A DNA stretch of 64,000 nucleotides from Opitutales bacterium (GTDB lineage Bacteria > Verrucomicrobiota > Verrucomicrobiia > Opitutales > UBA2987): positions 288,001 to 352,000 of the forward strand of contig CBDDEL010000014.1 of the NCBI GenBank assembly GCA_965226885.1. The letters are read 5' to 3'. Each line of letters starts with the position of its first letter. Positions within the stretch are counted from its first letter, which is position 1. The translations under genes and the position numbers were made by a program. Below, piece after piece: positions 1 through 64,000 of this stretch. The notes beneath the pieces are model-generated. The model saw only the letters and a program-made list of their open reading frames with translations, ran no database searches and had not been told where the DNA came from.

Positions 1-52
1 AAGCAAACGCTTCTGCCAAATAACTTATTATCATACCTAATGAGATTTGGTA

Positions 53-738
53 TAATACCCAGTCCGTCGGCCAATGAATGTTAGCCTCCAAACAGGTGCC
101 GTCGATCAGGCAAATGGTGGTGTCAATCGGCTTGTCCAATCCCACCTGCCGGGCCAGAAGGGCATCGCCCACCACCTCAGTCAAGGTCCGGTGCAAGGCC
201 CTCAACTGCTCTTCGCTGAAAAACTTCGAGGCCCGCTCCAGGGTGCTTTTGGAGATGCCCCTGATGCCATCGATCTGCCGGACACGGCAAAAGTCGGCCA
301 ACAGATCGCTGCTGCCCAGAGCCCGCGACAAATGCCGAAACGAGATCCCTCCGAGCAGACGGCCCAGCGTATCCATGCGCAGTGCCTTGATGGCAAAACT
401 GGCCCGCTGCCGCCGGGCCTTTAGACCCATTGGCGGCCACCCCTCCAAGGCCAGCTCAATGGCCTGCGATTCCACCTCCGAGTCGATCAGCAGCCGATCG
501 ATTCGATCAATGGTGGCGCGGAAGTTATCGTCATCGAGGCACCGGTCGACCACAGTTAAAGCTGGACGCAGGAGGCATTGGATGGCTATATTTTTCATAG
601 AAAGGGCTATATTGATTTTCGCTAACTCAATTATAGAACCCTTTTTTGGCCGGATCGAGCAAAAACTTGCTCTTTCCGGCTCTTTTTATCAACGTCATCC
701 AGTTGACTATAAAATCTTTATATTTTTGGGACAGCCTC
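53..738 (-). mobile_element. IS-A (ISNCY/IS5-like DDE element), 5' half only, truncated at ~53
   Basis: Near-identical to the 5' part of the copies at 31251-33076 and 50482-52298. Terminal IR ends at 738, followed by TAATTA. Transposase ATG at 598. Homology stops at 53. Confidence 0.9.
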
Positions 739-1012
739 TAATTAGCACACGGTACAGCAATTTACGTGTCGATGGTTTTTTGGTCATCCCACAGCAATAT
801 CTCCCCTTACAATTCAGATTGAAATTCCGCCCTCAATCTAAGTTTAAACAGCCAGCAATGGAAGTTATCGGAATTATGAACAGTATTTCAATAGAAAAAC
901 ACAAAATATATCCAAACTTAACCCGAATCAATAACCGGACGCCCCAGTAACAATTGGTTGGATTGTAACACCTGCCTGGGCAGCCATCCCAAGCCAATAT
1001 TTGCCTATAAAA

Positions 1013-1759
1013 TTACTCCCATATCCGGCCCACTTCCTCAGCATTAATCCAGCCGGATTTGTCGTTATTGTTGTCGATAAATATATGCGACTGGTGTTCT
1101 TTCTCAATCGTTATAATTTCACCGGCCTGGAGGTAACCGTACTCATTGCTTTGCGCCGATGGGGCCACCCGCAGGGGAGTGTCCTCCTGCAAAATAACGC
1201 CGTATTTGCTGATTTTATGATAACCCGTCAGGGCAATCCCGGAGGTGATCGTAACGAGAATCGCGGGGCATAACAACAGCCCGGGCAAAGCCCGCGATCC
1301 ACTGTAAAGCCGGGGCAGCAGCAGAAGCGCCAGAGATACCCAAAATCCGAAGGCGCCCATCCAGCCCCAAAGATTGACGGGCAACTTTTTGCCCAATCGG
1401 GTGGCTAAACCGTAGGAAGGCGCGGGGAGCTCCGCGGCCTCACGCACAAAGCTCAGGTTGGCCGCCGTATCGGGGTTGGCGGGTTCGATGGCCAGCGCTT
1501 TTTCATAGTGCAGGACAGCCCGGCCGGTATCGCCCAATTCATAATAAGCATTGGCAAGATTGTAATGGAGGGCGGCGGATTCAGCTATAGGCAAGCATTG
1601 GCGGTAGAGTTCGATGGCTGCGGCAAAGTCCTCCCGGCTATAAGCTTCGTTAGCCTGATTGAAAAGGCGATCCGGCCTTGACCCCTCCTGCCCGAAAACG
1701 CCCGGCAGACAAAAAACATACAAGGTCGCGCCGACAATAATATTCCGCAGTAATCTCAT
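1013..1759 (-). CDS. batE: BatE-like TPR/SH3 membrane protein
   Basis: Signal peptide, TPR (YNLANAYYELG..AVLHYEKAL), two TM helices, C-terminal SH3-like segment; last gene of the bat cluster. Confidence 0.8.
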   Translation of the reverse strand: MRLLRNIIVGATLYVFCLPGVFGQEGSRPDRLFNQANEAYSREDFAAAIELYRQCLPIAESAALHYNLANAYYELGDTGRAVLHYEKALAIEPANPDTAANLSFVREAAELPAPSYGLATRLGKKLPVNLWGWMGAFGFWVSLALLLLPRLYSGSRALPGLLLCPAILVTITSGIALTGYHKISKYGVILQEDTPLRVAPSAQSNEYGYLQAGEIITIEKEHQSHIFIDNNNDKSGWINAEEVGRIWE

Positions 1760-3585
1760 TTCATACCGGATAATTGGCCGACAAGTTTTGCCAACGTTTT
1801 TACCCTCTCTTTTAGGAAGGGCGAATCGGGCGCGGCGCCTGCAAATTTCAAGGCGTCGGCCGTTTGGAAAAATTGGCCGACCTCTCCCACCAATTCACTT
1901 TCCACCTCTTTCCATTCCAGAAATTCGAGGATTTCCGACTGGGTCAAGGTATCGGGGCTTTGGTTGAAATGGCGGCTGAGACTCTCCTGGATGGATCGCT
2001 GGGCAGCCGCGAAGAAGGCCTCTGCATCGTTGGTGGAAGCGGCCTTTTTGGACTTCCCAAGCCACTTGCGCATGGATTTCCCGGCCCTTAAATTACGCGC
2101 GTAATGAAAGTCTTCCCGCAGCCGAAGCTGCCTTTTGCGAATGTAGATGAGGCCCGAAAGAAAAATTAACGGGGCCACCTGCCAGCCTAAAAACCGTGGC
2201 GACAGAAATGCCGGGCGCAGGGTGGGCACCCAGGTTCCCGGAAACAATTCAATGGGCAGCAAGGTTTTTTCCCGGAGCCTCACATTCGCGCCGTTCGAGT
2301 CGGCCGTGATGGCCGTAAAGGTGGCCGTTCCCACCGGGGCCGGGTTCACCGTAATGGTCGCAGCGGGAAGGACCATTTCGGTGTAACTTTCAAGTTCGGG
2401 ATCAAAATAACTGAAATGGATTTCCGGGGTGTGTTCGATATCTTCATGCTGGGGGATCAATACGTATTCGAAGGTTTTCGATCCGCGGAAGTTCAAGGAA
2501 TCGCGGGGGGAGAACTCGGCTTTGGGGGTGTAGGTTTTCCAACTTTGCCCCACGTCGATCTGAGGGGCCTGGATGCGCTCGAAATTGCCCTGCCCGGATA
2601 TTTTCAAGGTCAGTGAGAGCGGATCGCCGGCATTCATCTCCTCGGCCGAAAGGCTCTGGGTGGCGCTGAACTTGCCGATGGCCCCGGAAAAACTCTCCGG
2701 CTGGTCCTCCTCCGGCAAGGGAAGGATAGCGAGCGTAATTTCTCGCGTAGTCAGGTTCAGCTGCTGCCTCTGGCTGCGTGAGCCGAAAAAATCGTCATTA
2801 AAAAAACGTTCGAAAATATCGTTGCGGGAAGAGCGCGACGGGCGGGCGGTCCTGGGCACCGTGATTTCGACAACCATTTGATATTCGATGGTCTGAGGCC
2901 CCGATTTGAGCGGAATAAAGGTAACCGGCCAGGAGATCTTGTTGTAATTGAGATCATTGATCCTTTCCGCGCTCTGGACTCCTTGTGCATCCATGCCGCC
3001 CTGGGAAAAGGCATCGCCCAACTGTGTCGGCTGATTGTAGCGCGAGTCGGGAAAAGCCGTCAGCACATATAAATTGAGGACGCATCGGGCCACCTGCCCG
3101 ACATAGATGGGGGATTCCGGGCAAACCAGTTTTAGAAAGGATGCTTCCTCCAAAGTAACTTGCGTTTTGCCATCTGGAGGAAGGACGGTGAGGGTGGCCG
3201 CGGGCACTCGAAATGTTTCCCCCTCCATCTTGAGCGAATAAGCCGGCACTTTGTAAGTTCCCGTCGCCTTAACCCTGGCCTGAAAGATAAATGAGGTTTG
3301 CACCTGGGTTTCAAATTTTCCGTTGGTGTAAGTGCTCTGCATGCTTTGGGAGGGACCCAGGAAAGTTAATTCCAGCCCGTCCGGAGTCGGCGGTTTGAAC
3401 TTGGCGCTGGATTTCACCGCCAGGGTGACCCTGTATTGGGCGTCTTGCCCCAAGGTGATGCTGGCGGGATTGAACTGGCTAACCGGCCTGGAATTCTGAG
3501 CCGCAGCGACCGGACAAAATGCCATAAAACTTGCCGCCCATATCAGGTGAAGAATGGAATTTGTTTTGAAAAACTTCATCACCAA
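1756..3585 (-). CDS. batD: BatD family protein
   Basis: Signal peptide, FSGAIGKF and ISGQGNF motifs, TM near C-terminus, operon context. Confidence 0.85.
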   Translation of the reverse strand: MVMKFFKTNSILHLIWAASFMAFCPVAAAQNSRPVSQFNPASITLGQDAQYRVTLAVKSSAKFKPPTPDGLELTFLGPSQSMQSTYTNGKFETQVQTSFIFQARVKATGTYKVPAYSLKMEGETFRVPAATLTVLPPDGKTQVTLEEASFLKLVCPESPIYVGQVARCVLNLYVLTAFPDSRYNQPTQLGDAFSQGGMDAQGVQSAERINDLNYNKISWPVTFIPLKSGPQTIEYQMVVEITVPRTARPSRSSRNDIFERFFNDDFFGSRSQRQQLNLTTREITLAILPLPEEDQPESFSGAIGKFSATQSLSAEEMNAGDPLSLTLKISGQGNFERIQAPQIDVGQSWKTYTPKAEFSPRDSLNFRGSKTFEYVLIPQHEDIEHTPEIHFSYFDPELESYTEMVLPAATITVNPAPVGTATFTAITADSNGANVRLREKTLLPIELFPGTWVPTLRPAFLSPRFLGWQVAPLIFLSGLIYIRKRQLRLREDFHYARNLRAGKSMRKWLGKSKKAASTNDAEAFFAAAQRSIQESLSRHFNQSPDTLTQSEILEFLEWKEVESELVGEVGQFFQTADALKFAGAAPDSPFLKERVKTLAKLVGQLSGMK

Positions 3586-5474
3586 TCGCGGATGGGGGCT
3601 TCCCGCTCCTTCCCATCTGCCTTTTCAAATTGAATGACGGGGAGCTTCTTTTCATCATTTCTCATGGCTTCGAGCAATTGCCTGGCTTCTTCGCGGCTCA
3701 TTCGACCGGGAACGGCCTGGGCCTGCTCCTCGGCGGCCTCTTTTTTATCATCGCCTTCACCTTCAGAAGGTTGCTGCTGCCCCTGCTCTTCTTTTTGCTC
3801 ATCCTCGCCCTCGCCATCCTGCTGATTTTCCTGCTCGTCCTTCTGCCCTTGCTTCGACTGCTCCTGCTGGCCCTGCTGATCCTGGTTATCCCCTTCCTGC
3901 TCCTGTGAGTTTTGTTCCTTCTGGTCCTGGTCCTGATTTTCCTCCTGCTCCTGGTCCTGGTTTTCCTGTTCCTGCTGCTGTTCTTGCTGTTGCTGTTTCA
4001 ATTCCTTGATCCTCTTTTTCAACAGCTCGTAATTAAACTGGGCGTCCTCGTCCTGCGGATCGATATTGAGGCTGTTTTCGTATTCGGTTAACCCTTCCTC
4101 CCATATTTCGATGGTTTGGGCCGGATCGATGGGCAATGTCGATTCGCCCAACCGGTAAAGGGTGTTGCCCAGGTTGTAATAGGTGTCCTTTTGCAAAATC
4201 GGGTCATCCGTTTGCAGGGCATTGCGTAAGGTGTCCTCGGCATCTTCAAAATGTCCCAATCGGTATAGGGCGGCGCCAAGGTTGTATTGGATTCGCGGAT
4301 CGTCGGGGGAATCCTCGGCGGCTTTGGCATATTCTTGGCCGGCTTTGTCGAATTCTCCCTCCTCATAAAACTTTTCCCCTTTGCCGGTCGAAGCCCTCAA
4401 GTCGATCTCCACAATCGTCAAAGCGGCCAGAACCAACCCCGCCGTCCAGCGCAATGGCAGGGGCGAATAAGCGACTTTTCGCTTCCTTGTGCCCAGAAAA
4501 GTTTCCGCCATGAGGAAGAGCACGGCCAGGCCCAGTGGCCATTGAAACCGCTCATGGGGAATTTGCTGCAACCGCGCTTCCCTTTCCTCTTTGGGTATCG
4601 ATTGCAGGCCCTCGGTATAAACCTGCTCCAACCCCCGACCGGTGCTGCCGAGCCGCGTGTAAAACGCCCCCGTGGCCTCGGCCATGGCCATCAGGGTTCT
4701 CTCGTCCAGGCGGGTTTTAACGATATTGCCCTCTTCATCGCGCAAAAAATCGACGCTTCCATTTTCACCGCGAACGGGAATCAGTTCGCCGGCCAAACTG
4801 CCCACCCCGACGGTGTAGATTTTAACGCCCTCTTCGGCCGCCTGGCGGGCTTGTTCGAGGCCCGCTTCCTGCAAGTCCTCCCCATCCGTAATGAGGACCA
4901 GAATCTTGAAGTTGTCTTTATCAGCAAAGGAAACCTGGGATTCGGCAATGGCTGCCGCGATGTTGGTCCCCCCACGGGAAATGATGCTGGTGTCCACCGT
5001 TTCCAAGGTTTGACGGAAGGCGTCGTAATCCAGCGTCAGGGGGCATTGCAAAAAGGCGTTGCCGGAAAAAGCGATAAGGCCGAGCCGGTCTCCTTCCGCC
5101 CGTTCTGCCAGGTCGAGGATGGCCAGCTTGGCTCGCTCCAGACGGTTGGGCCGGATATCCTCGGCTAACATGCTTTTGGATGTGTCCAGGGCGATGAGGA
5201 TATCGATCCCCTTGCCCTTGGTCTCCTGCCAGACATAGCCCCACTGGGGCCGGGCCAAGGCAGCCAGGATGAGGAAAATTCCCGCAACGCTCAATGTGGC
5301 CTTGATATTGCGTTTCACCGGGCTGAAGGAAGAAGCCAGATCCAACAACAGCTTGGCGGCGGCGAAATGGGCCAATTTCCTCGTTTTATTCTTTTCCGAC
5401 CGGTAATAAAGAAAAGCCAGAGCGGGCAGGGCCAGCAATCCGAGGATCATCCAGAAATGGGAGGCAAAGGTCAT
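3579..5474 (-). CDS. VWA domain + TPR protein (BatB-BatC fusion) with Q/E-rich linker
   Basis: ALARPQWG, MIDAS DTSKSM, TDGED, then TPRs, a Q/E tract and a C-terminal ..RDW. Start chosen at MTFASH. Confidence 0.88.
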   Translation of the reverse strand: MTFASHFWMILGLLALPALAFLYYRSEKNKTRKLAHFAAAKLLLDLASSFSPVKRNIKATLSVAGIFLILAALARPQWGYVWQETKGKGIDILIALDTSKSMLAEDIRPNRLERAKLAILDLAERAEGDRLGLIAFSGNAFLQCPLTLDYDAFRQTLETVDTSIISRGGTNIAAAIAESQVSFADKDNFKILVLITDGEDLQEAGLEQARQAAEEGVKIYTVGVGSLAGELIPVRGENGSVDFLRDEEGNIVKTRLDERTLMAMAEATGAFYTRLGSTGRGLEQVYTEGLQSIPKEEREARLQQIPHERFQWPLGLAVLFLMAETFLGTRKRKVAYSPLPLRWTAGLVLAALTIVEIDLRASTGKGEKFYEEGEFDKAGQEYAKAAEDSPDDPRIQYNLGAALYRLGHFEDAEDTLRNALQTDDPILQKDTYYNLGNTLYRLGESTLPIDPAQTIEIWEEGLTEYENSLNIDPQDEDAQFNYELLKKRIKELKQQQQEQQQEQENQDQEQEENQDQDQKEQNSQEQEGDNQDQQGQQEQSKQGQKDEQENQQDGEGEDEQKEEQGQQQPSEGEGDDKKEAAEEQAQAVPGRMSREEARQLLEAMRNDEKKLPVIQFEKADGKEREAPIRDW

Positions 5475-5475
5475 C

Positions 5476-6504
5476 TTAGGGCAGTCTTCGATAGCGGGTT
5501 TGGCCAAGCAGCAGCTCGACCAGGAGGATGCCCAGCCCGGCCAGGGCCGGCCATTTGAACATATCCGTGAACGAAGCCAGGTATTTGATTTTTATTTCCG
5601 ATTTTTCCAGCCGGTCGATTTCGTCGTAAATATCTTCCAGAGTTTCCAAATCCGTGGCCCGGAAATAATGCGCCCCGGTCGTTTCGGCGATATTTTGCAG
5701 CGACTCGGCATCGATATCGGATAGGCCGGGCCGCAGAACAATCCTTCCCCGGCGGTCGCGCATCGGGTTGCCCTGGTTGTCGAGACGGACAGGGAAGGGA
5801 ACCTCGCCTTCTTTGCCCACCCCGATGGTATAGGCTTTGATGCCGTAGGCTGCGGCCGCTTCGGCAGCGGCCGCGGGGCTTATTTTCCCGCGGTTGTTGG
5901 CTCCGTCCGTTAGCAGGATGAGGATGCGGCTTTTCGCTTTTTGAGCGCGTAAACGGTTTACACTGATGCCGATGGCCGAGCCGATGGCCGTTCCATCCTC
6001 GATCATCCCTATCTTGAGCCGCTCCAGATTTTGCAGAAGCCATTCATGGTTCAAGGTTAGCGGACTGACCAGGTAAGGAGACCCTGCGAATGCGACGATG
6101 CCGATCCGGTCATGGGGCCTTTTTTCGATAAAATCCTCCATCACATCTTTAACCACAGTCAACCGATCGACCGGTTTACCTTTAATTTTGAAGTCGTGAG
6201 CCCACATCGAGGTGGAGAGGTCCACGGCCAGAACGATGTCGATGCCGCTTTCCTCGATTTCGTTGGTGGAGCTGCCCATCTGCGGCCGGGCCAAGGCCAG
6301 TATCAAAAGGCTGAGAGCGACCAACCGCATATTTACGAGAAACTTCCCCGGGCGGCTGCGCACGAAAGCGGAAATTTGCCGGGCCAGGGCGGTGGCGGGG
6401 AAACGTATGGACGCGGCACTGCCCCGGCGGCCCTTGAGCAAAGCCAGCAGTGGAACCAAAATCAGGAGCCATAGAAATTCGGGAGATTCAAATCGGTAAA
6501 TCAT
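5476..6504 (-). CDS. batA: BatA VWA domain protein
   Basis: ALARPQ, DLSTSM MIDAS, DGTAIGSAI and LLTDGANNRG motifs. Start chosen at MIYRFE. Confidence 0.9.
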   Translation of the reverse strand: MIYRFESPEFLWLLILVPLLALLKGRRGSAASIRFPATALARQISAFVRSRPGKFLVNMRLVALSLLILALARPQMGSSTNEIEESGIDIVLAVDLSTSMWAHDFKIKGKPVDRLTVVKDVMEDFIEKRPHDRIGIVAFAGSPYLVSPLTLNHEWLLQNLERLKIGMIEDGTAIGSAIGISVNRLRAQKAKSRILILLTDGANNRGKISPAAAAEAAAAYGIKAYTIGVGKEGEVPFPVRLDNQGNPMRDRRGRIVLRPGLSDIDAESLQNIAETTGAHYFRATDLETLEDIYDEIDRLEKSEIKIKYLASFTDMFKWPALAGLGILLVELLLGQTRYRRLP

Positions 6505-6505
6505 A

Positions 6506-7291
6506 TTATGACTCGGCCAGAACGGCTTCCTTTTCGGCCTCAACGGGCTTTGGCTCTCCCTCGGAGGCGCCTCTTTTTTCAGCTTCAGCCAGGAGCCGCA
6601 GGCGCATTTTATGTTTCACGTAGGTTTCCTCAACCAGCTTGCGGCCTGTTCCCAAAAGGTCCTCCATTCCGTCCAGACCGAGTGGGTAACGGGCAAATTT
6701 GGCCAGATCGCACATTTGCAAAAAACGGGAAAAACTATCCGCCAGGGGGCCTTTGATCAGTGGATGGTCATGAATGTCGTAGAGAAACTCCTCAGTCGTG
6801 CTCTCCGGCGCAGGCATATCGAATTGACGTTCCAGAAAATAGCGGACGGCATCGGAAACCGCGATGGAAAACGCTTTGTCCTGCCCCGATTTCATCAAGC
6901 TTCGGGTGGCGTCGAGCTCCTGCAAAGCCTGATCATAGGGATCGATCGGGATCGGGTCCGATTTTTGACACAGCTTGCGCATAATCAGGCGAACGAGGAA
7001 AGCCAACAGGCCCAAACCCGCCAAAACCCCAGCCGCGATGAGGAAAGGCATCCAGGGGTTGGGAATGGAAACCGGGCCGTGAATATCGCGGATGTCCTCA
7101 ATCGCTTCCCCTCCCCCCGGTCCCGGTGAGGCCGGCGGCACAGAAGAGGACTGGGCGGGATCGACGTCCAAAGGAGACGGCAGCATATCCAGGGGCAGAT
7201 TGGTTTGCCCGCACAGGCCCGTTGCCGAAATCAGGAGGAGCAACAGAACAGCCGGCAAATTTCTTGGATAGTTAAAAGATGGGGTCATCAT
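6506..7291 (-). CDS. Membrane protein of the bat cluster (DUF4381-like)
   Basis: DIRDIHGP before a TM helix, ESTTEEFL and DLAKFA motifs; lies between DUF58 and batA. Confidence 0.7.
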   Translation of the reverse strand: MMTPSFNYPRNLPAVLLLLLISATGLCGQTNLPLDMLPSPLDVDPAQSSSVPPASPGPGGGEAIEDIRDIHGPVSIPNPWMPFLIAAGVLAGLGLLAFLVRLIMRKLCQKSDPIPIDPYDQALQELDATRSLMKSGQDKAFSIAVSDAVRYFLERQFDMPAPESTTEEFLYDIHDHPLIKGPLADSFSRFLQMCDLAKFARYPLGLDGMEDLLGTGRKLVEETYVKHKMRLRLLAEAEKRGASEGEPKPVEAEKEAVLAES

Positions 7292-8220
7292 CGGCGTCTT
7301 TCCCGCTTGGTGAAGAATTCCCGCAAGGCTGTAATATAAGGCTCCGAGGTGGAAACGGAAAGGTGGTCCACCCCGCTCGAACGCAACCCCCGCCGCAGCG
7401 ATTCATGCCGCTTGGCGTTCTGGTGGCGGTAAAGATGGCGCAATTGGCGGTTGGCCGTGTCAATTTCCACCATCTCCCCGGTTTCGGCGTCTTCGAGAGT
7501 GACGATGCCCACATTGGGAAGCTCGAATTCGCGCGGATCGGAAAGATCGATGCAAATGAGGTCGTGCCGTTTATTGGTCAGTTGGATGGTTTTGTAGAGC
7601 TCGTCTTTTTTCCCCGTAGTGGGCCGGATCCAGGCCAGGGATTCCTCCGTAATGAAGTCGGAAAGCAAAAAAGTGACGGCTCTACGGCGAAGGATTTTGT
7701 TGAGGTATCTCAAGGCAAGGGGAATATCCGTGCCCCGGTTTTGCGGCTCATAAAAAAGAATATCGCGAATCACCCGCAGGACGTGCTGGCGGCCTTTTTT
7801 GGGGAAAATTACTTTTTCAACTTTATCGGTGAAAAGGAGGAGGCCCACTTTGTCGCTGTTTCGGGTGGCAGAAAAAGCGAGCACACTGGCCAGTTCGGCC
7901 GCCAGCTCGCGCTTGCTCTGATCGACCGAGCCGAAATCCCCAGAGGCGCTCAAATCGACGCACAACATGATGGTCAGCTCGCGCTCCTCCCGGTATTTTT
8001 TAACAAAAGGCCGGTCCATCTTGGCCGTAACGTTCCAGTCGATATTGCGCACATCGTCCCCCGGCGCGTATTCGCGCACCTCCTCGAAATCCATTCCCTG
8101 GCCCTTGAATACGCTGTGGTAGGCGCCCACCATGGTGTCGGTGACGAAGTGGCGGTTGCGGATTTCCACCTGGCGCACCTTTTTCAGGATTTGTTTGGTG
8201 ATTTCGGCAGTTTCTGACAT
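7288..8220 (-). CDS. DUF58 domain protein
   Basis: GMDFEEVREYAPGDDVRNIDWNVTA motif. Confidence 0.92.
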   Translation of the reverse strand: MSETAEITKQILKKVRQVEIRNRHFVTDTMVGAYHSVFKGQGMDFEEVREYAPGDDVRNIDWNVTAKMDRPFVKKYREERELTIMLCVDLSASGDFGSVDQSKRELAAELASVLAFSATRNSDKVGLLLFTDKVEKVIFPKKGRQHVLRVIRDILFYEPQNRGTDIPLALRYLNKILRRRAVTFLLSDFITEESLAWIRPTTGKKDELYKTIQLTNKRHDLICIDLSDPREFELPNVGIVTLEDAETGEMVEIDTANRQLRHLYRHQNAKRHESLRRGLRSSGVDHLSVSTSEPYITALREFFTKRERRR

Positions 8221-8289
8221 GAAAATAGTTACCCTCGAGGCGTAAGGTTGAAACGGAAACAATTTGTAAATGTAAAACCGCGGCCCGGA

Positions 8290-9282
8290 TCAAGGCACCG
8301 GAATTGTTTCAAAAATTTTGGTGACGATATCTTCACTAGTCATGTCTTCGGCCTCGGCCTCATAACTGATTATAACGCGGTGCCGCAGCACATCCATACC
8401 AATGGTTTTGACATCGTTGGGCGTCACATACCCGCGCCCTTCCAGAAAAGCCCAGGCCTTGGCCGCCAAGGTAAGGTTGATGGTCGCCCGGGGAGACGCC
8501 CCATACTGTATGAAATCGCGCAAATCGGCCAGGTTGTGCTCCCCCGGATAACGTGATGCGAACACGATTTCGACAATATAATCGCGCACTTTTTCATCGA
8601 TGTAAATATCGTTGAGGACCTTGCGCGATTGCAGGATTTTGTCCGTCGTAACGACCGTGTTGACCGATAGATCGGGCGAAGTGGAGGCCATCGCGTCGAG
8701 GATTTGGCGTTCCTCCTGGCGATTGGGGTAGCCGATCTTGAGCTTCAGCATGAAGCGATCGACCTGGGCTTCCGGCAAGGGGTAGGTGCCCTCCTGGTCG
8801 ATGGGGTTCTCCGTCGCCATGACCAGGAACGGATCGGGCAGCGGGTAAGTCGTTTCGCTGATCGTCACCTGACGCTCCTGCATACTTTCGAGCAGGGCGC
8901 TTTGCACTTTGGCCGGAGCCCGGTTGATTTCGTCGGCCAGGATTAGGTTGGCGAAAATGGGACCCTTCCTGGTCGAAAAATCGCCTTCCCGGGGATTGTA
9001 AATGAGGGTCCCGATGATGTCGGCGGGGAGCAGGTCTGGGGTGAACTGGATGCGTTGAAAATGCGCGTCTAAAGCCGACGCCAGGGTGCGGATGGACAAC
9101 GTCTTGGCCAACCCCGGCACACCTTCGAGGAGCACATGGCCATTGGCCACCAGGCCGATGATGAGGCGGTCCACCAAATATTTCTGGCCCACGATGACGC
9201 GGCCGATTTCCTGCTGCAACAAAGGGACCCACTGGGAGGCCTCCTTCACACGGTCGTTGATTTCGGAGATATTAGCTTGCAT
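8290..9282 (-). CDS. moxR: MoxR family AAA+ ATPase
   Basis: GVPGLAKT Walker A, RIQFTPDLLPAD, DEINRAPAKVQSALLE, EGTYPLPEAQ. Confidence 0.95.
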   Translation of the reverse strand: MQANISEINDRVKEASQWVPLLQQEIGRVIVGQKYLVDRLIIGLVANGHVLLEGVPGLAKTLSIRTLASALDAHFQRIQFTPDLLPADIIGTLIYNPREGDFSTRKGPIFANLILADEINRAPAKVQSALLESMQERQVTISETTYPLPDPFLVMATENPIDQEGTYPLPEAQVDRFMLKLKIGYPNRQEERQILDAMASTSPDLSVNTVVTTDKILQSRKVLNDIYIDEKVRDYIVEIVFASRYPGEHNLADLRDFIQYGASPRATINLTLAAKAWAFLEGRGYVTPNDVKTIGMDVLRHRVIISYEAEAEDMTSEDIVTKIFETIPVP

Positions 9283-9413
9283 GTAAGTAAACGAATTTTT
9301 TCAGGTTCAATTAAAAGGCACGCTCTTTAAAGGTGACAAATCAAATTTGGCAAGGTTTCATTTTCAATGGCCGCCCCCTTCGCCTCCACAGTCCAGCCCC
9401 AAACTTGACGCCG

Positions 9414-10190
9414 CTAACTGAATATTTCCCGGAAGCGCTCCAGAGCCTCATCGCTGTCGCCGGAGGGAAAGGCTTCCAGGCCGACATCTCCGGCATAGCC
9501 CACTTCGCGCAAGACTTCGGCTATGCGGGTATAGTTCATCTCGCCCGTTCCCGGTTCATGGCGGCCGGGAACGTCGGCCACATGAATGTGCCCGATGATT
9601 GCATGATAGTCCTTCAATAACTGGATCACATTGCCCTCCTCGACCTGGGCGTGATAGAGGTCCAGCAGTATTTTGAGGTTGGGGCTGTTTACTTCCCGAA
9701 CCAGGCGGGCGGCATCTTCCACCCGGTTGATGCAGTAACCGGGATGGTCCACCTTGGTGTTGAGGTGTTCCAGGCAAAAGATAACGTCATGCTCTTCCGC
9801 CAGGGCGGCGATTTTCGTTAAAGTTTTGTAAGCGGTAATCCATCGGGTAACGGGATTAGGTTCCGTTCGATGAATGACTTCGCCTTGGGGCCCAAGTTCA
9901 CCCGCCAGAAGAATCATGCTGCGGCAACCGATTTGCCTGGCCACCGGCAGGGACTTCTTCGTCTCCGCAATAAATTCCTCGCTTGTGCTGGGATCTACCA
10001 TGCTGCCCGCGCCGGAGCCGACGAAGCTGCTGACGTGAACTTTCTCATCATTAAAAATATCCAGGTTGCGTCCTCTCCAGAGCCAGAATTCCACCCGGAA
10101 ACCGGCTTCGGCAATTTTCATGACCCTCTCTGCAAAGGGTAATTTCGGATAAACCGTCTCAGCGCATATCGACAGTTGATAACCCATCAA
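9414..10190 (-). CDS. Hydroxypyruvate isomerase family TIM-barrel protein
   Basis: EHLN..VDHPGY, LDLYHAQV.EG and HVADVPGRHEPGTGE motifs. Confidence 0.85.
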   Translation of the reverse strand: MMGYQLSICAETVYPKLPFAERVMKIAEAGFRVEFWLWRGRNLDIFNDEKVHVSSFVGSGAGSMVDPSTSEEFIAETKKSLPVARQIGCRSMILLAGELGPQGEVIHRTEPNPVTRWITAYKTLTKIAALAEEHDVIFCLEHLNTKVDHPGYCINRVEDAARLVREVNSPNLKILLDLYHAQVEEGNVIQLLKDYHAIIGHIHVADVPGRHEPGTGEMNYTRIAEVLREVGYAGDVGLEAFPSGDSDEALERFREIFS

Positions 10191-10193
10191 TTT

Positions 10194-11066
10194 TTACTGG
10201 ACGTTTTGCAATTGCTCCCGGATGCGCTCGATTTCGTTTTTTGCCTCGAGGACGTTTTTGCTTATTTCGACCGCGATTGATTTCGATCCGATGGTGTTGC
10301 ATTCGCGAAGGATTTCTTGCAGAAGAAACTCAAGTTTGCGCCCGATGGAATCTTCTTGCGTCAAGATTTCGCTAAACTGTTGCAAATGGCTGCCCAATCG
10401 AACGAGCTCTTCGGAGATATCGCAACGGTCGGCAAAGAGGGCTATTTCCCTGAGAACCCTTTCATCATCAAGATCGAGTTCGAGCCCCGCCTGGCGCAGC
10501 CTTTTAAATAGGTTTTTCCGGTAACGGGAAACTTCGCCACTGGATTTTTCACGGATGTCGTCCAAAATCTTTTCCAGGGCCTCATGGCGCTCGGCCAGGT
10601 CTGCCAGAAGGGAAGCGCCCTCCTGCAGGCGCATGGCAAGAAGTTCTTCCAGGGCTTCACCCAGAGCCGTTTGCACAAGGGGCATAGCGGCCTCAGCTTC
10701 CCACAATTTGGAGTTTTTGCGATGGAGCATGGCCAACTTACCTAGCAGCACCATATTGGGTTCAAATGGGATTCCCGCCTCCCGGGCAAATTCGGCCAGG
10801 CTCCTCAACAACGATGCCGCACCCTCTCGGTCCCAAACAAAACCGTTTGGGGAATCCACGTCCTGACATTGTATGCTTACTTGAACTCGACCGCGTTTGA
10901 TGACAGTCCCGACCTCCGCGCAAATCATCCGATCAAGGGACTGCCATTCTTTAGGCATAGAGACATGCGTTTCCAGATTCCGGCGATTGACGGAGGTAAT
11001 TTCCACGACCAGATCCATACCGTCGTCGGTGGCGCTGCCACGGCCATATCCCGTCATGCTGTTCAT
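10194..11066 (-). CDS. yicC: YicC/YloC family endoribonuclease
   Basis: SMTGYGR N-terminus, [35 protein letters not shown]. Confidence 0.93.
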
Positions 11067-12295
11067 ATTCTGGAAGTTAAAATTCGTTCCGCCTGCTCTA
11101 CATCTTTGTCACCCCGTCCGCTTAAATTCAAGCACAGGATTTGTTGGGAAGACATTTGCGGAGCGCGTTTCATGGCGTAGGCCAAAGCGTGTGAGGATTC
11201 CAGCGCCGGAATTATTCCCTCCGTGGAGGAAAGCACCTGAAAGGCTTCGAGGGCTTCTTCATCGGTGGCGCTTCCGAATTTGATGCGGCCCCGATCGTAA
11301 TAAAAAGCATGTTCGGGGCCGACAGCGGCATAATCCAGCCCCGCCGAAACGGAATGAGTAGGCTCTATCTGCCCGTCAGGATCCTGCAAAATCCAGGTCT
11401 TGCAACCGTGCAAAACACCGATCCGTCCACCCGCAAATCGGGCCGCATGGCGACCTGGACCAGTGCCGGGGCCGCGACCACCGGCTTCAACCCCCACCAG
11501 TTGAACGGATTCGTCTTCCAGAAAGTCCCAGAAAAACCCGATGGCATTGCTGCCTCCGCCCACGCAGGCGACCATTTCATGGGGAAGTGTATCCTCGTAT
11601 TCGAGTATCTGGCGGCGGGTTTCCTGCCCGATAACGCGATGAAAATTGCGCACCATCATGGGATAGGGGTGAGAACCGAGCGCGGAACCGAGGATGTAAT
11701 GGGTGTGGCGGACATTCGTTACCCAGTCCCGCATGGCTTCGTTGATGGCCTCTTTGAGGGTTTTTTGCCCCGCCTCGACGGCTCGCACTTCGGCCCCGCA
11801 AAGGCGCATGCGGAAAACATTGAGGGCCTGTCGCTCCATATCCACGGCGCCCATGTAAATGACGCAGCTGAGGCCGAATTTGGCGCAAACGGCGGCCGTC
11901 GCCACCCCATGCTGGCCGGCCCCGGTTTCGGCGATGATGCGCGTTTTACCCATCCTCCGGGCGAGCAGCACCTGGCCCAGGCAGTTGTTTATCTTGTGCG
12001 CCCCGGTATGAAGCAGGTCTTCGCGTTTGAGGTAAATTTTGGCGCCGCCCAAGCGCTCGCTGAGATTACGGGCATGGAAAAGTTCGGTTGGCCGCCCGGC
12101 GTATTCCTTTAAATGTTTTTGTAATTCCTGGTCGAAGGTGGGATCCGATCTGGCTTCCTCATAGGCTTCCTGCAATTCATACAACGCCGTCATCAAGGTT
12201 TCCGGCACATACATACCGCCGTAAGGCCCGAAATGACCTCGTTGGTCGGGCAAAGAAAACCGGTCGATGGTGGATTTTTGCAAAATTATGGGCAT
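11063..12295 (-). CDS. trpB: Tryptophan synthase beta subunit
   Basis: [42 protein letters not shown]. Confidence 0.98.
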
Positions 12296-12500
12296 TTTTT
12301 TATTTTTGGCCCCTCAGCAGTTTTTATGGGGAATGATGAAATAAATGATGCAGGGTATGTGATCCACGATGGATTTGTCGAGACCTAACAACTGGAGACA
12401 AAGGATAGGAGACAGAATCCTGCATCCAGTATCATGTCTTTCGCATCCGCCCGCAAAAATTGCCGGAAGGGCTCCATTTTTAAGGCGCCGCGGGCAATCT

Positions 12501-13940
12501 TCAACTATGTTTCACGGTAACTATGGTGATATCGTCGGGTTGCCCATTGGAGCCGGAAAACCGGGCTACGCTGTCCAGGATGCCTTGATTCATGTCCACT
12601 GCGGATAGGTTGCGCAACTCCTTAATGCGGTCGGCCAGTCTTTCGGCGCTGAATTCGGTTCCGTCAAAATTGGATGCCTCGGTCACGCCATCGGTGTATA
12701 GAACGAAAATATCGCCTTTTTGGAAAGGTATTATTTTGTCCTCGATGACTTCTTCGAAGAGCTTGGCCGGAACCATGCCGAGGGCCATGCCCTCGGAGCC
12801 GATGGTGCGGGTGCGAAATAGATTTGTCTTCTCGTCCTTGTGACCCAAAAGGGGCAATTCATGACCACCCCGGGCGATCGTTATTTCGTCCTTTTTGGGA
12901 TCGACGATTGCATAAGCCAGGGTGACAAACATATCCTTGCTCATTTCTTCGTTGAGCACCGAATTGAGCCGCGAAAGGACGCGGGCGGGCGAAGAACAAT
13001 TTTTAGCGAAATGGCGCAGGTTGCTCTGGCAGATGGCCATGAGCAGTGAGGCGGGGATGCCTTTGCCGGAAACGTCCGCAATGGCGACGCCTATTTTATC
13101 GCGCCCGACGCTGAAAACATCATACAGATCGCCTCCCACCTTTTGGGCCGGCAGGTAGCGGGCATCGACTTCGAGACCCGGTTTTTGGGGGAAATTTTTC
13201 GGCAGCAACATCCCCTGAATGTTGCTGGCCAGCGCCAGATCGAGATCGAGTTTGTTTTTTTCGATCTGTAGGTTCATGATGTCCGCGTTGTGGATGGCCA
13301 GCCCGGCCTGCTCCGCCAGCGAGTCAACGAGAGAAAAATCGGTTTCGTTGAAGGACAGGCCGTCGGCAGGATTGGCCACCGCCAGAACCCCAAGATTTTT
13401 CTCCTTGAAGCGGATCGGCACCAGCACGATGGACCAGACGGTAAGCGAAGGGTCGTCATGACGGATGATGCGCGGGTCCCTGCCGGCATCCGCGATGAGC
13501 ATGCCTTCCCCCGTTTTGGCCACTTCACCGACCAGCCCTTCGCCCATCTCGAGCACTTCGGAGCGCAGCACCTGCTCGATAAATTTGGTGCGAGTGGTAA
13601 TTTTCATGGCCGTGCTCACGGGGAGTGGTTTTTGGGGCGGGAAAAGCCCCTCCACGACGACTCCGCGCAAGCGCCCATCGCCATTTTTCTCGAAGACGCA
13701 GGCGCTCAAGGCGCCGGTGCTGAGGATGGCGGCGTGCACCACCCTTTTAAAAAGTTCGGTTCGATCCACCCCCTCGCCGATGGCTTCCACCATGTTGTGC
13801 ATGAATTCGAGGACGATCTGCTGCTCCTGGTGCAATAGCTGCCGTTGCTCGTCCAGGCGCGTTATTTCCCGGCGGGTGGAAAGGTAAAATACTCCTCCAA
13901 TGAGCGCTCCCAGCGCCAGGCCCAGTAAAAACAGCCACAT
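12501..13940 (-). CDS. Membrane-anchored GAF + SpoIIE/RsbU-type PP2C phosphatase
   Basis: N-terminal TM and GAF domain (GEGLVG), then VGGDLYD, IADVSGKG, LYTDGVTEA, DDIT. Confidence 0.92.
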   Translation of the reverse strand: MWLFLLGLALGALIGGVFYLSTRREITRLDEQRQLLHQEQQIVLEFMHNMVEAIGEGVDRTELFKRVVHAAILSTGALSACVFEKNGDGRLRGVVVEGLFPPQKPLPVSTAMKITTRTKFIEQVLRSEVLEMGEGLVGEVAKTGEGMLIADAGRDPRIIRHDDPSLTVWSIVLVPIRFKEKNLGVLAVANPADGLSFNETDFSLVDSLAEQAGLAIHNADIMNLQIEKNKLDLDLALASNIQGMLLPKNFPQKPGLEVDARYLPAQKVGGDLYDVFSVGRDKIGVAIADVSGKGIPASLLMAICQSNLRHFAKNCSSPARVLSRLNSVLNEEMSKDMFVTLAYAIVDPKKDEITIARGGHELPLLGHKDEKTNLFRTRTIGSEGMALGMVPAKLFEEVIEDKIIPFQKGDIFVLYTDGVTEASNFDGTEFSAERLADRIKELRNLSAVDMNQGILDSVARFSGSNGQPDDITIVTVKHS

Positions 13941-13962
13941 AATTTGATTCTCTATTCCAGAG

Positions 13963-14472
13963 TTATTCCGAATCAACCTGATTTTTTAAGAAATCAATTA
14001 CGTCCTGAAATTTGGATTTGTTGCTCTCCTCGATATCGATCAGGTTTTCATGGGCCTGGAGGATGAGTTTGGCATTTTCGATCTTTTTGTGGTTCACCAG
14101 CTTAATCTTTTCCACCGGACTCTCGAATTCCATCGGGAATTCCCCTGAATCGACATTGACGATGCGGTGCAAACCAAGATTGCGCACCAGTTCGAGGTTT
14201 CGCCTCGACAACCGGCATAGAGAGACGCTGCCGGCCGGCCGCATATTACCAACATCGAGAGCGAGTCCCGCGATAATGCCCAGAAAAGTGCTGTCCATGG
14301 TTTGGCAATCTTTAAAATCGAAGATAAAGCTTTTCTTCCCGGCCTTGATCATGCGAGCTAAAAAATCGCTCACCGGAGCGGAATTGAGGTAGCTGGCCCG
14401 TCCATTGATTTTCACTACGATGGGCTCGACATAGGTCTTGACGAGGAAGACCGATTCCTTGTTCAGGGGCAT
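13963..14472 (-). CDS. STAS domain anti-sigma-factor antagonist
   Basis: DFKDCQTMDSTFLG STAS phospho-Ser motif; adjacent to the PP2C gene. Confidence 0.88.
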   Translation of the reverse strand: MPLNKESVFLVKTYVEPIVVKINGRASYLNSAPVSDFLARMIKAGKKSFIFDFKDCQTMDSTFLGIIAGLALDVGNMRPAGSVSLCRLSRRNLELVRNLGLHRIVNVDSGEFPMEFESPVEKIKLVNHKKIENAKLILQAHENLIDIEESNKSKFQDVIDFLKNQVDSE

Positions 14473-14482
14473 GAGCGAAGCA

Positions 14483-17206
14483 TTAACCTACAGAACCTAA
14501 TATACTCCTTAATACATAGGGAAGAATGCCTCCGTGTCGATAATATTCGATCTCAATCGGAGTATCCAGACAGGCGGTCATGGAAACGGACTCTGTGTCT
14601 CCCGTGTGGCGGGTGATTTCCAGGACAACCTCCTGCCGTGGCTGCGGGTCCGCCCCCAGCCCTCGCAGGGAAAAAGTTTCCGACCCGTCGAGGCCAAGGC
14701 TTTGATGGGTCTGCCCATCCCTGAACTGCAAGGGTAGCACACCCATTCCGATCAGGTTACTGCGGTGGATGCGCTCGAAAGAACTGGCCGCCACGGCCCG
14801 AACTCCCAGCAAGGAGGAGCCTTTGGCCGCCCAATCGCGGGAGCTGCCCATCCCGTAATCATGGCCTGTAAACACGATCAAGGGTATCTTCCTCTGCGCA
14901 TAAATCTGACAGGCGTCGTAAATCGGCATCAAATCTCCCTCCGGCATCAGCTTGGTCCAACCGCCCACCCGGCCGTCGGCCATGAGGTTCTTGAACCGCA
15001 CATTGGCGAAAGTGCCCCTGGTCATGACGCGATCGTTGCCCCGCCGGGAACCGAAGGAATTAAAATTTTTCGGCTCGATGCCGGCCGCCACCAGGTATTT
15101 CCCGGCCGGCCCGTCGGCCGGAATGGCCCCCGCCGGCGAAATATGGTCGGTTGTGACGGAATCGCCCACCAGGGCTAGGGCTCTCATCCCTTCCAATTTC
15201 CCAATGGCGCCGGGTTGCATGGAAAATTCATCGAAAAAAGGCGGTATTTGAATGTAGGTGCTCTTTTCGTCCCAACCATAGAGCGCCCCTGTGGATGATT
15301 CGATGGCGCTCCAACTCGGATTGGCCTCCAGGATGTCTGCATACTGGCGTACATACATCTCGGGCGTGAGACCGGTGGCTATCTTTTCCTGCACTTCGGC
15401 CTGCGAGGGCCATAAGTCTCTCAAATAAACCGGATTCCCCTCTTTATCTTCGCCCAGAGGTTCGTTCTCAAGATCGATGTCCACCTTCCCCGCCAGGGCG
15501 TAAGCCACCACCAGAGGGGGAGACATGAGGTAATTGGCCCGGATCGAGGAATGCACCCGGGCCTCGAAATTGCGATTGCCGGATAGCACGCTGGCGGCCA
15601 CCAGGTTGCCGGTTTTCAACGCTTTTTCGACCTCTTCGTCGAGGGGGCCGCTGTTACCAATGCAGGTCGTGCACCCATAGCCGACGAGGTTGAAACCTAA
15701 TTGATCCAGATAGGGTTGCAGGCCCGTTTTGGCCAAGTAATCGGTCACCACCCGGGAACCGGGGGCCAGACTGGTTTTGACCGTGGAGTTGACCCGAAGG
15801 CCCCGTTCGACCGCTTTTTTGGCCAGCAGCCCGGCGGCTACCATGACGCTAGGGTTGCTCGTGTTGGTGCAGCTGGTGATGGCCGCGATGAGAACGGAGC
15901 CGTGTCCAATGGAGGGGTCGTGACCATTTCCGCCGTTGCCATCGAGGTTGATTTTTCGGCTCAACTCGTCCGCCTCCAGCCCGAAACCTCCGGCGCTTTC
16001 CTCTTTCTGCAATTGGCTCAAAAAAGTGTTTTTAAGCTCCGGCATGTCGATCCTGTCCTGCGGCCTGCGGGGACCGGCTACACTGGGCACGATGGAGGCC
16101 AGGTCGAGTTCCAGGCTCTTGCTGTAGTCCACTTCCCCTTGACGCGGAATGCCGAACATTTTCTGGGCTTCAAAATAATCGCGGATCAAGTCCAGCCGCT
16201 CCTCCGAACGACCGGTCATACGCAAATAATCGAGGGTTTTTTCGTCAACCGGGAAATACCCCAAGGTGGCGCCGTATTCGGGAGCCATATTGGCCATAGT
16301 GGCTCGGTCGGCCAATGTCAGGTTGGCCGCTCCTTCCCCGTAAAACTCGACAAATTTGCCGACCACTTTTTCTTCCCGCAGCATCTGGGTAACCCGCAGG
16401 GTGAGGTCGGTGGCGGTGACTCCTTCGCATAGTTTTCGCGACAGGTGCACCCCGATCACCTCCGGGGTGAGGAAATAAACGGGCTGGCCCAGCATTCCGG
16501 CTTCTGCCTCAATGCCACCGACGCCCCAGCCGACCACTCCCAGGCCGTTGATCATGGTGGTGTGCGAATCCGTCCCCACCAGAGTGTCCGGGTAAAAAAC
16601 GCTGCTGGCGCCGACCGTTTTTTCAAAAACGACCTTGGCCAGGTATTCGAGGTTGACCTGGTGTACGATGCCGATGGCCGGAGGCACTATGCTGACCGTT
16701 TTAAAGGCTTGCTGGCCCCATTTAAGGAACTGGTAGCGCTCCCGGTTGCGCTCGAACTCGATTTCCAGGTTTTGCTGAAAAGCTGCCGCCGTCCCCGAAC
16801 GATCGACCTGCACCGAGTGGTCCACCACCAGATCGACCGGCACCAGGGGCTCGATCAACAAAGGATCGCCGCCGAGTTTCTGGACCGCGTCCCGCATGGC
16901 CGCCAGATCGACGAGGAGCGGCACCCCCGTAAAATCCTGCAAGACGATACGGGAGACGACAAAGGGTATTTCCGCCGAGGAGGGTTCCGGCGCCTGCCAG
17001 CCGGCCAGCGTCTTGATGTCCTCTTCCTGGATGGTCCGCCCATCGCAGTTGCGCAGAACGGATTCCAGAACAATACGCAAACTGACGGGCATTCGCGAGA
17101 TGGGCCCCAGACCGGCTTCTTCCAAAGCGGGCAGCGAGTAGAGGAAGCCGTTGTTGAATTCCCGCAGGCTGTTAAAGGGATTGTTTAATTTGAGATCGCT
17201 CATCAA
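14483..17206 (-). CDS. acnA: Aconitate hydratase A
   Basis: [51 protein letters not shown]. Confidence 0.98.
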
Positions 17207-17302
17207 TCAATTTATTTTTTTCAACTCCTGGTTTAATTTAATAATAGGAGAGATTTGATTGCATGGATATTGCAACCTGAAGCCGATTGCGCCGCCAGTC
17301 GC

Positions 17303-17779
17303 TCAGGAGCCGCCCAGGGCCGCTTTTATTTCATCAAAGGATGGTAGGTTTTGAGGGTCATCGGAGGACCAGCTGTAAACGATGTCGCCTTCCTTGTTGA
17401 TGACGAAAGCCGAGCGTTTGGCTACGCCTTTGAGACCGATCAAGTCTTCGTAAAGAACATCGTAGGCAGCCGCCGCCTCTTTGTTGAAATCGCTCAAAAG
17501 GGTGACCGATATATTGTTGGTCTGAGCCCAGCCCTCCTGCGAAAAGGGGCTGTCCACACTAATGCCGTAAACGGCCGCGTCGACCGCTGCATATTCACCC
17601 AGAGCCCCGCTCACGCTGCACATCTCGTCGGTGCAAACCCCAGTGAATGCGAGGGGAAAGAAGAGCAGAACGGTTTGTTGTGAGCCAAAGTTGGCGCTCA
17701 AGGTGACATCCTCCAATCCATCGGCCGTTTTTGTTTTTAGAGTGAAATCGGGTGCTTTTTGTCCAGTTTCCAGTGCCAT
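17303..17779 (-). CDS. Peroxiredoxin (redoxin family, AhpE-like)
   Basis: FFPLAFTGVCTDEMC peroxidatic motif, ISVDS, RSAFVI. Confidence 0.88.
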   Translation of the reverse strand: MALETGQKAPDFTLKTKTADGLEDVTLSANFGSQQTVLLFFPLAFTGVCTDEMCSVSGALGEYAAVDAAVYGISVDSPFSQEGWAQTNNISVTLLSDFNKEAAAAYDVLYEDLIGLKGVAKRSAFVINKEGDIVYSWSSDDPQNLPSFDEIKAALGGS

Positions 17780-17935
17780 AGTATTTCCTTATTATTGAAT
17801 TAGTGAAAACCCCATAAAATGAGTGCCATAGCCCTCCACGGCAATCGAAATCGGTCGTCCTGGGAGCGAATTTTCCGGCCATGAAATTATTTTTTGATCT
17901 GGAGCCACCACTAATTATCCTTCACCCTTCTCCTC

Positions 17936-19123
17936 ATGACGCCTCTCCAAATCATCCAAAGCAACACCGTGGACATCATCAGCCTGGAAGACCTGCAGGA
18001 GCGGCTCGGCCAGGATCGCCCGCTGAAGGTCAAGCTGGGGATCGATCCCACACGGCCCGATCTCACACTCGGGCACATGGTGGTATTTAACAAATTGCGG
18101 CAGTTTCAGGACCTGGGGCACGAGGCCATTCTCATCATCGGCGATTTCACCACCTGGATCGGTGACCCCTCGGGGCGCTCTGCCACCCGCCCCGTTCTGA
18201 CCAAAGAGGAGATCGAAGAAAACGCCAGCACCTACCTCGACCAGGCTTTCAAAATCCTTGATAAAAACAAAACCACTGTTCGCCATAACAGCGAGTGGTT
18301 CACGAAAATGACCTTCCAGGATGCCCTCGCCCTCTCCCGCCGGATGACGGTCGCACGCATGCTTGAGAGGGACGATTTTGCCAAACGCTACAAGGACAAC
18401 ACCCCCATCTCGATCATCGAATTTCTCTACCCGCTGGTGCAAGGCCAGGACTCCCTCGCCATCAAGGCCGATATCGAACTGGGCGGCACGGACCAGCTCT
18501 TCAACATGCTGGTGGGCCGCAACCTGCAAAAAACCGGAGGCAAACCGGGGCAAATCGTCATCACCATGCCCCTCCTCGTCGGCCTCGACGGGGTAAAAAA
18601 GATGTCCAAAAGCATGGACAACTACATCGCCTTCAACGACAGCCCCAAAAACATCTTCGGCAAAATCATGTCCCTCACCGACGAAGCGATGGGCGAATAC
18701 TACCGCCTCCTCCTTCTCGCTTCCAAAGAACAATTAAAAACACTCGCCGGCGAACACCCCATGGAAGCCAAAAAGAACCTCGCCCAGCAAATGACGGCCA
18801 AACTCTATGACGAAGAGACCGCCCGCCACGAAAGGGAACAATTCGAGAAAGTCTTCACCCGCCGCCAAACCCGCGACGACATGCCCACCTTTCAATGGCA
18901 CGACCTAACCGATAAAGAAGAGGACACCCTCCTCAACCTGATGGCCGCAACCAACCTCTTCCCCAGCAAAAAAGAAGCCCGCCGCCTCATCCAGCAAGGA
19001 GCCGTAAAAATCAACACCCAACGTTGCGAAAACCCTCAGCATATCCTAAAAAATTCCCAACCCAACCAACCAACCACCATACAGGCCGGCAAAAGAACCT
19101 TCTTCAAAATCCACCCCGAATAA
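17936..19123 (+). CDS. tyrS: Tyrosine--tRNA ligase
   Basis: GIDPT..DLTLGH, GDPSGRS, ELGGTDQLFN, KMSKS and a C-terminal S4 domain. Confidence 0.97.
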   Translation: MTPLQIIQSNTVDIISLEDLQERLGQDRPLKVKLGIDPTRPDLTLGHMVVFNKLRQFQDLGHEAILIIGDFTTWIGDPSGRSATRPVLTKEEIEENASTYLDQAFKILDKNKTTVRHNSEWFTKMTFQDALALSRRMTVARMLERDDFAKRYKDNTPISIIEFLYPLVQGQDSLAIKADIELGGTDQLFNMLVGRNLQKTGGKPGQIVITMPLLVGLDGVKKMSKSMDNYIAFNDSPKNIFGKIMSLTDEAMGEYYRLLLLASKEQLKTLAGEHPMEAKKNLAQQMTAKLYDEETARHEREQFEKVFTRRQTRDDMPTFQWHDLTDKEEDTLLNLMAATNLFPSKKEARRLIQQGAVKINTQRCENPQHILKNSQPNQPTTIQAGKRTFFKIHPE

Positions 19124-19360
19124 TTCCAATTTTGTTAACAAAATAACGATAAATATCAATAAGACCGAATAACGACACGACCCTTTTGAACTCTATGTTA
19201 TAGCGTCTTTTTCCCATTCTTCGATTTTCAATTTTGGAGAATCCCGTGTCCATTTTTTCCAGCACCCATCAGTTTTCTCGGCACATGCCGCCAGTAATAT
19301 TTTCTCAATGAGCGCAACCAATTCGTTCATTCCGGCTTACCGGAAACGCGGCCTGGCCAT

Positions 19361-20005
19361 TTATTTGCTGCGGATGCCGTCGAGGACGAGGTGGAGGGCT
19401 TGCTCAAGGCCGTTTTGGCGCACTTCTTTGTCTCCCAAATCCATTTCCAGCGCTTGGCTCAGGGTGTAGCGGTTGGAGTGGTAGATGAAGCACAGCCCGA
19501 TGAAGTTGATGAGCAGGTGCTTGACGTTGACCGAACGGTCGAAGATGCCTATTTCCTTGCCTTCTTCGATGATGGCGCCGAGGTGGGCGATAACCGGGTT
19601 TTTGGTCAGCAGGTGGCCGTGTTTTTGGATCGCACGGCCATGGTTGAGGTTTTCCCACAGCAGCAGGTTGACGAATTCGGGGTTGTCGGCCAGGAAGGTG
19701 AAGTAGCTGGAGAGAATATGTTTGAGGGTCTCCTCGGGCGATTGGGGCTTTTCAAAAATTTTCAACTCGAGCCGTTCGAGCCGCTGGTAAACTTCCAGCA
19801 GGACGGCATGGTAGAGATTTTCCTTGCTCCCGAAGTAGTGATAGACCATCCGTTTGTTGACGCCGGCAGCGTTCACGATTTTGTCTACCGAGACCCCGTT
19901 GTAACCGTCTCGGGAAAAAAGCCCGATAGCGGTTTTAAGCAATCGCTCGCGGGTGTTGGGAGGCCGCGGTTTTTTTCTCGAAAAAGACTTGTCTTTATTT
20001 TTCAT
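19361..20005 (-). CDS. TetR/AcrR family transcriptional regulator
   Basis: HTH segment GVNKRMVYHYFGSKENLY. Confidence 0.92.
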   Translation of the reverse strand: MKNKDKSFSRKKPRPPNTRERLLKTAIGLFSRDGYNGVSVDKIVNAAGVNKRMVYHYFGSKENLYHAVLLEVYQRLERLELKIFEKPQSPEETLKHILSSYFTFLADNPEFVNLLLWENLNHGRAIQKHGHLLTKNPVIAHLGAIIEEGKEIGIFDRSVNVKHLLINFIGLCFIYHSNRYTLSQALEMDLGDKEVRQNGLEQALHLVLDGIRSK

Positions 20006-20061
20006 GCACGTAACCATTTAGTTACTATTTACTGAATTTTGTCAAATTTTTAAGGGAACCA

Positions 20062-21090
20062 ATGGGAATCTTGCCTTGCCACGCCGCGGAGATAGACTCG
20101 TTTATTGCAACACCGACCCCGAACTCAATAGAGGCATTGGCAAATGTCAAAGGAGATGTCATGGTTCTGGGAGCGGGGGGAAAGATGGGGCTGCACCTGT
20201 CCCTGGCCCTGCAGGAGGGTTTTCGGCGCCTGGGCCGGGACAATCGTGTGATAGCGGTGTCGCGCTTCCAGAGCCTGCGCCCGCGCATCGATTTCGAGAA
20301 GTTCCGCATCGAGACCCATCGGTGCGACTTGAGCGTGGCCGAGGAACTGGAGAATCTACCTGATTGCCCCAACATATTTTACCTGGCGGGGATAAAATTC
20401 GGCACCGCCTCCGCCCCGCAGATGCTCCAGCGGATGAACGTGCACACGCCGGAACTGGTGGCCAAAAAATTCAGCCATTCGCGCCTGGTAGTCTTTTCCA
20501 CTGGCTGTGTCTACTCCTTTGTGCCGATAAACTCGGGCGGGTCGCGGGAAGAGGACCAGGCCGACCCGGTGGGCACCTATGCGCGCTCCTGCCTGGGCCG
20601 GGAAGAAGCGTTCATCCACTGCTCGCGCCAACAAGGCACACCCTGCGCCATCGTGCGGCTCAATTACTCGGTGGAATTCCGCTACGGGATACTCATGGAC
20701 ATAGCGGAAAAAGTCTATCAAGGCCAGCCCGTCGATGTCACCACTGGCCATTTCAACGCCATCTGGCAAGGCGATGCCATCGCCTACATCATCCAGACAC
20801 TATCATACGCGACCTCTCCGCCCTTCATCCTGAACGTGGCCGGATCGCAAACCCTCTCGGTGCGCCAGGTGGCCCAAAGATTCGGAGAAATATTCGACAA
20901 AGAGCCGATCATCACGGGACAGGAAGCAAAGACGGCCTGGCTCAACAACGCGCAAAAATCCCGGCGCCTGTTCAACGGAAAAGAAGTGGACATAGAGCAA
21001 ATCATCGCCTGGACGGCAGCCTGGCTGCAAGCCGACGGAGAAACCTGGGGCAAACCGACCCTCTTCGAGCAGCGCACCGGAAATTTCTAA
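20062..21090 (+). CDS. NAD-dependent epimerase/dehydratase family protein
   Basis: VLGAGGKMG Rossmann motif, FSTGCVY, RLNYSVEFRYG. Confidence 0.88.
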   Translation: MGILPCHAAEIDSFIATPTPNSIEALANVKGDVMVLGAGGKMGLHLSLALQEGFRRLGRDNRVIAVSRFQSLRPRIDFEKFRIETHRCDLSVAEELENLPDCPNIFYLAGIKFGTASAPQMLQRMNVHTPELVAKKFSHSRLVVFSTGCVYSFVPINSGGSREEDQADPVGTYARSCLGREEAFIHCSRQQGTPCAIVRLNYSVEFRYGILMDIAEKVYQGQPVDVTTGHFNAIWQGDAIAYIIQTLSYATSPPFILNVAGSQTLSVRQVAQRFGEIFDKEPIITGQEAKTAWLNNAQKSRRLFNGKEVDIEQIIAWTAAWLQADGETWGKPTLFEQRTGNF

Positions 21091-21337
21091 AACCACCCCC
21101 CCCCAACCCATTGAAGGGTTTCCAATGGGTGCAAAACGAAACCTAAATACTAAAAACGTAAGAAATGCCGGCATTGAAACGGATCCTGTCTGCAATAAAT
21201 TCCCAGGTGGTGGACTCGAGCAAATCCTGTAGGATATTTAATGGCCAGATATTTTGTTGACATGCCGATATTTTAGCAAATCTGGTGTCGATGGAAAGTT
21301 CGACCTGTCTTCAACTCTTTTCTCTAATTGTTAATAC

Positions 21338-21418
21338 TTATAGCACCTGATCGTCGGTGCGGATGCGGAAAAGGGATTCGAGTCTGAACGGGCGAATGAC
21401 CGCTTTCATCATTTTCAA
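21338..21418 (-). pseudogene. Internally deleted P-II (GlnB/GlnK-like) remnant, 26 codons
   Basis: Manual translation from TTG gives MKMMKAVIRPFRLESLFRIRTDDQVL*, resembling a P-II N-terminus joined to the C-terminal RIRT motif. Confidence 0.55.
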
Positions 21419-21481
21419 ATCATTATGAAAATTTAACTGCCCGGTTATAATCTCAATGAGATATGGAGTTTCAAACAAAGA

Positions 21482-23269
21482 TTATTCCTTCGTTTCAATC
21501 GTTTCGATATGCAAGTCGCGCAGTTGCCGTGGGGTGACGGTAGTGGGGCTTTCCGTCATCAGACACTGCCCTTTTTGCGTTTTTGGGAAAGCGATAACTT
21601 CGCGGATACTGGACACATTGGCCAGAATGGCCACCAACCGGTCAAAACCAATGGCGATGCCTCCATGCGGAGGGGCTCCATATTTGAATGCCTCCAGCAT
21701 GTAGCCGAAACGGCTCTGCACGACATCGGGCGGGATGCCAAGGGCCTCTTCAAATACCTTGCGCTGCAATTCCGGCTTGTGGATACGAATGCTGCCACCG
21801 CCCAATTCAACTCCGTTGAGGACCACATCATAATGCTGGCCGCGAACCTTTGCCGGATCGGTGTCGATGAGCGGTATGTCCTCCACGACGGGAGATGTGA
21901 AGGGATGATGGCTGGAGACATATCGGCCGCTATCTTCGTCTCTGGTCATCAAGGGAAAGTCGATCACCCAGAGAAAATTGTAGCGATCCTGGGGTAAAAC
22001 CAGTTTTTCTCTTTTTACCAGCAAGCGGGCCGATTCCTGTCGCACCCGACCCAAAATGAGGCAGGCGCGTTCCCATTCGTCGGCGGCGAAAAATATCATA
22101 TCGCCCTCTTCAATTTGGAGAGCTTCCTGCAATGATGCCTTCTCCTCCTCGGAGAAAAATTTGAGAATGGGAGACTTCCACTCACCTCCGGTGGCCCGGA
22201 TAAAGGCTAGACCCTTGGCCCCCATGGATTTGGCAGCCTCCTCCATGTCCCGCAATTCCCCTTGCGTGATGCCGGCCAGACCCTTGGCATTGATTGCCTT
22301 GACCACACCGCCATTTTTCAAGGTTGCAGAAAAAAGTCGAAACCCGGATTGGCTGAAAACTTTCCCTAAATCCACAATTTCCATAGCGTAACGGGTGTCC
22401 GGCTTGTCGACGCCGAAACGGTTCATGGCCTCGTTAAAGGTCATACGGGGAAAGGGCAGCGGAATATCGATTTGCAGGATCTCCTGCCAGATTCGCTGAA
22501 AAAGCGCCTCGACAAGGGCGTAAATGTCCTCGCGGTCGATGAACGATTGCTCGATGTCGATTTGCGTAAACTCTGGTTGCCGGTCGGCTCTCAGGTCCTC
22601 ATCACGAAAACAACGCGCCATTTGAAAATACCGTTCCACCCCTGCCACCATCAGCATTTGCTTGAATTGCTGGGGCGATTGCGGGAGCGCATAGAACTCC
22701 CCCGGTCTCACTCGGCTGGGCACAAGGAACTCGCGAGCACCCTCAGGGGTGCTCTTGAAAAGCATGGGGGTCTCCACTTCGATAAACCCGCAGCCATCCA
22801 TGAAATCGCGGACGGCCTTGGCGGCCCGGTGGCGCAAACGAAGGATATTGAGATTTTTGGGCCGGCGCAAATCAAGATAGCGGTAATTCAGGCGCAAGTC
22901 TTCACCCACGCGGTCCCCCTGGTCGTCGCCCAGGGGAAATGGCGGCGTTTGGGAATCGTTGAGGATGGCTAATTTTTCGGCGTGAATTTCGACTTCCCCG
23001 GTCCGCAGGCGGGGGTTGATCGTCTCTTCGGTGCGAGGTTCCACCACCCCGCCGACTTCGATTACTGATTCCGGTTTGAGGCGGTTCAAATTTCCATCAT
23101 AGGAATTCCCTTGTGGGTAAAAGACTATCTGGGTGCGGCCCTCGCGGTCGCGCAGATCGACAAAAATGAGGCCTCCGTGGTCGCGCACGGTATCGATCCA
23201 GCCGCTTAAAACAACGGTTTTCCCGGCGTCGGCCTTGGTAATTTCACAACAATGATGCGTTCTGTTCAT
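21482..23269 (-). CDS. aspS: Aspartate--tRNA ligase
   Basis: RDHGGLIFVDLRD, STPEGAREF, LPQSPQ, RCFRDEDLRADRQPEFTQ, GAPPHGG. Confidence 0.98.
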   Translation of the reverse strand: MNRTHHCCEITKADAGKTVVLSGWIDTVRDHGGLIFVDLRDREGRTQIVFYPQGNSYDGNLNRLKPESVIEVGGVVEPRTEETINPRLRTGEVEIHAEKLAILNDSQTPPFPLGDDQGDRVGEDLRLNYRYLDLRRPKNLNILRLRHRAAKAVRDFMDGCGFIEVETPMLFKSTPEGAREFLVPSRVRPGEFYALPQSPQQFKQMLMVAGVERYFQMARCFRDEDLRADRQPEFTQIDIEQSFIDREDIYALVEALFQRIWQEILQIDIPLPFPRMTFNEAMNRFGVDKPDTRYAMEIVDLGKVFSQSGFRLFSATLKNGGVVKAINAKGLAGITQGELRDMEEAAKSMGAKGLAFIRATGGEWKSPILKFFSEEEKASLQEALQIEEGDMIFFAADEWERACLILGRVRQESARLLVKREKLVLPQDRYNFLWVIDFPLMTRDEDSGRYVSSHHPFTSPVVEDIPLIDTDPAKVRGQHYDVVLNGVELGGGSIRIHKPELQRKVFEEALGIPPDVVQSRFGYMLEAFKYGAPPHGGIAIGFDRLVAILANVSSIREVIAFPKTQKGQCLMTESPTTVTPRQLRDLHIETIETKE

Positions 23270-23363
23270 GGCAAATGGATAAAGGGCAGAAATGAAAGCG
23301 GGCCGACTCGTGATAAACAAGCCCGAAAATGATTTTTTTCTTTAGCTCCGCCGGGAATGAGGG

Positions 23364-25598
23364 TTAAGGAGAGCTTTCAAATGACAAGGATAAAACAGCC
23401 GCTCTTCCATTTTCATCGAATGCCTCCAGGAGCAAACTGTGCGATCCCGGCTTGAGGTCCTCAAGGGCCAAGGCAAAGCTTTCTTCCTTCGAATCGAAAA
23501 GCCCGTCCTGCGGTCGCAGGGAACGAGCCTTTTGACCATCCAAAGTATAATAAACAGCCCGCAGGACACTCAAATCGTCAGATGCCTTGAACTGGATGAG
23601 GTGGTCCTTATTGCCCATATCCTCTGTGGTGTCTAGAAATTCGATTTCGGGCGGAGAATTGTCGATCAGAAAAAGTTCGCTCAACCTTTCGCCGCGGCGG
23701 GCGTTACGGGCGTCATTATCAAGGCGGTCGTCGGCACCCACCTTGACCTGGTAATAGCCATCCTCAAATCCACGCGTATTAAAAGTGTAAACGGGCTCCT
23801 CCAGTTCTTCCGCCAAGGCTATCCAGTCCACAGCATCCACTGCCTTAATGCTTAGACCGAACTCCAGGGTGTCGCCATTAGGATCGACCGCGTTCCAGGC
23901 AATGGTCATCAAACCTTCCTCGCCCAGGTTTTTCAGCTGAAGGCGCGGAACCGGTTTTTGCAGCAATTTTTCCGGATTCCTCTCTTCGAGAAGACTTTTT
24001 AGATCGATATTCGGTTTGTTGGCGACAGATCTAAGCATTTCAAAGCCGGCCGGAATCACACGAATGGCACTAATATTGGGAGTAGCATTGCCGGTCTGAT
24101 AAAAAAGGCGAAGCCGGCGCACCATAGCATTATCAATGCTTAAGGGATTGTTGTTTTCGTGGTCACTGGCAAAAGATAGCTCGTATTGCATGAACCGGGC
24201 GTTGGGACTTTCGATCAGGTGGCGGTCGCCGGAAAACACGGCCTCTTCCCATGAAGACCAGGTATCGTCCGGTTCCTCGGTATTGCCGCTACGGGTGCGC
24301 AGGCGGTTTGCGGCAGCCCCGCCACCCTTGCCCAAAGGGTGCAAATTTCCCCATCGGGCAATCTGGCCGGCATCCACCGTCGGGGAAGTAAACTTGCCTT
24401 CCGATGCTGGCTGCCCTTGCAGGCGGTATATGCCCCCCGGGTTGCTGGTGATAACCAATAGATCGTCCGCATTGGCGGGATCGGGCATGAGGACGGAGAT
24501 TTCGCCTCCTTTGGGCGACTGTTGCAGCAATTTCCAGTAACCGCGGTCCACTACGGAAAAAATGCGCCCGTCATCGTTGGTTCCGACCACAATTTCACCG
24601 GAAGAAGTGTGGGCGAAGGCGAAAATATTGGCGCTGGGCAATCCCCAATAAGCCTCCACAAATCCATTTTCGTCGAGCGAATATATAATGCCCCTGCCCA
24701 CCGGACCGCTTTTCTTTTCTCGCTTATTTCCATTGGAACTCGACCTGAAGCCAGCGTTGGCCGTTACCACAAAAGGTTCTTCCTCGTTCCGGGAAAGAGT
24801 AGCATTCGACGAAGAGCCTCCTCCTCCATTTCCCGATTTCGTATCAAAGGTGGCGAAATAGATTTTGCCGTCATCCAGCGTCGAAATCTGCTTAATCTCC
24901 TGCGCTCCGGAGTTGTAAAGGGCGAAACCTTCATTTTCACCCGTTATGCGATAAAGGATGCCTTGCGGGCTGCTCCCGGCAAGGAGGTGGCCATGGTTGT
25001 CCCAAGCCAGGTCGGTCAAATGGGTTTGATCGCTTTTAAACCAAACCAGAGGCTCGTCGCCGGGCTGGAAATCGGGCGGAAGCTTGTAAATGCGGGCGCT
25101 GCTGCCGGTGGATACGTAGAAATTGCCCTCGGGGTCGAAAACGAAATCCCAGATATAACTGTCATCCGGATCGAAGAAAATTTCCGGTCGTCCTCCCGGA
25201 ACGATGCGGTAAACGCGCCCCACCGGCGAAGTGCCCACATAGAGGTTCCCCTCGCCGTCCAACACCAGGGCGCGGCTCAGTATTTCCTCCGGGCTGAAAT
25301 AATCCGTTACTTCCCCCTCCGCATTCACCTTGAGCACCTTGCCCCGGTTGCCGGTTCCCAGATAGAGGTTCCCGTCCGCGTCGGCCACCGCCGCCCAAAT
25401 GATGGGTTCGTCGATTTCGACCCACTCGGTCAGGGCCGGAGCCAATTGCAGATGCCCCTCGTTACCAAGGGAAACATTCTCGAATTCCCCCTTGATGAAG
25501 TCTTCGTAAACGCTGTGTAAAAACGATTGCGTCCGCACGGCATGAACCAGCGGAAGGATGGAAACTACCGTTAAAAAGACGGCTGCGGTTTTTTTCAT
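23364..25598 (-). CDS. Secreted beta-propeller repeat protein with C-terminal Ig/Fn3-like domains
   Basis: Signal peptide, repeated DxxGNLYxGT blades, RTRSGNT..PD.TWS.W, W.A.DPNGD.L and DN.PP motifs. Confidence 0.75.
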   Translation of the reverse strand: MKKTAAVFLTVVSILPLVHAVRTQSFLHSVYEDFIKGEFENVSLGNEGHLQLAPALTEWVEIDEPIIWAAVADADGNLYLGTGNRGKVLKVNAEGEVTDYFSPEEILSRALVLDGEGNLYVGTSPVGRVYRIVPGGRPEIFFDPDDSYIWDFVFDPEGNFYVSTGSSARIYKLPPDFQPGDEPLVWFKSDQTHLTDLAWDNHGHLLAGSSPQGILYRITGENEGFALYNSGAQEIKQISTLDDGKIYFATFDTKSGNGGGGSSSNATLSRNEEEPFVVTANAGFRSSSNGNKREKKSGPVGRGIIYSLDENGFVEAYWGLPSANIFAFAHTSSGEIVVGTNDDGRIFSVVDRGYWKLLQQSPKGGEISVLMPDPANADDLLVITSNPGGIYRLQGQPASEGKFTSPTVDAGQIARWGNLHPLGKGGGAAANRLRTRSGNTEEPDDTWSSWEEAVFSGDRHLIESPNARFMQYELSFASDHENNNPLSIDNAMVRRLRLFYQTGNATPNISAIRVIPAGFEMLRSVANKPNIDLKSLLEERNPEKLLQKPVPRLQLKNLGEEGLMTIAWNAVDPNGDTLEFGLSIKAVDAVDWIALAEELEEPVYTFNTRGFEDGYYQVKVGADDRLDNDARNARRGERLSELFLIDNSPPEIEFLDTTEDMGNKDHLIQFKASDDLSVLRAVYYTLDGQKARSLRPQDGLFDSKEESFALALEDLKPGSHSLLLEAFDENGRAAVLSLSFESSP

Positions 25599-25619
25599 AA
25601 AGACAATGTCGAGAGAGAA

Positions 25620-27461
25620 CTACTCCAAAGTGATGGGGACCTGGTAGCTTCCCCTGAATTCACCCGGAATCTCTATTTTGGTTTCCCACAGGGTTGTTTC
25701 ATCAAGAAACTGGCGTGCCGTATTGTTCCCCGGAGAGGTGAATAAAGCCTGCACCGATGGGGGCAAGTCTGGCAAATTTTCGCCGTCCAGAATGAGCCCT
25801 GGCGCTTTTTTCAGAAGTTTGATGTAAATGCTTTGGCGGGAACGGCGGTGGTTCCATTCCCTAATAATATCATCGACCGAAGTGACAAAGCCCCGTCCAG
25901 AGGTTTCCGCCAATTCGGCCCCGGCCGCATCGGCCACCAATATGGTTAATGCCTCGCCCGGTTGCAGTCCGGGCGGAATGGGAACGCTGATGCTATGGCG
26001 GGTCGGCTTATCCAGATAATTGTAGATGGAAAGGTTTAAATCGACAGTTCCGCCTGGCTTTACCCGCTTATTTACTACTTGCACGGCCTTCAAGCTGCTC
26101 AATAGCCACTCATCGCGTATGTCGATATTGAAATCGATTTTCGTGACCACCGGCATTCCGTAGGGGTTGTTGACGAGTTTCAAATAATTTTCCCAAAAGC
26201 TCATGGCCACCGATTTCGCTCCCTCCGGCCCGCTGGCCACATCCCGAAACACAATGGCGTCATAGCCTTCAAGTTCGACCCGTCCATCAAGATAAAAAGT
26301 CTGCTCTTCGCTTGATTCCATGGTCTGGTAGAGGGATTCAAGCAGGGAAATGGAGGCAAAAATGGGTGATAGGGAGCGATGCTCAAATAAATCCCCGGAA
26401 AACTGCCGGACCACTCCATTGACTCCGCGGGTGGTGATGGACATTTCGATGAGGTGCGGCAGCTCGCCTATTTTTCCGGCAATGGCCGTCAGCCGGTCCT
26501 GATAAACCGACCCCAGCAAAGGTCCCGTATTGGAAAGCTTGAAGGATTGGTTGACTGACTGAATCACGGTAATGATTTCCGCTCCCGCCATGGGAAAACG
26601 TGTTGGCCCCAACTGGAAAAAAGGATGCCCGAAGGCCAACAGGGTATCGCCATCCCGGTAGGTAACAGTGCCGGTCGCGGCCATATTGAAATCTCCGCTC
26701 ATGAGGACCGCCGCAATGGGTGAACCGGGTTCCAGAGAAAATTTCGATCCGTCGGCAGCCGTGCCGCTGGGCGCTTGCATGACATCCAACCCCAATGCCT
26801 CCAACTGCGGTCGAAAAGCCCTCAGGGCCCGCTCTGAAAACCCCGACGCCATCATGGGTGTGGGCAAAGGAGCGAGCAAGGTTTGCATCCGCTTGAGTTT
26901 GCCAGAATTTTCTCCACCAGTTGAAGAAACAGGATTCACCGAGGAAAAGACAGGCATTAAGCTGCCGGCCCCCTCTTCTCCTCCGGTTATGGCCAATGAG
27001 GTGAAAGAATACGATGCCGGTGCCGATGCCCTGCGAGGCCGCGAGGCCTCCAATGGATAAGTATCCAGAATTTCCAGCATCTGCTCGATGGGGGTGACCC
27101 CGATGATGGCCTGTTCTTTCGGCCAAGTGAACCCATAGGCATAGGCGCCGATCAGTTTCCCCCCAATATAGACCGGGCTTCCACTCATTCCGGCCACCGG
27201 TCCTATCAGCTTGCTCCGGGCATCCAAAGCCTGGCAAATAATCACCGAACGTTGCGGGCCGGTGAAATTCTCCGCCACTCCCAGGACTTCCAGCTTAAAA
27301 CTCTCCACCTCGGTTCCGGAAACCACCGTGCGCCATTCGCCAACCATGCCGGGCTTGACTTCGGAAAGCGGCAGGATGTCCTCTCCAACTGCGCAAAAAG
27401 CTGGAGCCAGAGCCGCATAAAAGAGGGCGAATTGACAAAAGACTGAACGACAAGAAGGCAT
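25620..27461 (-). CDS. SpoIVB-like peptidase S55 domain protein
   Basis: AGMSGSPVYIGGKLIGA and TGTVTY..LLAFGHP motifs; signal peptide. Confidence 0.85.
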   Translation of the reverse strand: MPSCRSVFCQFALFYAALAPAFCAVGEDILPLSEVKPGMVGEWRTVVSGTEVESFKLEVLGVAENFTGPQRSVIICQALDARSKLIGPVAGMSGSPVYIGGKLIGAYAYGFTWPKEQAIIGVTPIEQMLEILDTYPLEASRPRRASAPASYSFTSLAITGGEEGAGSLMPVFSSVNPVSSTGGENSGKLKRMQTLLAPLPTPMMASGFSERALRAFRPQLEALGLDVMQAPSGTAADGSKFSLEPGSPIAAVLMSGDFNMAATGTVTYRDGDTLLAFGHPFFQLGPTRFPMAGAEIITVIQSVNQSFKLSNTGPLLGSVYQDRLTAIAGKIGELPHLIEMSITTRGVNGVVRQFSGDLFEHRSLSPIFASISLLESLYQTMESSEEQTFYLDGRVELEGYDAIVFRDVASGPEGAKSVAMSFWENYLKLVNNPYGMPVVTKIDFNIDIRDEWLLSSLKAVQVVNKRVKPGGTVDLNLSIYNYLDKPTRHSISVPIPPGLQPGEALTILVADAAGAELAETSGRGFVTSVDDIIREWNHRRSRQSIYIKLLKKAPGLILDGENLPDLPPSVQALFTSPGNNTARQFLDETTLWETKIEIPGEFRGSYQVPITLE

Positions 27462-27465
27462 AAAA

Positions 27466-27499
27466 AGAGTCTAATATATATTAGAGTCTAATATATATT
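27466..27499. repeat. Perfect 17-bp tandem duplication AGAGTCTAATATATATT x2
   Basis: Read directly; just upstream of the S55 start codon. Confidence 0.95.
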
Positions 27500-27595
27500 A
27501 TTTTATGGGAGTGGGACAAGCCCATTCACAGTTCAGGAGACACGTCCACCAGACAAAAGTTCTGGCTTCCTCCTCAAATTGTGGTTTCCCCTTTT

Positions 27596-27631
27596 TAAAA
27601 GGCTTTAAGGGCATAAAAGGCTTTAAGGGCA
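27596..27631. repeat. Perfect 18-bp tandem duplication TAAAAGGCTTTAAGGGCA x2
   Basis: Read directly. Confidence 0.95.
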
Positions 27632-28337
27632 TTTTTGCCATGAACTTTGAACATTGGAAATGCTTTTCATTTTCAGGGAACCATGACGAAATAATAATGG
27701 ATACCGTTCAAGCTGAACTCCCTCTCGACGCCAAATCCACTCTCGGAGAAGCGCTGGGCAAAACCGTGATAGTATTACAATTCTCCCCAGAGCGGATAAT
27801 GAGGACTACCGCCGCCAGCCACCCAAGACCTAAAATTAATGGCAAATTTAGCCTACAAATTAAAAAAAAAAGCAGCCCTTCGACCACTTCCCCCAAACCC
27901 GCCACAACAAAACCGTCGCCACTCTGTAAAAAAGATAATTACCAAGAAAAACCCTCTATTCCGCAGCGGATTCCAAGACTTTATTCACCCAGGAATTGAG
28001 GCTTTTATTCTAGTTTTTTTGTTAGAAGGTCTATGCCTGTTCCAATTAAAGATTTAAATACTGGATGCTCGACTAATTTCTTCAATATTCCTTTTGCTTC
28101 TTTCTTTTCATTCTCAGAGGTTTCAGAGTTATTTACAGCCTCAATGAGCGTGTCAAACAAGACATTCATATTTTGAGTGTTGTGGTTACCTATCTGGACT
28201 TGATACGGATTATTTATCTCGATTCTTTCACTCATTTTATCTCTTTCTTTTTCAAGATTTCTGAAAATCAAATTGAGTTCAGTAGTGCGGCGGGCCTTCA
28301 AATCAGGACAATCTTTTTCTACCTTTATATGTCCTAG

Positions 28338-30730
28338 CCCGGATATTTCATGAAGGGTAAAGTTTGGCTCGTTATTGCTATTGGAGATGGAGATGGATTT
28401 CTTTGTATTTTGAGCAGATCGTCTTGATTTTTAGGTGTTTTTCAGGGTGTAGAGACACTGCCCCCTTTCCCCCATTGGTTCGGTAGTGCCGGGGGCAGCA
28501 CCAATGCACCCTTTAGGTTGGCACCAATCGGCGGGCCGCATGGTTGAAAAGACTGGCCCAAGGATAACTCTCACTTAGGTGAAAGTGAATCGTTCGGGTG
28601 TTGCGCACGATGACCGCTCCGATCTTGATTAATTTGAGCCGCAGGGTGTGGCATTGGGCCCGCGCCCACTTCGTCCCTTTTAAGGCTAACCGGCGCATGG
28701 CTTCCATCAAGGTGTAGGCCAGCGCCGAGGTAGTGTATAAAAAAAGAATGTTATTTTGTATTTTTAGCTGTACAAATAGCGTTAGGCAGTTTATTCTTAG
28801 TGCATCTTAGTGCATGGTTACTAAAATTATTAATTGTCGGCACTGTGGAAGTGAAAATATCATTAAATTTGGCAAGACGCCCAGCCATAAACAGCGCTAC
28901 CGCTGCCATGATTGTGGTAAACAAAGCCGCGAAAACCCCACAGTGAAATACACCGAAGAGCAAAAAGAAATGATCCTTCGAGTCTATCAGGAACGCAGCA
29001 GTCTACGCGGTTTACAGCGCGCCTTCGGGGTGAGTCCCAACACCGTTTTGAGTTGGTTAAAAAAAACGACAATCGCTGCGACCGCTCAAAAGCACGATTC
29101 TTGCGGCCCGCCGCCATGATGTCATTGAACTGGACGAACTGTGGTCTTTTGTGGGGCGCAAGAGCGATGCCCAATGGGTTTGGATCGCTCTTTGCCGACG
29201 CACCCGTCAAATCCTCTCCTATGCCATTGGGCCTCGGGATTGGTATCGTTGCCGGGAACTTTACGAGCGTCTGCCACGGGCCTACAAAAGATGTGCCACC
29301 TACAGCGACTTTTGGAGCACTTATGATGAAGTCTTTCCTCATAACCGATCCGTGGGAAAAGAAACCGGTGAAACGGCCCATGTGGAACGATGGAACAATA
29401 CCCTGCGCCAACGACTGGGTCGTTTCACACGCAAAACCCTCTCCTTTTCCAAGCTTAAGAGTATGCATGAAACCTGTCTGAGACTTTTCATTCATCAATA
29501 TAATCAAGAATTAGCCACCATTCCTACTTAATACACTACCAGCGCCGACAAGAGCAATCGCCACTGATTGGCCCACCATTGATGGGCGCTGGTGCGCTCG
29601 CTGAACAATTGCATCTGTTCCTTGATTCGGTTCTCCATTTCACCGCGGCCACAGTATACCTTGTCGTAAAGCTCCTGGGGATCGCCCGGCAGGTTCGTCA
29701 CCACGAAGCGCGGGTTGGACCCCTGTGCGGTGTGTTCGGCTTTATGGATGACCAACCGCAGCCATCGCCACGAATCGGCAGCATAGACGAAGTCCTGGAA
29801 TAACCGTTGTTTTTTACCCCTTAGTTCGAACCATTCTTTGGCCTGCTTTTGCAACTGCTGGGCATCTTGCTGCAAGCGTGCATTGCGAGCCATCCCCACG
29901 ATGTAACTAACTTCGTTGCGGTCGCACCAAGAGAGTATCCGGTCTCGACAAAATCCACTGTCGGCGCGCCAAATAATCCGCGTACGGGGCCAGCTTTGGC
30001 GAATCCGTTTAACCAGCAATTTGAGGATGGCCCCGGCATGCTTGCTGGCATCGATCTTGCTCGGCCGCAGGTAGGCCACCAGCAGCTGATCACCGCAAAA
30101 AACATATAGCGGCAGAAAACAGTAATGATCATAATAACCGTGGAAAAAACGTCCCTCCTGGAGCCCGTGCACCGGATTGTCGGTGCCGTCAAAGTCCAGG
30201 ATGATCTCTTCGGGTTCCTCGGCAAAGGAGCCCATGAACTGTTCGACCAACAGCTCGTTTACCGCAAAGGCCGCCCGCCGATCCTGCCCGTTTTCAAAAC
30301 GACACAAAGTCGGCGCGCTGGCCAACGTTTCAATGCGCCCCGTTACCGTTTGCAACAATGGATCGTGGCGCAGGGTATCAAAGTCGTTCAAATCCTCATA
30401 GCCCGCCACCAGCCCGTAAACGCGCTGCCGCAGCATCCCCAATACCTCATGGCGTACTTTGCCCTTCTGCCGTTTGTCCACTAACTGTCGGGCCGCTCGT
30501 TCGGTCAAGCCCAACTGCCGATCCACTTCCCGGATCAAAAGCAGTCCGGCATCCGAAGTAACCTCTCCGCCCTTGAAATCAACCCGCACACGGCGGCCTT
30601 TTACCCTTGTCAACTGTAGCTTTAATTGTTTACCTTTTGTCATCGCTGATATTGCTTTAATTATTGATCTATCCTGCTGTATATCAGCAGTTAAGCATAT
30701 CAACGATACTTTTTTTACGAAATATCCGGG
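28338..30730 (-). mobile_element. IS1380 family element (IS-B copy 1), interrupted by IS1
   Basis: IRs CCCGGATATTTC, CTAG duplicated at 28334-28337 and 30731-30734, transposase motif DFKGGEVTSDAGLLL; ORF split into 29528-30703 and 28513-28710. Confidence 0.95.
28729..29540 (+). mobile_element. IS1 family element (IS-C copy 1)
   Basis: Ends GGTAGTGTA..TACACTACC, 8-bp TSD AGCGCCGA. InsA zinc finger (C..C, QRYRC..C) at 28814; InsB motifs ELDELWSFV and ERWNNTLRQR. Confidence 0.95.
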
Positions 30731-30797
30731 CTAGTGAAAAATTTCGATAGAAACGACGGTATTTCTCTAATTCATATATGGATGATTCTTTCAAACA

Positions 30798-30847
30798 TTC
30801 AAAATCATCAAGAAATAGTGCCTTCAAAATCATCAAGAAATAGTGCC
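30798..30847. repeat. Perfect 25-bp tandem duplication causing a frameshift
   Basis: TTCAAAATCATCAAGAAATAGTGCC x2; KALFLDDFE appears in two frames. Confidence 0.95.
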
Positions 30848-31250
30848 TTGATATCACCTTCAGAAGCAATTCCGATTTCTTGGTGAAAAACCTTAATAAC
30901 TGAATCGGTCTGTTCAATGAAGAATCCTGTATACGAGTCTAGGTTTTCTATCAAAGATTCTTGAATCCTAACAAAGGCGCCAGGACTTTGTTCCAAGCCT
31001 CGAAAACTAAATTCACTGAGAACTCCTTGTGCCACTTCCCTGCAACGAGGAATAAAACTCTTTCTCTTTTCATCGGTCAGAGAAGAAATATTATTAAGAA
31101 TATCACTCATTAAACATTGTCGAAAAATTAGTATTATAAGGGCTGTGAAAGCGTAAGCAGAGATGATCTTATTCAATTTGTTGGAAAAAGGGGTTGGGAC
31201 AAGATTAAAGGTATATATTCAGAGTCGTTGGCCATATCGACTTGTAATTA

Positions 31251-33076
31251 GAGGCTGTCCCAAAAGGGTGATTTTTGCGAGGGCTTCTGATAGGCGCTCA
31301 TTTTAGAGGTATTTGCATTTGGGAGAGTATCAACTTTGCTCTCCTATAACGTTAGGATACTGGTTTTGGGGTCCGGTTGCCTGGTTTTCTTTGTATGAGC
31401 CGACAGTAAGGCTGTGAAAAAGTATTGTCCTTGCTTTTCCGCTCTCTAGGCCGCCGCTTTGGTTTTTAGTTCGTCTTGCTGGGCCAGCATCTTGGCTACT
31501 TTCCATAGGTTGTGCGAGAGTACCGACCAGGCTACGCTGATCGAGCGGTTGGCAAAGCCTTTGCTGCGCAACCGCCCGGCCTGCCAGCGATTCTTCAATA
31601 CCCCGATCCGCCCTTCGGTGCTGGCCCGGCGCTTTTGCAATTGCCTGAACAGTGGTTCCTCCATCCGTTTTTTCAACTGCTTCGGATCGCGTGGACAGAG
31701 CGCGTCGTAGATTCCCTCCTGGGCTAACTGCCGGCGGGCCCGCTGGGAGGCAAATCCCCGGTCCGCGCACATGGCCGCTATGGGTTCTTCCAGGTTGAAG
31801 CGGTTCTGTCTTTGCAAACTCTCTTGCATTTGTTCATTTTCGCTTGGAGTTCGGCTGCCGTAGAGTTTCCAGTCCAGCAGGTACCCTTCAACGCTTTCTC
31901 CCAAAAACAGGGTGTTGCCGAACTCGACCTCTTGGCCCGCTTTACCTCGCACAATCACCTGCCCATCGAGTTCGTAAACACTCAAGACTTTCTCTGCGTT
32001 TTTCACCTGGCGGCCGCCAATGATCCGCTCGTGCGCCTGTTTGATGACCACCGGGATTTGCTCGCTCATGCGCTCCATCCGGGCGAGGATCTGTTGGACC
32101 TGTTTTTCGCTGTAATCGCTTTGCTCCCAGCAGGCTTGCAATAATTCCCGGTGACTGCGGGCATGCTCCCCGATCCGTTTGAGCAGCTTTTTCATCTGCC
32201 TCAAGATACCCTTGCGCTGCCGCGCGCTGTCCTTTCGCCGCCGGCTGTGAGTCCTGTGAGTCATCTGTATGCACAGCCGATTCATCTGCCGAGCCAAGGG
32301 CTCCGGTTCGATCGGCATGCGATGGCGCAAACCGGCCTTCTCGCGGATCAGCCGGATCGCTTTGAGCAACGTGCCGGCTACATCCTTGAGTAATACCCAG
32401 TCCGTCGGCCAATGAATGTTAGCCTCCAAACAGGTGCCGTCGATCAGGCAAATGGTGGTGTCAATCGGCTTGTCCAATCCCACCTGCCGGGCCAGAAGGG
32501 CATCGCCCACCACCTCAGTCAAGGTCCGGTGCAAGGCCCTCAACTGCTCTTCGCTGAAAAACTTCGAGGCCCGCTCCAGGGTGCTTTTGGAGATGCCCCT
32601 GATGCCATCGATCTGCCGGACACGGCAAAAGTCGGCCAACAGATCGCTGCTGCCCAGAGCCCGCGACAAATGCCGAAACGAAATCCCTCCGAGCAGACGG
32701 CCCAGCGTATCCATGCGCAGTGCCTTGATGGCAAAACTGGCCCGCTGCCGCCGGGCCTTTAGACCCATTGGCGGCCACCCCTCCAAGGCCAGCTCAATGG
32801 CCTGCGATTCCACCTCCGAGTCGATCAGCAGCCGATCGATTCGATCAATGGTGGCGCGGAAGTTATCGTAATCGAGGCACCGGTCGACCACAGTTAAAGC
32901 TGGACGCAGGAGGCATTGGATGGCTATATTTTTCATAGAAAGGGCTATATTGATTTTCGCTAACTCAATTATAGAACCCTTTTTTGGCCGGATCGAGCAA
33001 AAACTTGCTCTTTCCGGCTCTTTTTATCAACGTCATCCAGTTGACTATAAAATCTTTATATTTTTGGGACAGCCTC
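31251..33076 (-). mobile_element. IS-A copy 2, complete; transposase 31446-32936 (496 aa)
   Basis: IR GAGGCTGTCCCAAAA at both ends, TAATTA on both flanks, DDE motifs IDGTCLEANIHWPTD, ADRGF and EGRIGVLK. In-frame 9-bp duplication at 32245-32262. Family assignment is tentative. Confidence 0.92.
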
Positions 33077-33079
33077 TAA

Positions 33080-33778
33080 TTACCGGCGTTGGTTCCAGGT
33101 TTTGGATTGGTAGTGGTGGCGGGTGGTTTTTTCTTTTTCTTTGGGGAATTGGGGCCAGGGTTTTTCCTCTGTTTCGGAGTTGGTTAGTTGAGTGAGTTCG
33201 TTTGTGTAGATTTTTTTGAATTGGGGGGGTAATAGTTTGGGGGTTTGGGTGATGGAGCCTTGCAGGAGGAGGCCGTGGCGGTTGCGTTTGAGGGCGGCTC
33301 CGGCTATTTTCCTTTTTGTCGCGGGGTCGATGACATCGCATGGTTCGGCTTTTTCAAAGCATACCGTTGGCCGTGAGGATTTGCCTGGTTTTCTCTTCGG
33401 TGCGGAAGCGAGTTCGGCCTGGAGGCCGCATTTCATGAGGGCGTTGGCCAGGGCCTGATGGACTGTATTGTAAACATGGGTGGCGTCCATTTTGGAAAAT
33501 GAGTGGCTGGGTGGAAAGACGATACTGTAGGTCCAGTCATGGCGGTGATCAACAATGCCTCCACCGGTGGGCCGCCGGCAAATTTGGGCACCCGGTGTCG
33601 CTATTTGTGCCTCGACCCAGGCAAACTTCTGGCTGTAGCCAAACGTGAAGGCGGGCGGTCCGGTCCAACCGTAATGGCGAAAACGCACGGCCTCCGGTTC
33701 CGGGTAATCTTCCAGCAGAAGGAGGTCTTCGGCCATGTTATCGAAGGCGTTGCCAAACCTGTCGGGTAATATGTGCAT
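33080..33778 (-). CDS. Lipoate-protein ligase A (BPL/LplA/LipB) family protein
   Basis: NMAED, RRPTGGGIVDH..DWTYS, VCF, KIAGAA, LLQGSI. The longer ORF call overlaps hisC and is probably not real. Confidence 0.85.
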   Translation of the reverse strand: MHILPDRFGNAFDNMAEDLLLLEDYPEPEAVRFRHYGWTGPPAFTFGYSQKFAWVEAQIATPGAQICRRPTGGGIVDHRHDWTYSIVFPPSHSFSKMDATHVYNTVHQALANALMKCGLQAELASAPKRKPGKSSRPTVCFEKAEPCDVIDPATKRKIAGAALKRNRHGLLLQGSITQTPKLLPPQFKKIYTNELTQLTNSETEEKPWPQFPKEKEKTTRHHYQSKTWNQRR

Positions 33779-33862
33779 TTGGTCGTTCAATGCTGATCCA
33801 ATTGTGGAAGATATTGCCATAGCGCCAATTAAGAGCAAGTTTTGAAGCTTTGAAGTATTAAG

Positions 33863-34960
33863 ATGACATCCTACAGCGATTTGGCGCGAAAAGCCGCTCT
33901 CGACATACCGGTCTATAATCCCGGCAAACCCATTGAAATGGTGGCTATGGAATGCGATTTGGACCCCGCAACAATCCTCAAAATGGCCTCCAATGAGAAT
34001 CCCCTGGGGGCTTCCCCAATGGGCCTTGAGGCCGCTCGTAACGCGCTTTCCGGAGTGTCCCTCTACCCAGAAAACAGAGCCTATTTTTTGCGTCAAAAAC
34101 TAGCCGGAATTCGTGGGGTGCATCCCGATCAACTGGTCGTCGGTCATGGTTCGAACGAAATTATTCAATTGCTTTGCGCTGTTTTTGTGGAGCGTGGAGT
34201 TGACGTAGTCATGGGGGAGCACGCTTTTATCTCTTACAAACTTGCCGTTTTATTGCAGGAGGGAAATTGCCTGGAGGTTCCCTTAGTCGATTATTGCCAC
34301 GATTTGAAAGCCATGAGGGACGCGGTGACGCCGCAAACCCGGCTCATTTTTCTACCCTCCCCCAACAACCCCACCGGAACCTGCAATTCGGAAGCGGAAA
34401 TCTTGGAATTCGTTCGCAGCCTACCCGATCATGTGATTTTCTGCCTGGACGAGGCCTATGCCGAATACCTCGATCAACCCCCGGATTTGCGACCGCTCAT
34501 CTCGGAGGGCCGGAAGGTCATTTGCACGCGCACCTTCTCAAAAATCTACGGTCTGGCCGGTTTTCGCATCGGTTATGGCTATGGGCACCCGGAACTGGCG
34601 GACTTACTCAACCGGGTGCGCCCCCCCTTTAATGTAAACTCGGTGGCGCTGGCGGCGGCCCTGGGGGCGCTGCAGGACGAGGCTTTTGTGGCGAAGTCAA
34701 AATCCACCAATTTCGACGGTATGGCTCAATTAAGGGAAGGCTTTGATCAACTCGGGCTGGAATATGTGCCCAGCGTGGGCAACTTTATCCTTGTCCGCTT
34801 TGAGAATTCTGACAAAGTGTATTCTTATTTACATGACAGAGGAATCATTGTCCGCCCCCTTACAGGCTATGCCCTTCCCGAACATCTGAGAATAACCGTG
34901 GGCACAGAAGACCAGAACCGGAGCCTGCTCAATACTTTGGGCGAGTTTTTCGGGAATTAA
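33863..34960 (+). CDS. hisC: Histidinol-phosphate aminotransferase
   Basis: MASNENPLG, PNNPTG, DEAYAEY, RTFSKIYGLAGFRIGY. Confidence 0.96.
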   Translation: MTSYSDLARKAALDIPVYNPGKPIEMVAMECDLDPATILKMASNENPLGASPMGLEAARNALSGVSLYPENRAYFLRQKLAGIRGVHPDQLVVGHGSNEIIQLLCAVFVERGVDVVMGEHAFISYKLAVLLQEGNCLEVPLVDYCHDLKAMRDAVTPQTRLIFLPSPNNPTGTCNSEAEILEFVRSLPDHVIFCLDEAYAEYLDQPPDLRPLISEGRKVICTRTFSKIYGLAGFRIGYGYGHPELADLLNRVRPPFNVNSVALAAALGALQDEAFVAKSKSTNFDGMAQLREGFDQLGLEYVPSVGNFILVRFENSDKVYSYLHDRGIIVRPLTGYALPEHLRITVGTEDQNRSLLNTLGEFFGN

Positions 34961-34990
34961 CTTGATGTTGCTAATGATAACGGCTCTCTC

Positions 34991-36295
34991 GTGAATCCTG
35001 AACAGGTTGAGATACTGCTGCGCCTGTTCGGCGCAATGGGCTTGCTTTTTATGAACGCCTTGCTCGTAGCCGGCGAGTTCAGCATTATTAGATTGAGGCT
35101 GAGTTATTTTAATCCGGATTATCCAGAAAAACTCAAGGCGCGAAAACTCCCCCAGACATTGCTCGAAAATATCGACCAATCTGTTAATGTGGCGCGGTTT
35201 GGAAATCTTGTTTGCGCCCTGGGATATGCCCTCACGGCCTATCCGCTTTTTTATTATTTCCTCAAGGAAAGTGGTTTGCCGGATGCCTGGAGCGCCCGCC
35301 ATTTGGCTTTTTTGTTAACATTCGCAGTCTATTATTTATTTGGCGAACTGCTCCCCCGGGGTTTGGCCGTGGCATCACCGGTGCGCGTTTTGCACACGGC
35401 CACCCTGCCCGTAAGATTGGCCGGCCTGATGGGTCTGCCGATAGTCGGACCCTTCAAAAGGCTTTCCAGGTTTATCCTGAAGCGATTCGGCATGGAACCC
35501 GGTCTGGAATGGGAGGCTCTGGATATTGACGAGCAGCTTGATTCCTTGAAGGAGACTCCGAATAGCTCCCAGGTTTTGCTCAAAGTGATTAAGAACGCTT
35601 TGCAAATGCGAGAAGTGAAAGTGCAGGATATCCTTCTGCCGCGCAACCAGGTGCGGTATTTCGACGTCAATGTGGAAAACACCGTCAATCTCAAACTGGC
35701 CGAAGAGACCGGGCACACCCGCTTTCCTCTATGCGACGGCGATCTGGACAATTGCCTGGGCCTCATCCATATCAAGGATATTTTTCGATCCAGAGAAGAC
35801 TCCAAGGTTCTCGATTTTCGGCGTATCAAGCGCGAAATGATATGGGTAAGCGAAAACGACCCACTGGAAAAAGTCCTCCGCAAGCTTCTTTTGCGCAAAA
35901 CCCACATGGCCCTGGTGACGGATGAGTTCGGCGGCGCCAACGGTGTCGTTACCCTGGAATTGATCCTCGAACAATTGGTGGGTGAAATCCAGGACGAATT
36001 CGATGCCGAAGAAGAACTCATCCAATTGACGGGAGCCGATGAATATGCGATTTACGGACTGGCTTCGATCCGGGATATGGAGGAGGCCCTGGGGATTTCA
36101 TTAGAGAATAAAAATGAAGTGGCCTCATTTGGCGGGTTGATCACGGCTGAATTGGGCCGAATTCCCGACAACGGAGAAACCCTCGAATTGGAGCAACTGG
36201 AGGTGACCATTACCGAGGTGGACGAAACTCGAGTCATCGCCACCCGCGTCAAAGTCAGGCAGCCCTACAGGGACGGGCCAAATGAAGTGGGCTGA
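34991..36295 (+). CDS. Hemolysin-family CNNM/CBS/CorC_HlyC protein
   Basis: TM region with GEL.P, HTRFP, DEFGG..GVVTLE.ILEQLVGEIQDEFD. Confidence 0.92.
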   Translation: MNPEQVEILLRLFGAMGLLFMNALLVAGEFSIIRLRLSYFNPDYPEKLKARKLPQTLLENIDQSVNVARFGNLVCALGYALTAYPLFYYFLKESGLPDAWSARHLAFLLTFAVYYLFGELLPRGLAVASPVRVLHTATLPVRLAGLMGLPIVGPFKRLSRFILKRFGMEPGLEWEALDIDEQLDSLKETPNSSQVLLKVIKNALQMREVKVQDILLPRNQVRYFDVNVENTVNLKLAEETGHTRFPLCDGDLDNCLGLIHIKDIFRSREDSKVLDFRRIKREMIWVSENDPLEKVLRKLLLRKTHMALVTDEFGGANGVVTLELILEQLVGEIQDEFDAEEELIQLTGADEYAIYGLASIRDMEEALGISLENKNEVASFGGLITAELGRIPDNGETLELEQLEVTITEVDETRVIATRVKVRQPYRDGPNEVG

Positions 36296-36360
36296 AATTT
36301 GTATTGCTTTTCGATAATCAGGGCAACATTCCGATCACCCCGGCCCCTGTCTGTCCCTGT

Positions 36361-36392
36361 AAAAAAGAAGAACCGGCAAAAACCGGCTCTTC
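36361..36392 (-). terminator. Probable intrinsic terminator
   Basis: Minus strand reads GAAGAGCCGG-loop-CCGGTTCTTC followed by a T6 tract; lies between convergent genes. Confidence 0.6.
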
Positions 36393-36496
36393 CAACCAAA
36401 CTCGAATGCTTTTTATGCTAAATATTTTAAGTTACTTGAGCTAGGAGCTTTGGATAAATATAAAATCGGTAAGTCCGCCTGAAAACTTAAGCAAAT

Positions 36497-36727
36497 TTAG
36501 ATAAAAAAGTGAGAAGTTGTAGCGTTCCTGGCAAAATGGACCCTGGTGCGGTACCACTTGTCCTGGTGGTACCGAATCCACTCCAGCAATGCTCGATCAT
36601 AACCGATATCGTAGCCGACCTTTTCCGATTTCTTTTTTTTGTAGCGCCGGATTTCTTCTTTTTCCTCCAGGCACAATTGCAAGAATGTGGATTTTTCGAA
36701 CCCATTAACTTTCGGTGCTGATTTCAT
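36497..36727 (-). CDS. Small conserved hypothetical protein (DUF4032-like)
   Basis: EKEEI..SEKVGYDIGYDRALLEWI pattern recalled from DUF4032-type small proteins. Confidence 0.6.
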   Translation of the reverse strand: MKSAPKVNGFEKSTFLQLCLEEKEEIRRYKKKKSEKVGYDIGYDRALLEWIRYHQDKWYRTRVHFARNATTSHFFI

Positions 36728-36857
36728 AATACTGAATATAAAATATAGTCGGCATAATAATTCCTTATATTAAGAAATATTTTTTCTCATACTTCCCTAT
36801 CAAATTCCAAATGATTTTGGATTGCCTCGGTTGACGCCTCCTGCGATGTTTCGGCCC

Positions 36858-38264
36858 ATGGCAAAAAAACCACAGGCAACCTGGGGGGGCCGTTTCTCCG
36901 GGAATCCATCGGAATTGATGATCCGTTTCAGCGAATCGGTCTCCTTTGATCGGAGGCTGGCACCATTCGACGTGCTAGGGAGTAAGGCTCACGCCGCCAT
37001 GCTTTGCCATGTAGGTTTGCTCACGGTCGAGGAGCGAGATGCCATACAAGGCGGCCTGGATGCCATTTTGCGGGAAATCGAAAGGGGCGAGTTCCAATGG
37101 GATGAGACCCTCGAAGATGTGCACATGAATATCGAGCAGGCGCTCAGCGGCAAAGTTCCGGCCGCTTCCAAACTGCACACCGGGCGCAGCCGCAACGATC
37201 AGGTGGCAACGGATATGCGTCTTTTTTTCAAATCGGCCTGTGCCGAACTCGAAAACGCCATTAAAAGCCTTCTCGCTGCTCTGGTTGAAAAAGCGGGCCA
37301 GCATTGCGATATAATCGTCCCCGGCTACACCCATTTGCGCAGGGCCCAACCGGTGTCCTTAGCCTATCATTGGCTCGCTTACGTGGAAATGTTTAACCGC
37401 GATGGCGAACGATTTCGCTCGGTTGCGGAACACGCCAATACCTGTCCCTTGGGCTCCGGCGCCCTGGCCGGCAGCACCTTGCCTCTGGACCGCGAATTTA
37501 CGGCGCACGAGCTTGGATTTGTAGATAAAAAAGGCCGTCCTCAGTTGACCCGCAACAGTCTCGATGCCGTGGCCGATCGCGACCTTTTTCTGGAATTTGC
37601 GACCGCCTGCGCTATCTGCGGGACCCATTTTTCCCGCATGGCCGAGGATCTAATCATTTGGAGTTCGGAAGAATTCGGTTATCTCGAATTGCCGGAAGCC
37701 TTCACCACCGGTTCGAGCCTCATGCCGCAGAAAAAAAACCCCGATTCCCTCGAATTGATCCGGGGCAAAGCGGCGCGCCTGCAAGGAAACGCGCAAACCC
37801 TCTTCACGCTCCTCAAAGGTTTGCCCATGACCTACAACCGCGACCTGCAGGAAGACAAACAGCCCGTCTTCGATTCCCTCGACCATACTATGATTTCAAT
37901 CCAGGTTCTCAGCGCGGTTGTCGCCGGGCTGACAATCCGTGCAGACGTTTGCAAAGCGGCCGCCGCTGACCCGCAATTGCTGGCTACCGACCTCGTCGAT
38001 TACCTCGTGCAGCGACAGGTGCCTTTTCGGGAAGCCCACCACGCGGTCGGCAAGCTGGTTGCTCTGGCCGAGCAGGTGGGTTTGCCCATGAAGGAGCTTA
38101 CCTATGCTCAGGCTCGTCAAGCGCACCCCAAAATCGGGCCGGACTGGTACAAAGTATTCCACCTCGAAACGGCGCTTAAAAACCGCGAGAAACCCGGTAT
38201 GCCCGGCCCCCAGCAAATCCGCCAGGAAATCTCCCGCTGGCTCCAGCACCTGGCCGAGGGATAA
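36858..38264 (+). CDS. argH: Argininosuccinate lyase
   Basis: [43 protein letters not shown]. Confidence 0.98.
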
Positions 38265-38432
38265 AAACTTCGACAGGTGAGGCCAGAACTCGGCTGAGCG
38301 AGATCAACCAATTGGTTCAAATGGTTGAGTTATTAATACTTCAGAAAAATATACCAGAATGGACAATTCGGTGGTATCCCAAGTGAATACTCTGATTTTT
38401 TCAGATAAAATTAGGATTTGAGTCGTTCAGAT

Positions 38433-38954
38433 TTAATAGCGTAAGCGTAAGCCACCGTTGATCAGCCGTGGGTGGCCGATGGAAATGAGACCATTAGATG
38501 CCATTCCGGTTTCAAAGTTTTCATTGAGCAGATTTTCAATACCAAGAAATACCTCGATATTGTCATTGAGCCTAATTGTGCTGGCCCAATCCACGACCAC
38601 ATAGTCACCAAGTTCTAACGAATTTGTGTCGTTTTCGTACTGCGAGCTGGTATAGCGCACCTGCCAAACCTGTAACCAGTTTTTAACTGGTTCCCAATTA
38701 AGCGAAATAGCGAATTCGTGGGCAGGTGTCTGAGCTAGGCGATTCCCTTTCAGTTCCGGCTGGTCCTGGCTTTCACTAATGCGAGCATCGCTGTATAAAT
38801 AACTCAGGGCAATATGAAAACGGTCGCCAAAATCAAGGCCGGTCTCGAACTCAAAACCGTCCACTTCAGCCCGATCAAGATTTCGGCGCTGCCTGCAAGA
38901 ACCTCCGCTAGGCACGAACCCGCATGGCGCAATATTGCCGGGACCTTGGGCTAA
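38433..38954 (-). pseudogene. TonB-dependent receptor, C-terminal fragment truncated by IS1380
   Basis: Amphipathic beta strands, ENLLNE..PR...GGLRLRY terminus; frame open up to the IS end. Confidence 0.8.
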
Positions 38955-41900
38955 CCCGGATATTTCGTAAAAAAAGTATCGTTGATATGCTTAACTGCTG
39001 ATATACAGCAGGATAGATCAATAATTAAAGCAATATCAGCGATGACAAAAGGTAAACAATTAAAGCTACAGTTGACAAGGGTAAAAGGCCGCCGTGTGCG
39101 GGTTGATTTCAAGGGCGGAGAGGTTACTTCGGATGCCGGACTGCTTTTGATCCGGGAAGTGGATCGGCAGTTGGGCTTGACCGAACGAGCGGCCCGACAG
39201 TTAGTGGACAAACGGCAGAAGGGCAAAGTACGCCATGAGGTATTGGGGATGCTGCGGCAGCGCGTTTACGGGCTGGTGGCGGGCTATGAGGATTTGAACG
39301 ACTTTGATACCCTGCGCCACGATCCATTGTTGCAAACGGTAACGGGGCGCATTGAAACGTTGGCCAGCGCGCCGACTGTGTGTCGTTTTGAAAACGGGCA
39401 GGATCGGCGGGCGGCCTTTGCGGTAAACGAGCTGTTGGTCGAACAGTTCATGGGCTCCTTTGCCGAGGAACCCGAAGAGATCATCCTGGACTTTGACGGC
39501 ACCGACAATCCGGTGCACGGGCTCCAGGAGGGACGTTTTTTCCACGGTTATTATGATCATTACTGTTTTCTGCCGCTATATGTTTTTTGCGGTGATCAGC
39601 TGCTGGTGGCCTACCTGCGGCCGAGCAAGATCGATGCCAGCAAGCATGCCGGGGCCATCCTCAAATTGCTGGTTAAACGGATTCGCCAAAGCTGGCCCCG
39701 TACGCGGATTATTTGGCGCGCCGACAGTGGATTTTGTCGAGACCGGATACTCTCTTGGTGCGACCGCAACGAAGTTAGTTACATCGTGGGGATGGCTCGC
39801 AATGCACGCTTGCAGCAAGACGCCCAGCAGTTGCAAAAGCAGGCCAAAGAATGGTTCGAACTAAGGGGTAAAAAACAACGGTTATTCCAGGACTTCGTCT
39901 ATGCTGCCGATTCGTGGCGATGGCTGCGGTTGGTCATCCATAAAGCCGAACACACCGCACAGGGGTCCAACCCGCGCTTCGTGGTGACGAACCTGCCGGG
40001 CGATCCCCAGGAGCTTTACGACAAGGTATACTGTGGCCGCGGTGAAATGGAGAACCGAATCAAGGAACAGATGCAATTGTTCAGCGAGCGCACCAGCGCC
40101 CATCAATGGTGGGCCAATCAGTGCCGATTGCTCTTGTCGGCGCTGGCCTACACCTTGATGGAAGCCATGCGCCGGTTAGCCTTAAAAGGGACGAAGTGGG
40201 CGCGGGCCCAATGCCACACCCTGCGGCTCAAATTAATCAAGATCGGAGCGGTCATCGTGCGCAACACCCGAACGATTCACTTTCACCTAAGTGGAGGCTG
40301 TCCCAAAAGGGTGATTTTTGCGAGGGCTTTTGATAGGCGCTCATTTTAGAGTTATTTGCATTTGGGAGAGTATCAACTTTGCTCTCCTATGACGTTAGGA
40401 TACTGGTTTTGGGGTCCGGTTGCCTGGTTTTCTTTGTATGAGCCGACAGTACGGCTGTGAAAAAGTATTGTCCTTGCTTTTCCGCTCTCTAGGCCGCCGC
40501 TTTGGTTTTTAGTTCGTCTTGCTGGGCCAGCATCTTGGCTACTTTCCATAGGTTGTGCGAGAGTACCGACCAGGCTACGCTGATCGAGCGGTTGGCAAAG
40601 CCTTTGCTGCGCAACCGCCCGGCCTGCCAGCGATTCTTCAATACCCCGATCCGCCCTTCGGTGCTGGCCCGGCGCTTTTGCAATTGTCTGAACAGTGGTT
40701 CCTCCATCCGTTTTTTCAACTGCTTCGGATCGCGTGGACAGAGCGCGTCGTAGATTCCCTCCTGGGCTAACTGCCGGCGGGCCCGCTGGGAGGCAAATCC
40801 CCGGTCCGCGCACATGGCCGCTATGGGTTCTTCCAGGTTGAAGCGGTTCTGTCTTTGCAAACTCTCTTGCATTTGTTCATTTTCGCTTGGAGTTCGGCTG
40901 CCGTAGAGTTTCCAGTCCAGCAGGTACCCTTCAACGCTTTCTCCCAAAAACAGGGTGTTGCCGAACTCGACCTCTTGGCCCGCTTTACCTCGCACAATCA
41001 CCTGCCCATCGAGTTCGTAAACACTCAAGACTTTCTCTGCGTTTTTCACCTGCCGGCCGCCAATGATCCGCTCGTGCGCCTGTTTGATGACCACCGGGAT
41101 TTGCTCGCTCATGCGCTCCATCCGGGCGAGGATCTGTTGGACCTGTTTTTCGCTGTAATCGCTTTGCTCCCAGCAGGCTTGCAATAATTCCCGGTGACTG
41201 CGGGCATGCTCCCCGATCCGTTTGAGCAGCTTTTTCATCTGCCTCAAGATACCCTTGCGCTGCCGCGCGCTGTCCTTTCGCCGCCGGCTGTGGGTCATCT
41301 GTATGCACAGCCGATTCATCTGCCGAGCCAAGGGCTCCGGTTCGATCGGCATGCGATGGCGCAAACCGGCCTTCTCGCGGATCAGCCGGATCGCTTTGAG
41401 CAACGTGCCGGCTACATCCTTGAGTAATACCCAGTCCGTCGGCCAATGAATGTTAGCCTCCAAACAGGTGCCGTCGATCAGGCAAATGGTGGGGTCAATC
41501 GGCTTGTCCAATCCCACCTGCCGGGCCAGAAGGGCATCGCCCACCACCTCAGTCAAGGTCCGGTGCAAGGCCCTCAACTGCTCTTCGCTGAAAAACTTCG
41601 AGGCCCGCTCCAGGGTGCTTTTGGAGATGCCCCTGATGCCATCGATCTGCCGGACACGGCAAAAGTCGGCCAACAGATCGCTGCTGCCCAGAGCCCGCGA
41701 CAAATGCCGAAACGAAATCCCTCCGAGCAGACGGCCCAGCGTATCCATGCGCAGTGCCTTGATGGCAAAACTGGCCCGCTGCCGCCGGGCCTTTAGACCC
41801 ATTGGCGGCCACCCCTCCAAGGCCAGCTCAATGGCCTGCGATTCCACCTCCGAGTCGATCAGCAGCCGATCGATTCGATCAATGGTGGCGCGGAAGTTAT

Positions 41901-42350
41901 CGTAATCGAGGCACCGGTCGACCACAGTTAAAGCTGGACGCAGGAGGCATTGGATGGCTATATTTTTCATAGAAAGGGCTATATTGATTTTCGCTAACTC
42001 AATTATAGAACCCTTTTTTGGCCGGATCGAGCAAAAACTTGCTCTTTCCGGCTCTTTTTATCAACGTCATCCAGTTGACTATAAAATCTTTATATTTTTG
42101 GGACAGCCTCTAAGTGAGAGTTATCCTTGGGCCAGTCTTTTCAACCATGCGGCCCGCCGATTGGTGCCAACCTAAAGGGTGCATTGGTGCTGCCCCCGGC
42201 ACTACCGAACCAATGGGGGAAAGGGGGCAGTGTCTCTACACCCTGAAAAACACCTAAAAATCAAGACGATCTGCTCAAAATACAAAGAAATCCATCTCCA
42301 ATAGCAATAACGAGCACGAGCCAAACTTTACCCTTCATGAAATATCCGGG
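38955..42350 (+). mobile_element. IS1380 copy 2, interrupted near its 3' end by IS-A copy 3
   Basis: Both IRs present; transposase starts at 38982 and its tail SESYPWASLF..VPT resumes after 42110. Flanks CTAA and TTAG. Confidence 0.95.
40294..42110 (-). mobile_element. IS-A copy 3, complete (1817 bp); transposase 40489-41970
   Basis: IRs plus 6-bp TSD TAAGTG at 40288-40293 and 42111-42116. Confidence 0.95.
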
Positions 42351-42354
42351 TTAG

Positions 42355-43455
42355 CCCGGATATTTCGTAAAAAAAGTATCGTTGATATGCTTAACTGCTG
42401 ATATACAGCAGGATAGATCAATAATTAAAGCAATATCAGCGATGACAAAAGGTAAACAATTAAAGCTACAGTTGACAAGGGTAAAAGGCCGCCGTGTGCG
42501 GGTTGATTTCAAGGGCGGAGAGGTTACTTCGGATGCCGGACTGCTTTTGATCCGGGAAGTGGATCGGCAGTTGGGCTTGACCGAACGAGCGGCCCGACAG
42601 TTAGTGGACAAACGGCAGAAGGGCAAAGTACGCCATGAGGTATTGGGGATGCTGCGGCAGCGCGTTTACGGGCTGGTGGCGGGCTATGAGGATTTGAACG
42701 ACTTTGATACCCTGCGCCACGATCCATTGTTGCAAACGGTAACGGGGCGCATTGAAACGTTGGCCAGCGCGCCGACTTTGTGTCGTTTTGAAAACGGGCA
42801 GGATCGGCGGGCGGCCTTTGCGGTAAACGAGCTGTTGGTCGAACAGTTCATGGGCTCCTTTGCCGAGGAACCCGAAGAGATCATCCTGGACTTTGACGCC
42901 ACCGACAATCCGGTGCACGGGCTCCAGGAGGGACGTTTTTTCCACGGTTATTATGATCATTACTGTTTTCTGCCGCTATATGTTTTTTGCGGTGATCAGC
43001 TGCTGGTGGCCTACCTGCGGCCGAGCAAGATCGATGCCAGCAAGCATGCCGGGGCCATCCTCAAATTGCTGGTTAAACGGATGCGCCAAAGCTGGCCCCG
43101 TACGCGGATTATTTGGCGCGCCGACAGTGGATTTTGTCGAGACCGGATACTCTCTTGGTGCGACCGCAACGAAGTTAGTTACATCGTGGGGATGGCTCGC
43201 AATGCACGCTTACAGCAAGACGCCCAGCAGTTGCAAAAGCAGGCCAAAGAATGGTTCGAACTAAGGGGTAAAAAACAACGGTTATTCCAGGACTTCGTCT
43301 ATGCTGCCGATTCGTGGCGATGGCTGCGGTTGGTCATCCATAAAGCCGAACACACCGCACAGGGGTCCAACCCGCGCTTCGTGGTGACGAACCTGCCGGG
43401 CGATCCCCAGGAGCTTTACGACAAGGTATACTGTGGCCGCGGTGAAATGGAGAAC
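42355..43455 (+). mobile_element. IS1380 copy 3, 3'-truncated by IS3
   Basis: Left IR lies 4 bp after copy 2; transposase 42382-43458 stops at GEMEN. Confidence 0.93.
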
Positions 43456-44780
43456 TGATGTGCACTGGAAAAAGTGGACACGAGATTCTCCTAAATGGAG
43501 AATCGAAGCATGGGAAGAAGACGCAGTATAGAGTTCAAAAATGAGGCAGTTCAACTGATGATACTCGATGGTCTGAGCGCCACCGAGGTATCGACCAAAC
43601 TTGGGGTCAACACCAACCAATTGTATAGGTGGAAGAGGCTCTATCTGGACGATCAGCAGGGCGAAGCCACCTCAAAGCGACAGAGCAGTCCGAAGGAGAT
43701 GGCGGCCGAGATAGATCGTCTTCGCAAAGAGCTGCGCCGCTCGGAGCGGATCAACCAGATACTAAAAAAAACGGTGGGCTACTTTGCCAAGGACGAACAA
43801 TGAAGTACCAGTTTGTCAAAGACAACGAGGGGCGCTTCAAGATCGAGGAAATATGCTCGGCGATGGGGATTTGTCGCAGTGGCTATTACTGCTGGAGGCA
43901 CCGAGCGCCCTCGGCCCGGCGGATCGAGGACGAGGGAATCAAGGGGGCGATCCTGAAGGTACACAAAGAGGCCAAGGGCCGCTATGGGCATCGGCCAATG
44001 CACCGCCATCTGAAGGATGATGAGGGCATCGATTGCGGCCGTGACCGGGCTCTGCGTCTGATGCGTGAAATGGGAATCAAAAGCACCCAGAGTAAACGCT
44101 TTAAGCCATTAAAAACCAACAGTAACCATCCCTATGGTTACAGCCCCAATGTGCTTAAAAAGCATGGCCAGCCGACCCATATCGACGAGGTCTGGGTGGC
44201 GGACACGACCTACCTACGGACCCTGGCCGGTTGGATGTACTTGGCCACGGTGATGGACCTGTTCAGCCGACGCCTGCTGGGCTGGAGCGTTTCCAACCAC
44301 AACGACGCGAAGCTGGTTGGCAAGGCCCTCAAAGCCGCGGCCATGACCCGCGGCACACTGCGCACCGGGATTATTCATCACAGCGATCGGGGCAGCCCCT
44401 ACGCCAGCGACGACTATCAGAGGCTGGTCTCTGAACTAGGCATGAAGCCGAGCATGAGCGCCCAAGGCAACTGCTACGACAACGCGGCCATGGAATCGTT
44501 CTACGGCCGCTTCAAGACCAGCACGATTCGAGGCCGCCACTTTGCCGACGAGCGCGAACTGCGATCAACTGTCTTCGAATACGTGGAAATCTTCTACAAC
44601 CGATATCGCAAACATTCCTCTCTGAGTTACCAAAGCCCAGTCCAATTCGAGGAAAATATTTGCCCCCCATGGGGGGCAACGAGAAAACAAAACCCTTTAC
44701 CAAAACAAGCCGCCTGACACACTAATCAATAAACAATGAATATAAGAGAATCCCGTGTCCAACAAATCCAGTACACGTCA
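43456..44780 (+). mobile_element. IS3 family element, apparently complete (orfA 43495-43803, orfB to 44717)
   Basis: IRL TGATGTGCACTGGAAAAAGTGGACACGAGATTCTC matches the IRR. A8 -1 frameshift window at 43764-43771. WVADTTY, HHSDRGS and DNAAMESF DDE motifs. No TSD. Confidence 0.93.
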
Positions 44781-45055
44781 ATAGAACGCATCCTAGGAAC
44801 AGTTGCAACCCTTGTGTGAGCTCTTTAGGGTAGATGATGGGCATAAGATAACGCTCGATGAAGCCGCTTGAATACCCAGATGACCCGCTCGCCTGTCGTA
44901 GCGAGTTCTCGAGGGGAGTAAGGGGACAGAACCACCCAAAGAATTCCAAAGCCGCGCCCCAAGCCACTGCGGGACCAAGCCACTGCGGGAATATGGAGCC
45001 AAGGTACCCAACGCCAGCAAAGGGCGAGCAAACCACCGAAGAGCGCGAAGATGAT
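44781..45055 (-). pseudogene. DUF2784-like membrane protein fragment with a frameshifting 16-bp duplication
   Basis: WLHIPAVAWG..CPLTPLENSLR..GY..GFIE.Y..PIIYP; CCAAGCCACTGCGGGA x2 at 44959-44990; both ends cut by IS3 elements. Confidence 0.75.
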
Positions 45056-45696
45056 TGATCGGACCCCATCTTTGCTACCAGCTACCACTTTAAGTGAGAG
45101 TATTTCCGTAGGTTTGGTATTGTAGGTTTTGCAGCGGGTGGCGCAATGAGGCCGTAGGCCGAATGGAGCCAGCCGCTGCTTTGTTGATTGTTCGCCAGAG
45201 TCTGGCAAATGTATTTGGGGAGAGAAAGCCTAATCGGCTGTGGGGGTGTTTCGCGTTGTATTTGTGTCGCCATTGTTCGACCACCACACGCGCTTCGGTC
45301 ACGCTCAGGAACAGTTCCTGATTAAGGCATTCATCGCGCAAACGATTATGAAAGGATTCTATATGTCCATTCTGCCAAGGGCTTCCTGGATCAATGTATG
45401 CAATGGCAATTTCCTGCCGCTGCAGTTCTTCTTTGACTTGGTGGGCTATAAACTCCGATCCGTTGTCCGAGCGGATGCACTGAGGTTTGCTGTTCTCCTT
45501 TATGGCTTTGTTCAATACCTCTACCACATCGGTACTTTTCAGTGAGCGCGCAACCTTAATGGCCAGGCATTGTCGGGTATGTTCATCGATCAGTGTCAAG
45601 AGCCTGAGCGGACCGCCCCGGTCGGTGCGATCCGCCACAAAGTCCCAACTCCACACATGGTTGGGCTGCACTGCTCGGGTCAGGGTAGCTGTAGAG
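45056..45696 (-). mobile_element. Second IS3 family element, 3' part only (integrase core 45090-45671)
   Basis: VWSWDFV, IRSDNGSEF, SPWQNGHIESFHNRLRDECLN; probable TG terminus at 45056; cut by IS1. Confidence 0.85.
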
Positions 45697-46498
45697 GGTA
45701 GTGTATAAAAAAAGAATGTTATTTTGTATTTTTAGCTGTACAAATAGCGTTAGGCAGTTTATTCTTAGTGCATGGTTACTAAAATTATTAATTGTCGGCA
45801 CTGTGGAAGTGAAAATATCATTAAATTTGGCAAGACGCCCAACCATAAACAGCGCTACCGCTGCCATGATTGTGGTAAACAAAGCCGCGAAAACCCCACA
45901 GTGAAATACACCGAAGAGCAAAAAGAAATGATCCTTCGAGTCTATCAGGAACGCAGCAGTCTACGCGGTTTACAGCGCGCCTTCGGGGTGAGTCCCAACA
46001 CCGTTTTGAGTTGGTTAAAAAAAACGACAATCGCTGCGACCGCTCAAAAGCACGATTCTTGCGGCCCGCCGCCATGATGTCATTGAACTGGACGAACTGT
46101 GGTCTTTTGTGGGGCGCAAGAGCGATGCCCAATGGGTTTGGATCGCTCTTTGCCGACGCACCCGTCAAATCCTCTCCTATGCCATTGGGCCTCGGGATTG
46201 GTATCGTTGCCGGGAACTTTACGAGCGTCTGCCACGGGCCTACAAAAGATGTGCCACCTACAGCGACTTTTGGAGCACTTATGATGAGGTCTTTCCTCAT
46301 AACCGATCCGTGGGAAAAGAAACCGGTGAAACGGCCCATGTGGAACGATGGAACAATACCCTGCGCCAACGACTGGGTCGTTTCACACGCAAAACCCTCT
46401 CCTTTTCCAAGCTTAAGAGTATGCATGAAACCTGTCTGAGACTTTTCATTCATCAATATAATCAAGAATTAGCCACCATTCCTACTTAATACACTACC
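45697..46498 (+). mobile_element. IS1 family element (IS-C copy 2, 802 bp)
   Basis: Same ends and ORFs as copy 1; the flanks do not match each other. Confidence 0.95.
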
Positions 46499-46750
46499 GG
46501 AAATTGAACACTCCCCCGAAGCGGGGAAAAATATGGACGGCAGTGTTAAATCCGGAAAGTTCATTGTTTTGCACAGTCACCTTATCCACATCTTCCCCAT
46601 ATATCCCTGATGATTCTGTCCCGAGAACATGGATATGCTGAATTTTCGTTTTATCGGCCAAAATAACACCGTAACCACCATTGGTTGAATTAGTGGAATT
46701 AGTTATCATCGGCAGCTTATCTTTGTTAGCACCTTTCCCAATTTTACCTA
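46499..46750 (-). pseudogene. Internal fragment of a probable parallel beta-helix protein
   Basis: GYGVILAD..IQHIHV.GT..SGIYGEDVDKVTVQNNELSG pattern between two IS ends. Confidence 0.45.
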
Positions 46751-47506
46751 GAGGCTGTCCCAAAAATATAAAGATTTTATAGTCAACTGGATGACGTTGA
46801 TAAAAAGAGCCGGAAAGAGCAAGTTTTTGCTCGATCCGGCCAAAAAAGGGTTCTATAATTGAGTTAGCGAAAATCAATATAGCCCTTTCTATGAAAAATA
46901 TAGCCATCCAATGCCTCCTGCGTCCAGCTTTAACTGTGGTCGACCGGTGCCTCGATTACGATAACTTCCGCGCCACCATTGATCGAATCGATCGGCTGCT
47001 GATCGACTCGGAGGTGGAATCGCAGGCCATTGAGCTGGCCTTGGAGGGGTGGCCGCCAATGGGTCTAAAGGCCCGGCGGCAGCGGGCCAGTTTTGCCATC
47101 AAGGCACTGCGCATGGATACGCTGGGCCGTCTGCTCGGAGGGATTTCGTTTCGGCATTTGTCGCGGGCTCTGGGCAGCAGCGATCTGTTGGCCGACTTTT
47201 GCCGTGTCCGGCAGATCGATGGCATCAGGGGCATCTCCAAAAGCACCCTGGAGCGGGCCTCGAAGTTTTTCAGCGAAGAGCAGTTGAGGGCCTTGCACCG
47301 GACCTTGACTGAGGTGGTGGGCGATGCCCTTCTGGCCCGGCAGGTGGGATTGGACAAGCCGATTGACACCACCATTTGCCTGATCGACGGCACCTGTTTG
47401 GAGGCTAACATTCATTGGCCGACGGACTGGGTATTACTCAAGGATGTAGCCGGCACGTTGCTCAAAGCGATCCGGCTGATCCGCGAGAAGGCCGGTTTGC
47501 GCCATC
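46751..47506 (+). mobile_element. IS-A copy 4, 5' part, truncated by IS21
   Basis: Left IR at 46751; transposase 46891-47511 ends at GLRH. Confidence 0.93.
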
Positions 47507-47679
47507 TGTAAACGCCGGGATGAAACCGGTACGGGGGTCGGGGTAAAACCGGTACGCTTGGAATAAGGTTTAGGTTAGTAATTGCAGGTACGTCAAGGTT
47601 TAGGGTTTGGGAGTTGGTTTTGGGGATTGGCTTGGGGTCGGTGAGGAGGCCGGAGGCCGACGAGCCGGGCCCAAGGCGT

Positions 47680-48447
47680 TTATTGTTTTGTGCCACGGCG
47701 ACGGCGTCGAGCATCGCGCAAGCGGTAGCTTTGCCCGTTGGCTTCGAGGATATGCACCCGATGGGTGAGTCGGTCCAGCAGAGCTCCGGTGAGCCGTTCG
47801 GAACCGAGCACTTCGATCCAGTTCTCAAAGGGCAGGTTGGTGGTGACGATGAGACTGGTGCGCTCGTAAGCGCGGCTGACCACGTCGAAGAGCAGTTCGG
47901 ACCCGGTCTTGGAAAAAGGGACGTAACCGAGTTCGTCGAGGATGAGTAGGTCGAGCCTTTCGAGTTGCTTCATGAAGCGCTGCAGGTCGTGGTTGTCGCG
48001 TTGCTCGAGCATATGGGTAACCAGGGCGGTGACCCCGAAGAAACGGATCCGCCGGCCCTGGGCACAGGCGGCAAAGCCCAGGGCGGTGGCCAGGTGCGTT
48101 TTACCGGTACCGGCGTTACCGAGGAGCAGCACGTTTTCGCGCTGGTCGACATACTCCCCGCGCATGAGCTCTCGGATGAGCGCTTCGTTGAGCGAGGGCT
48201 GCGCTTCAAAGGCGAAGCTCTCGAGGGTCTTGAGCACGGGGAAACGGGCGTTTTTGATCCGCCGCTGGGCGGCCCGCTGTTCGCGTTCAATGAGCTCCCG
48301 TTCGACCAGATGCAACAAAAAGGCGGCGTAATCGAGCCGGTCCCGGGAACAAGCCGCGGCCACCGCCGGCCATTCGCGCAGGATGGTGGGCAACTTCAGT
48401 TTCTTGAGGTGATGGTGTAACAGCAGCTGGTTTTTTTCTTCCTTCAT
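47680..48447 (-). CDS. istB: IS21 helper ATPase IstB
   Basis: GNAGTGKTHLA, LLILDELGYVP, TTNLPF.W, LDRLTH. Confidence 0.95.
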   Translation of the reverse strand: MKEEKNQLLLHHHLKKLKLPTILREWPAVAAACSRDRLDYAAFLLHLVERELIEREQRAAQRRIKNARFPVLKTLESFAFEAQPSLNEALIRELMRGEYVDQRENVLLLGNAGTGKTHLATALGFAACAQGRRIRFFGVTALVTHMLEQRDNHDLQRFMKQLERLDLLILDELGYVPFSKTGSELLFDVVSRAYERTSLIVTTNLPFENWIEVLGSERLTGALLDRLTHRVHILEANGQSYRLRDARRRRRGTKQ

Positions 48448-49918
48448 AAAGCCCCTCCTGGAATCTTGAGCAGTTCGCTGTAGGCACCGAGGTCAGGGGC
48501 GGCCACACGGACGTGACGCAGGTGTGGATGGCCGTCCAGCCGGAAGGTTCTGCTCCCGTAGTCTTCCTGAGGATAGAGATACTGGGCGATGGCCTCACGA
48601 GTCAGTCCCCCCACCCGCAGGGCCGAGACGACGGCCTGCTGCAAGGCCGCCATGGGGTGTTTCTCCAACAGCCGCAGCACCCGGATATACTCCCGGGTGC
48701 CTTCGCCCCCGCATTGGCTTTCGAGCCGGCGTCTGAGGACCTGCAGGCACTGCGGCAACTGCCAGCCCGAGAGTGGGCGGGCGAAGTCCAAAGCGCCCGG
48801 TTTTTTCTCCAGCAAAGCCAGGTAGTGCACCGGCTCGAAAGAGACTTGCTCTTTATCCCAAATGCGGCGGTGCCGGGCCACCTCTTGGCCCCCACAGAAG
48901 ATCACCACCTGCCGACAGGACCCTTCCACCACCACCGGATGGTGGGCGCAGCGCACCAGCGAGAGGCTGCTGACGCAGGTCGAGCGTTTGCGGCTCGCTT
49001 CAAAGGGTATGGGCGGCAACGCCAGCATGACGGCGCGCTCCTCGGCCAGCAGTTCCTTTTTCACCGCCCTTTTCCCGCGTAATTTACGCTCCATGTCCCG
49101 CTCACATGCCTCCAACAGCTTTGCGTTGAGTTCCTCCAGGTCCCGAACCTGCGGTACCGGTACCAGGAAGTTGGCCCGGGCATAACGCACGATCCCCTCG
49201 ACCACGCCCTTCTCGTTGGGCCGGGCGGGCAGACAGAAGTGTTCCTCGAACAGGTAATGGCTCTGTAGCTGCAGAAACCCGTCGGTCAGCTTGCGTTCAC
49301 GCGAACCGATAATCTTACCCACCGCCACCTTCGAGTTGTCATAGCTGATGCGCCGGGGCACCGCCCCGAAAAACTCAAAAGCTCGCAGGTGCCCCTCCCA
49401 GAAGCTCTCCGTGCACTCCCGTTCGAACACCTGCACGAAAAAGGCATCGCTGTAGGGCAGGCTCATGGCAAAAAATGGCCGCCTACGCAATTGCCCCGCC
49501 TCCTTCACCAGGGCATGACCGAAGTCCACCTGTCCCTCCCCGGGGCGGTGCTCCAGCGGCACGAACACTTCCCGCCGCCTCGCTCGCGCAGCTCGGCCAC
49601 CACCTCCTTGACCGCCGTGTAGCCCCCTTGGTAGCCCTTCTCCCGACCCAAACGCTGGTAGATCCGTTTGGCCGTATGGCGCTGCTTCTTGGGCACGTTC
49701 CGGTCCGCTTTGAGCACCTCCTCGATCCAGCCCACATACGGATCGATCTTGCGCTCTCGCCTCTTCTTGCGCCGGTATCCCGGCGGCTGGGAATAGGCCA
49801 GCATCTTTCCCAGGGTCTCCCAGTGCAGTCCCTCTTCTCGCATTACAGAGCGCTTGCTCTGCTTGTCCCGCAGCACTTTGTGCCGCACTCTTGTCCATTG
49901 CTTCATATCTCGATACAC
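48444..49918 (-). pseudogene. istA: IS21 transposase IstA, frameshifted near 49580
   Basis: The N-terminal HTH ORF (49505-49918) and the core (QVDFG, YDN, EKGVVE) are in different frames. There is also an apparent short deletion at SLVR|CAHH. Confidence 0.85.
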
Positions 49919-50001
49919 TCCTCCTTTCTAGGATAAGCGTAATAAGCGTACCGGTTTTAAAGCGCCCTCTTTACCGTACCGGTTTTTCCCCGGCGTTTAC
50001 A

Positions 50002-50481
50002 ATTTATCGAGTGCATCAACTTCAGCCCCGTTTTGAATGAAGAGTTCGCAAAGGTCAGTGCGTCCTTGTAATGCTGCCTCATGTAAAGGTGTATACTTCT
50101 CTGCGGCAGCGAGGTAGTTAACATATGCTCCATGTTTTATGAGAAGCTCCGCAATGGTTTTTGATCGGTCGACTCTTTGACTCTCCCTTGGACCGATAGC
50201 AATAGGTTCTGATGTAATAGTGGAGAAAAGAGCTGTTTTAGATACACCTTTCATTACCCGAATATTTGGATCAGCTCCGTTTTTGAGAAGTGTTTTAACA
50301 GCATCTACATAAACATAATTTTGATGGACTGCCCATCCGAGGATAGCGATTTCTCCATCTTTTATCTTGTTAACGTCTGGATTGTTTTGAAGGAGATTTG
50401 CAATTTCTGTTTCAAATTTTATCTCAGCATCCAGCTTTTCGGTAGGAAATTTTATCTCAGCATCCCGCTTTTCAGTAGGTA
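50002..50481 (-). pseudogene. Ankyrin-repeat protein fragment
   Basis: LLKNGADPN, LLIKHGAYVN, TPLHEAA..G, QNGAEVD; an imperfect 33-bp repeat at ~50414-50479; both ends are IS termini. Confidence 0.8.
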
Positions 50482-52298
50482 GAGGCTGTCCCAAAAGGGT
50501 GATTTTTGCGAGGGCTTTTGATAGGCGCTCATTTTAGAGGTATTTGCATTTGGGAGAGTATCAACTTTGCTCTCCTATGACGCTAGGATACTGGTTTTGG
50601 GGTCCGGTTGCCTGGTTTTCTTTGTATGAGCCGACAGTAAGGCTGTGAAAAAGTATTGTCCTTGCTTTTCCGCTCTCTAGGCCGCCGCTTTGGTTTTTAG
50701 TTCGTCTTGCTGGGCCAGCATCTTGGCTACTTTCCATAGGTTGTGCGAGAGTACCGACCAGGCTACGCTGATCGAGCGGTTGGCAAAGCCTTTGCTGCGC
50801 AACCGCCCGGCCTGCCAGCGATTCTTCAATACCCCGATCCGCCCTTCGGTGCTGGCCCGGCGCTTTTGCAATTGCCTGAACAGTGGTTCCTCCATCCGTT
50901 TTTTCAACTGCTTCGGATCGCGTGGACAGAGCGCGTCGTAGATTCCCTCCTGGGCTAACTGCCGGCGGGCCCGCTGGGAGGCAAATCCCCGGTCCGCGCA
51001 CATGGCCGCTATGGGTTCTTCCAGGTTGAAGCGGTTCTGTCTTTGCAAACTCTCTTGCATTTGTTCATTTTCGCTTGGAGTTCGGCTGCCGTAGAGTCTC
51101 CAGTCCAGCAGGTACCCTTCAACGCTTTCTCCCAAAAACAGGGTGTTGCCGAACTCGACCTCTTGGCCCGCTTTACCTCGCACAATCACCTGCCCATCGA
51201 GTTCGTAAACACTCAAGACTTTCTCTGCGTTTTTCACCTGGCGGCCGCCAATGATCCGCTCGTGCGCCTGTTTGATGACCACCGGGATTTGCTCGCTCAT
51301 GCGCTCCATCCGGGCGAGGATCTGTTGGACCTGTTTTTCGCTGTAATCGCTTTGCTCCCAGCAGGCTTGCAATAATTCCCGGTGACTGCGGGCATGCTCC
51401 CCGATCCGTTTGAGCAGCTTTTTCATCTGCCTCAAGATACCCTTGCGCTGCCGCGCGCTGTCCTTTCGCCGCCGGCTGTGGGTCATCTGTATGCACAGCC
51501 GATTCATCTGCCGAGCCAAGGGCTCCGGTTCGATCGGCATGCGATGGCGCAAACCGGCCTTCTCGCGGATCAGCCGGATCGCTTTGAGCAACGTGCCGGC
51601 TACATCCTTGAGTAATACCCAGTCCGTCGGCCAATGAATGTTAGCCTCCAAACAGGTGCCGTCGATCAGGCAAATGGTGGTGTCAATCGGCTTGTCCAAT
51701 CCCACCTGCCGGGCCAGAAGGGCATCGCCCACCACCTCAGTCAAGGTCCGGTGCAAGGCCCTCAACTGCTCTTCGCTGAAAAACTTCGAGGCCCGCTCCA
51801 GGGTGCTTTTGGAGATGCCCCTGATGCCATCGATCTGCCGGACACGGCAAAAGTCGGCCAACAGATCGCTGCTGCCCAGAGCCCGCGACAAATGCCGAAA
51901 CGAAATCCCTCCGAGCAGACGGCCCAGCGTATCCATGCGCAGTGCCTTGATGGCAAAACTGGCCCGCTGCCGCCGGGCCTTTAGACCCATTGGCGGCCAC
52001 CCCTCCAAGGCCAGCTCAATGGCCTGCGATTCCACCTCCGAGTCGATCAGCAGCCGATCGATTCGATCAATGGTGGCGCGGAAGTTATCGTAATCGAGGC
52101 ACCGGTCGACCACAGTTAAAGCTGGACGCAGGAGGCATTGGATGGCTATATTTTTCATAGAAAGGGCTATATTGATTTTCGCTAACTCAATTATAGAACC
52201 CTTTTTTGGCCGGATCGAGCAAAAACTTGCTCTTTCCGGCTCTTTTTATCAACGTCATCCAGTTGACTATAAAATCTTTATATTTTTGGGACAGCCTC
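50482..52298 (-). mobile_element. IS-A copy 5, complete (1817 bp); transposase 50677-52158
   Basis: Both IRs present; flanks TAGGTA and TAATTA differ. Confidence 0.95.
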
Positions 52299-52376
52299 TA
52301 ATTAGTTCATTTGTTTCACTTTTTTGCTTATCTCCTTCAATTGACATTTCGGAAATTTCGACAATTATGTAGAGCT

Positions 52377-52694
52377 ATGATCACCTTGACAGAAAAAGCT
52401 GCTCGCCGCGTCCGCGACTTGCGATCGGAAATTGACGATGAGAGCAAACTGCTGCGTCTTTTGGTCGAAGCCGGCGGATGTTCCGGCATGGAATACGGGA
52501 TGTCCTTCGATCATAAGAAGGAAGGCGATGTAGAATTGGAGAGCGTCGGCGTGCGCTTCATCATCGATTCCCAAAGCCTCTCCCACATGAAAGGCTCGGA
52601 AGTGGATTTTGATGATGGGCTGCACGGGAAAGGTTTCGAAATCCGCAATCCCAACGCCGAATCCACTTGCGGGTGCGGCCGCTCCTTCAACTGA
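52377..52694 (+). CDS. HesB/IscA/ErpA-type Fe-S carrier protein
   Basis: MITLTEKAA, GGCSGMEY, NPNAESTCGCGRSF. Confidence 0.95.
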   Translation: MITLTEKAARRVRDLRSEIDDESKLLRLLVEAGGCSGMEYGMSFDHKKEGDVELESVGVRFIIDSQSLSHMKGSEVDFDDGLHGKGFEIRNPNAESTCGCGRSFN

Positions 52695-52721
52695 ATTTGA
52701 TTATTTGCTTTGCCCGTTGCC

Positions 52722-53192
52722 TTATTGCGGGAACTGATAGAGAAGAAATTCCGATTCGTATATCATTTGACCGGTTTCGGCGCCTCCATCATCCAGAATG
52801 TCATCGACGAGGGCAAAAATAACACTGTTATCCTGGCCTGGAGTGTCGAGGACAAGTTCCGGCGTGTAGCCGCCTCCGGGAGAATAATAGTCCCAGGAAG
52901 CTCCGCTCAGGGCGGATCCATCCCGCCATGTCGCTCTACTGATCCAGCCGGAAAATACCCCTGGAAATCCGCCACCCGTCACCTGGGGGAAAACGCCAAT
53001 TTCCAATACGTAGGCCTCGATGGCGTCGCGGAATGTGCGGACGTCGTTGGCGATGGTTGTGGCCTGCGCCTTGGCGCGAACTTTATTATAGGCGGGAATG
53101 GCCATGACCGACAACAAACCAATGATAACGACCACAATCATTATCTCCACTAGAGTAAACGCGCTACTTCTTCTAACTCTTTCCACAAGCAA
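52722..53192 (-). CDS. Prepilin-type N-terminal cleavage/methylation protein
   Basis: AFTLVEIMIVVVIIGLLSVMAIPAY; the start is uncertain. Confidence 0.88.
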   Translation of the reverse strand: MLVERVRRSSAFTLVEIMIVVVIIGLLSVMAIPAYNKVRAKAQATTIANDVRTFRDAIEAYVLEIGVFPQVTGGGFPGVFSGWISRATWRDGSALSGASWDYYSPGGGYTPELVLDTPGQDNSVIFALVDDILDDGGAETGQMIYESEFLLYQFPQ

Positions 53193-53303
53193 TACCTATA
53201 ACAAAAATTAACCATTTGGTTTTTTTAAAAAACACGATTCGGTATTAATTTCGGAATATATTCACTGCGGGTTAAGAAGAATTTTCGAAAAAGTCTCGAT
53301 TAT

Positions 53304-54674
53304 TCAGGTTTGGAATTGGATTCGCTGGGCGGTGGATCGGTGGTTGGCCAAGAGTTGGTCGAGCTCGAGACCGGGGATGCGACCCTCTCGCACTCGGATG
53401 CGGCCATTGACGATCAGGGTGTCCACCTGACGGGGAAAGCACAGGATGAGGGCTTCGACCGCATTTTCGGCTCCGCTGCTGAAAATATCCTCAGCCGGGA
53501 AGATCGCCAGGTCGGCGCATTTGCCGGTTTCCAGGGAACCGAGGTCATCGCTGCGGCCCAGGCAGGCCGCCCCTTCGGTCGTGGCCAATTGGAGGGCCTC
53601 CATAACGCTCATGGCGCCGGCGCCGTATTTGACCCGGGCCAGGAGGAGCGCCTGCCGCACCTCATTGAGCATGTGCCCGGAGTCATTGGAGGCGCTCCCG
53701 TCAACCCCCAGGCCGACTCTGGCGCCTGCTTTTTGCAGGTCATTGACCCGGCAAATTCCAGCACCCAGCCGCATATTGGAGCAGGGGCAGTGGGCGATGC
53801 CCATCTTTCGCCTGCCGAGATGGGCAATTTCACCTTCGTCGAAGTGGATTCCGTGGGCCAGCCATACGCGTTGCGTTTCCCAACCGCAATCGGCCAGAAA
53901 CGGCAATTGCCGGCGCCCCAGGTGGTCGAGCGCATATTGATCTTCGGCCAGAGTCTCCCCGCAATGGGTGTGCAAACCCAGGTCCAGAGCAGTAGCCAGG
54001 CGGGCGCTTTCGGAATATAGGGTGGGGGACGCGCAGGTGAGAGCCGATGGGGCCAAAAACAAACGGCTCATGCTGCCGCCTTCAGGATCGTGGTAGCGGT
54101 CATGCAGACGCTGGCAGTCATGCATGATTTCGTCCATCGTTTCGGTTGCCCATTGCGGTATGATTTCCGAAGCGGTGTCCATGGAACCGCGACCGGCGTG
54201 AAACCGCATCCCCATATCTCTGGCGGCCTCGAATTGGGCGTCGATATAGCCGGCGCTTGATGATGGAAACAGGTAGTGATGATCGGCGGTCGTTGTGCAT
54301 CCGGTCAGCATCAATTCGGCCATGGCGACCTTTGTGGCGATGAAGATGTCATCCGCGGTCAGGTTTTTGAATAGCGATGTGATGCAGGTCAGCCAGGGGA
54401 GAAGGGCAAAGTTCGTAGCCGGTGAGTGAGCCCGGGCCAGATTTTGAAAAAAATGATGGTGAGTATTGATCAGCCCCGGCAGTGCGATGCCTTGGCGGGC
54501 GTCAATGGTTTCGCTATCGGCAGATTCCTGCTCCGGCGGTTGACCACATCCTATGGCGCAAATCCAGCCGTCTGCTATGTCAATCCAAGCGTTTTTCAAT
54601 ACCGAACACTTCGCATCCATCGTGACGAGATGGCCGATATTCTTTATGCGGAGTCGAGAGCTGACAGAATTCAT
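53304..54674 (-). CDS. 8-oxoguanine deaminase-like amidohydrolase
   Basis: PGLINTHHHFFQ, ADHHY, RFHAGRGSM, WLAHG, HCPCSNMRLG, GVDGSASND. Confidence 0.88.
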   Translation of the reverse strand: MNSVSSRLRIKNIGHLVTMDAKCSVLKNAWIDIADGWICAIGCGQPPEQESADSETIDARQGIALPGLINTHHHFFQNLARAHSPATNFALLPWLTCITSLFKNLTADDIFIATKVAMAELMLTGCTTTADHHYLFPSSSAGYIDAQFEAARDMGMRFHAGRGSMDTASEIIPQWATETMDEIMHDCQRLHDRYHDPEGGSMSRLFLAPSALTCASPTLYSESARLATALDLGLHTHCGETLAEDQYALDHLGRRQLPFLADCGWETQRVWLAHGIHFDEGEIAHLGRRKMGIAHCPCSNMRLGAGICRVNDLQKAGARVGLGVDGSASNDSGHMLNEVRQALLLARVKYGAGAMSVMEALQLATTEGAACLGRSDDLGSLETGKCADLAIFPAEDIFSSGAENAVEALILCFPRQVDTLIVNGRIRVREGRIPGLELDQLLANHRSTAQRIQFQT

Positions 54675-54753
54675 TTCCAGGGACCATAGTGATTGCTGCT
54701 TTAGTTAGTCAGCAGAAAAATGCCACGGCCACAGGGGATTGTCTTGCCCGGCC

Positions 54754-55828
54754 CTAAGCTGTAAATTTTCTGCCGAGTCCTAATTTGGCCAGCTCCTGGT
54801 GATAGACAATCGATGTGCGGTCCGCGCGGACATGCACTTCCTCGGCCAGATCGAGCGGCAGGCGTTCCGGGGTTTGCCTTTCGACAATAGCTCGGTCTTC
54901 GCTGTAAAGCTTGTCCTGAAAAGCGAGACATCCTCTACCGGTTGATTGCGGTCAAAGTTTCGGGTCACAATGGCAAAGAGACGCGATTGTTCCGCTGAGC
55001 AGGGACTGTTGGCGTTCAGAATGGTGATGATTCCTCCTTCCGGTTCCGGGCAATGAATCACCAGCCGGGCTGTAAAGGGTAGGTAGATGTGGTAAACCCT
55101 TCTCCAAATAGCTTCGTCTATTTCGCTGTTGGAAGTATCGGCAAGGCGAGGGGCATTGCCAACCGTGCTGATGTAATCGGCATAAACTCCATAGGATGTA
55201 GGTTTGACCTTGTAATTGGGCACCAAGACATCCTCTTGGCGGGAAAAAGAATCGAAGTGGATGAAAGCGAAATGGGCTACGTCGGAAAAGCTCTCGATCT
55301 GCCGTCCCGAAGAGATTTTCCAATCCATTGGCGGCACATTTATGTTTTGATATTCCGCATCGTCGAATTCCGGAAATTCGGCCATCATCCCCTTTGGTTC
55401 CGTTCCCAGGCAGACCCATATCAAGCCGTACTTTTCCTGGCAGAGGTAGGTTTTCAAGCAAAGCCGCCCGGAGATCGGCGCCTCTGGGTTTGCTGGTACA
55501 AGTGTGCACTTCCCATGAGCATTGTAGCGATAACCATGATAGGCGCAGACGATTTCGTCGCCCTCCATTGTTCCGATACTGAGCGGCGTTCCCCGATGGA
55601 GGCAGAGATCCCGTGCCGCGGTAATTTTATTACAAGTGCGATAAAGCACAATTTCCTCATCCAGCAGTTTTCTTGCCACGGGCGCGTCTTGAACCTCATC
55701 GCTATATGCTACCGGATGCCAATAGGATGCCAATAGACTGAAAGAATTTCCCAATCGCTTGTAGAAAATGTGCACCCGTCCGGCATGATCACCGATTTCT
55801 CATTATTCATGGCATTTGATTCATCCAT
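54754..55828 (-). pseudogene. Rieske non-heme oxygenase alpha subunit (VanA/NdmA-like) with two frameshifts
   Basis: CLHRG..CAYHG Rieske motif and ESFSDVAHFAFIH. An 11-bp duplication at 55715-55736 and a 1-nt loss near 54928 break the frame; the repaired C-terminus is ..EDRAIVERQTPERLPLDL..LGRKFTA*. Confidence 0.88.
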
Positions 55829-56054
55829 GCACAGGCTTCAATTTCCAATGGCAGCATTCAAAAATTATTAAAAACGCTTGCCAAGGATAAATCATATAAA
55901 CAGGCAAATTCTATTCCACCTCAACCCGAACGCATTGGAAACTCCAATGCGCGGTAGAGTTGAAAGGTTTATTCTTAAAACCTGCCTGCGACCCTGGTTT
56001 ATGTATTATCTTGTAGCGGTAGCTATACTCTGTGGATGTCTTTGACTCTATTAA

Positions 56055-57847
56055 TTATAATTCCTCGACCCAGAGAGTGTTGGCGATTCCGACATTTCCG
56101 GCCCAAGAACGGCCGCCGGCCCAGGATCTTCCCCCAGCCCATGAACGCCCGCCTGCCCATGATCTTCCGCCTGCCCAAGAACGCCCTCCGGCCCAGGAAC
56201 GCCCTCCGGCCCAGGATCTTCCGCCAGCCCATGATCTTCCGCCGGCCCAAGAACGCCCTCCGGCCCAGGATCTTCCCCCAGCCCAAGAACGACCACCGGC
56301 CCAGGATCGGCCGCCTGCCCATGTCATTCCATAACCCCAGCCCATCTGGTTGTCTTCCCAGGTGAGGCCGGATGATTCCAGAGTCTCCGAATCTATCCAC
56401 TCCAGGGTGTCTGTCCAGGCGGCGCCCAATGCCACCGTGGCTGCCTCTTCCTCATCATAGATGGTGTAAATAAAAGCGGAACTGTCATCGCTGGTCAGAA
56501 CATTGATCGGGCCCATATAATGGTAGGACATTTCAACCGGATCGACTTCGTCTGGGTCCACCATGTCGTCACCGTTCAGATCGACCCATCCGATTCCGTG
56601 GGCCAGATCGGCTTCCAAATCCATGCCGTAATTGGCCCGGCCGTCTTCCGGAATGTCGGCTCCGAAAATAGCGTTTGGCGCCCATATACGGCCCATTCCT
56701 TGTTGGAAGATATTGTAAACCAGGTCCCCGTCTGCATCGTTGATGGCGGGAGCCGCTGTGTACATTAAGCGAAATTTGACCTGATCGGGATCCAGGTCCG
56801 GGAGTGCGTCCAGCATCAGGGCCACCACACCTGAGGCAACGGCGGTGGACATGCTGGTTCCACTCATGCGAAAAAGGCTGCTCGATTCCGTATAATCGGG
56901 GTGTTGCTGGACCAGGGTGGCCGAATTGGTGATGTCGTCGGGATCGTTGTACATGAAAGAAACAATCTTGCTGCCCGGGGCCAGAATGTCGGGTTTGGCG
57001 AAATTATCCAAGGTCGGTCCCGTGGCCGACCAATCCGGCAGGATATCGTCCGACCAATCGGCAGCCGTCATATTGCTGTCCACTGCGCCCACCGTAATCA
57101 CATAAGGGTCGTTGCCCGGCACGGTTATACTTTCGGCGTTGGGCCCGGTGTTCCCAGCCGCGCCCACCACCACAATGCCGCTGGCCCAGGCTTGTTCCAC
57201 AGCCCGGTTTAATGGATCCACAAAATAGGGGGTGGTGGCATATGCGCTCAGGCTTAAATTAAGAACCCGGATTTTGTAATAATCTTTGTTATCAACGACA
57301 AACTGGATTCCTTCGATGACGTCCTCGTAAGTTCCCATACCCTCGTCATCGAGTGCCCTCACACTGAAGATTTTTGCGTTCGGGGCGATACCCAGGTAGG
57401 TATTCGAATCCAAATCTTTGAAACGGCTGCCGATAATGCCGGCCACATGGGAACCATGGCCATAGTAGTCTCGGCTGTTCTGGGCGTCGCTAATGCAAAA
57501 ACCGTCGTATTGCCACATGCCGTTCAGGTCGTCGTCGTCCACGCCGTCCAAATTTTCATCCTCGAAATACCCGTCATCGATACACATCCCATCGTCCACA
57601 AAATCAACCTGGGCAACAAAATGAATGGCATCTTTCATCGTCAGGATTTTTCCCTTCAGCGCCTCTGCATCCCCGTCGATTTCCGCTTCCGGTATGGGAA
57701 AGAAATACACTCCCGAATCAAGGACAGCAACCGTTACTCCTCCGCCCTTTATCTTCTCTCTGTGCAGTTCGTCGGCGCCCACATCCATACCAACGGGCCA
57801 AGCTTTGTCGGTCGCCTTCAGGTCTTTGATATGCACCTTGACTTTCT
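56055..57847 (-). pseudogene. S8 (subtilisin/AprX-like) serine peptidase: catalytic domain and C-terminal Trp repeats, separated from its 5' part by IS1
   Basis: VAVLDSG, GHGSHVAGII, AAGNTG, SGTSMS; joins in frame to 62700-63023 through the TSD GACTTTCT. Confidence 0.92.
56097..56321 (-). repeat. Coding tandem repeat of 18 bp: (WAGGRS)x12 plus WAG
   Basis: 13 Trp codons spaced exactly 18 nt apart; units differ only at synonymous positions. Confidence 0.97.
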
Positions 57848-59453
57848 GGTAGTGTATAAAAAAAGAATGTTATTTTGTATTTTTAGCTGTACAAATAGCG
57901 TTAGGCAGTTTATTCTTAGTGCATGGTTACTAAAATTATTAATTGTCGGCACTGTGGAAGTGAAAATATCATTAAATTTGGCAAGACGCCCAACCATAAA
58001 CAGCGCTACCGCTGCCATGATTGTGGTAAACAAAGCCGCGAAAACCCCACAGTGAAATACACCGAAGAGCAAAAAGAAATGGGTAGTGTTAACATTTTGA
58101 ATGTTTAAGCTGTACTTTTTAGCGTGATTATGTTGTGAACTGGGAATGGTCCATATCACAGTAAAATGTCCTCAATGCGGAAGCGATCACATCATCAAGC
58201 ACGGCAAGGATCCGAAAGGGGTTCAGAAGTATCGATGCAAGGGGTGTGGTTATCAGTTTCGGCTTCACCCCAAAAGTCGTGAGCATCCTCCGGCGCTGGT
58301 CAAGCAGGTGCTCCGTGCGCACCAAAACCGGATGAGCCTGCGTGCCATTTACCGTACCTTCGGGGTAGCCCCAAAGACGGTCATCGAATGGATTAAAAAA
58401 AAGTCCTGAGTTTGCCGAAGCTGGAGTCCACTCTGCTTGCCCGCCAGTGTAGTGATGTGCTGGAACTGGACGAGGTGTGGTCATTCTGGGGCGATAAGCG
58501 TTCGGGGCAGGTATGGCTATGGGTAGCCTTGTGTCGACGTACCCGACAGGTCGTCGGGTTTTCTCTGGGTGATCGTAGCGATCAAACGTGCTGGCAGTTG
58601 TATCACAACATCGCCCAGCCCTATCGCGACTGTGCCACCGTAAGCGATTACTGGGAAAGCTACGACAAGGTTTTCCCTCACAACAGCGCCAGCGGGAAAC
58701 AATCCGGCCAAACCGCCCATATCGAACGCTGGAACAATACCTTGCGACAGTCCCTGTCACGCTATGTGCGTAAAACGCTGTCATTCTCGAAGTCTTTGGT
58801 CATGCATTTTCGCGTCCTGTGCTTGTTCATCTGGGAATACAACAGCAATATCAAACATTCGTCATGTTAACACTACCAAGAAATGATCCTTCGAGTCTAT
58901 CAGGAACGCAGCAGTCTACGCGGTTTACAGCGCGCCTTCGGGGTGAGTCCCAACACCGTTTTGAGTTGGTTAAAAAAAACGACAATCGCTGCGACCGCTC
59001 AAAAGCACGATTCTTGCGGCCCGCCGCCATGATGTCATTGAACTGGACGAACTGTGGTCTTTTGTGGGGCGCAAGAGCGATGCCCAATGGGTTTGGATCG
59101 CTCTTTGCCGACGCACCCGTCAAATCCTCTCCTATGCCATTGGGCCTCGGGATTGGTATCGTTGCCGGGAACTTTACGAGCGTCTGCCACGGGCCTACAA
59201 AAGATGTGCCACCTACAGCGACTTTTGGAGCACTTATGATGAAGTCTTTCCTCATAACCGATCCGTGGGAAAAGAAACCGGTGAAACGGCCCATGTGGAA
59301 CGATGGAACAATACCCTGCGCCAACGACTGGGTCGTTTCACACGCAAAACCCTCTCCTTTTCCAAGCTTAAGAGTATGCATGAAACCTGTCTGAGACTTT
59401 TCATTCATCAATATAATCAAGAATTAGCCACCATTCCTACTTAATACACTACC
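57848..59453 (+). mobile_element. IS1 (IS-C copy 3) containing a nested different IS1
   Basis: Length 1606 = 802 + 796 + 8; left flank GACTTTCT, right flank GATTACCG. Confidence 0.95.
58082..58877 (+). mobile_element. Second IS1 family element (IS-D, 796 bp)
   Basis: IR GGTAGTGTTAACAT, 8-bp TSD AAGAAATG, insA 58146-58409, A-AAA-AAG -1 slip site, insB to 58870. Confidence 0.95.
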
Positions 59454-59535
59454 GATTACCGGAATAAGTTATATTTTTCACTTAAAACGCAGTTTGGGCA
59501 CATATTATTTCTCAATTTATAAAGGATTTCAAATC

Positions 59536-59575
59536 ATGAAATCAATTTTTAACATGCAAGGACCGGTTTACCTAG
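59536..59575 (+). pseudogene. Displaced start (13 codons) of the S8 protease gene
   Basis: AAGGA SD-like sequence, then MKSIFNMQGPVYL ending in CTAG; joins in frame to VSLLFLSATSSF (63020 downward) to give a plausible signal peptide. Confidence 0.7.
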
Positions 59576-61142
59576 CCCGGATATTTCATGAAGGGTAAAG
59601 TTTGGCTCGTTATTGCTATTGGAGATGGATTTCTTTGTATTTTGAGCAGATCGTCTTGATTTTTAGGTGTTTTTCAGGGTGTAGAGACACTGCCCCCTTT
59701 CCCCCATTGGTTCGGTAGTGCCGGGGGCAGCACCAATGCACCCTTTAGGTTGGCACCAATCGGCGGGCCGCATGGTTGAAAAGACTGGCCCAAGGATAAC
59801 TCTCACTTAGGTGAAAGTGAATCGTTCGGGTGTTGCGCACGATGACCGCTCCGATCTTGATTAATTTGAGCCGCAGGGTGTGGCATTGGGCCCGCGCCCA
59901 CTTCGTCCCTTTTAAGGCTAACCGGCGCATGGCTTCCATCAAGGTGTAGGCCAGCGCCGACAAGAGCAATCGCCACTGATTGGCCCACCATTGATGGGCG
60001 CTGGTGCGCTCGCTGAACAATTGCATCTGTTCCTTGATTCGGTTCTCCATTTCACCGCGGCCACAGTATACCTTGTCGTAAAGCTCCTGGGGATCGCCCG
60101 GCAGGTTCGTCACCACGAAGCGCGGGTTGGACCCCTGTGCGGTGTGTTCGGCTTTATGGATGACCAACCGCAGCCATCGCCACGAATCGGCAGCATAGAC
60201 GAAGTCCTGGAATAACCGTTGTTTTTTACCCCTTAGTTCGAACCATTCTTTGGCCTGCTTTTGCAACTGCTGGGCGTCTTGCTGCAAGCGTGCATTGCGA
60301 GCCATCCCCACGATGTAACTAACTTCGTTGCGGTCGCACCAAGAGAGTATCCGGTCTCGACAAAATCCACTGTCGGCGCGCCAAATAATCCGCGTACGGG
60401 GCCAGCTTTGGCGAATCCGTTTAACCAGCAATTTGAGGATGGCCCCGGCATGCTTGCTGGCATCGATCTTGCTCGGCCGCAGGTAGGCCACCAGCAGCTG
60501 ATCACCGCAAAAAACATATAGCGGCAGAAAACAGTAATGATCATAATAACCGTGGAAAAAACGTCCCTCCTGGAGCCCGTGCACCGGATTGTCGGTGGCG
60601 TCAAAGTCCAGGATGATCTCTTCGGGTTCCTCGGCAAAGGAGCCCATGAACTGTTCGACCAACAGCTCGTTTACCGCAAAGGCCGCCCGCCGATCCTGCC
60701 CGTTTTCAAAACGACACAAAGTCGGCGCGCTGGCCAACGTTTCAATGCGCCCCGTTACCGTTTGCAACAATGGATCGTGGCGCAGGGTATCAAAGTCGTT
60801 CAAATCCTCATAGCCCGCCACCAGCCCGTAAACGCGCTGCCGCAGCATCCCCAATACCTCATGGCGTACTTTGCCCTTCTGCCGTTTGTCCACTAACTGT
60901 CGGGCCGCTCGTTCGGTCAAGCCCAACTGCCGATCCACTTCCCGGATCAAAAGCAGTCCGGCATCCGAAGTAACCTCTCCGCCCTTGAAATCAACCCGCA
61001 CACGGCGGCCTTTTACCCTTGTCAACTGTAGCTTTAATTGTTTACCTTTTGTCATCGCTGATATTGCTTTAATTATTGATCTATCCTGCTGTATATCAGC
61101 AGTTAAGCATATCAACGATACTTTTTTTACGAAATATCCGGG
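59576..61142 (-). mobile_element. IS1380 copy 4, intact (1567 bp); transposase 59745-61115
   Basis: Both IRs present, CTAG on both sides, uninterrupted ORF. Confidence 0.96.
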
Positions 61143-61832
61143 CTAGGGGACCTGGAAAACCAGGCCAGAAGTCTCGACAACCTAGGGGCCTTGCGCATGG
61201 CGCAGGGAAATTATGAAACGGCCGGGAACAACTTCAACGCAGCTTTGCAAATCCGCGAAAAATTGGGCGAAAAATATGGAGTATCGCAGTCTCGGGCCAA
61301 CCTCGCTCAATTAGCTCTAACGGTAAATAACATCGAAGAAGCATTACCTCATGCGGTGGCTAGTATGGAATTGGCCAAAGAAACCGGCGGCAAGGAAATC
61401 GAGGTTTGGGCAGGCTGGGTTCTGGCGTTGGTGGAAGCTGAAAACGAAGAGATGGAGAATGCTTTGGCAACCGCTAACAGGGCATTGCAACTGGCCCAAG
61501 ATGAAGGGTTCCGGGATGAAGAAATCGATTGCCTGAGAACATGCGGAATTCTCATCGCAAGAACCGGTGCTTATATTAAAGCCGAAGAAACTTTACGACG
61601 GTCTCTCGATCTATCACTTGAGGGAAAGGATCCTTATCGTGAAGGCCTTGCTCATTTAAATCTAGGCTTAATCCACCTTGAAAAATTGGAACAAGATGTT
61701 TCTCCCGAAAGAGAAATATTGCGCAAGAAAACACAAGGCTTTCTGCATGCGGCGAAAGAAATATTTGAATCCATGGGTTCTTCCAAGAATCTTATTCAAT
61801 GCAACACCGCACTGAAAAACTGCACCTATTGA
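61143..61832 (+). pseudogene. C-terminal fragment of a TPR-repeat protein
   Basis: LGDLENQARSLDNLGALRMAQGNYETA..ALQIREKLG; frame open back to the IS1380 CTAG. Confidence 0.82.
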
Positions 61833-61896
61833 TAGTTCTAATTAATCACGTGATTATAACGTTCTGTTTAATTTGAATAAATTAGTCAGATTACCG

Positions 61897-62699
61897 GGTA
61901 GTGTATAAAAAAAGAATGTTATTTTGTATTTTTAGCTGTACAAATAGCGTTAGGCAATTTATTCTTAGTGCATGGTTACTAAAATTATTAATTGTCGGCA
62001 CTGTGGAAGTGAAAATATCATTAAATTTGGCAAGACGCCCAACCATAAACAGCGCTGCCGCTGCCATGATTGTGGTAAACAAAGCCGCGAAAACCCCACA
62101 GTGAAATACACCGAAGAGCAAAAAGAAATGATCCTTCGAGTCTATCAGGAACGCAGCAGTCTACGCGGTTTACAGCGCGCCTTCGGGGTGAGTCCCAACA
62201 CCGTTTTGAGTTGGTTAAAAAAAAACGACAATCGCTGCGACCGCTCAAAAGCACGATTCTTGCGGCCCGCCGCCATGATGTCATTGAACTGGACGAACTG
62301 TGGTCTTTTGTGGGGCGCAAGAGCGATGCCCAATGGGTTTGGATCGCTCTTTGCCGACGCACCCGTCAAATCCTCTCCTATGCCATTGGGCCTCGGGATT
62401 GGTATCGTTGCCGGGAACTTTACGAGCGTCTGCCACGGGCCTACAAAAGATGTGCCACCTACAGCGACTTTTGGAGCACTTATGATGAAGTCTTTCCTCA
62501 TAACCGATCCGTGGGAAAAGAAACCGGTGAAACGGCCCATGTGGAACGATGGAACAATACCCTGCGCCAACGACTGGGTCGTTTCACACGCAAAACCCTC
62601 TCCTTTTCCAAGCTTAAGAGTATGCATGAAACCTGTCTGAGACTTTTCATTCATCAATATAATCAAGAATTAGCCACCATTCCTACTTAATACACTACC
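61897..62699 (+). mobile_element. IS1 (IS-C copy 4, 803 bp, A9 slip run)
   Basis: Left flank GATTACCG, right flank GACTTTCT. Confidence 0.95.
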
Positions 62700-63023
62700 G
62701 ACTTTCTTTCCCCTTTTCGCGGATTTGATGCGTTTGTTTTCCACAATGGAGACAATCTCGGGATATGCGGCCAATTCACCCAAACGGAATGAGGGAATTT
62801 CTGCCGCTACGGCATTGATGATATGAAGATCGCTGGTGACCTCTCCTCCCAACTTTGCCACAATGTGCGCCGCCGTGCGGGAGTTTTGAGCCGTTGCGAT
62901 AATGGCTATGGAATCCGACTCGCTATCCCATAAACTTGTTTCAACATAAGCAGGTCCATTATTAACCGATGGATCTGGCTCATAAAATGAAGAGGTTGCA
63001 CTTAAAAAAAGTAGGCTTACTAG
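62700..63023 (-). pseudogene. S8 protease N-terminal part (signal peptide remainder and propeptide)
   Basis: Open frame LVSLLFLSATSS..LGGEVTSDLHIINAVAAEIP..KRGKKV, resembling an I9-type propeptide. Confidence 0.85.
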
Positions 63024-64000
63024 CCCGGATATTTCGTAAAAAAAGTATCGTTGATATGCTTAACTGCTGATATACAGCAGGATAGATCAATAATTAAAGC
63101 AATATCAGCGATGACAAAAGGTAAACAATTAAAGCTACAGTTGACAAGGGTAAAAGGCCGCCGTGTGCGGGTTGATTTCAAGGGCGGAGAGGTTACTTCG
63201 GATGCCGGACTGCTTTTGATCCGGGAAGTGGATCGGCAGTTGGGCTTGACCGAACGAGCGGCCCGACAGTTAGTGGACAAACGGCAGAAGGGCAAAGTAC
63301 GCCATGAGGTATTGGGGATGCTGCGGCAGCGCGTTTACGGGCTGGTGGCGGGCTATGAGGATTTGAACGACTTTGATACCCTGCGCCACGATCCATTGTT
63401 GCAAACGGTAACGGGGCGCATTGAAACGTTGGCCAGCGCGCCGACTTTGTGTCGTTTTGAAAACGGGCAGGATCGGCGGGCGGCCTTTGCGGTAAACGAG
63501 CTGTTGGTCGAACAGTTCATGGGCTCCTTTGCCGAGGAACCCGAAGAGATCATCCTGGACTTTGACGCCACCGACAATCCGGTGCACGGGCTCCAGGAGG
63601 GACGTTTTTTCCACGGTTATTATGATCATTACTGTTTTCTGCCGCTATATGTTTTTGCGGTGATCAGCTGCTGGTGGCCTACCTGCGGCCGAGCAAGATC
63701 GATGCCAGCAAGCATGCCGGGGCCATCCTCAAATTGCTGGTTAAACGGATTCGCCAAAGCTGGCCCCGTACGCGGATTATTTGGCGCGCCGACAGTGGAT
63801 TTTGTCGAGACCGGATACTCTCTTGGTGCGACCGCAACGAAGTTAGTTACATCGTGGGGATGGCTCGCAATGCACGCTTGCAGCAAGACGCCCAGCAGTT
63901 GCAAAAGCAGGCCAAAGAATGGTTCGAACTAAGGGGTAAAAAACAACGGCTATTCCAGGACTTCGTCTATGCTGCCGATTCGTGGCGATGGCTGCGGTTG
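63024..64000 (+). mobile_element. IS1380 copy 5, frameshifted, runs off the window
   Basis: Left IR after CTAG; T5 instead of T6 at ~63652 shifts the frame. Confidence 0.93.

Follow-up and report, generated by a model that had tools for sequence, protein, structure and literature searches.

What did the scattered pieces of this Opitutales locus once encode, and what might a secreted protease with a repetitive tail have done beside a TPR gene? The window, a stretch of 64,000 nucleotides, had received a first-pass annotation in which three separated fragments formed one ORF of about 714 amino acids for an S8 protease, with an intact D/H/S triad and a tail of 12 identical hexapeptides, while the 3' end of a TPR gene lay about 140 bp upstream on the same strand and the whole locus was inactivated. 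The reconstruction of both genes draws on the following features.

56055..57839, minus strand: S8 C-terminal piece (ORF 56055-57836, 593 aa), with catalytic domain, beta-rich C-domain, repeat tail and stop
57840-57847, partner 62700-62707: GACTTTCT, 8-bp target duplication of an IS1-family insertion inside the S8 gene
57848..59453, plus strand: IS1-family element copy A (repeats D2, D3, D5 and I3; Pfam DDE_Tnp_IS1 and Zn_ribbon_InsA)
58082-58877: second, different IS1-family element inside copy A, with the 8-bp duplication AAGAAATG at 58074-58081 and 58878-58885
59454-59461, partner 61889-61896: GATTACCG, target duplication of an IS1 insertion in the TPR-S8 intergenic spacer
59462..59575, plus strand: 74 bp upstream of S8 and S8 codons 1-13 (ATG at 59536), ending in CTAG
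59576..61142, minus strand: IS4-type element copy 1, 1567 bp, with transposase ORF 59745-61115 and CTAG on either side
61149..61832, plus strand: 3' part of the TPR gene, 227 codons, equivalent to residues 275-501 of the 501-aa TPR protein of the relative L008 (82% identity)
61897..62699, plus strand: IS1-family element copy C, 803 bp, with left flank GATTACCG and right flank GACTTTCT
62700..63023, minus strand: S8 middle piece, residues 13-120 of the join (signal-peptide end and propeptide region), between GACTTTCT and CTAG
63024..64000, continuing to about 64589 in window-equivalent numbering, plus strand: second copy of the IS4-type element, in the opposite orientation to the first (I1/I2 100% complementary)

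Reading 59536-59574 (plus), 63020-62700 (minus) and 57839-56055 (minus) in succession yields an ORF of 2145 nt, or 714 codons and a terminal stop, and there are no internal stops in this three-piece join. Both joints amount to exact IS excision with a single copy of the flanking duplication retained; the CTAG copies lie at 59572-59575 and 63020-63023. The joined protein is colinear through both joints with an intact 742-aa protein from the related locus L003 (69% identity over 706 aa), and is 78% identical over 322 aa to the unbroken N-terminal part of the L008 S8 protein, with whose N-terminus the start piece 59462..59575 agrees. Once the flanks are joined across GATTACCG, 138 bp separate the stop codon of the TPR gene (61830-61832) from the start of S8 downstream, and L008, a relative given as 90% identical, likewise carries TPR, 138 bp and S8 on one strand. 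The 5' half of the TPR gene lies on the minus strand beyond the end of the window, where L002 1568-2362 corresponds to residues 1-257 of the L008 TPR protein at 88% identity. An IS-free allele occurs in the public runs X2 and X4, which belong to different studies: in each, one contig of 942 nt carries the C-terminal, middle and N-terminal S8 pieces contiguously, at about 91-95% identity. Colinearity with L003 and L008, the gene order in L008 and these IS-free contigs show that the join did not arise by chance.

It could be objected that the pieces reflect mis-assembly through identical IS copies, or an ORF joined by accident. Dozens of 100%-identical IS4-type copies do invite mis-joins, and copy 1 (Pfam DDE_Tnp_1_4, E 2.8e-165) has at least 76 matches in its own genome (40 of 350 candidates scored). 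However, contigs of run X1, possibly the source sample, reproduce all IS/flank junctions with 0 differences, and X2 and X4 also contain the junction 57297-57872, where IS1 interrupts the gene. The gene is broken whatever the order of the pieces, and the join matches intact relatives. We therefore give an artefact next to no credence, and we hold with high confidence that the S8 reconstruction and the family-level pattern described below are genuine. The proposed ORF, the TPR gene just upstream and the loss of the locus all stand: three IS1-family and two IS4-type insertions, together with at least two IS-mediated inversions, have left the S8 gene in three pieces and the TPR gene split, and the locus is dead in this genome.

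The enzyme itself is a recognizable subtilase. Residues 31-366 of the 593-aa ORF match Pfam Peptidase_S8 (E 1.1e-46), and the annotated triad is present in the motifs DSG (D40), HGSH (H127) and GTSMS (S328); among 79 S8 relatives S328 is invariant, and 90% or more retain D40 and H127. The joined protein has a putative signal peptide at its N-terminus and acidic loops that may bind calcium. The propeptide region gives an Inhibitor_I9 match in L003 that is below threshold (17.2 bits against a cut-off of 21.2), and an AF2 model of the homolog P0011 predicts with confidence a beta-alpha-beta-beta-alpha-beta N-domain. AF2 models the 593-aa ORF at a pLDDT of 80.9 and a pTM of 0.86, and the nearest solved structure is Tk-SP of Thermococcus kodakarensis (PDB 3AFG and 9UES), the top match both by sequence (E 4e-38) and by Foldseek (E 4e-24).

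What sets this subtilase apart is its tail, which comprises two features.

56106..56321, minus strand: array of 12 x WAGGRS, 216 nt, with 12 identical peptides encoded by 10 different 18-nt units
56058..56105, minus strand: conserved end piece WAGNVGIANTLWVEEL, conforming to the terminal motif [ST]T.W[VI].[DE]

The 12 identical hexapeptides are thus exact in protein, while the mean nucleotide identity between units is 0.78, 57% of codons vary at the third position, and at least 12 synonymous changes stand against 0 non-synonymous ones (counted by eye). Similar tails extend across the family. Among 102 related S8 ORFs, each at least 330 aa long, delimited by stop codons instead of gene prediction and drawn from the best 78 of at least 608 loci, 86 carry four or more identical units of 5-8 residues. 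The units are almost always Trp-centered, and Trp is present in 82 of the 86; the 78 loci are kin and so are not independent samples. Arrayed S8 proteins are found in Chloroflexota, Opitutales, Acidobacteriota and Gammaproteobacteria. The units differ between lineages (GRMAWAG, GYATWSG, SYGLWSG, GGFWGD, DGYLWS, EGTVWN, SVVWGD) and also between paralogs; the window's genus has two paralog types, WAGGRS and WAGGRA, both of which are present in one genome (G008). Across loci, units with identical peptides have a median nucleotide identity of 0.85, and the 17 SYGLWSG units of L056 are written in 17 DNA versions. Because the units are identical in protein yet scrambled in codons, their codon patterns indicate that each is under strong purifying selection as a separate, identical peptide. 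The units abut, with neither spacers nor dibasic sites, an observation that speaks against peptide release.

Tail residues 509-581 are modeled by AF2 at pLDDT below 50 without secondary structure, and with alignments of 79 and 73 rows the enzyme folds confidently while hexad and heptad tails alike remain below 50 and without secondary structure; such low values may simply reflect an inability of AF2 to model repeats of this kind. The end piece, whose motif is present in most S8 homologs, is predicted to form a short strand at residues 583-586 (pLDDT about 62), which suggests that the array might be a loop of the folded protein and could act while attached. The tail might then be a retained binding or anchoring appendage that exposes Trp to a surface, a substrate polymer or a membrane interface, or that serves as a tethered ligand of a 7TM protein. 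The fixed spacing of Trp, one every 5-8 residues in almost every array, is consistent with this, as is a conserved terminal strand that would anchor a loop at both ends, and aromatic ladders bind carbohydrates in many modules. We nevertheless consider a retained appendage rather unlikely: the envelopes of Chloroflexota, Opitutales, Acidobacteriota and Gammaproteobacteria are very different, AF2 predicts no fold for the tail, and the non-Trp positions are free between lineages but strictly identical within a protein, a pattern that generic polymer binding does not need.

The genes beside S8 bear on the question of function. In the best 78 of at least 608 loci, with neighbors grouped by single linkage, a sensor gene lies within 600 bp of S8 in 46, or in 46 of 59 if short-flanked loci are excluded; 27 of these neighbors are TPR-class homologs of the window TPR protein and 19 are of a 7TM class. 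The homologs thus do have the conserved sensor or TPR neighbor that the reading in the first-pass annotation requires. Thirteen loci whose flanks reach 2.5 kb or more in each direction lack a sensor within 600 bp, which weighs against a peptide signal. Neighbor clustering revealed no other widely shared neighbor, including any conserved importer or cNMP-binding effector. Most TPR-class neighbors have a Zn-ribbon, Guanylate_cyc, AAA_16 and TPR architecture of about 1180 aa, that of cyclase-ATPase-TPR STAND proteins exactly (class III cyclase, AAA_16 and TPR; MalT-like), and we found no description in the literature of such a protein paired with a secreted protease. The window TPR protein, whose 3' part matches TPR_12 and TPR_MalT, is a truncated paralog of their sensor arm. 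A TPR paralog adjoins every S8 copy in the window's genus, and in G007 a full cyclase-AAA-TPR gene, S8 and a TPR-only gene follow one another on one strand. The 7TM domain, for which there is no Pfam family, is fused to HisKA/HATPase_c with an OmpR-type regulator adjoining, fused to HD-GYP, or stands alone (Acidobacteriota).

The pairing of S8 with the cyclase-AAA-TPR protein is, as judged by sequence scores, specific. Five Chloroflexota genomes each have one S8 gene of the clade and 3-10 cyclase-AAA-TPR paralogs, and the paralog beside S8 matches its S8-adjacent counterpart from another genome far better than the other paralogs do (G003, 1017 against 205 bits; G002, 534 against 269 bits). The cyclase-AAA-TPR and window-type TPR proteins lack membrane spans (two of five show a single weak hydrophobic window), which predicts a cytoplasmic location; that location, with no conserved importer nearby, counts against peptide release. 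The cyclase gene and S8 converge in most Chloroflexota loci and are therefore not co-transcribed there. Within the genus, the RS or RA unit type does not track the TPR paralog clade: relative to the L008 TPR protein (RS type), that of L086 (RS) is 46% identical and that of L087 (RA) 61%. Both the convergent orientation and this lack of tracking run against a peptide signal.

An account without signaling would treat the tail as a pro-region at the C-terminus, or as a substrate of its own enzyme. It would inhibit the enzyme intramolecularly, or serve as a 'fuse', and be degraded after export, with identical units matched to the enzyme's own specificity pockets and with neighbors that merely regulate protease expression. 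Tk-SP resembles the window S8 in its N-propeptide, S8 domain and beta-rich C-domain, and, in the passages of PMC3599501 used here, its maturation removes about 100 C-terminal residues (Asp540-Gly640), as a pro-region would be; those passages report neither a Trp-unit array nor a sensor neighbor. Tk-SP is, however, an archaeal enzyme studied for its stability and only about 30% identical to the window S8. Co-evolution of units and pockets would also account for units that are identical within and different between proteins, the unfolded prediction for the tail fits too, and two-component systems adjoining a gene that they regulate are commonplace. On the other hand, none of the cyclase, HD-GYP or stand-alone 7TM partners is a transcription factor. 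What stays fixed beside S8 is the kind of sensor, TPR or 7TM, and what varies is the output, which fits S8 on the input side; convergent orientation speaks against simple operon regulation. We regard a pro-region as unlikely, though slightly less so than a retained appendage.

The STAND architecture also raises an anti-phage or conflict system, in which the NTPase would detect infection and the effector would be either a nucleotide signal or the protease. The cyclase resembles Pycsar cyclases at the domain level (PycC, 94 bits), PADLOC matches the S8 domain to IetS and to generic 'subtilase' entries, and STAND-TPR proteins are common in defense. These matches are domain-level only, though, and no known defense architecture fits; a signal-peptide-like N-terminus and propeptide imply that S8 would act outside the cell, a conserved cNMP-binding effector is absent nearby, and 7TM kinases with regulators are unsuited to defense. 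Such a role is very improbable.

Known peptide-signal systems offer parallels to a sensed peptide. In RRNPP systems (Rap-Phr, NprR-NprX, PlcR-PapR, AimR-AimP, ComR-XIP), short secreted peptides are matured by proteases outside the cell, taken back up and recognized by a TPR protein in the cytoplasm; Phr peptides are matured by subtilisin, Epr and Vpr. The suggestion that the TPR protein is itself such a receptor, reading SWAGGR-type peptides, draws on its position beside a secreted protease and on the short protease-matured ligands of RRNPP receptors, but fails on domain architecture. The TPR proteins are TPR_12/MalT-like, without an HTH, Rap or phosphatase domain or RNPP-type Pfam match, and are homologous to STAND cyclase sensor arms; RRNPP systems have a separate small precursor gene, whereas here 12 copies form the tail of the protease and no such gene is present. 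We find a true RRNPP pair extremely doubtful. Agr (AgrB/AgrD/AgrC/AgrA) encodes together a peptide-processing protease, a polytopic histidine kinase in the membrane and a response regulator, and 15 Chloroflexota loci are Agr-like in that S8 is followed by a 6-8-TM histidine kinase or HD-GYP protein, with an OmpR-type regulator after the kinase. The protease classes are nonetheless unrelated, the Agr regulator is LytTR-type rather than OmpR-type, and the S8 loci lack an AgrD-like gene. Tandem peptide units, kept identical in protein sequence, are released by S8-family proteases from yeast alpha-factor (Kex2), fungal Kex2-processed repeat proteins and ustiloxin UstA, and in the borosin enzyme OphMA the core peptide forms the C-terminus of the enzyme itself. 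Unlike the window S8, the polyprotein precursors are eukaryotic, with a separate protease and dibasic spacers that mark the cuts; we know of no bacterial S8 with its own multi-copy array among such systems.

Our best reading, held tentatively and at rather less than even probability, is a polyprotein-like array of short Trp peptides that the enzyme releases and a neighbor senses. It draws on the real join, the family-wide tail, selection on the units, a tail predicted to be unfolded and a conserved triad, and also on tail removal in Tk-SP, the sensor neighbors, their specific adjacency and the retention of the module in the genus. The window holds the remains of a module of two genes acquired by horizontal transfer, one for a secreted subtilase and, upstream of it, one for a cytoplasmic TPR sensor. 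The enzyme would be exported and shed its N-propeptide, leaving the array as an unfolded stretch between the beta-rich domain and the conserved last strand, and would cut its own array, most plausibly after each Trp, so that one short peptide is produced many times over. In some lineages the TPR arm of the neighboring cyclase-AAA-TPR protein might read this peptide after its uptake; in others the reader might be a membrane sensor of the 7TM class with a histidine kinase or HD-GYP domain fused to it. Export, cleavage, peptide identity, uptake and binding are steps that we infer.

Overall, the window S8 belongs to a large, unstudied family with tails of identical Trp units, usually adjoining a signaling gene. 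This family and its sensor neighbors hint at an undescribed peptide-signal system.

Taken alone, the window is unremarkable and shows a pseudogene in a genome that insertion sequences have overrun. The open reading frame at 56055-57836 (minus strand) encodes 593 aa of a putatively secreted subtilase, S8, which ends in a perfect WAGGRS array followed by WAGNVGIANTLWVEEL, and its 5' end runs into an IS1-family element. The first-pass annotation had proposed that the gene lies scattered in three pieces and that its tail holds 12 identical hexapeptides. The array is exactly 12 x WAGGRS, and the pieces join into 2145 nt comprising 714 codons plus the final stop, free of internal stops. Both joints form when an insertion sequence is removed together with one copy of its flanking duplication.

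Pieces of the S8 gene, insertion sequences (from Pfam and repeats for copy A) and duplications at the joints
59536-59574, plus strand: first piece of S8
63020-62700, minus strand: second piece of S8
57839-56055, minus strand: third piece of S8
59572-59575 and 63020-63023: CTAG duplication, S8 joint
57840-57847 and 62700-62707: GACTTTCT duplication, S8 joint
57848-59453: IS1-family copy A
58082-58877: a different IS1-family element nested in copy A, with its own 8-bp duplication AAGAAATG
61897-62699: IS1-family copy C
59576-61142, and 63024 to beyond the window's end: IS4-type copies (Pfam DDE_Tnp_1_4), inverted to each other

The joined protein and the intact 742-aa product of a related locus, L003, align unbroken across both joints (69% identity, 706 aa), and the joined protein is 78% identical over 322 aa to the uninterrupted N-terminal part of the gene at L008, another related locus; the join is no chance frame. 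An allele free of insertion sequences, with the three pieces contiguous on a single 942-nt contig, occurs in each of two public sequencing runs from different studies (X2 and X4), and since its identity is only ~91-95% it derives from a related strain. The window's IS1-interrupted junction was also found in both runs, and contigs of a further run, X1, possibly the source sample, carry every junction between insertion sequence and flank with 0 differences. That the layout or the join is an artefact is scarcely credible.

The same reconstruction bears on the neighbouring TPR gene, which had been placed about 140 bp upstream of S8 on the same strand. The shared GATTACCG (59454-59461 and 61889-61896) leaves 138 bp between its stop codon and the start of S8, and L008, whose S8 is 90% identical, has the same layout (TPR gene 3572-5077, 138 bp, S8 from 5216). 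Two successive inversions, one per pair of IS1 and IS4 copies, fit the exchanged IS1 flanks and the inverted IS4 copies. Under this model the TPR gene should have its 5' half immediately past the second IS4 copy on the minus strand, and that half is found there, beyond the window's right end on the same contig (L002, 1568-2362), with 88% identity to residues 1-257 of the L008 TPR protein. The two halves do not abut: ~17 codons (L008 residues 258-274) are absent between them, which rules out a single insertion into the TPR gene and requires at least one additional event, either a deletion or one more insertion of IS4. Both genes are thus broken by insertion sequences, and the locus is inactivated in this genome, as had been claimed.

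The elements themselves are readily assigned. The IS1-family copies encode an InsA zinc-ribbon and DDE_Tnp_IS1 (Pfam), have GGTAGTGT... ends and are flanked by 8-bp duplications; target duplications in this family are typically 8-9 bp. The IS4-type copies, members of the IS4 superfamily, match DDE_Tnp_1_4 with 550 bits and have CCCGGATATTTC ends bordered by CTAG and many identical copies. The 1567-bp element has at least 76 matches in its own genome (5.48 Mb, 17 contigs; best 40 of 350 candidates scored), most of them full-length and 100% identical and some head to tail, and its expansion there is recent and massive. A single A in an A-run (~58963 and 62209-62217) distinguishes IS1 copy A from copy C, and here a contig of another sequencing run, X12, is also one letter short at 62217; such an A-run is the usual frameshift site of IS1-type elements. 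What was compared of X12 and of the RNA runs matches IS-like parts only. Further along the contig, L002 1568-9564 (window-equivalent ~64.6-72.6 kb) holds at least three TPR paralogs in tandem on one strand, each disrupted by other types of insertion sequence, with IS3-like, IS21-like (a 554-aa and 255-aa pair) and IS630-like ORFs. Downstream of S8, at 53304-55775, two ORFs were assigned by eye: an amidohydrolase-like one (53304-54674), syntenic with L008 9406-10833, and a Rieske-type oxygenase-like one (54780-55775). At L008 6197-8039, S8 is independently broken by another insertion sequence (494-aa transposase, 6375-7859), a second copy of which lies upstream of the TPR gene. At least two lineages of the window's genus are losing the S8-TPR module, and intact copies persist in three other genomes (G006, G007 and G008).

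Outside this genus, S8 belongs to a large clade whose most conspicuous feature is the repeat tail. A protein search gave 3517 matches at E <= 0.001 among 8000 candidates scored, the best being mostly Chloroflexota proteins of ~700 aa with Trp-periodic tails. Relatives occupy at least 608 stretches in species-representative genomes, and our analysis covers the best 78 loci, which are mutually related (60 Chloroflexota, 8 Acidobacteriota, 5 Gammaproteobacteria, 2 Opitutales, 1 Solirubrobacteraceae and 2 others), with ORFs read from stop to stop in place of gene calls. Collecting S8 proteins with Trp-periodic C-terminal tails had been proposed as a check of the initial reading, and in these best 78 of at least 608 loci 86 of the 102 S8 ORFs (>=330 aa) have arrays of at least four identical units of 5-8 residues, with Trp in 82 of the 86 units. 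A strict pattern, W[ASG][GT], caught 51 of the 120 best hits; FW, YW and long-period types escaped it and were recognised later by eye and by a unit counter. Units are lineage-specific, for example GGNSWG, GLPTWSG, GMATWAG, GYATWSG, SYGLWSG, GAWSGAI, GRFWGD, GFWGD, DGYLWS, EGTVWN and SVVWGD. At an Anaerolineae locus (L007 45-3401), eight Tyr-rich GYYYLGGV units without Trp replace the Trp units, and a gene with a polytopic membrane (7TM) domain lies downstream. Several gammaproteobacterial and Promineifilaceae loci (L046 6741-16271, L059 1889-15749, L035 and L017) contain S8 paralogs in tandem runs of 3-8, and every paralog has a unit of its own (DGYLWS, SMLWGD, YLWSD and others).

The units are the same in protein and varied in DNA. 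The 12 units of the window have 10 DNA versions, a mean nucleotide identity of 0.78 and third-position differences in 57% of codons; by eye we count at least 12 synonymous substitutions and 0 non-synonymous ones. Across loci, units of identical peptide sequence have a median nucleotide identity of 0.85, and at one locus (L056) all 17 SYGLWSG units differ in DNA (17 versions). Purifying selection therefore acts on all positions of all units, while the unit sequence itself is free to change between lineages despite its identity within each protein. No Pfam or NCBIfam family covers the tail, and an ESM Atlas search with residues 395-593 stayed below lead level (best score 0.88; 'Hexapep' for 16-28% of the cluster members). 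A search with the tail alone (window 56055-56393) for small stand-alone repeat proteins of 61-196 aa gave 5491 candidates, of which none scored; composition filters probably strip out such repeats, and the result carries no weight either way. In some homologs an extra domain follows the tail (proteins P0001, P0012, P0023, P0028 and P0034; loci L010, L012, L014, L015, L020, L027-L029 and L036). These end in a short hydrophobic [FY]LP[LAMI]...[KR], as in LFLPAVNNGR, IYLPMLFK and LYLPLINK, which may be a C-terminal sorting signal.

A second constant feature of the clade is its neighbours, which we grouped by single-linkage clustering and home-made HMMs. When the L008 TPR protein was compared by phmmer with all stop-to-stop ORFs of the 78 loci, it matched large S8-adjacent proteins with 80-360 bits over residues ~10-450. 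These TPR-class neighbours combine a Zn-ribbon, Guanylate_cyc, AAA_16 and TPR_12/MalT-like repeats in ~1180 aa with no clear membrane span, an architecture of the STAND signalling family that is complete at L023, L025, L032, L037, L044, L060 and L064 and at L088, of the window's genus. The 7TM class is defined by a ~250-aa domain with 6-8 hydrophobic spans, encoded co-directionally just downstream of S8, with the motifs FN.GM, NLWLLIGVL.LQ.G and FFLPI.LSAYAFRLY. At some loci its fusion partner is HisKA/HATPase_c and an OmpR-type regulator gene follows, at others (L009, L011 and L012) the partner is HD-GYP, and in Bryobacteraceae and Terriglobales loci the domain stands alone. No Pfam family was found for it at E up to 1, and we propose it as a candidate new sensor domain. 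It occurs at L024 10686-11500, L054 9884-10700, L009 10182-10950, L071 9308-10033 and 15 more loci, and always adjoins an S8 of this clade. The conserved sensor or TPR neighbour anticipated by the first-pass annotation is present at 46 of the 78 loci.

Sensor genes within 600 bp of the S8 ORF among the 78 loci
TPR class: 27 loci
7TM class: 15 loci
Acidobacterial stand-alone 7TM: 4 loci
Total with a sensor: 46 of 78 loci
Sensor-free, with at least 2.5 kb on both sides: 13 loci
Sensor-free, with a short flank: 19 loci

Outside this total stand L015 and L019 (TPR-class ORFs 610 and 1015 bp upstream), L073 (a GAF-GGDEF-EAL protein with a weak 7TM match) and L046, where four tandem S8 genes lie between REC-PAS-GGDEF-EAL and GGDEF-EAL genes. 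As a control for adjacency, five Chloroflexota genomes with a single clade S8 apiece were compared, each of which encodes 3-10 matches to cyclase-AAA-TPR proteins at E <= 1e-30. Among these paralogs, the one beside S8 matches L044's neighbour far better than any other does (1017 vs 205 bits in G003, 534 vs 269 bits in G002), and an ortholog of that neighbour is absent from G004, whose locus is of the 7TM type. S8 keeps to two constant sensor types while outputs vary among cyclase, kinase, HD-GYP and none. A pairing of enzyme and sensor could also be read as a defence system, which is very improbable, as PADLOC matches are at domain level only.

Within the window's genus, S8 is present in all 4 other genomes; at E <= 1e-60 it was not found in 4 genomes of other genera in the family or in 52 from the rest of the order, a distribution consistent with acquisition by transfer. 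The genus carries two paralog types, WAGGRS and WAGGRA (both in G008), and no correspondence was found between unit type and TPR paralog clade. Each S8 copy adjoins a TPR paralog, and G007 encodes, on one strand, a cyclase-AAA-TPR protein (1152 aa), S8 (750 aa) and a TPR-only protein (338 aa). It follows that the TPR gene of the window represents a truncated STAND sensor-arm paralog. The L008 TPR protein shares 49-53% identity with the last 505 aa of the L088 cyclase protein. A full STAND cyclase-AAA-TPR gene in the window was considered and rejected, as both the rebuilt two-half gene and its L008 ortholog are TPR-only. The initial reading had also implied a TPR receptor of the RRNPP type beside the peptide source, and this part did not survive: the TPR proteins of L008 (501 aa), L003 (499 aa), L086 and L087 match TPR families only (TPR_12, TPR_MalT and others), with no HTH or Rap domain. 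Strict RRNPP membership fails on this protein architecture and is exceedingly improbable. No ORF for a small separate pro-peptide was found in the 138-bp TPR-S8 spacer, and the candidate peptides belong to S8 itself.

Peptidase_S8 is the sole Pfam family on the 593-aa ORF (159.9 bits against a cut-off of 21.8, residues 31-366), and no NCBIfam model reaches its cut-off. The triad reported as intact is indeed so, with D40, H127 and S328 in DSG, HGT/S and GTSM motifs in the order D-H-S; across 79 aligned relatives S328 is invariant and D40 and H127 occur in at least 90%. The joined N-terminus, MKSIFNMQGPVYLVSLLFLSATSS..., is by eye a putative signal peptide. Inhibitor_I9 reaches 17.2 bits in L003, below its cut-off of 21.2, with no match on the window piece, and the AF2 model of homolog P0011 has a confident, propeptide-like beta-alpha-beta-beta-alpha-beta N-domain. 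No second S8 of this kind was found in the window's own genome. The nearest solved protein is Tk-SP of Thermococcus kodakarensis (sequence E 4e-38, Foldseek E 4e-24). Its N-propeptide is reported to be autoprocessed first and its C-domain, Asp540-Gly640, to be removed afterwards (PMC3599501). By this precedent the S8 tail could be a self-substrate or C-propeptide without any role in signalling, the adjacent sensors being regulators, a reading that we find doubtful though far from negligible.

In AF2 models built on a 79-row alignment, the catalytic and beta-rich C-domains of S8 are well folded (mean pLDDT 80.9), and the repeats at residues 509-581 fall below 50 with no secondary structure before a short strand reappears at 583-586. 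The heptad-type P0011 (GRMAWAG units) is likewise below 50 and unstructured at residues 600-687. AF2 simply failing on such repeats may be the reason for the absent fold, and the conserved last strand hints at a role of the still-attached tail; both points weigh against release of the tail as a source of peptides. That the tail is an attached binding appendage or a tethered ligand is unlikely in our estimate.

We tentatively favor release and sensing, in which the exported enzyme would free many copies of one short Trp peptide from its own tail, S8 itself would cut after Trp in the array, and the product of the neighbouring gene would sense the peptide. In most heptad units Trp is followed by a small residue and preceded, at the third position upstream, by a hydrophobic one, resembling the preference of subtilisin at P4, P1 and P1', which makes a cut after Trp plausible. 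Two constant sensor types, a fold-less, polyprotein-like tail and a nearest studied enzyme that sheds its C-terminus are together mostly covered by release and sensing. Counting against it are the lack of spacers between units, the convergent orientation of the cyclase gene and S8 in most Chloroflexota loci, the independence of unit type from TPR clade in the genus, and the cytoplasmic TPR partners, near which neighbour clustering found no conserved importer. A co-fold of the L003 TPR protein (24-row alignment) with the 109-aa L003 tail, run without controls, scored 0.00 and speaks neither for nor against binding. On balance, release of tail-derived Trp peptides and their sensing by the neighbour is a serious possibility, if somewhat short of an even chance, with export, cleavage, uptake and binding all inferred. 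The broader proposal, which we put forward with more reserve, is a cross-phylum signalling module in which the subtilase may be both processing enzyme and polyprotein precursor of a lineage-specific, Trp-ending peptide, for which a STAND cyclase, through its TPR arm, or else a new 7TM domain with histidine-kinase or c-di-GMP outputs would be the reader.

The open-access literature yielded nothing on this S8 clade, on Trp-unit subtilase tails or on the pairing of subtilase with cyclase-TPR proteins. To our knowledge, nearly all described cases of bacterial peptide signalling come from Firmicutes and their phages (RRNPP, Agr), with a few cyanobacterial morphogens besides, and we know of no peptide communication system in Chloroflexota, in Acidobacteriota, or in the Gammaproteobacteria or Opitutales genus concerned. 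The clade spans at least 608 loci in species-representative genomes, and those analysed couple proteases with codon-scrambled peptide copies to two kinds of sensor. The proposal is directly testable in cultured carriers: Alteromonas aestuariivivens KCTC 52655 (L069, with EGTVWN units), Glaciecola sp. 1036 (L074) and Chloroflexales bacterium ZM16-3 (L023). Should the peptides prove not to be released or sensed, the strict identity of units within each protein would still need explaining. If signalling holds true, peptide communication would extend to Chloroflexota, Acidobacteriota, some Gammaproteobacteria and one Opitutales genus. Peptides that are released and sensed would provide a cell-cell signal for filamentous Chloroflexota and other little-studied phyla, a ligand class for orphan STAND cyclases and for the unannotated 7TM domain, and a bacterial example of an enzyme fused to multiple copies of its own product.
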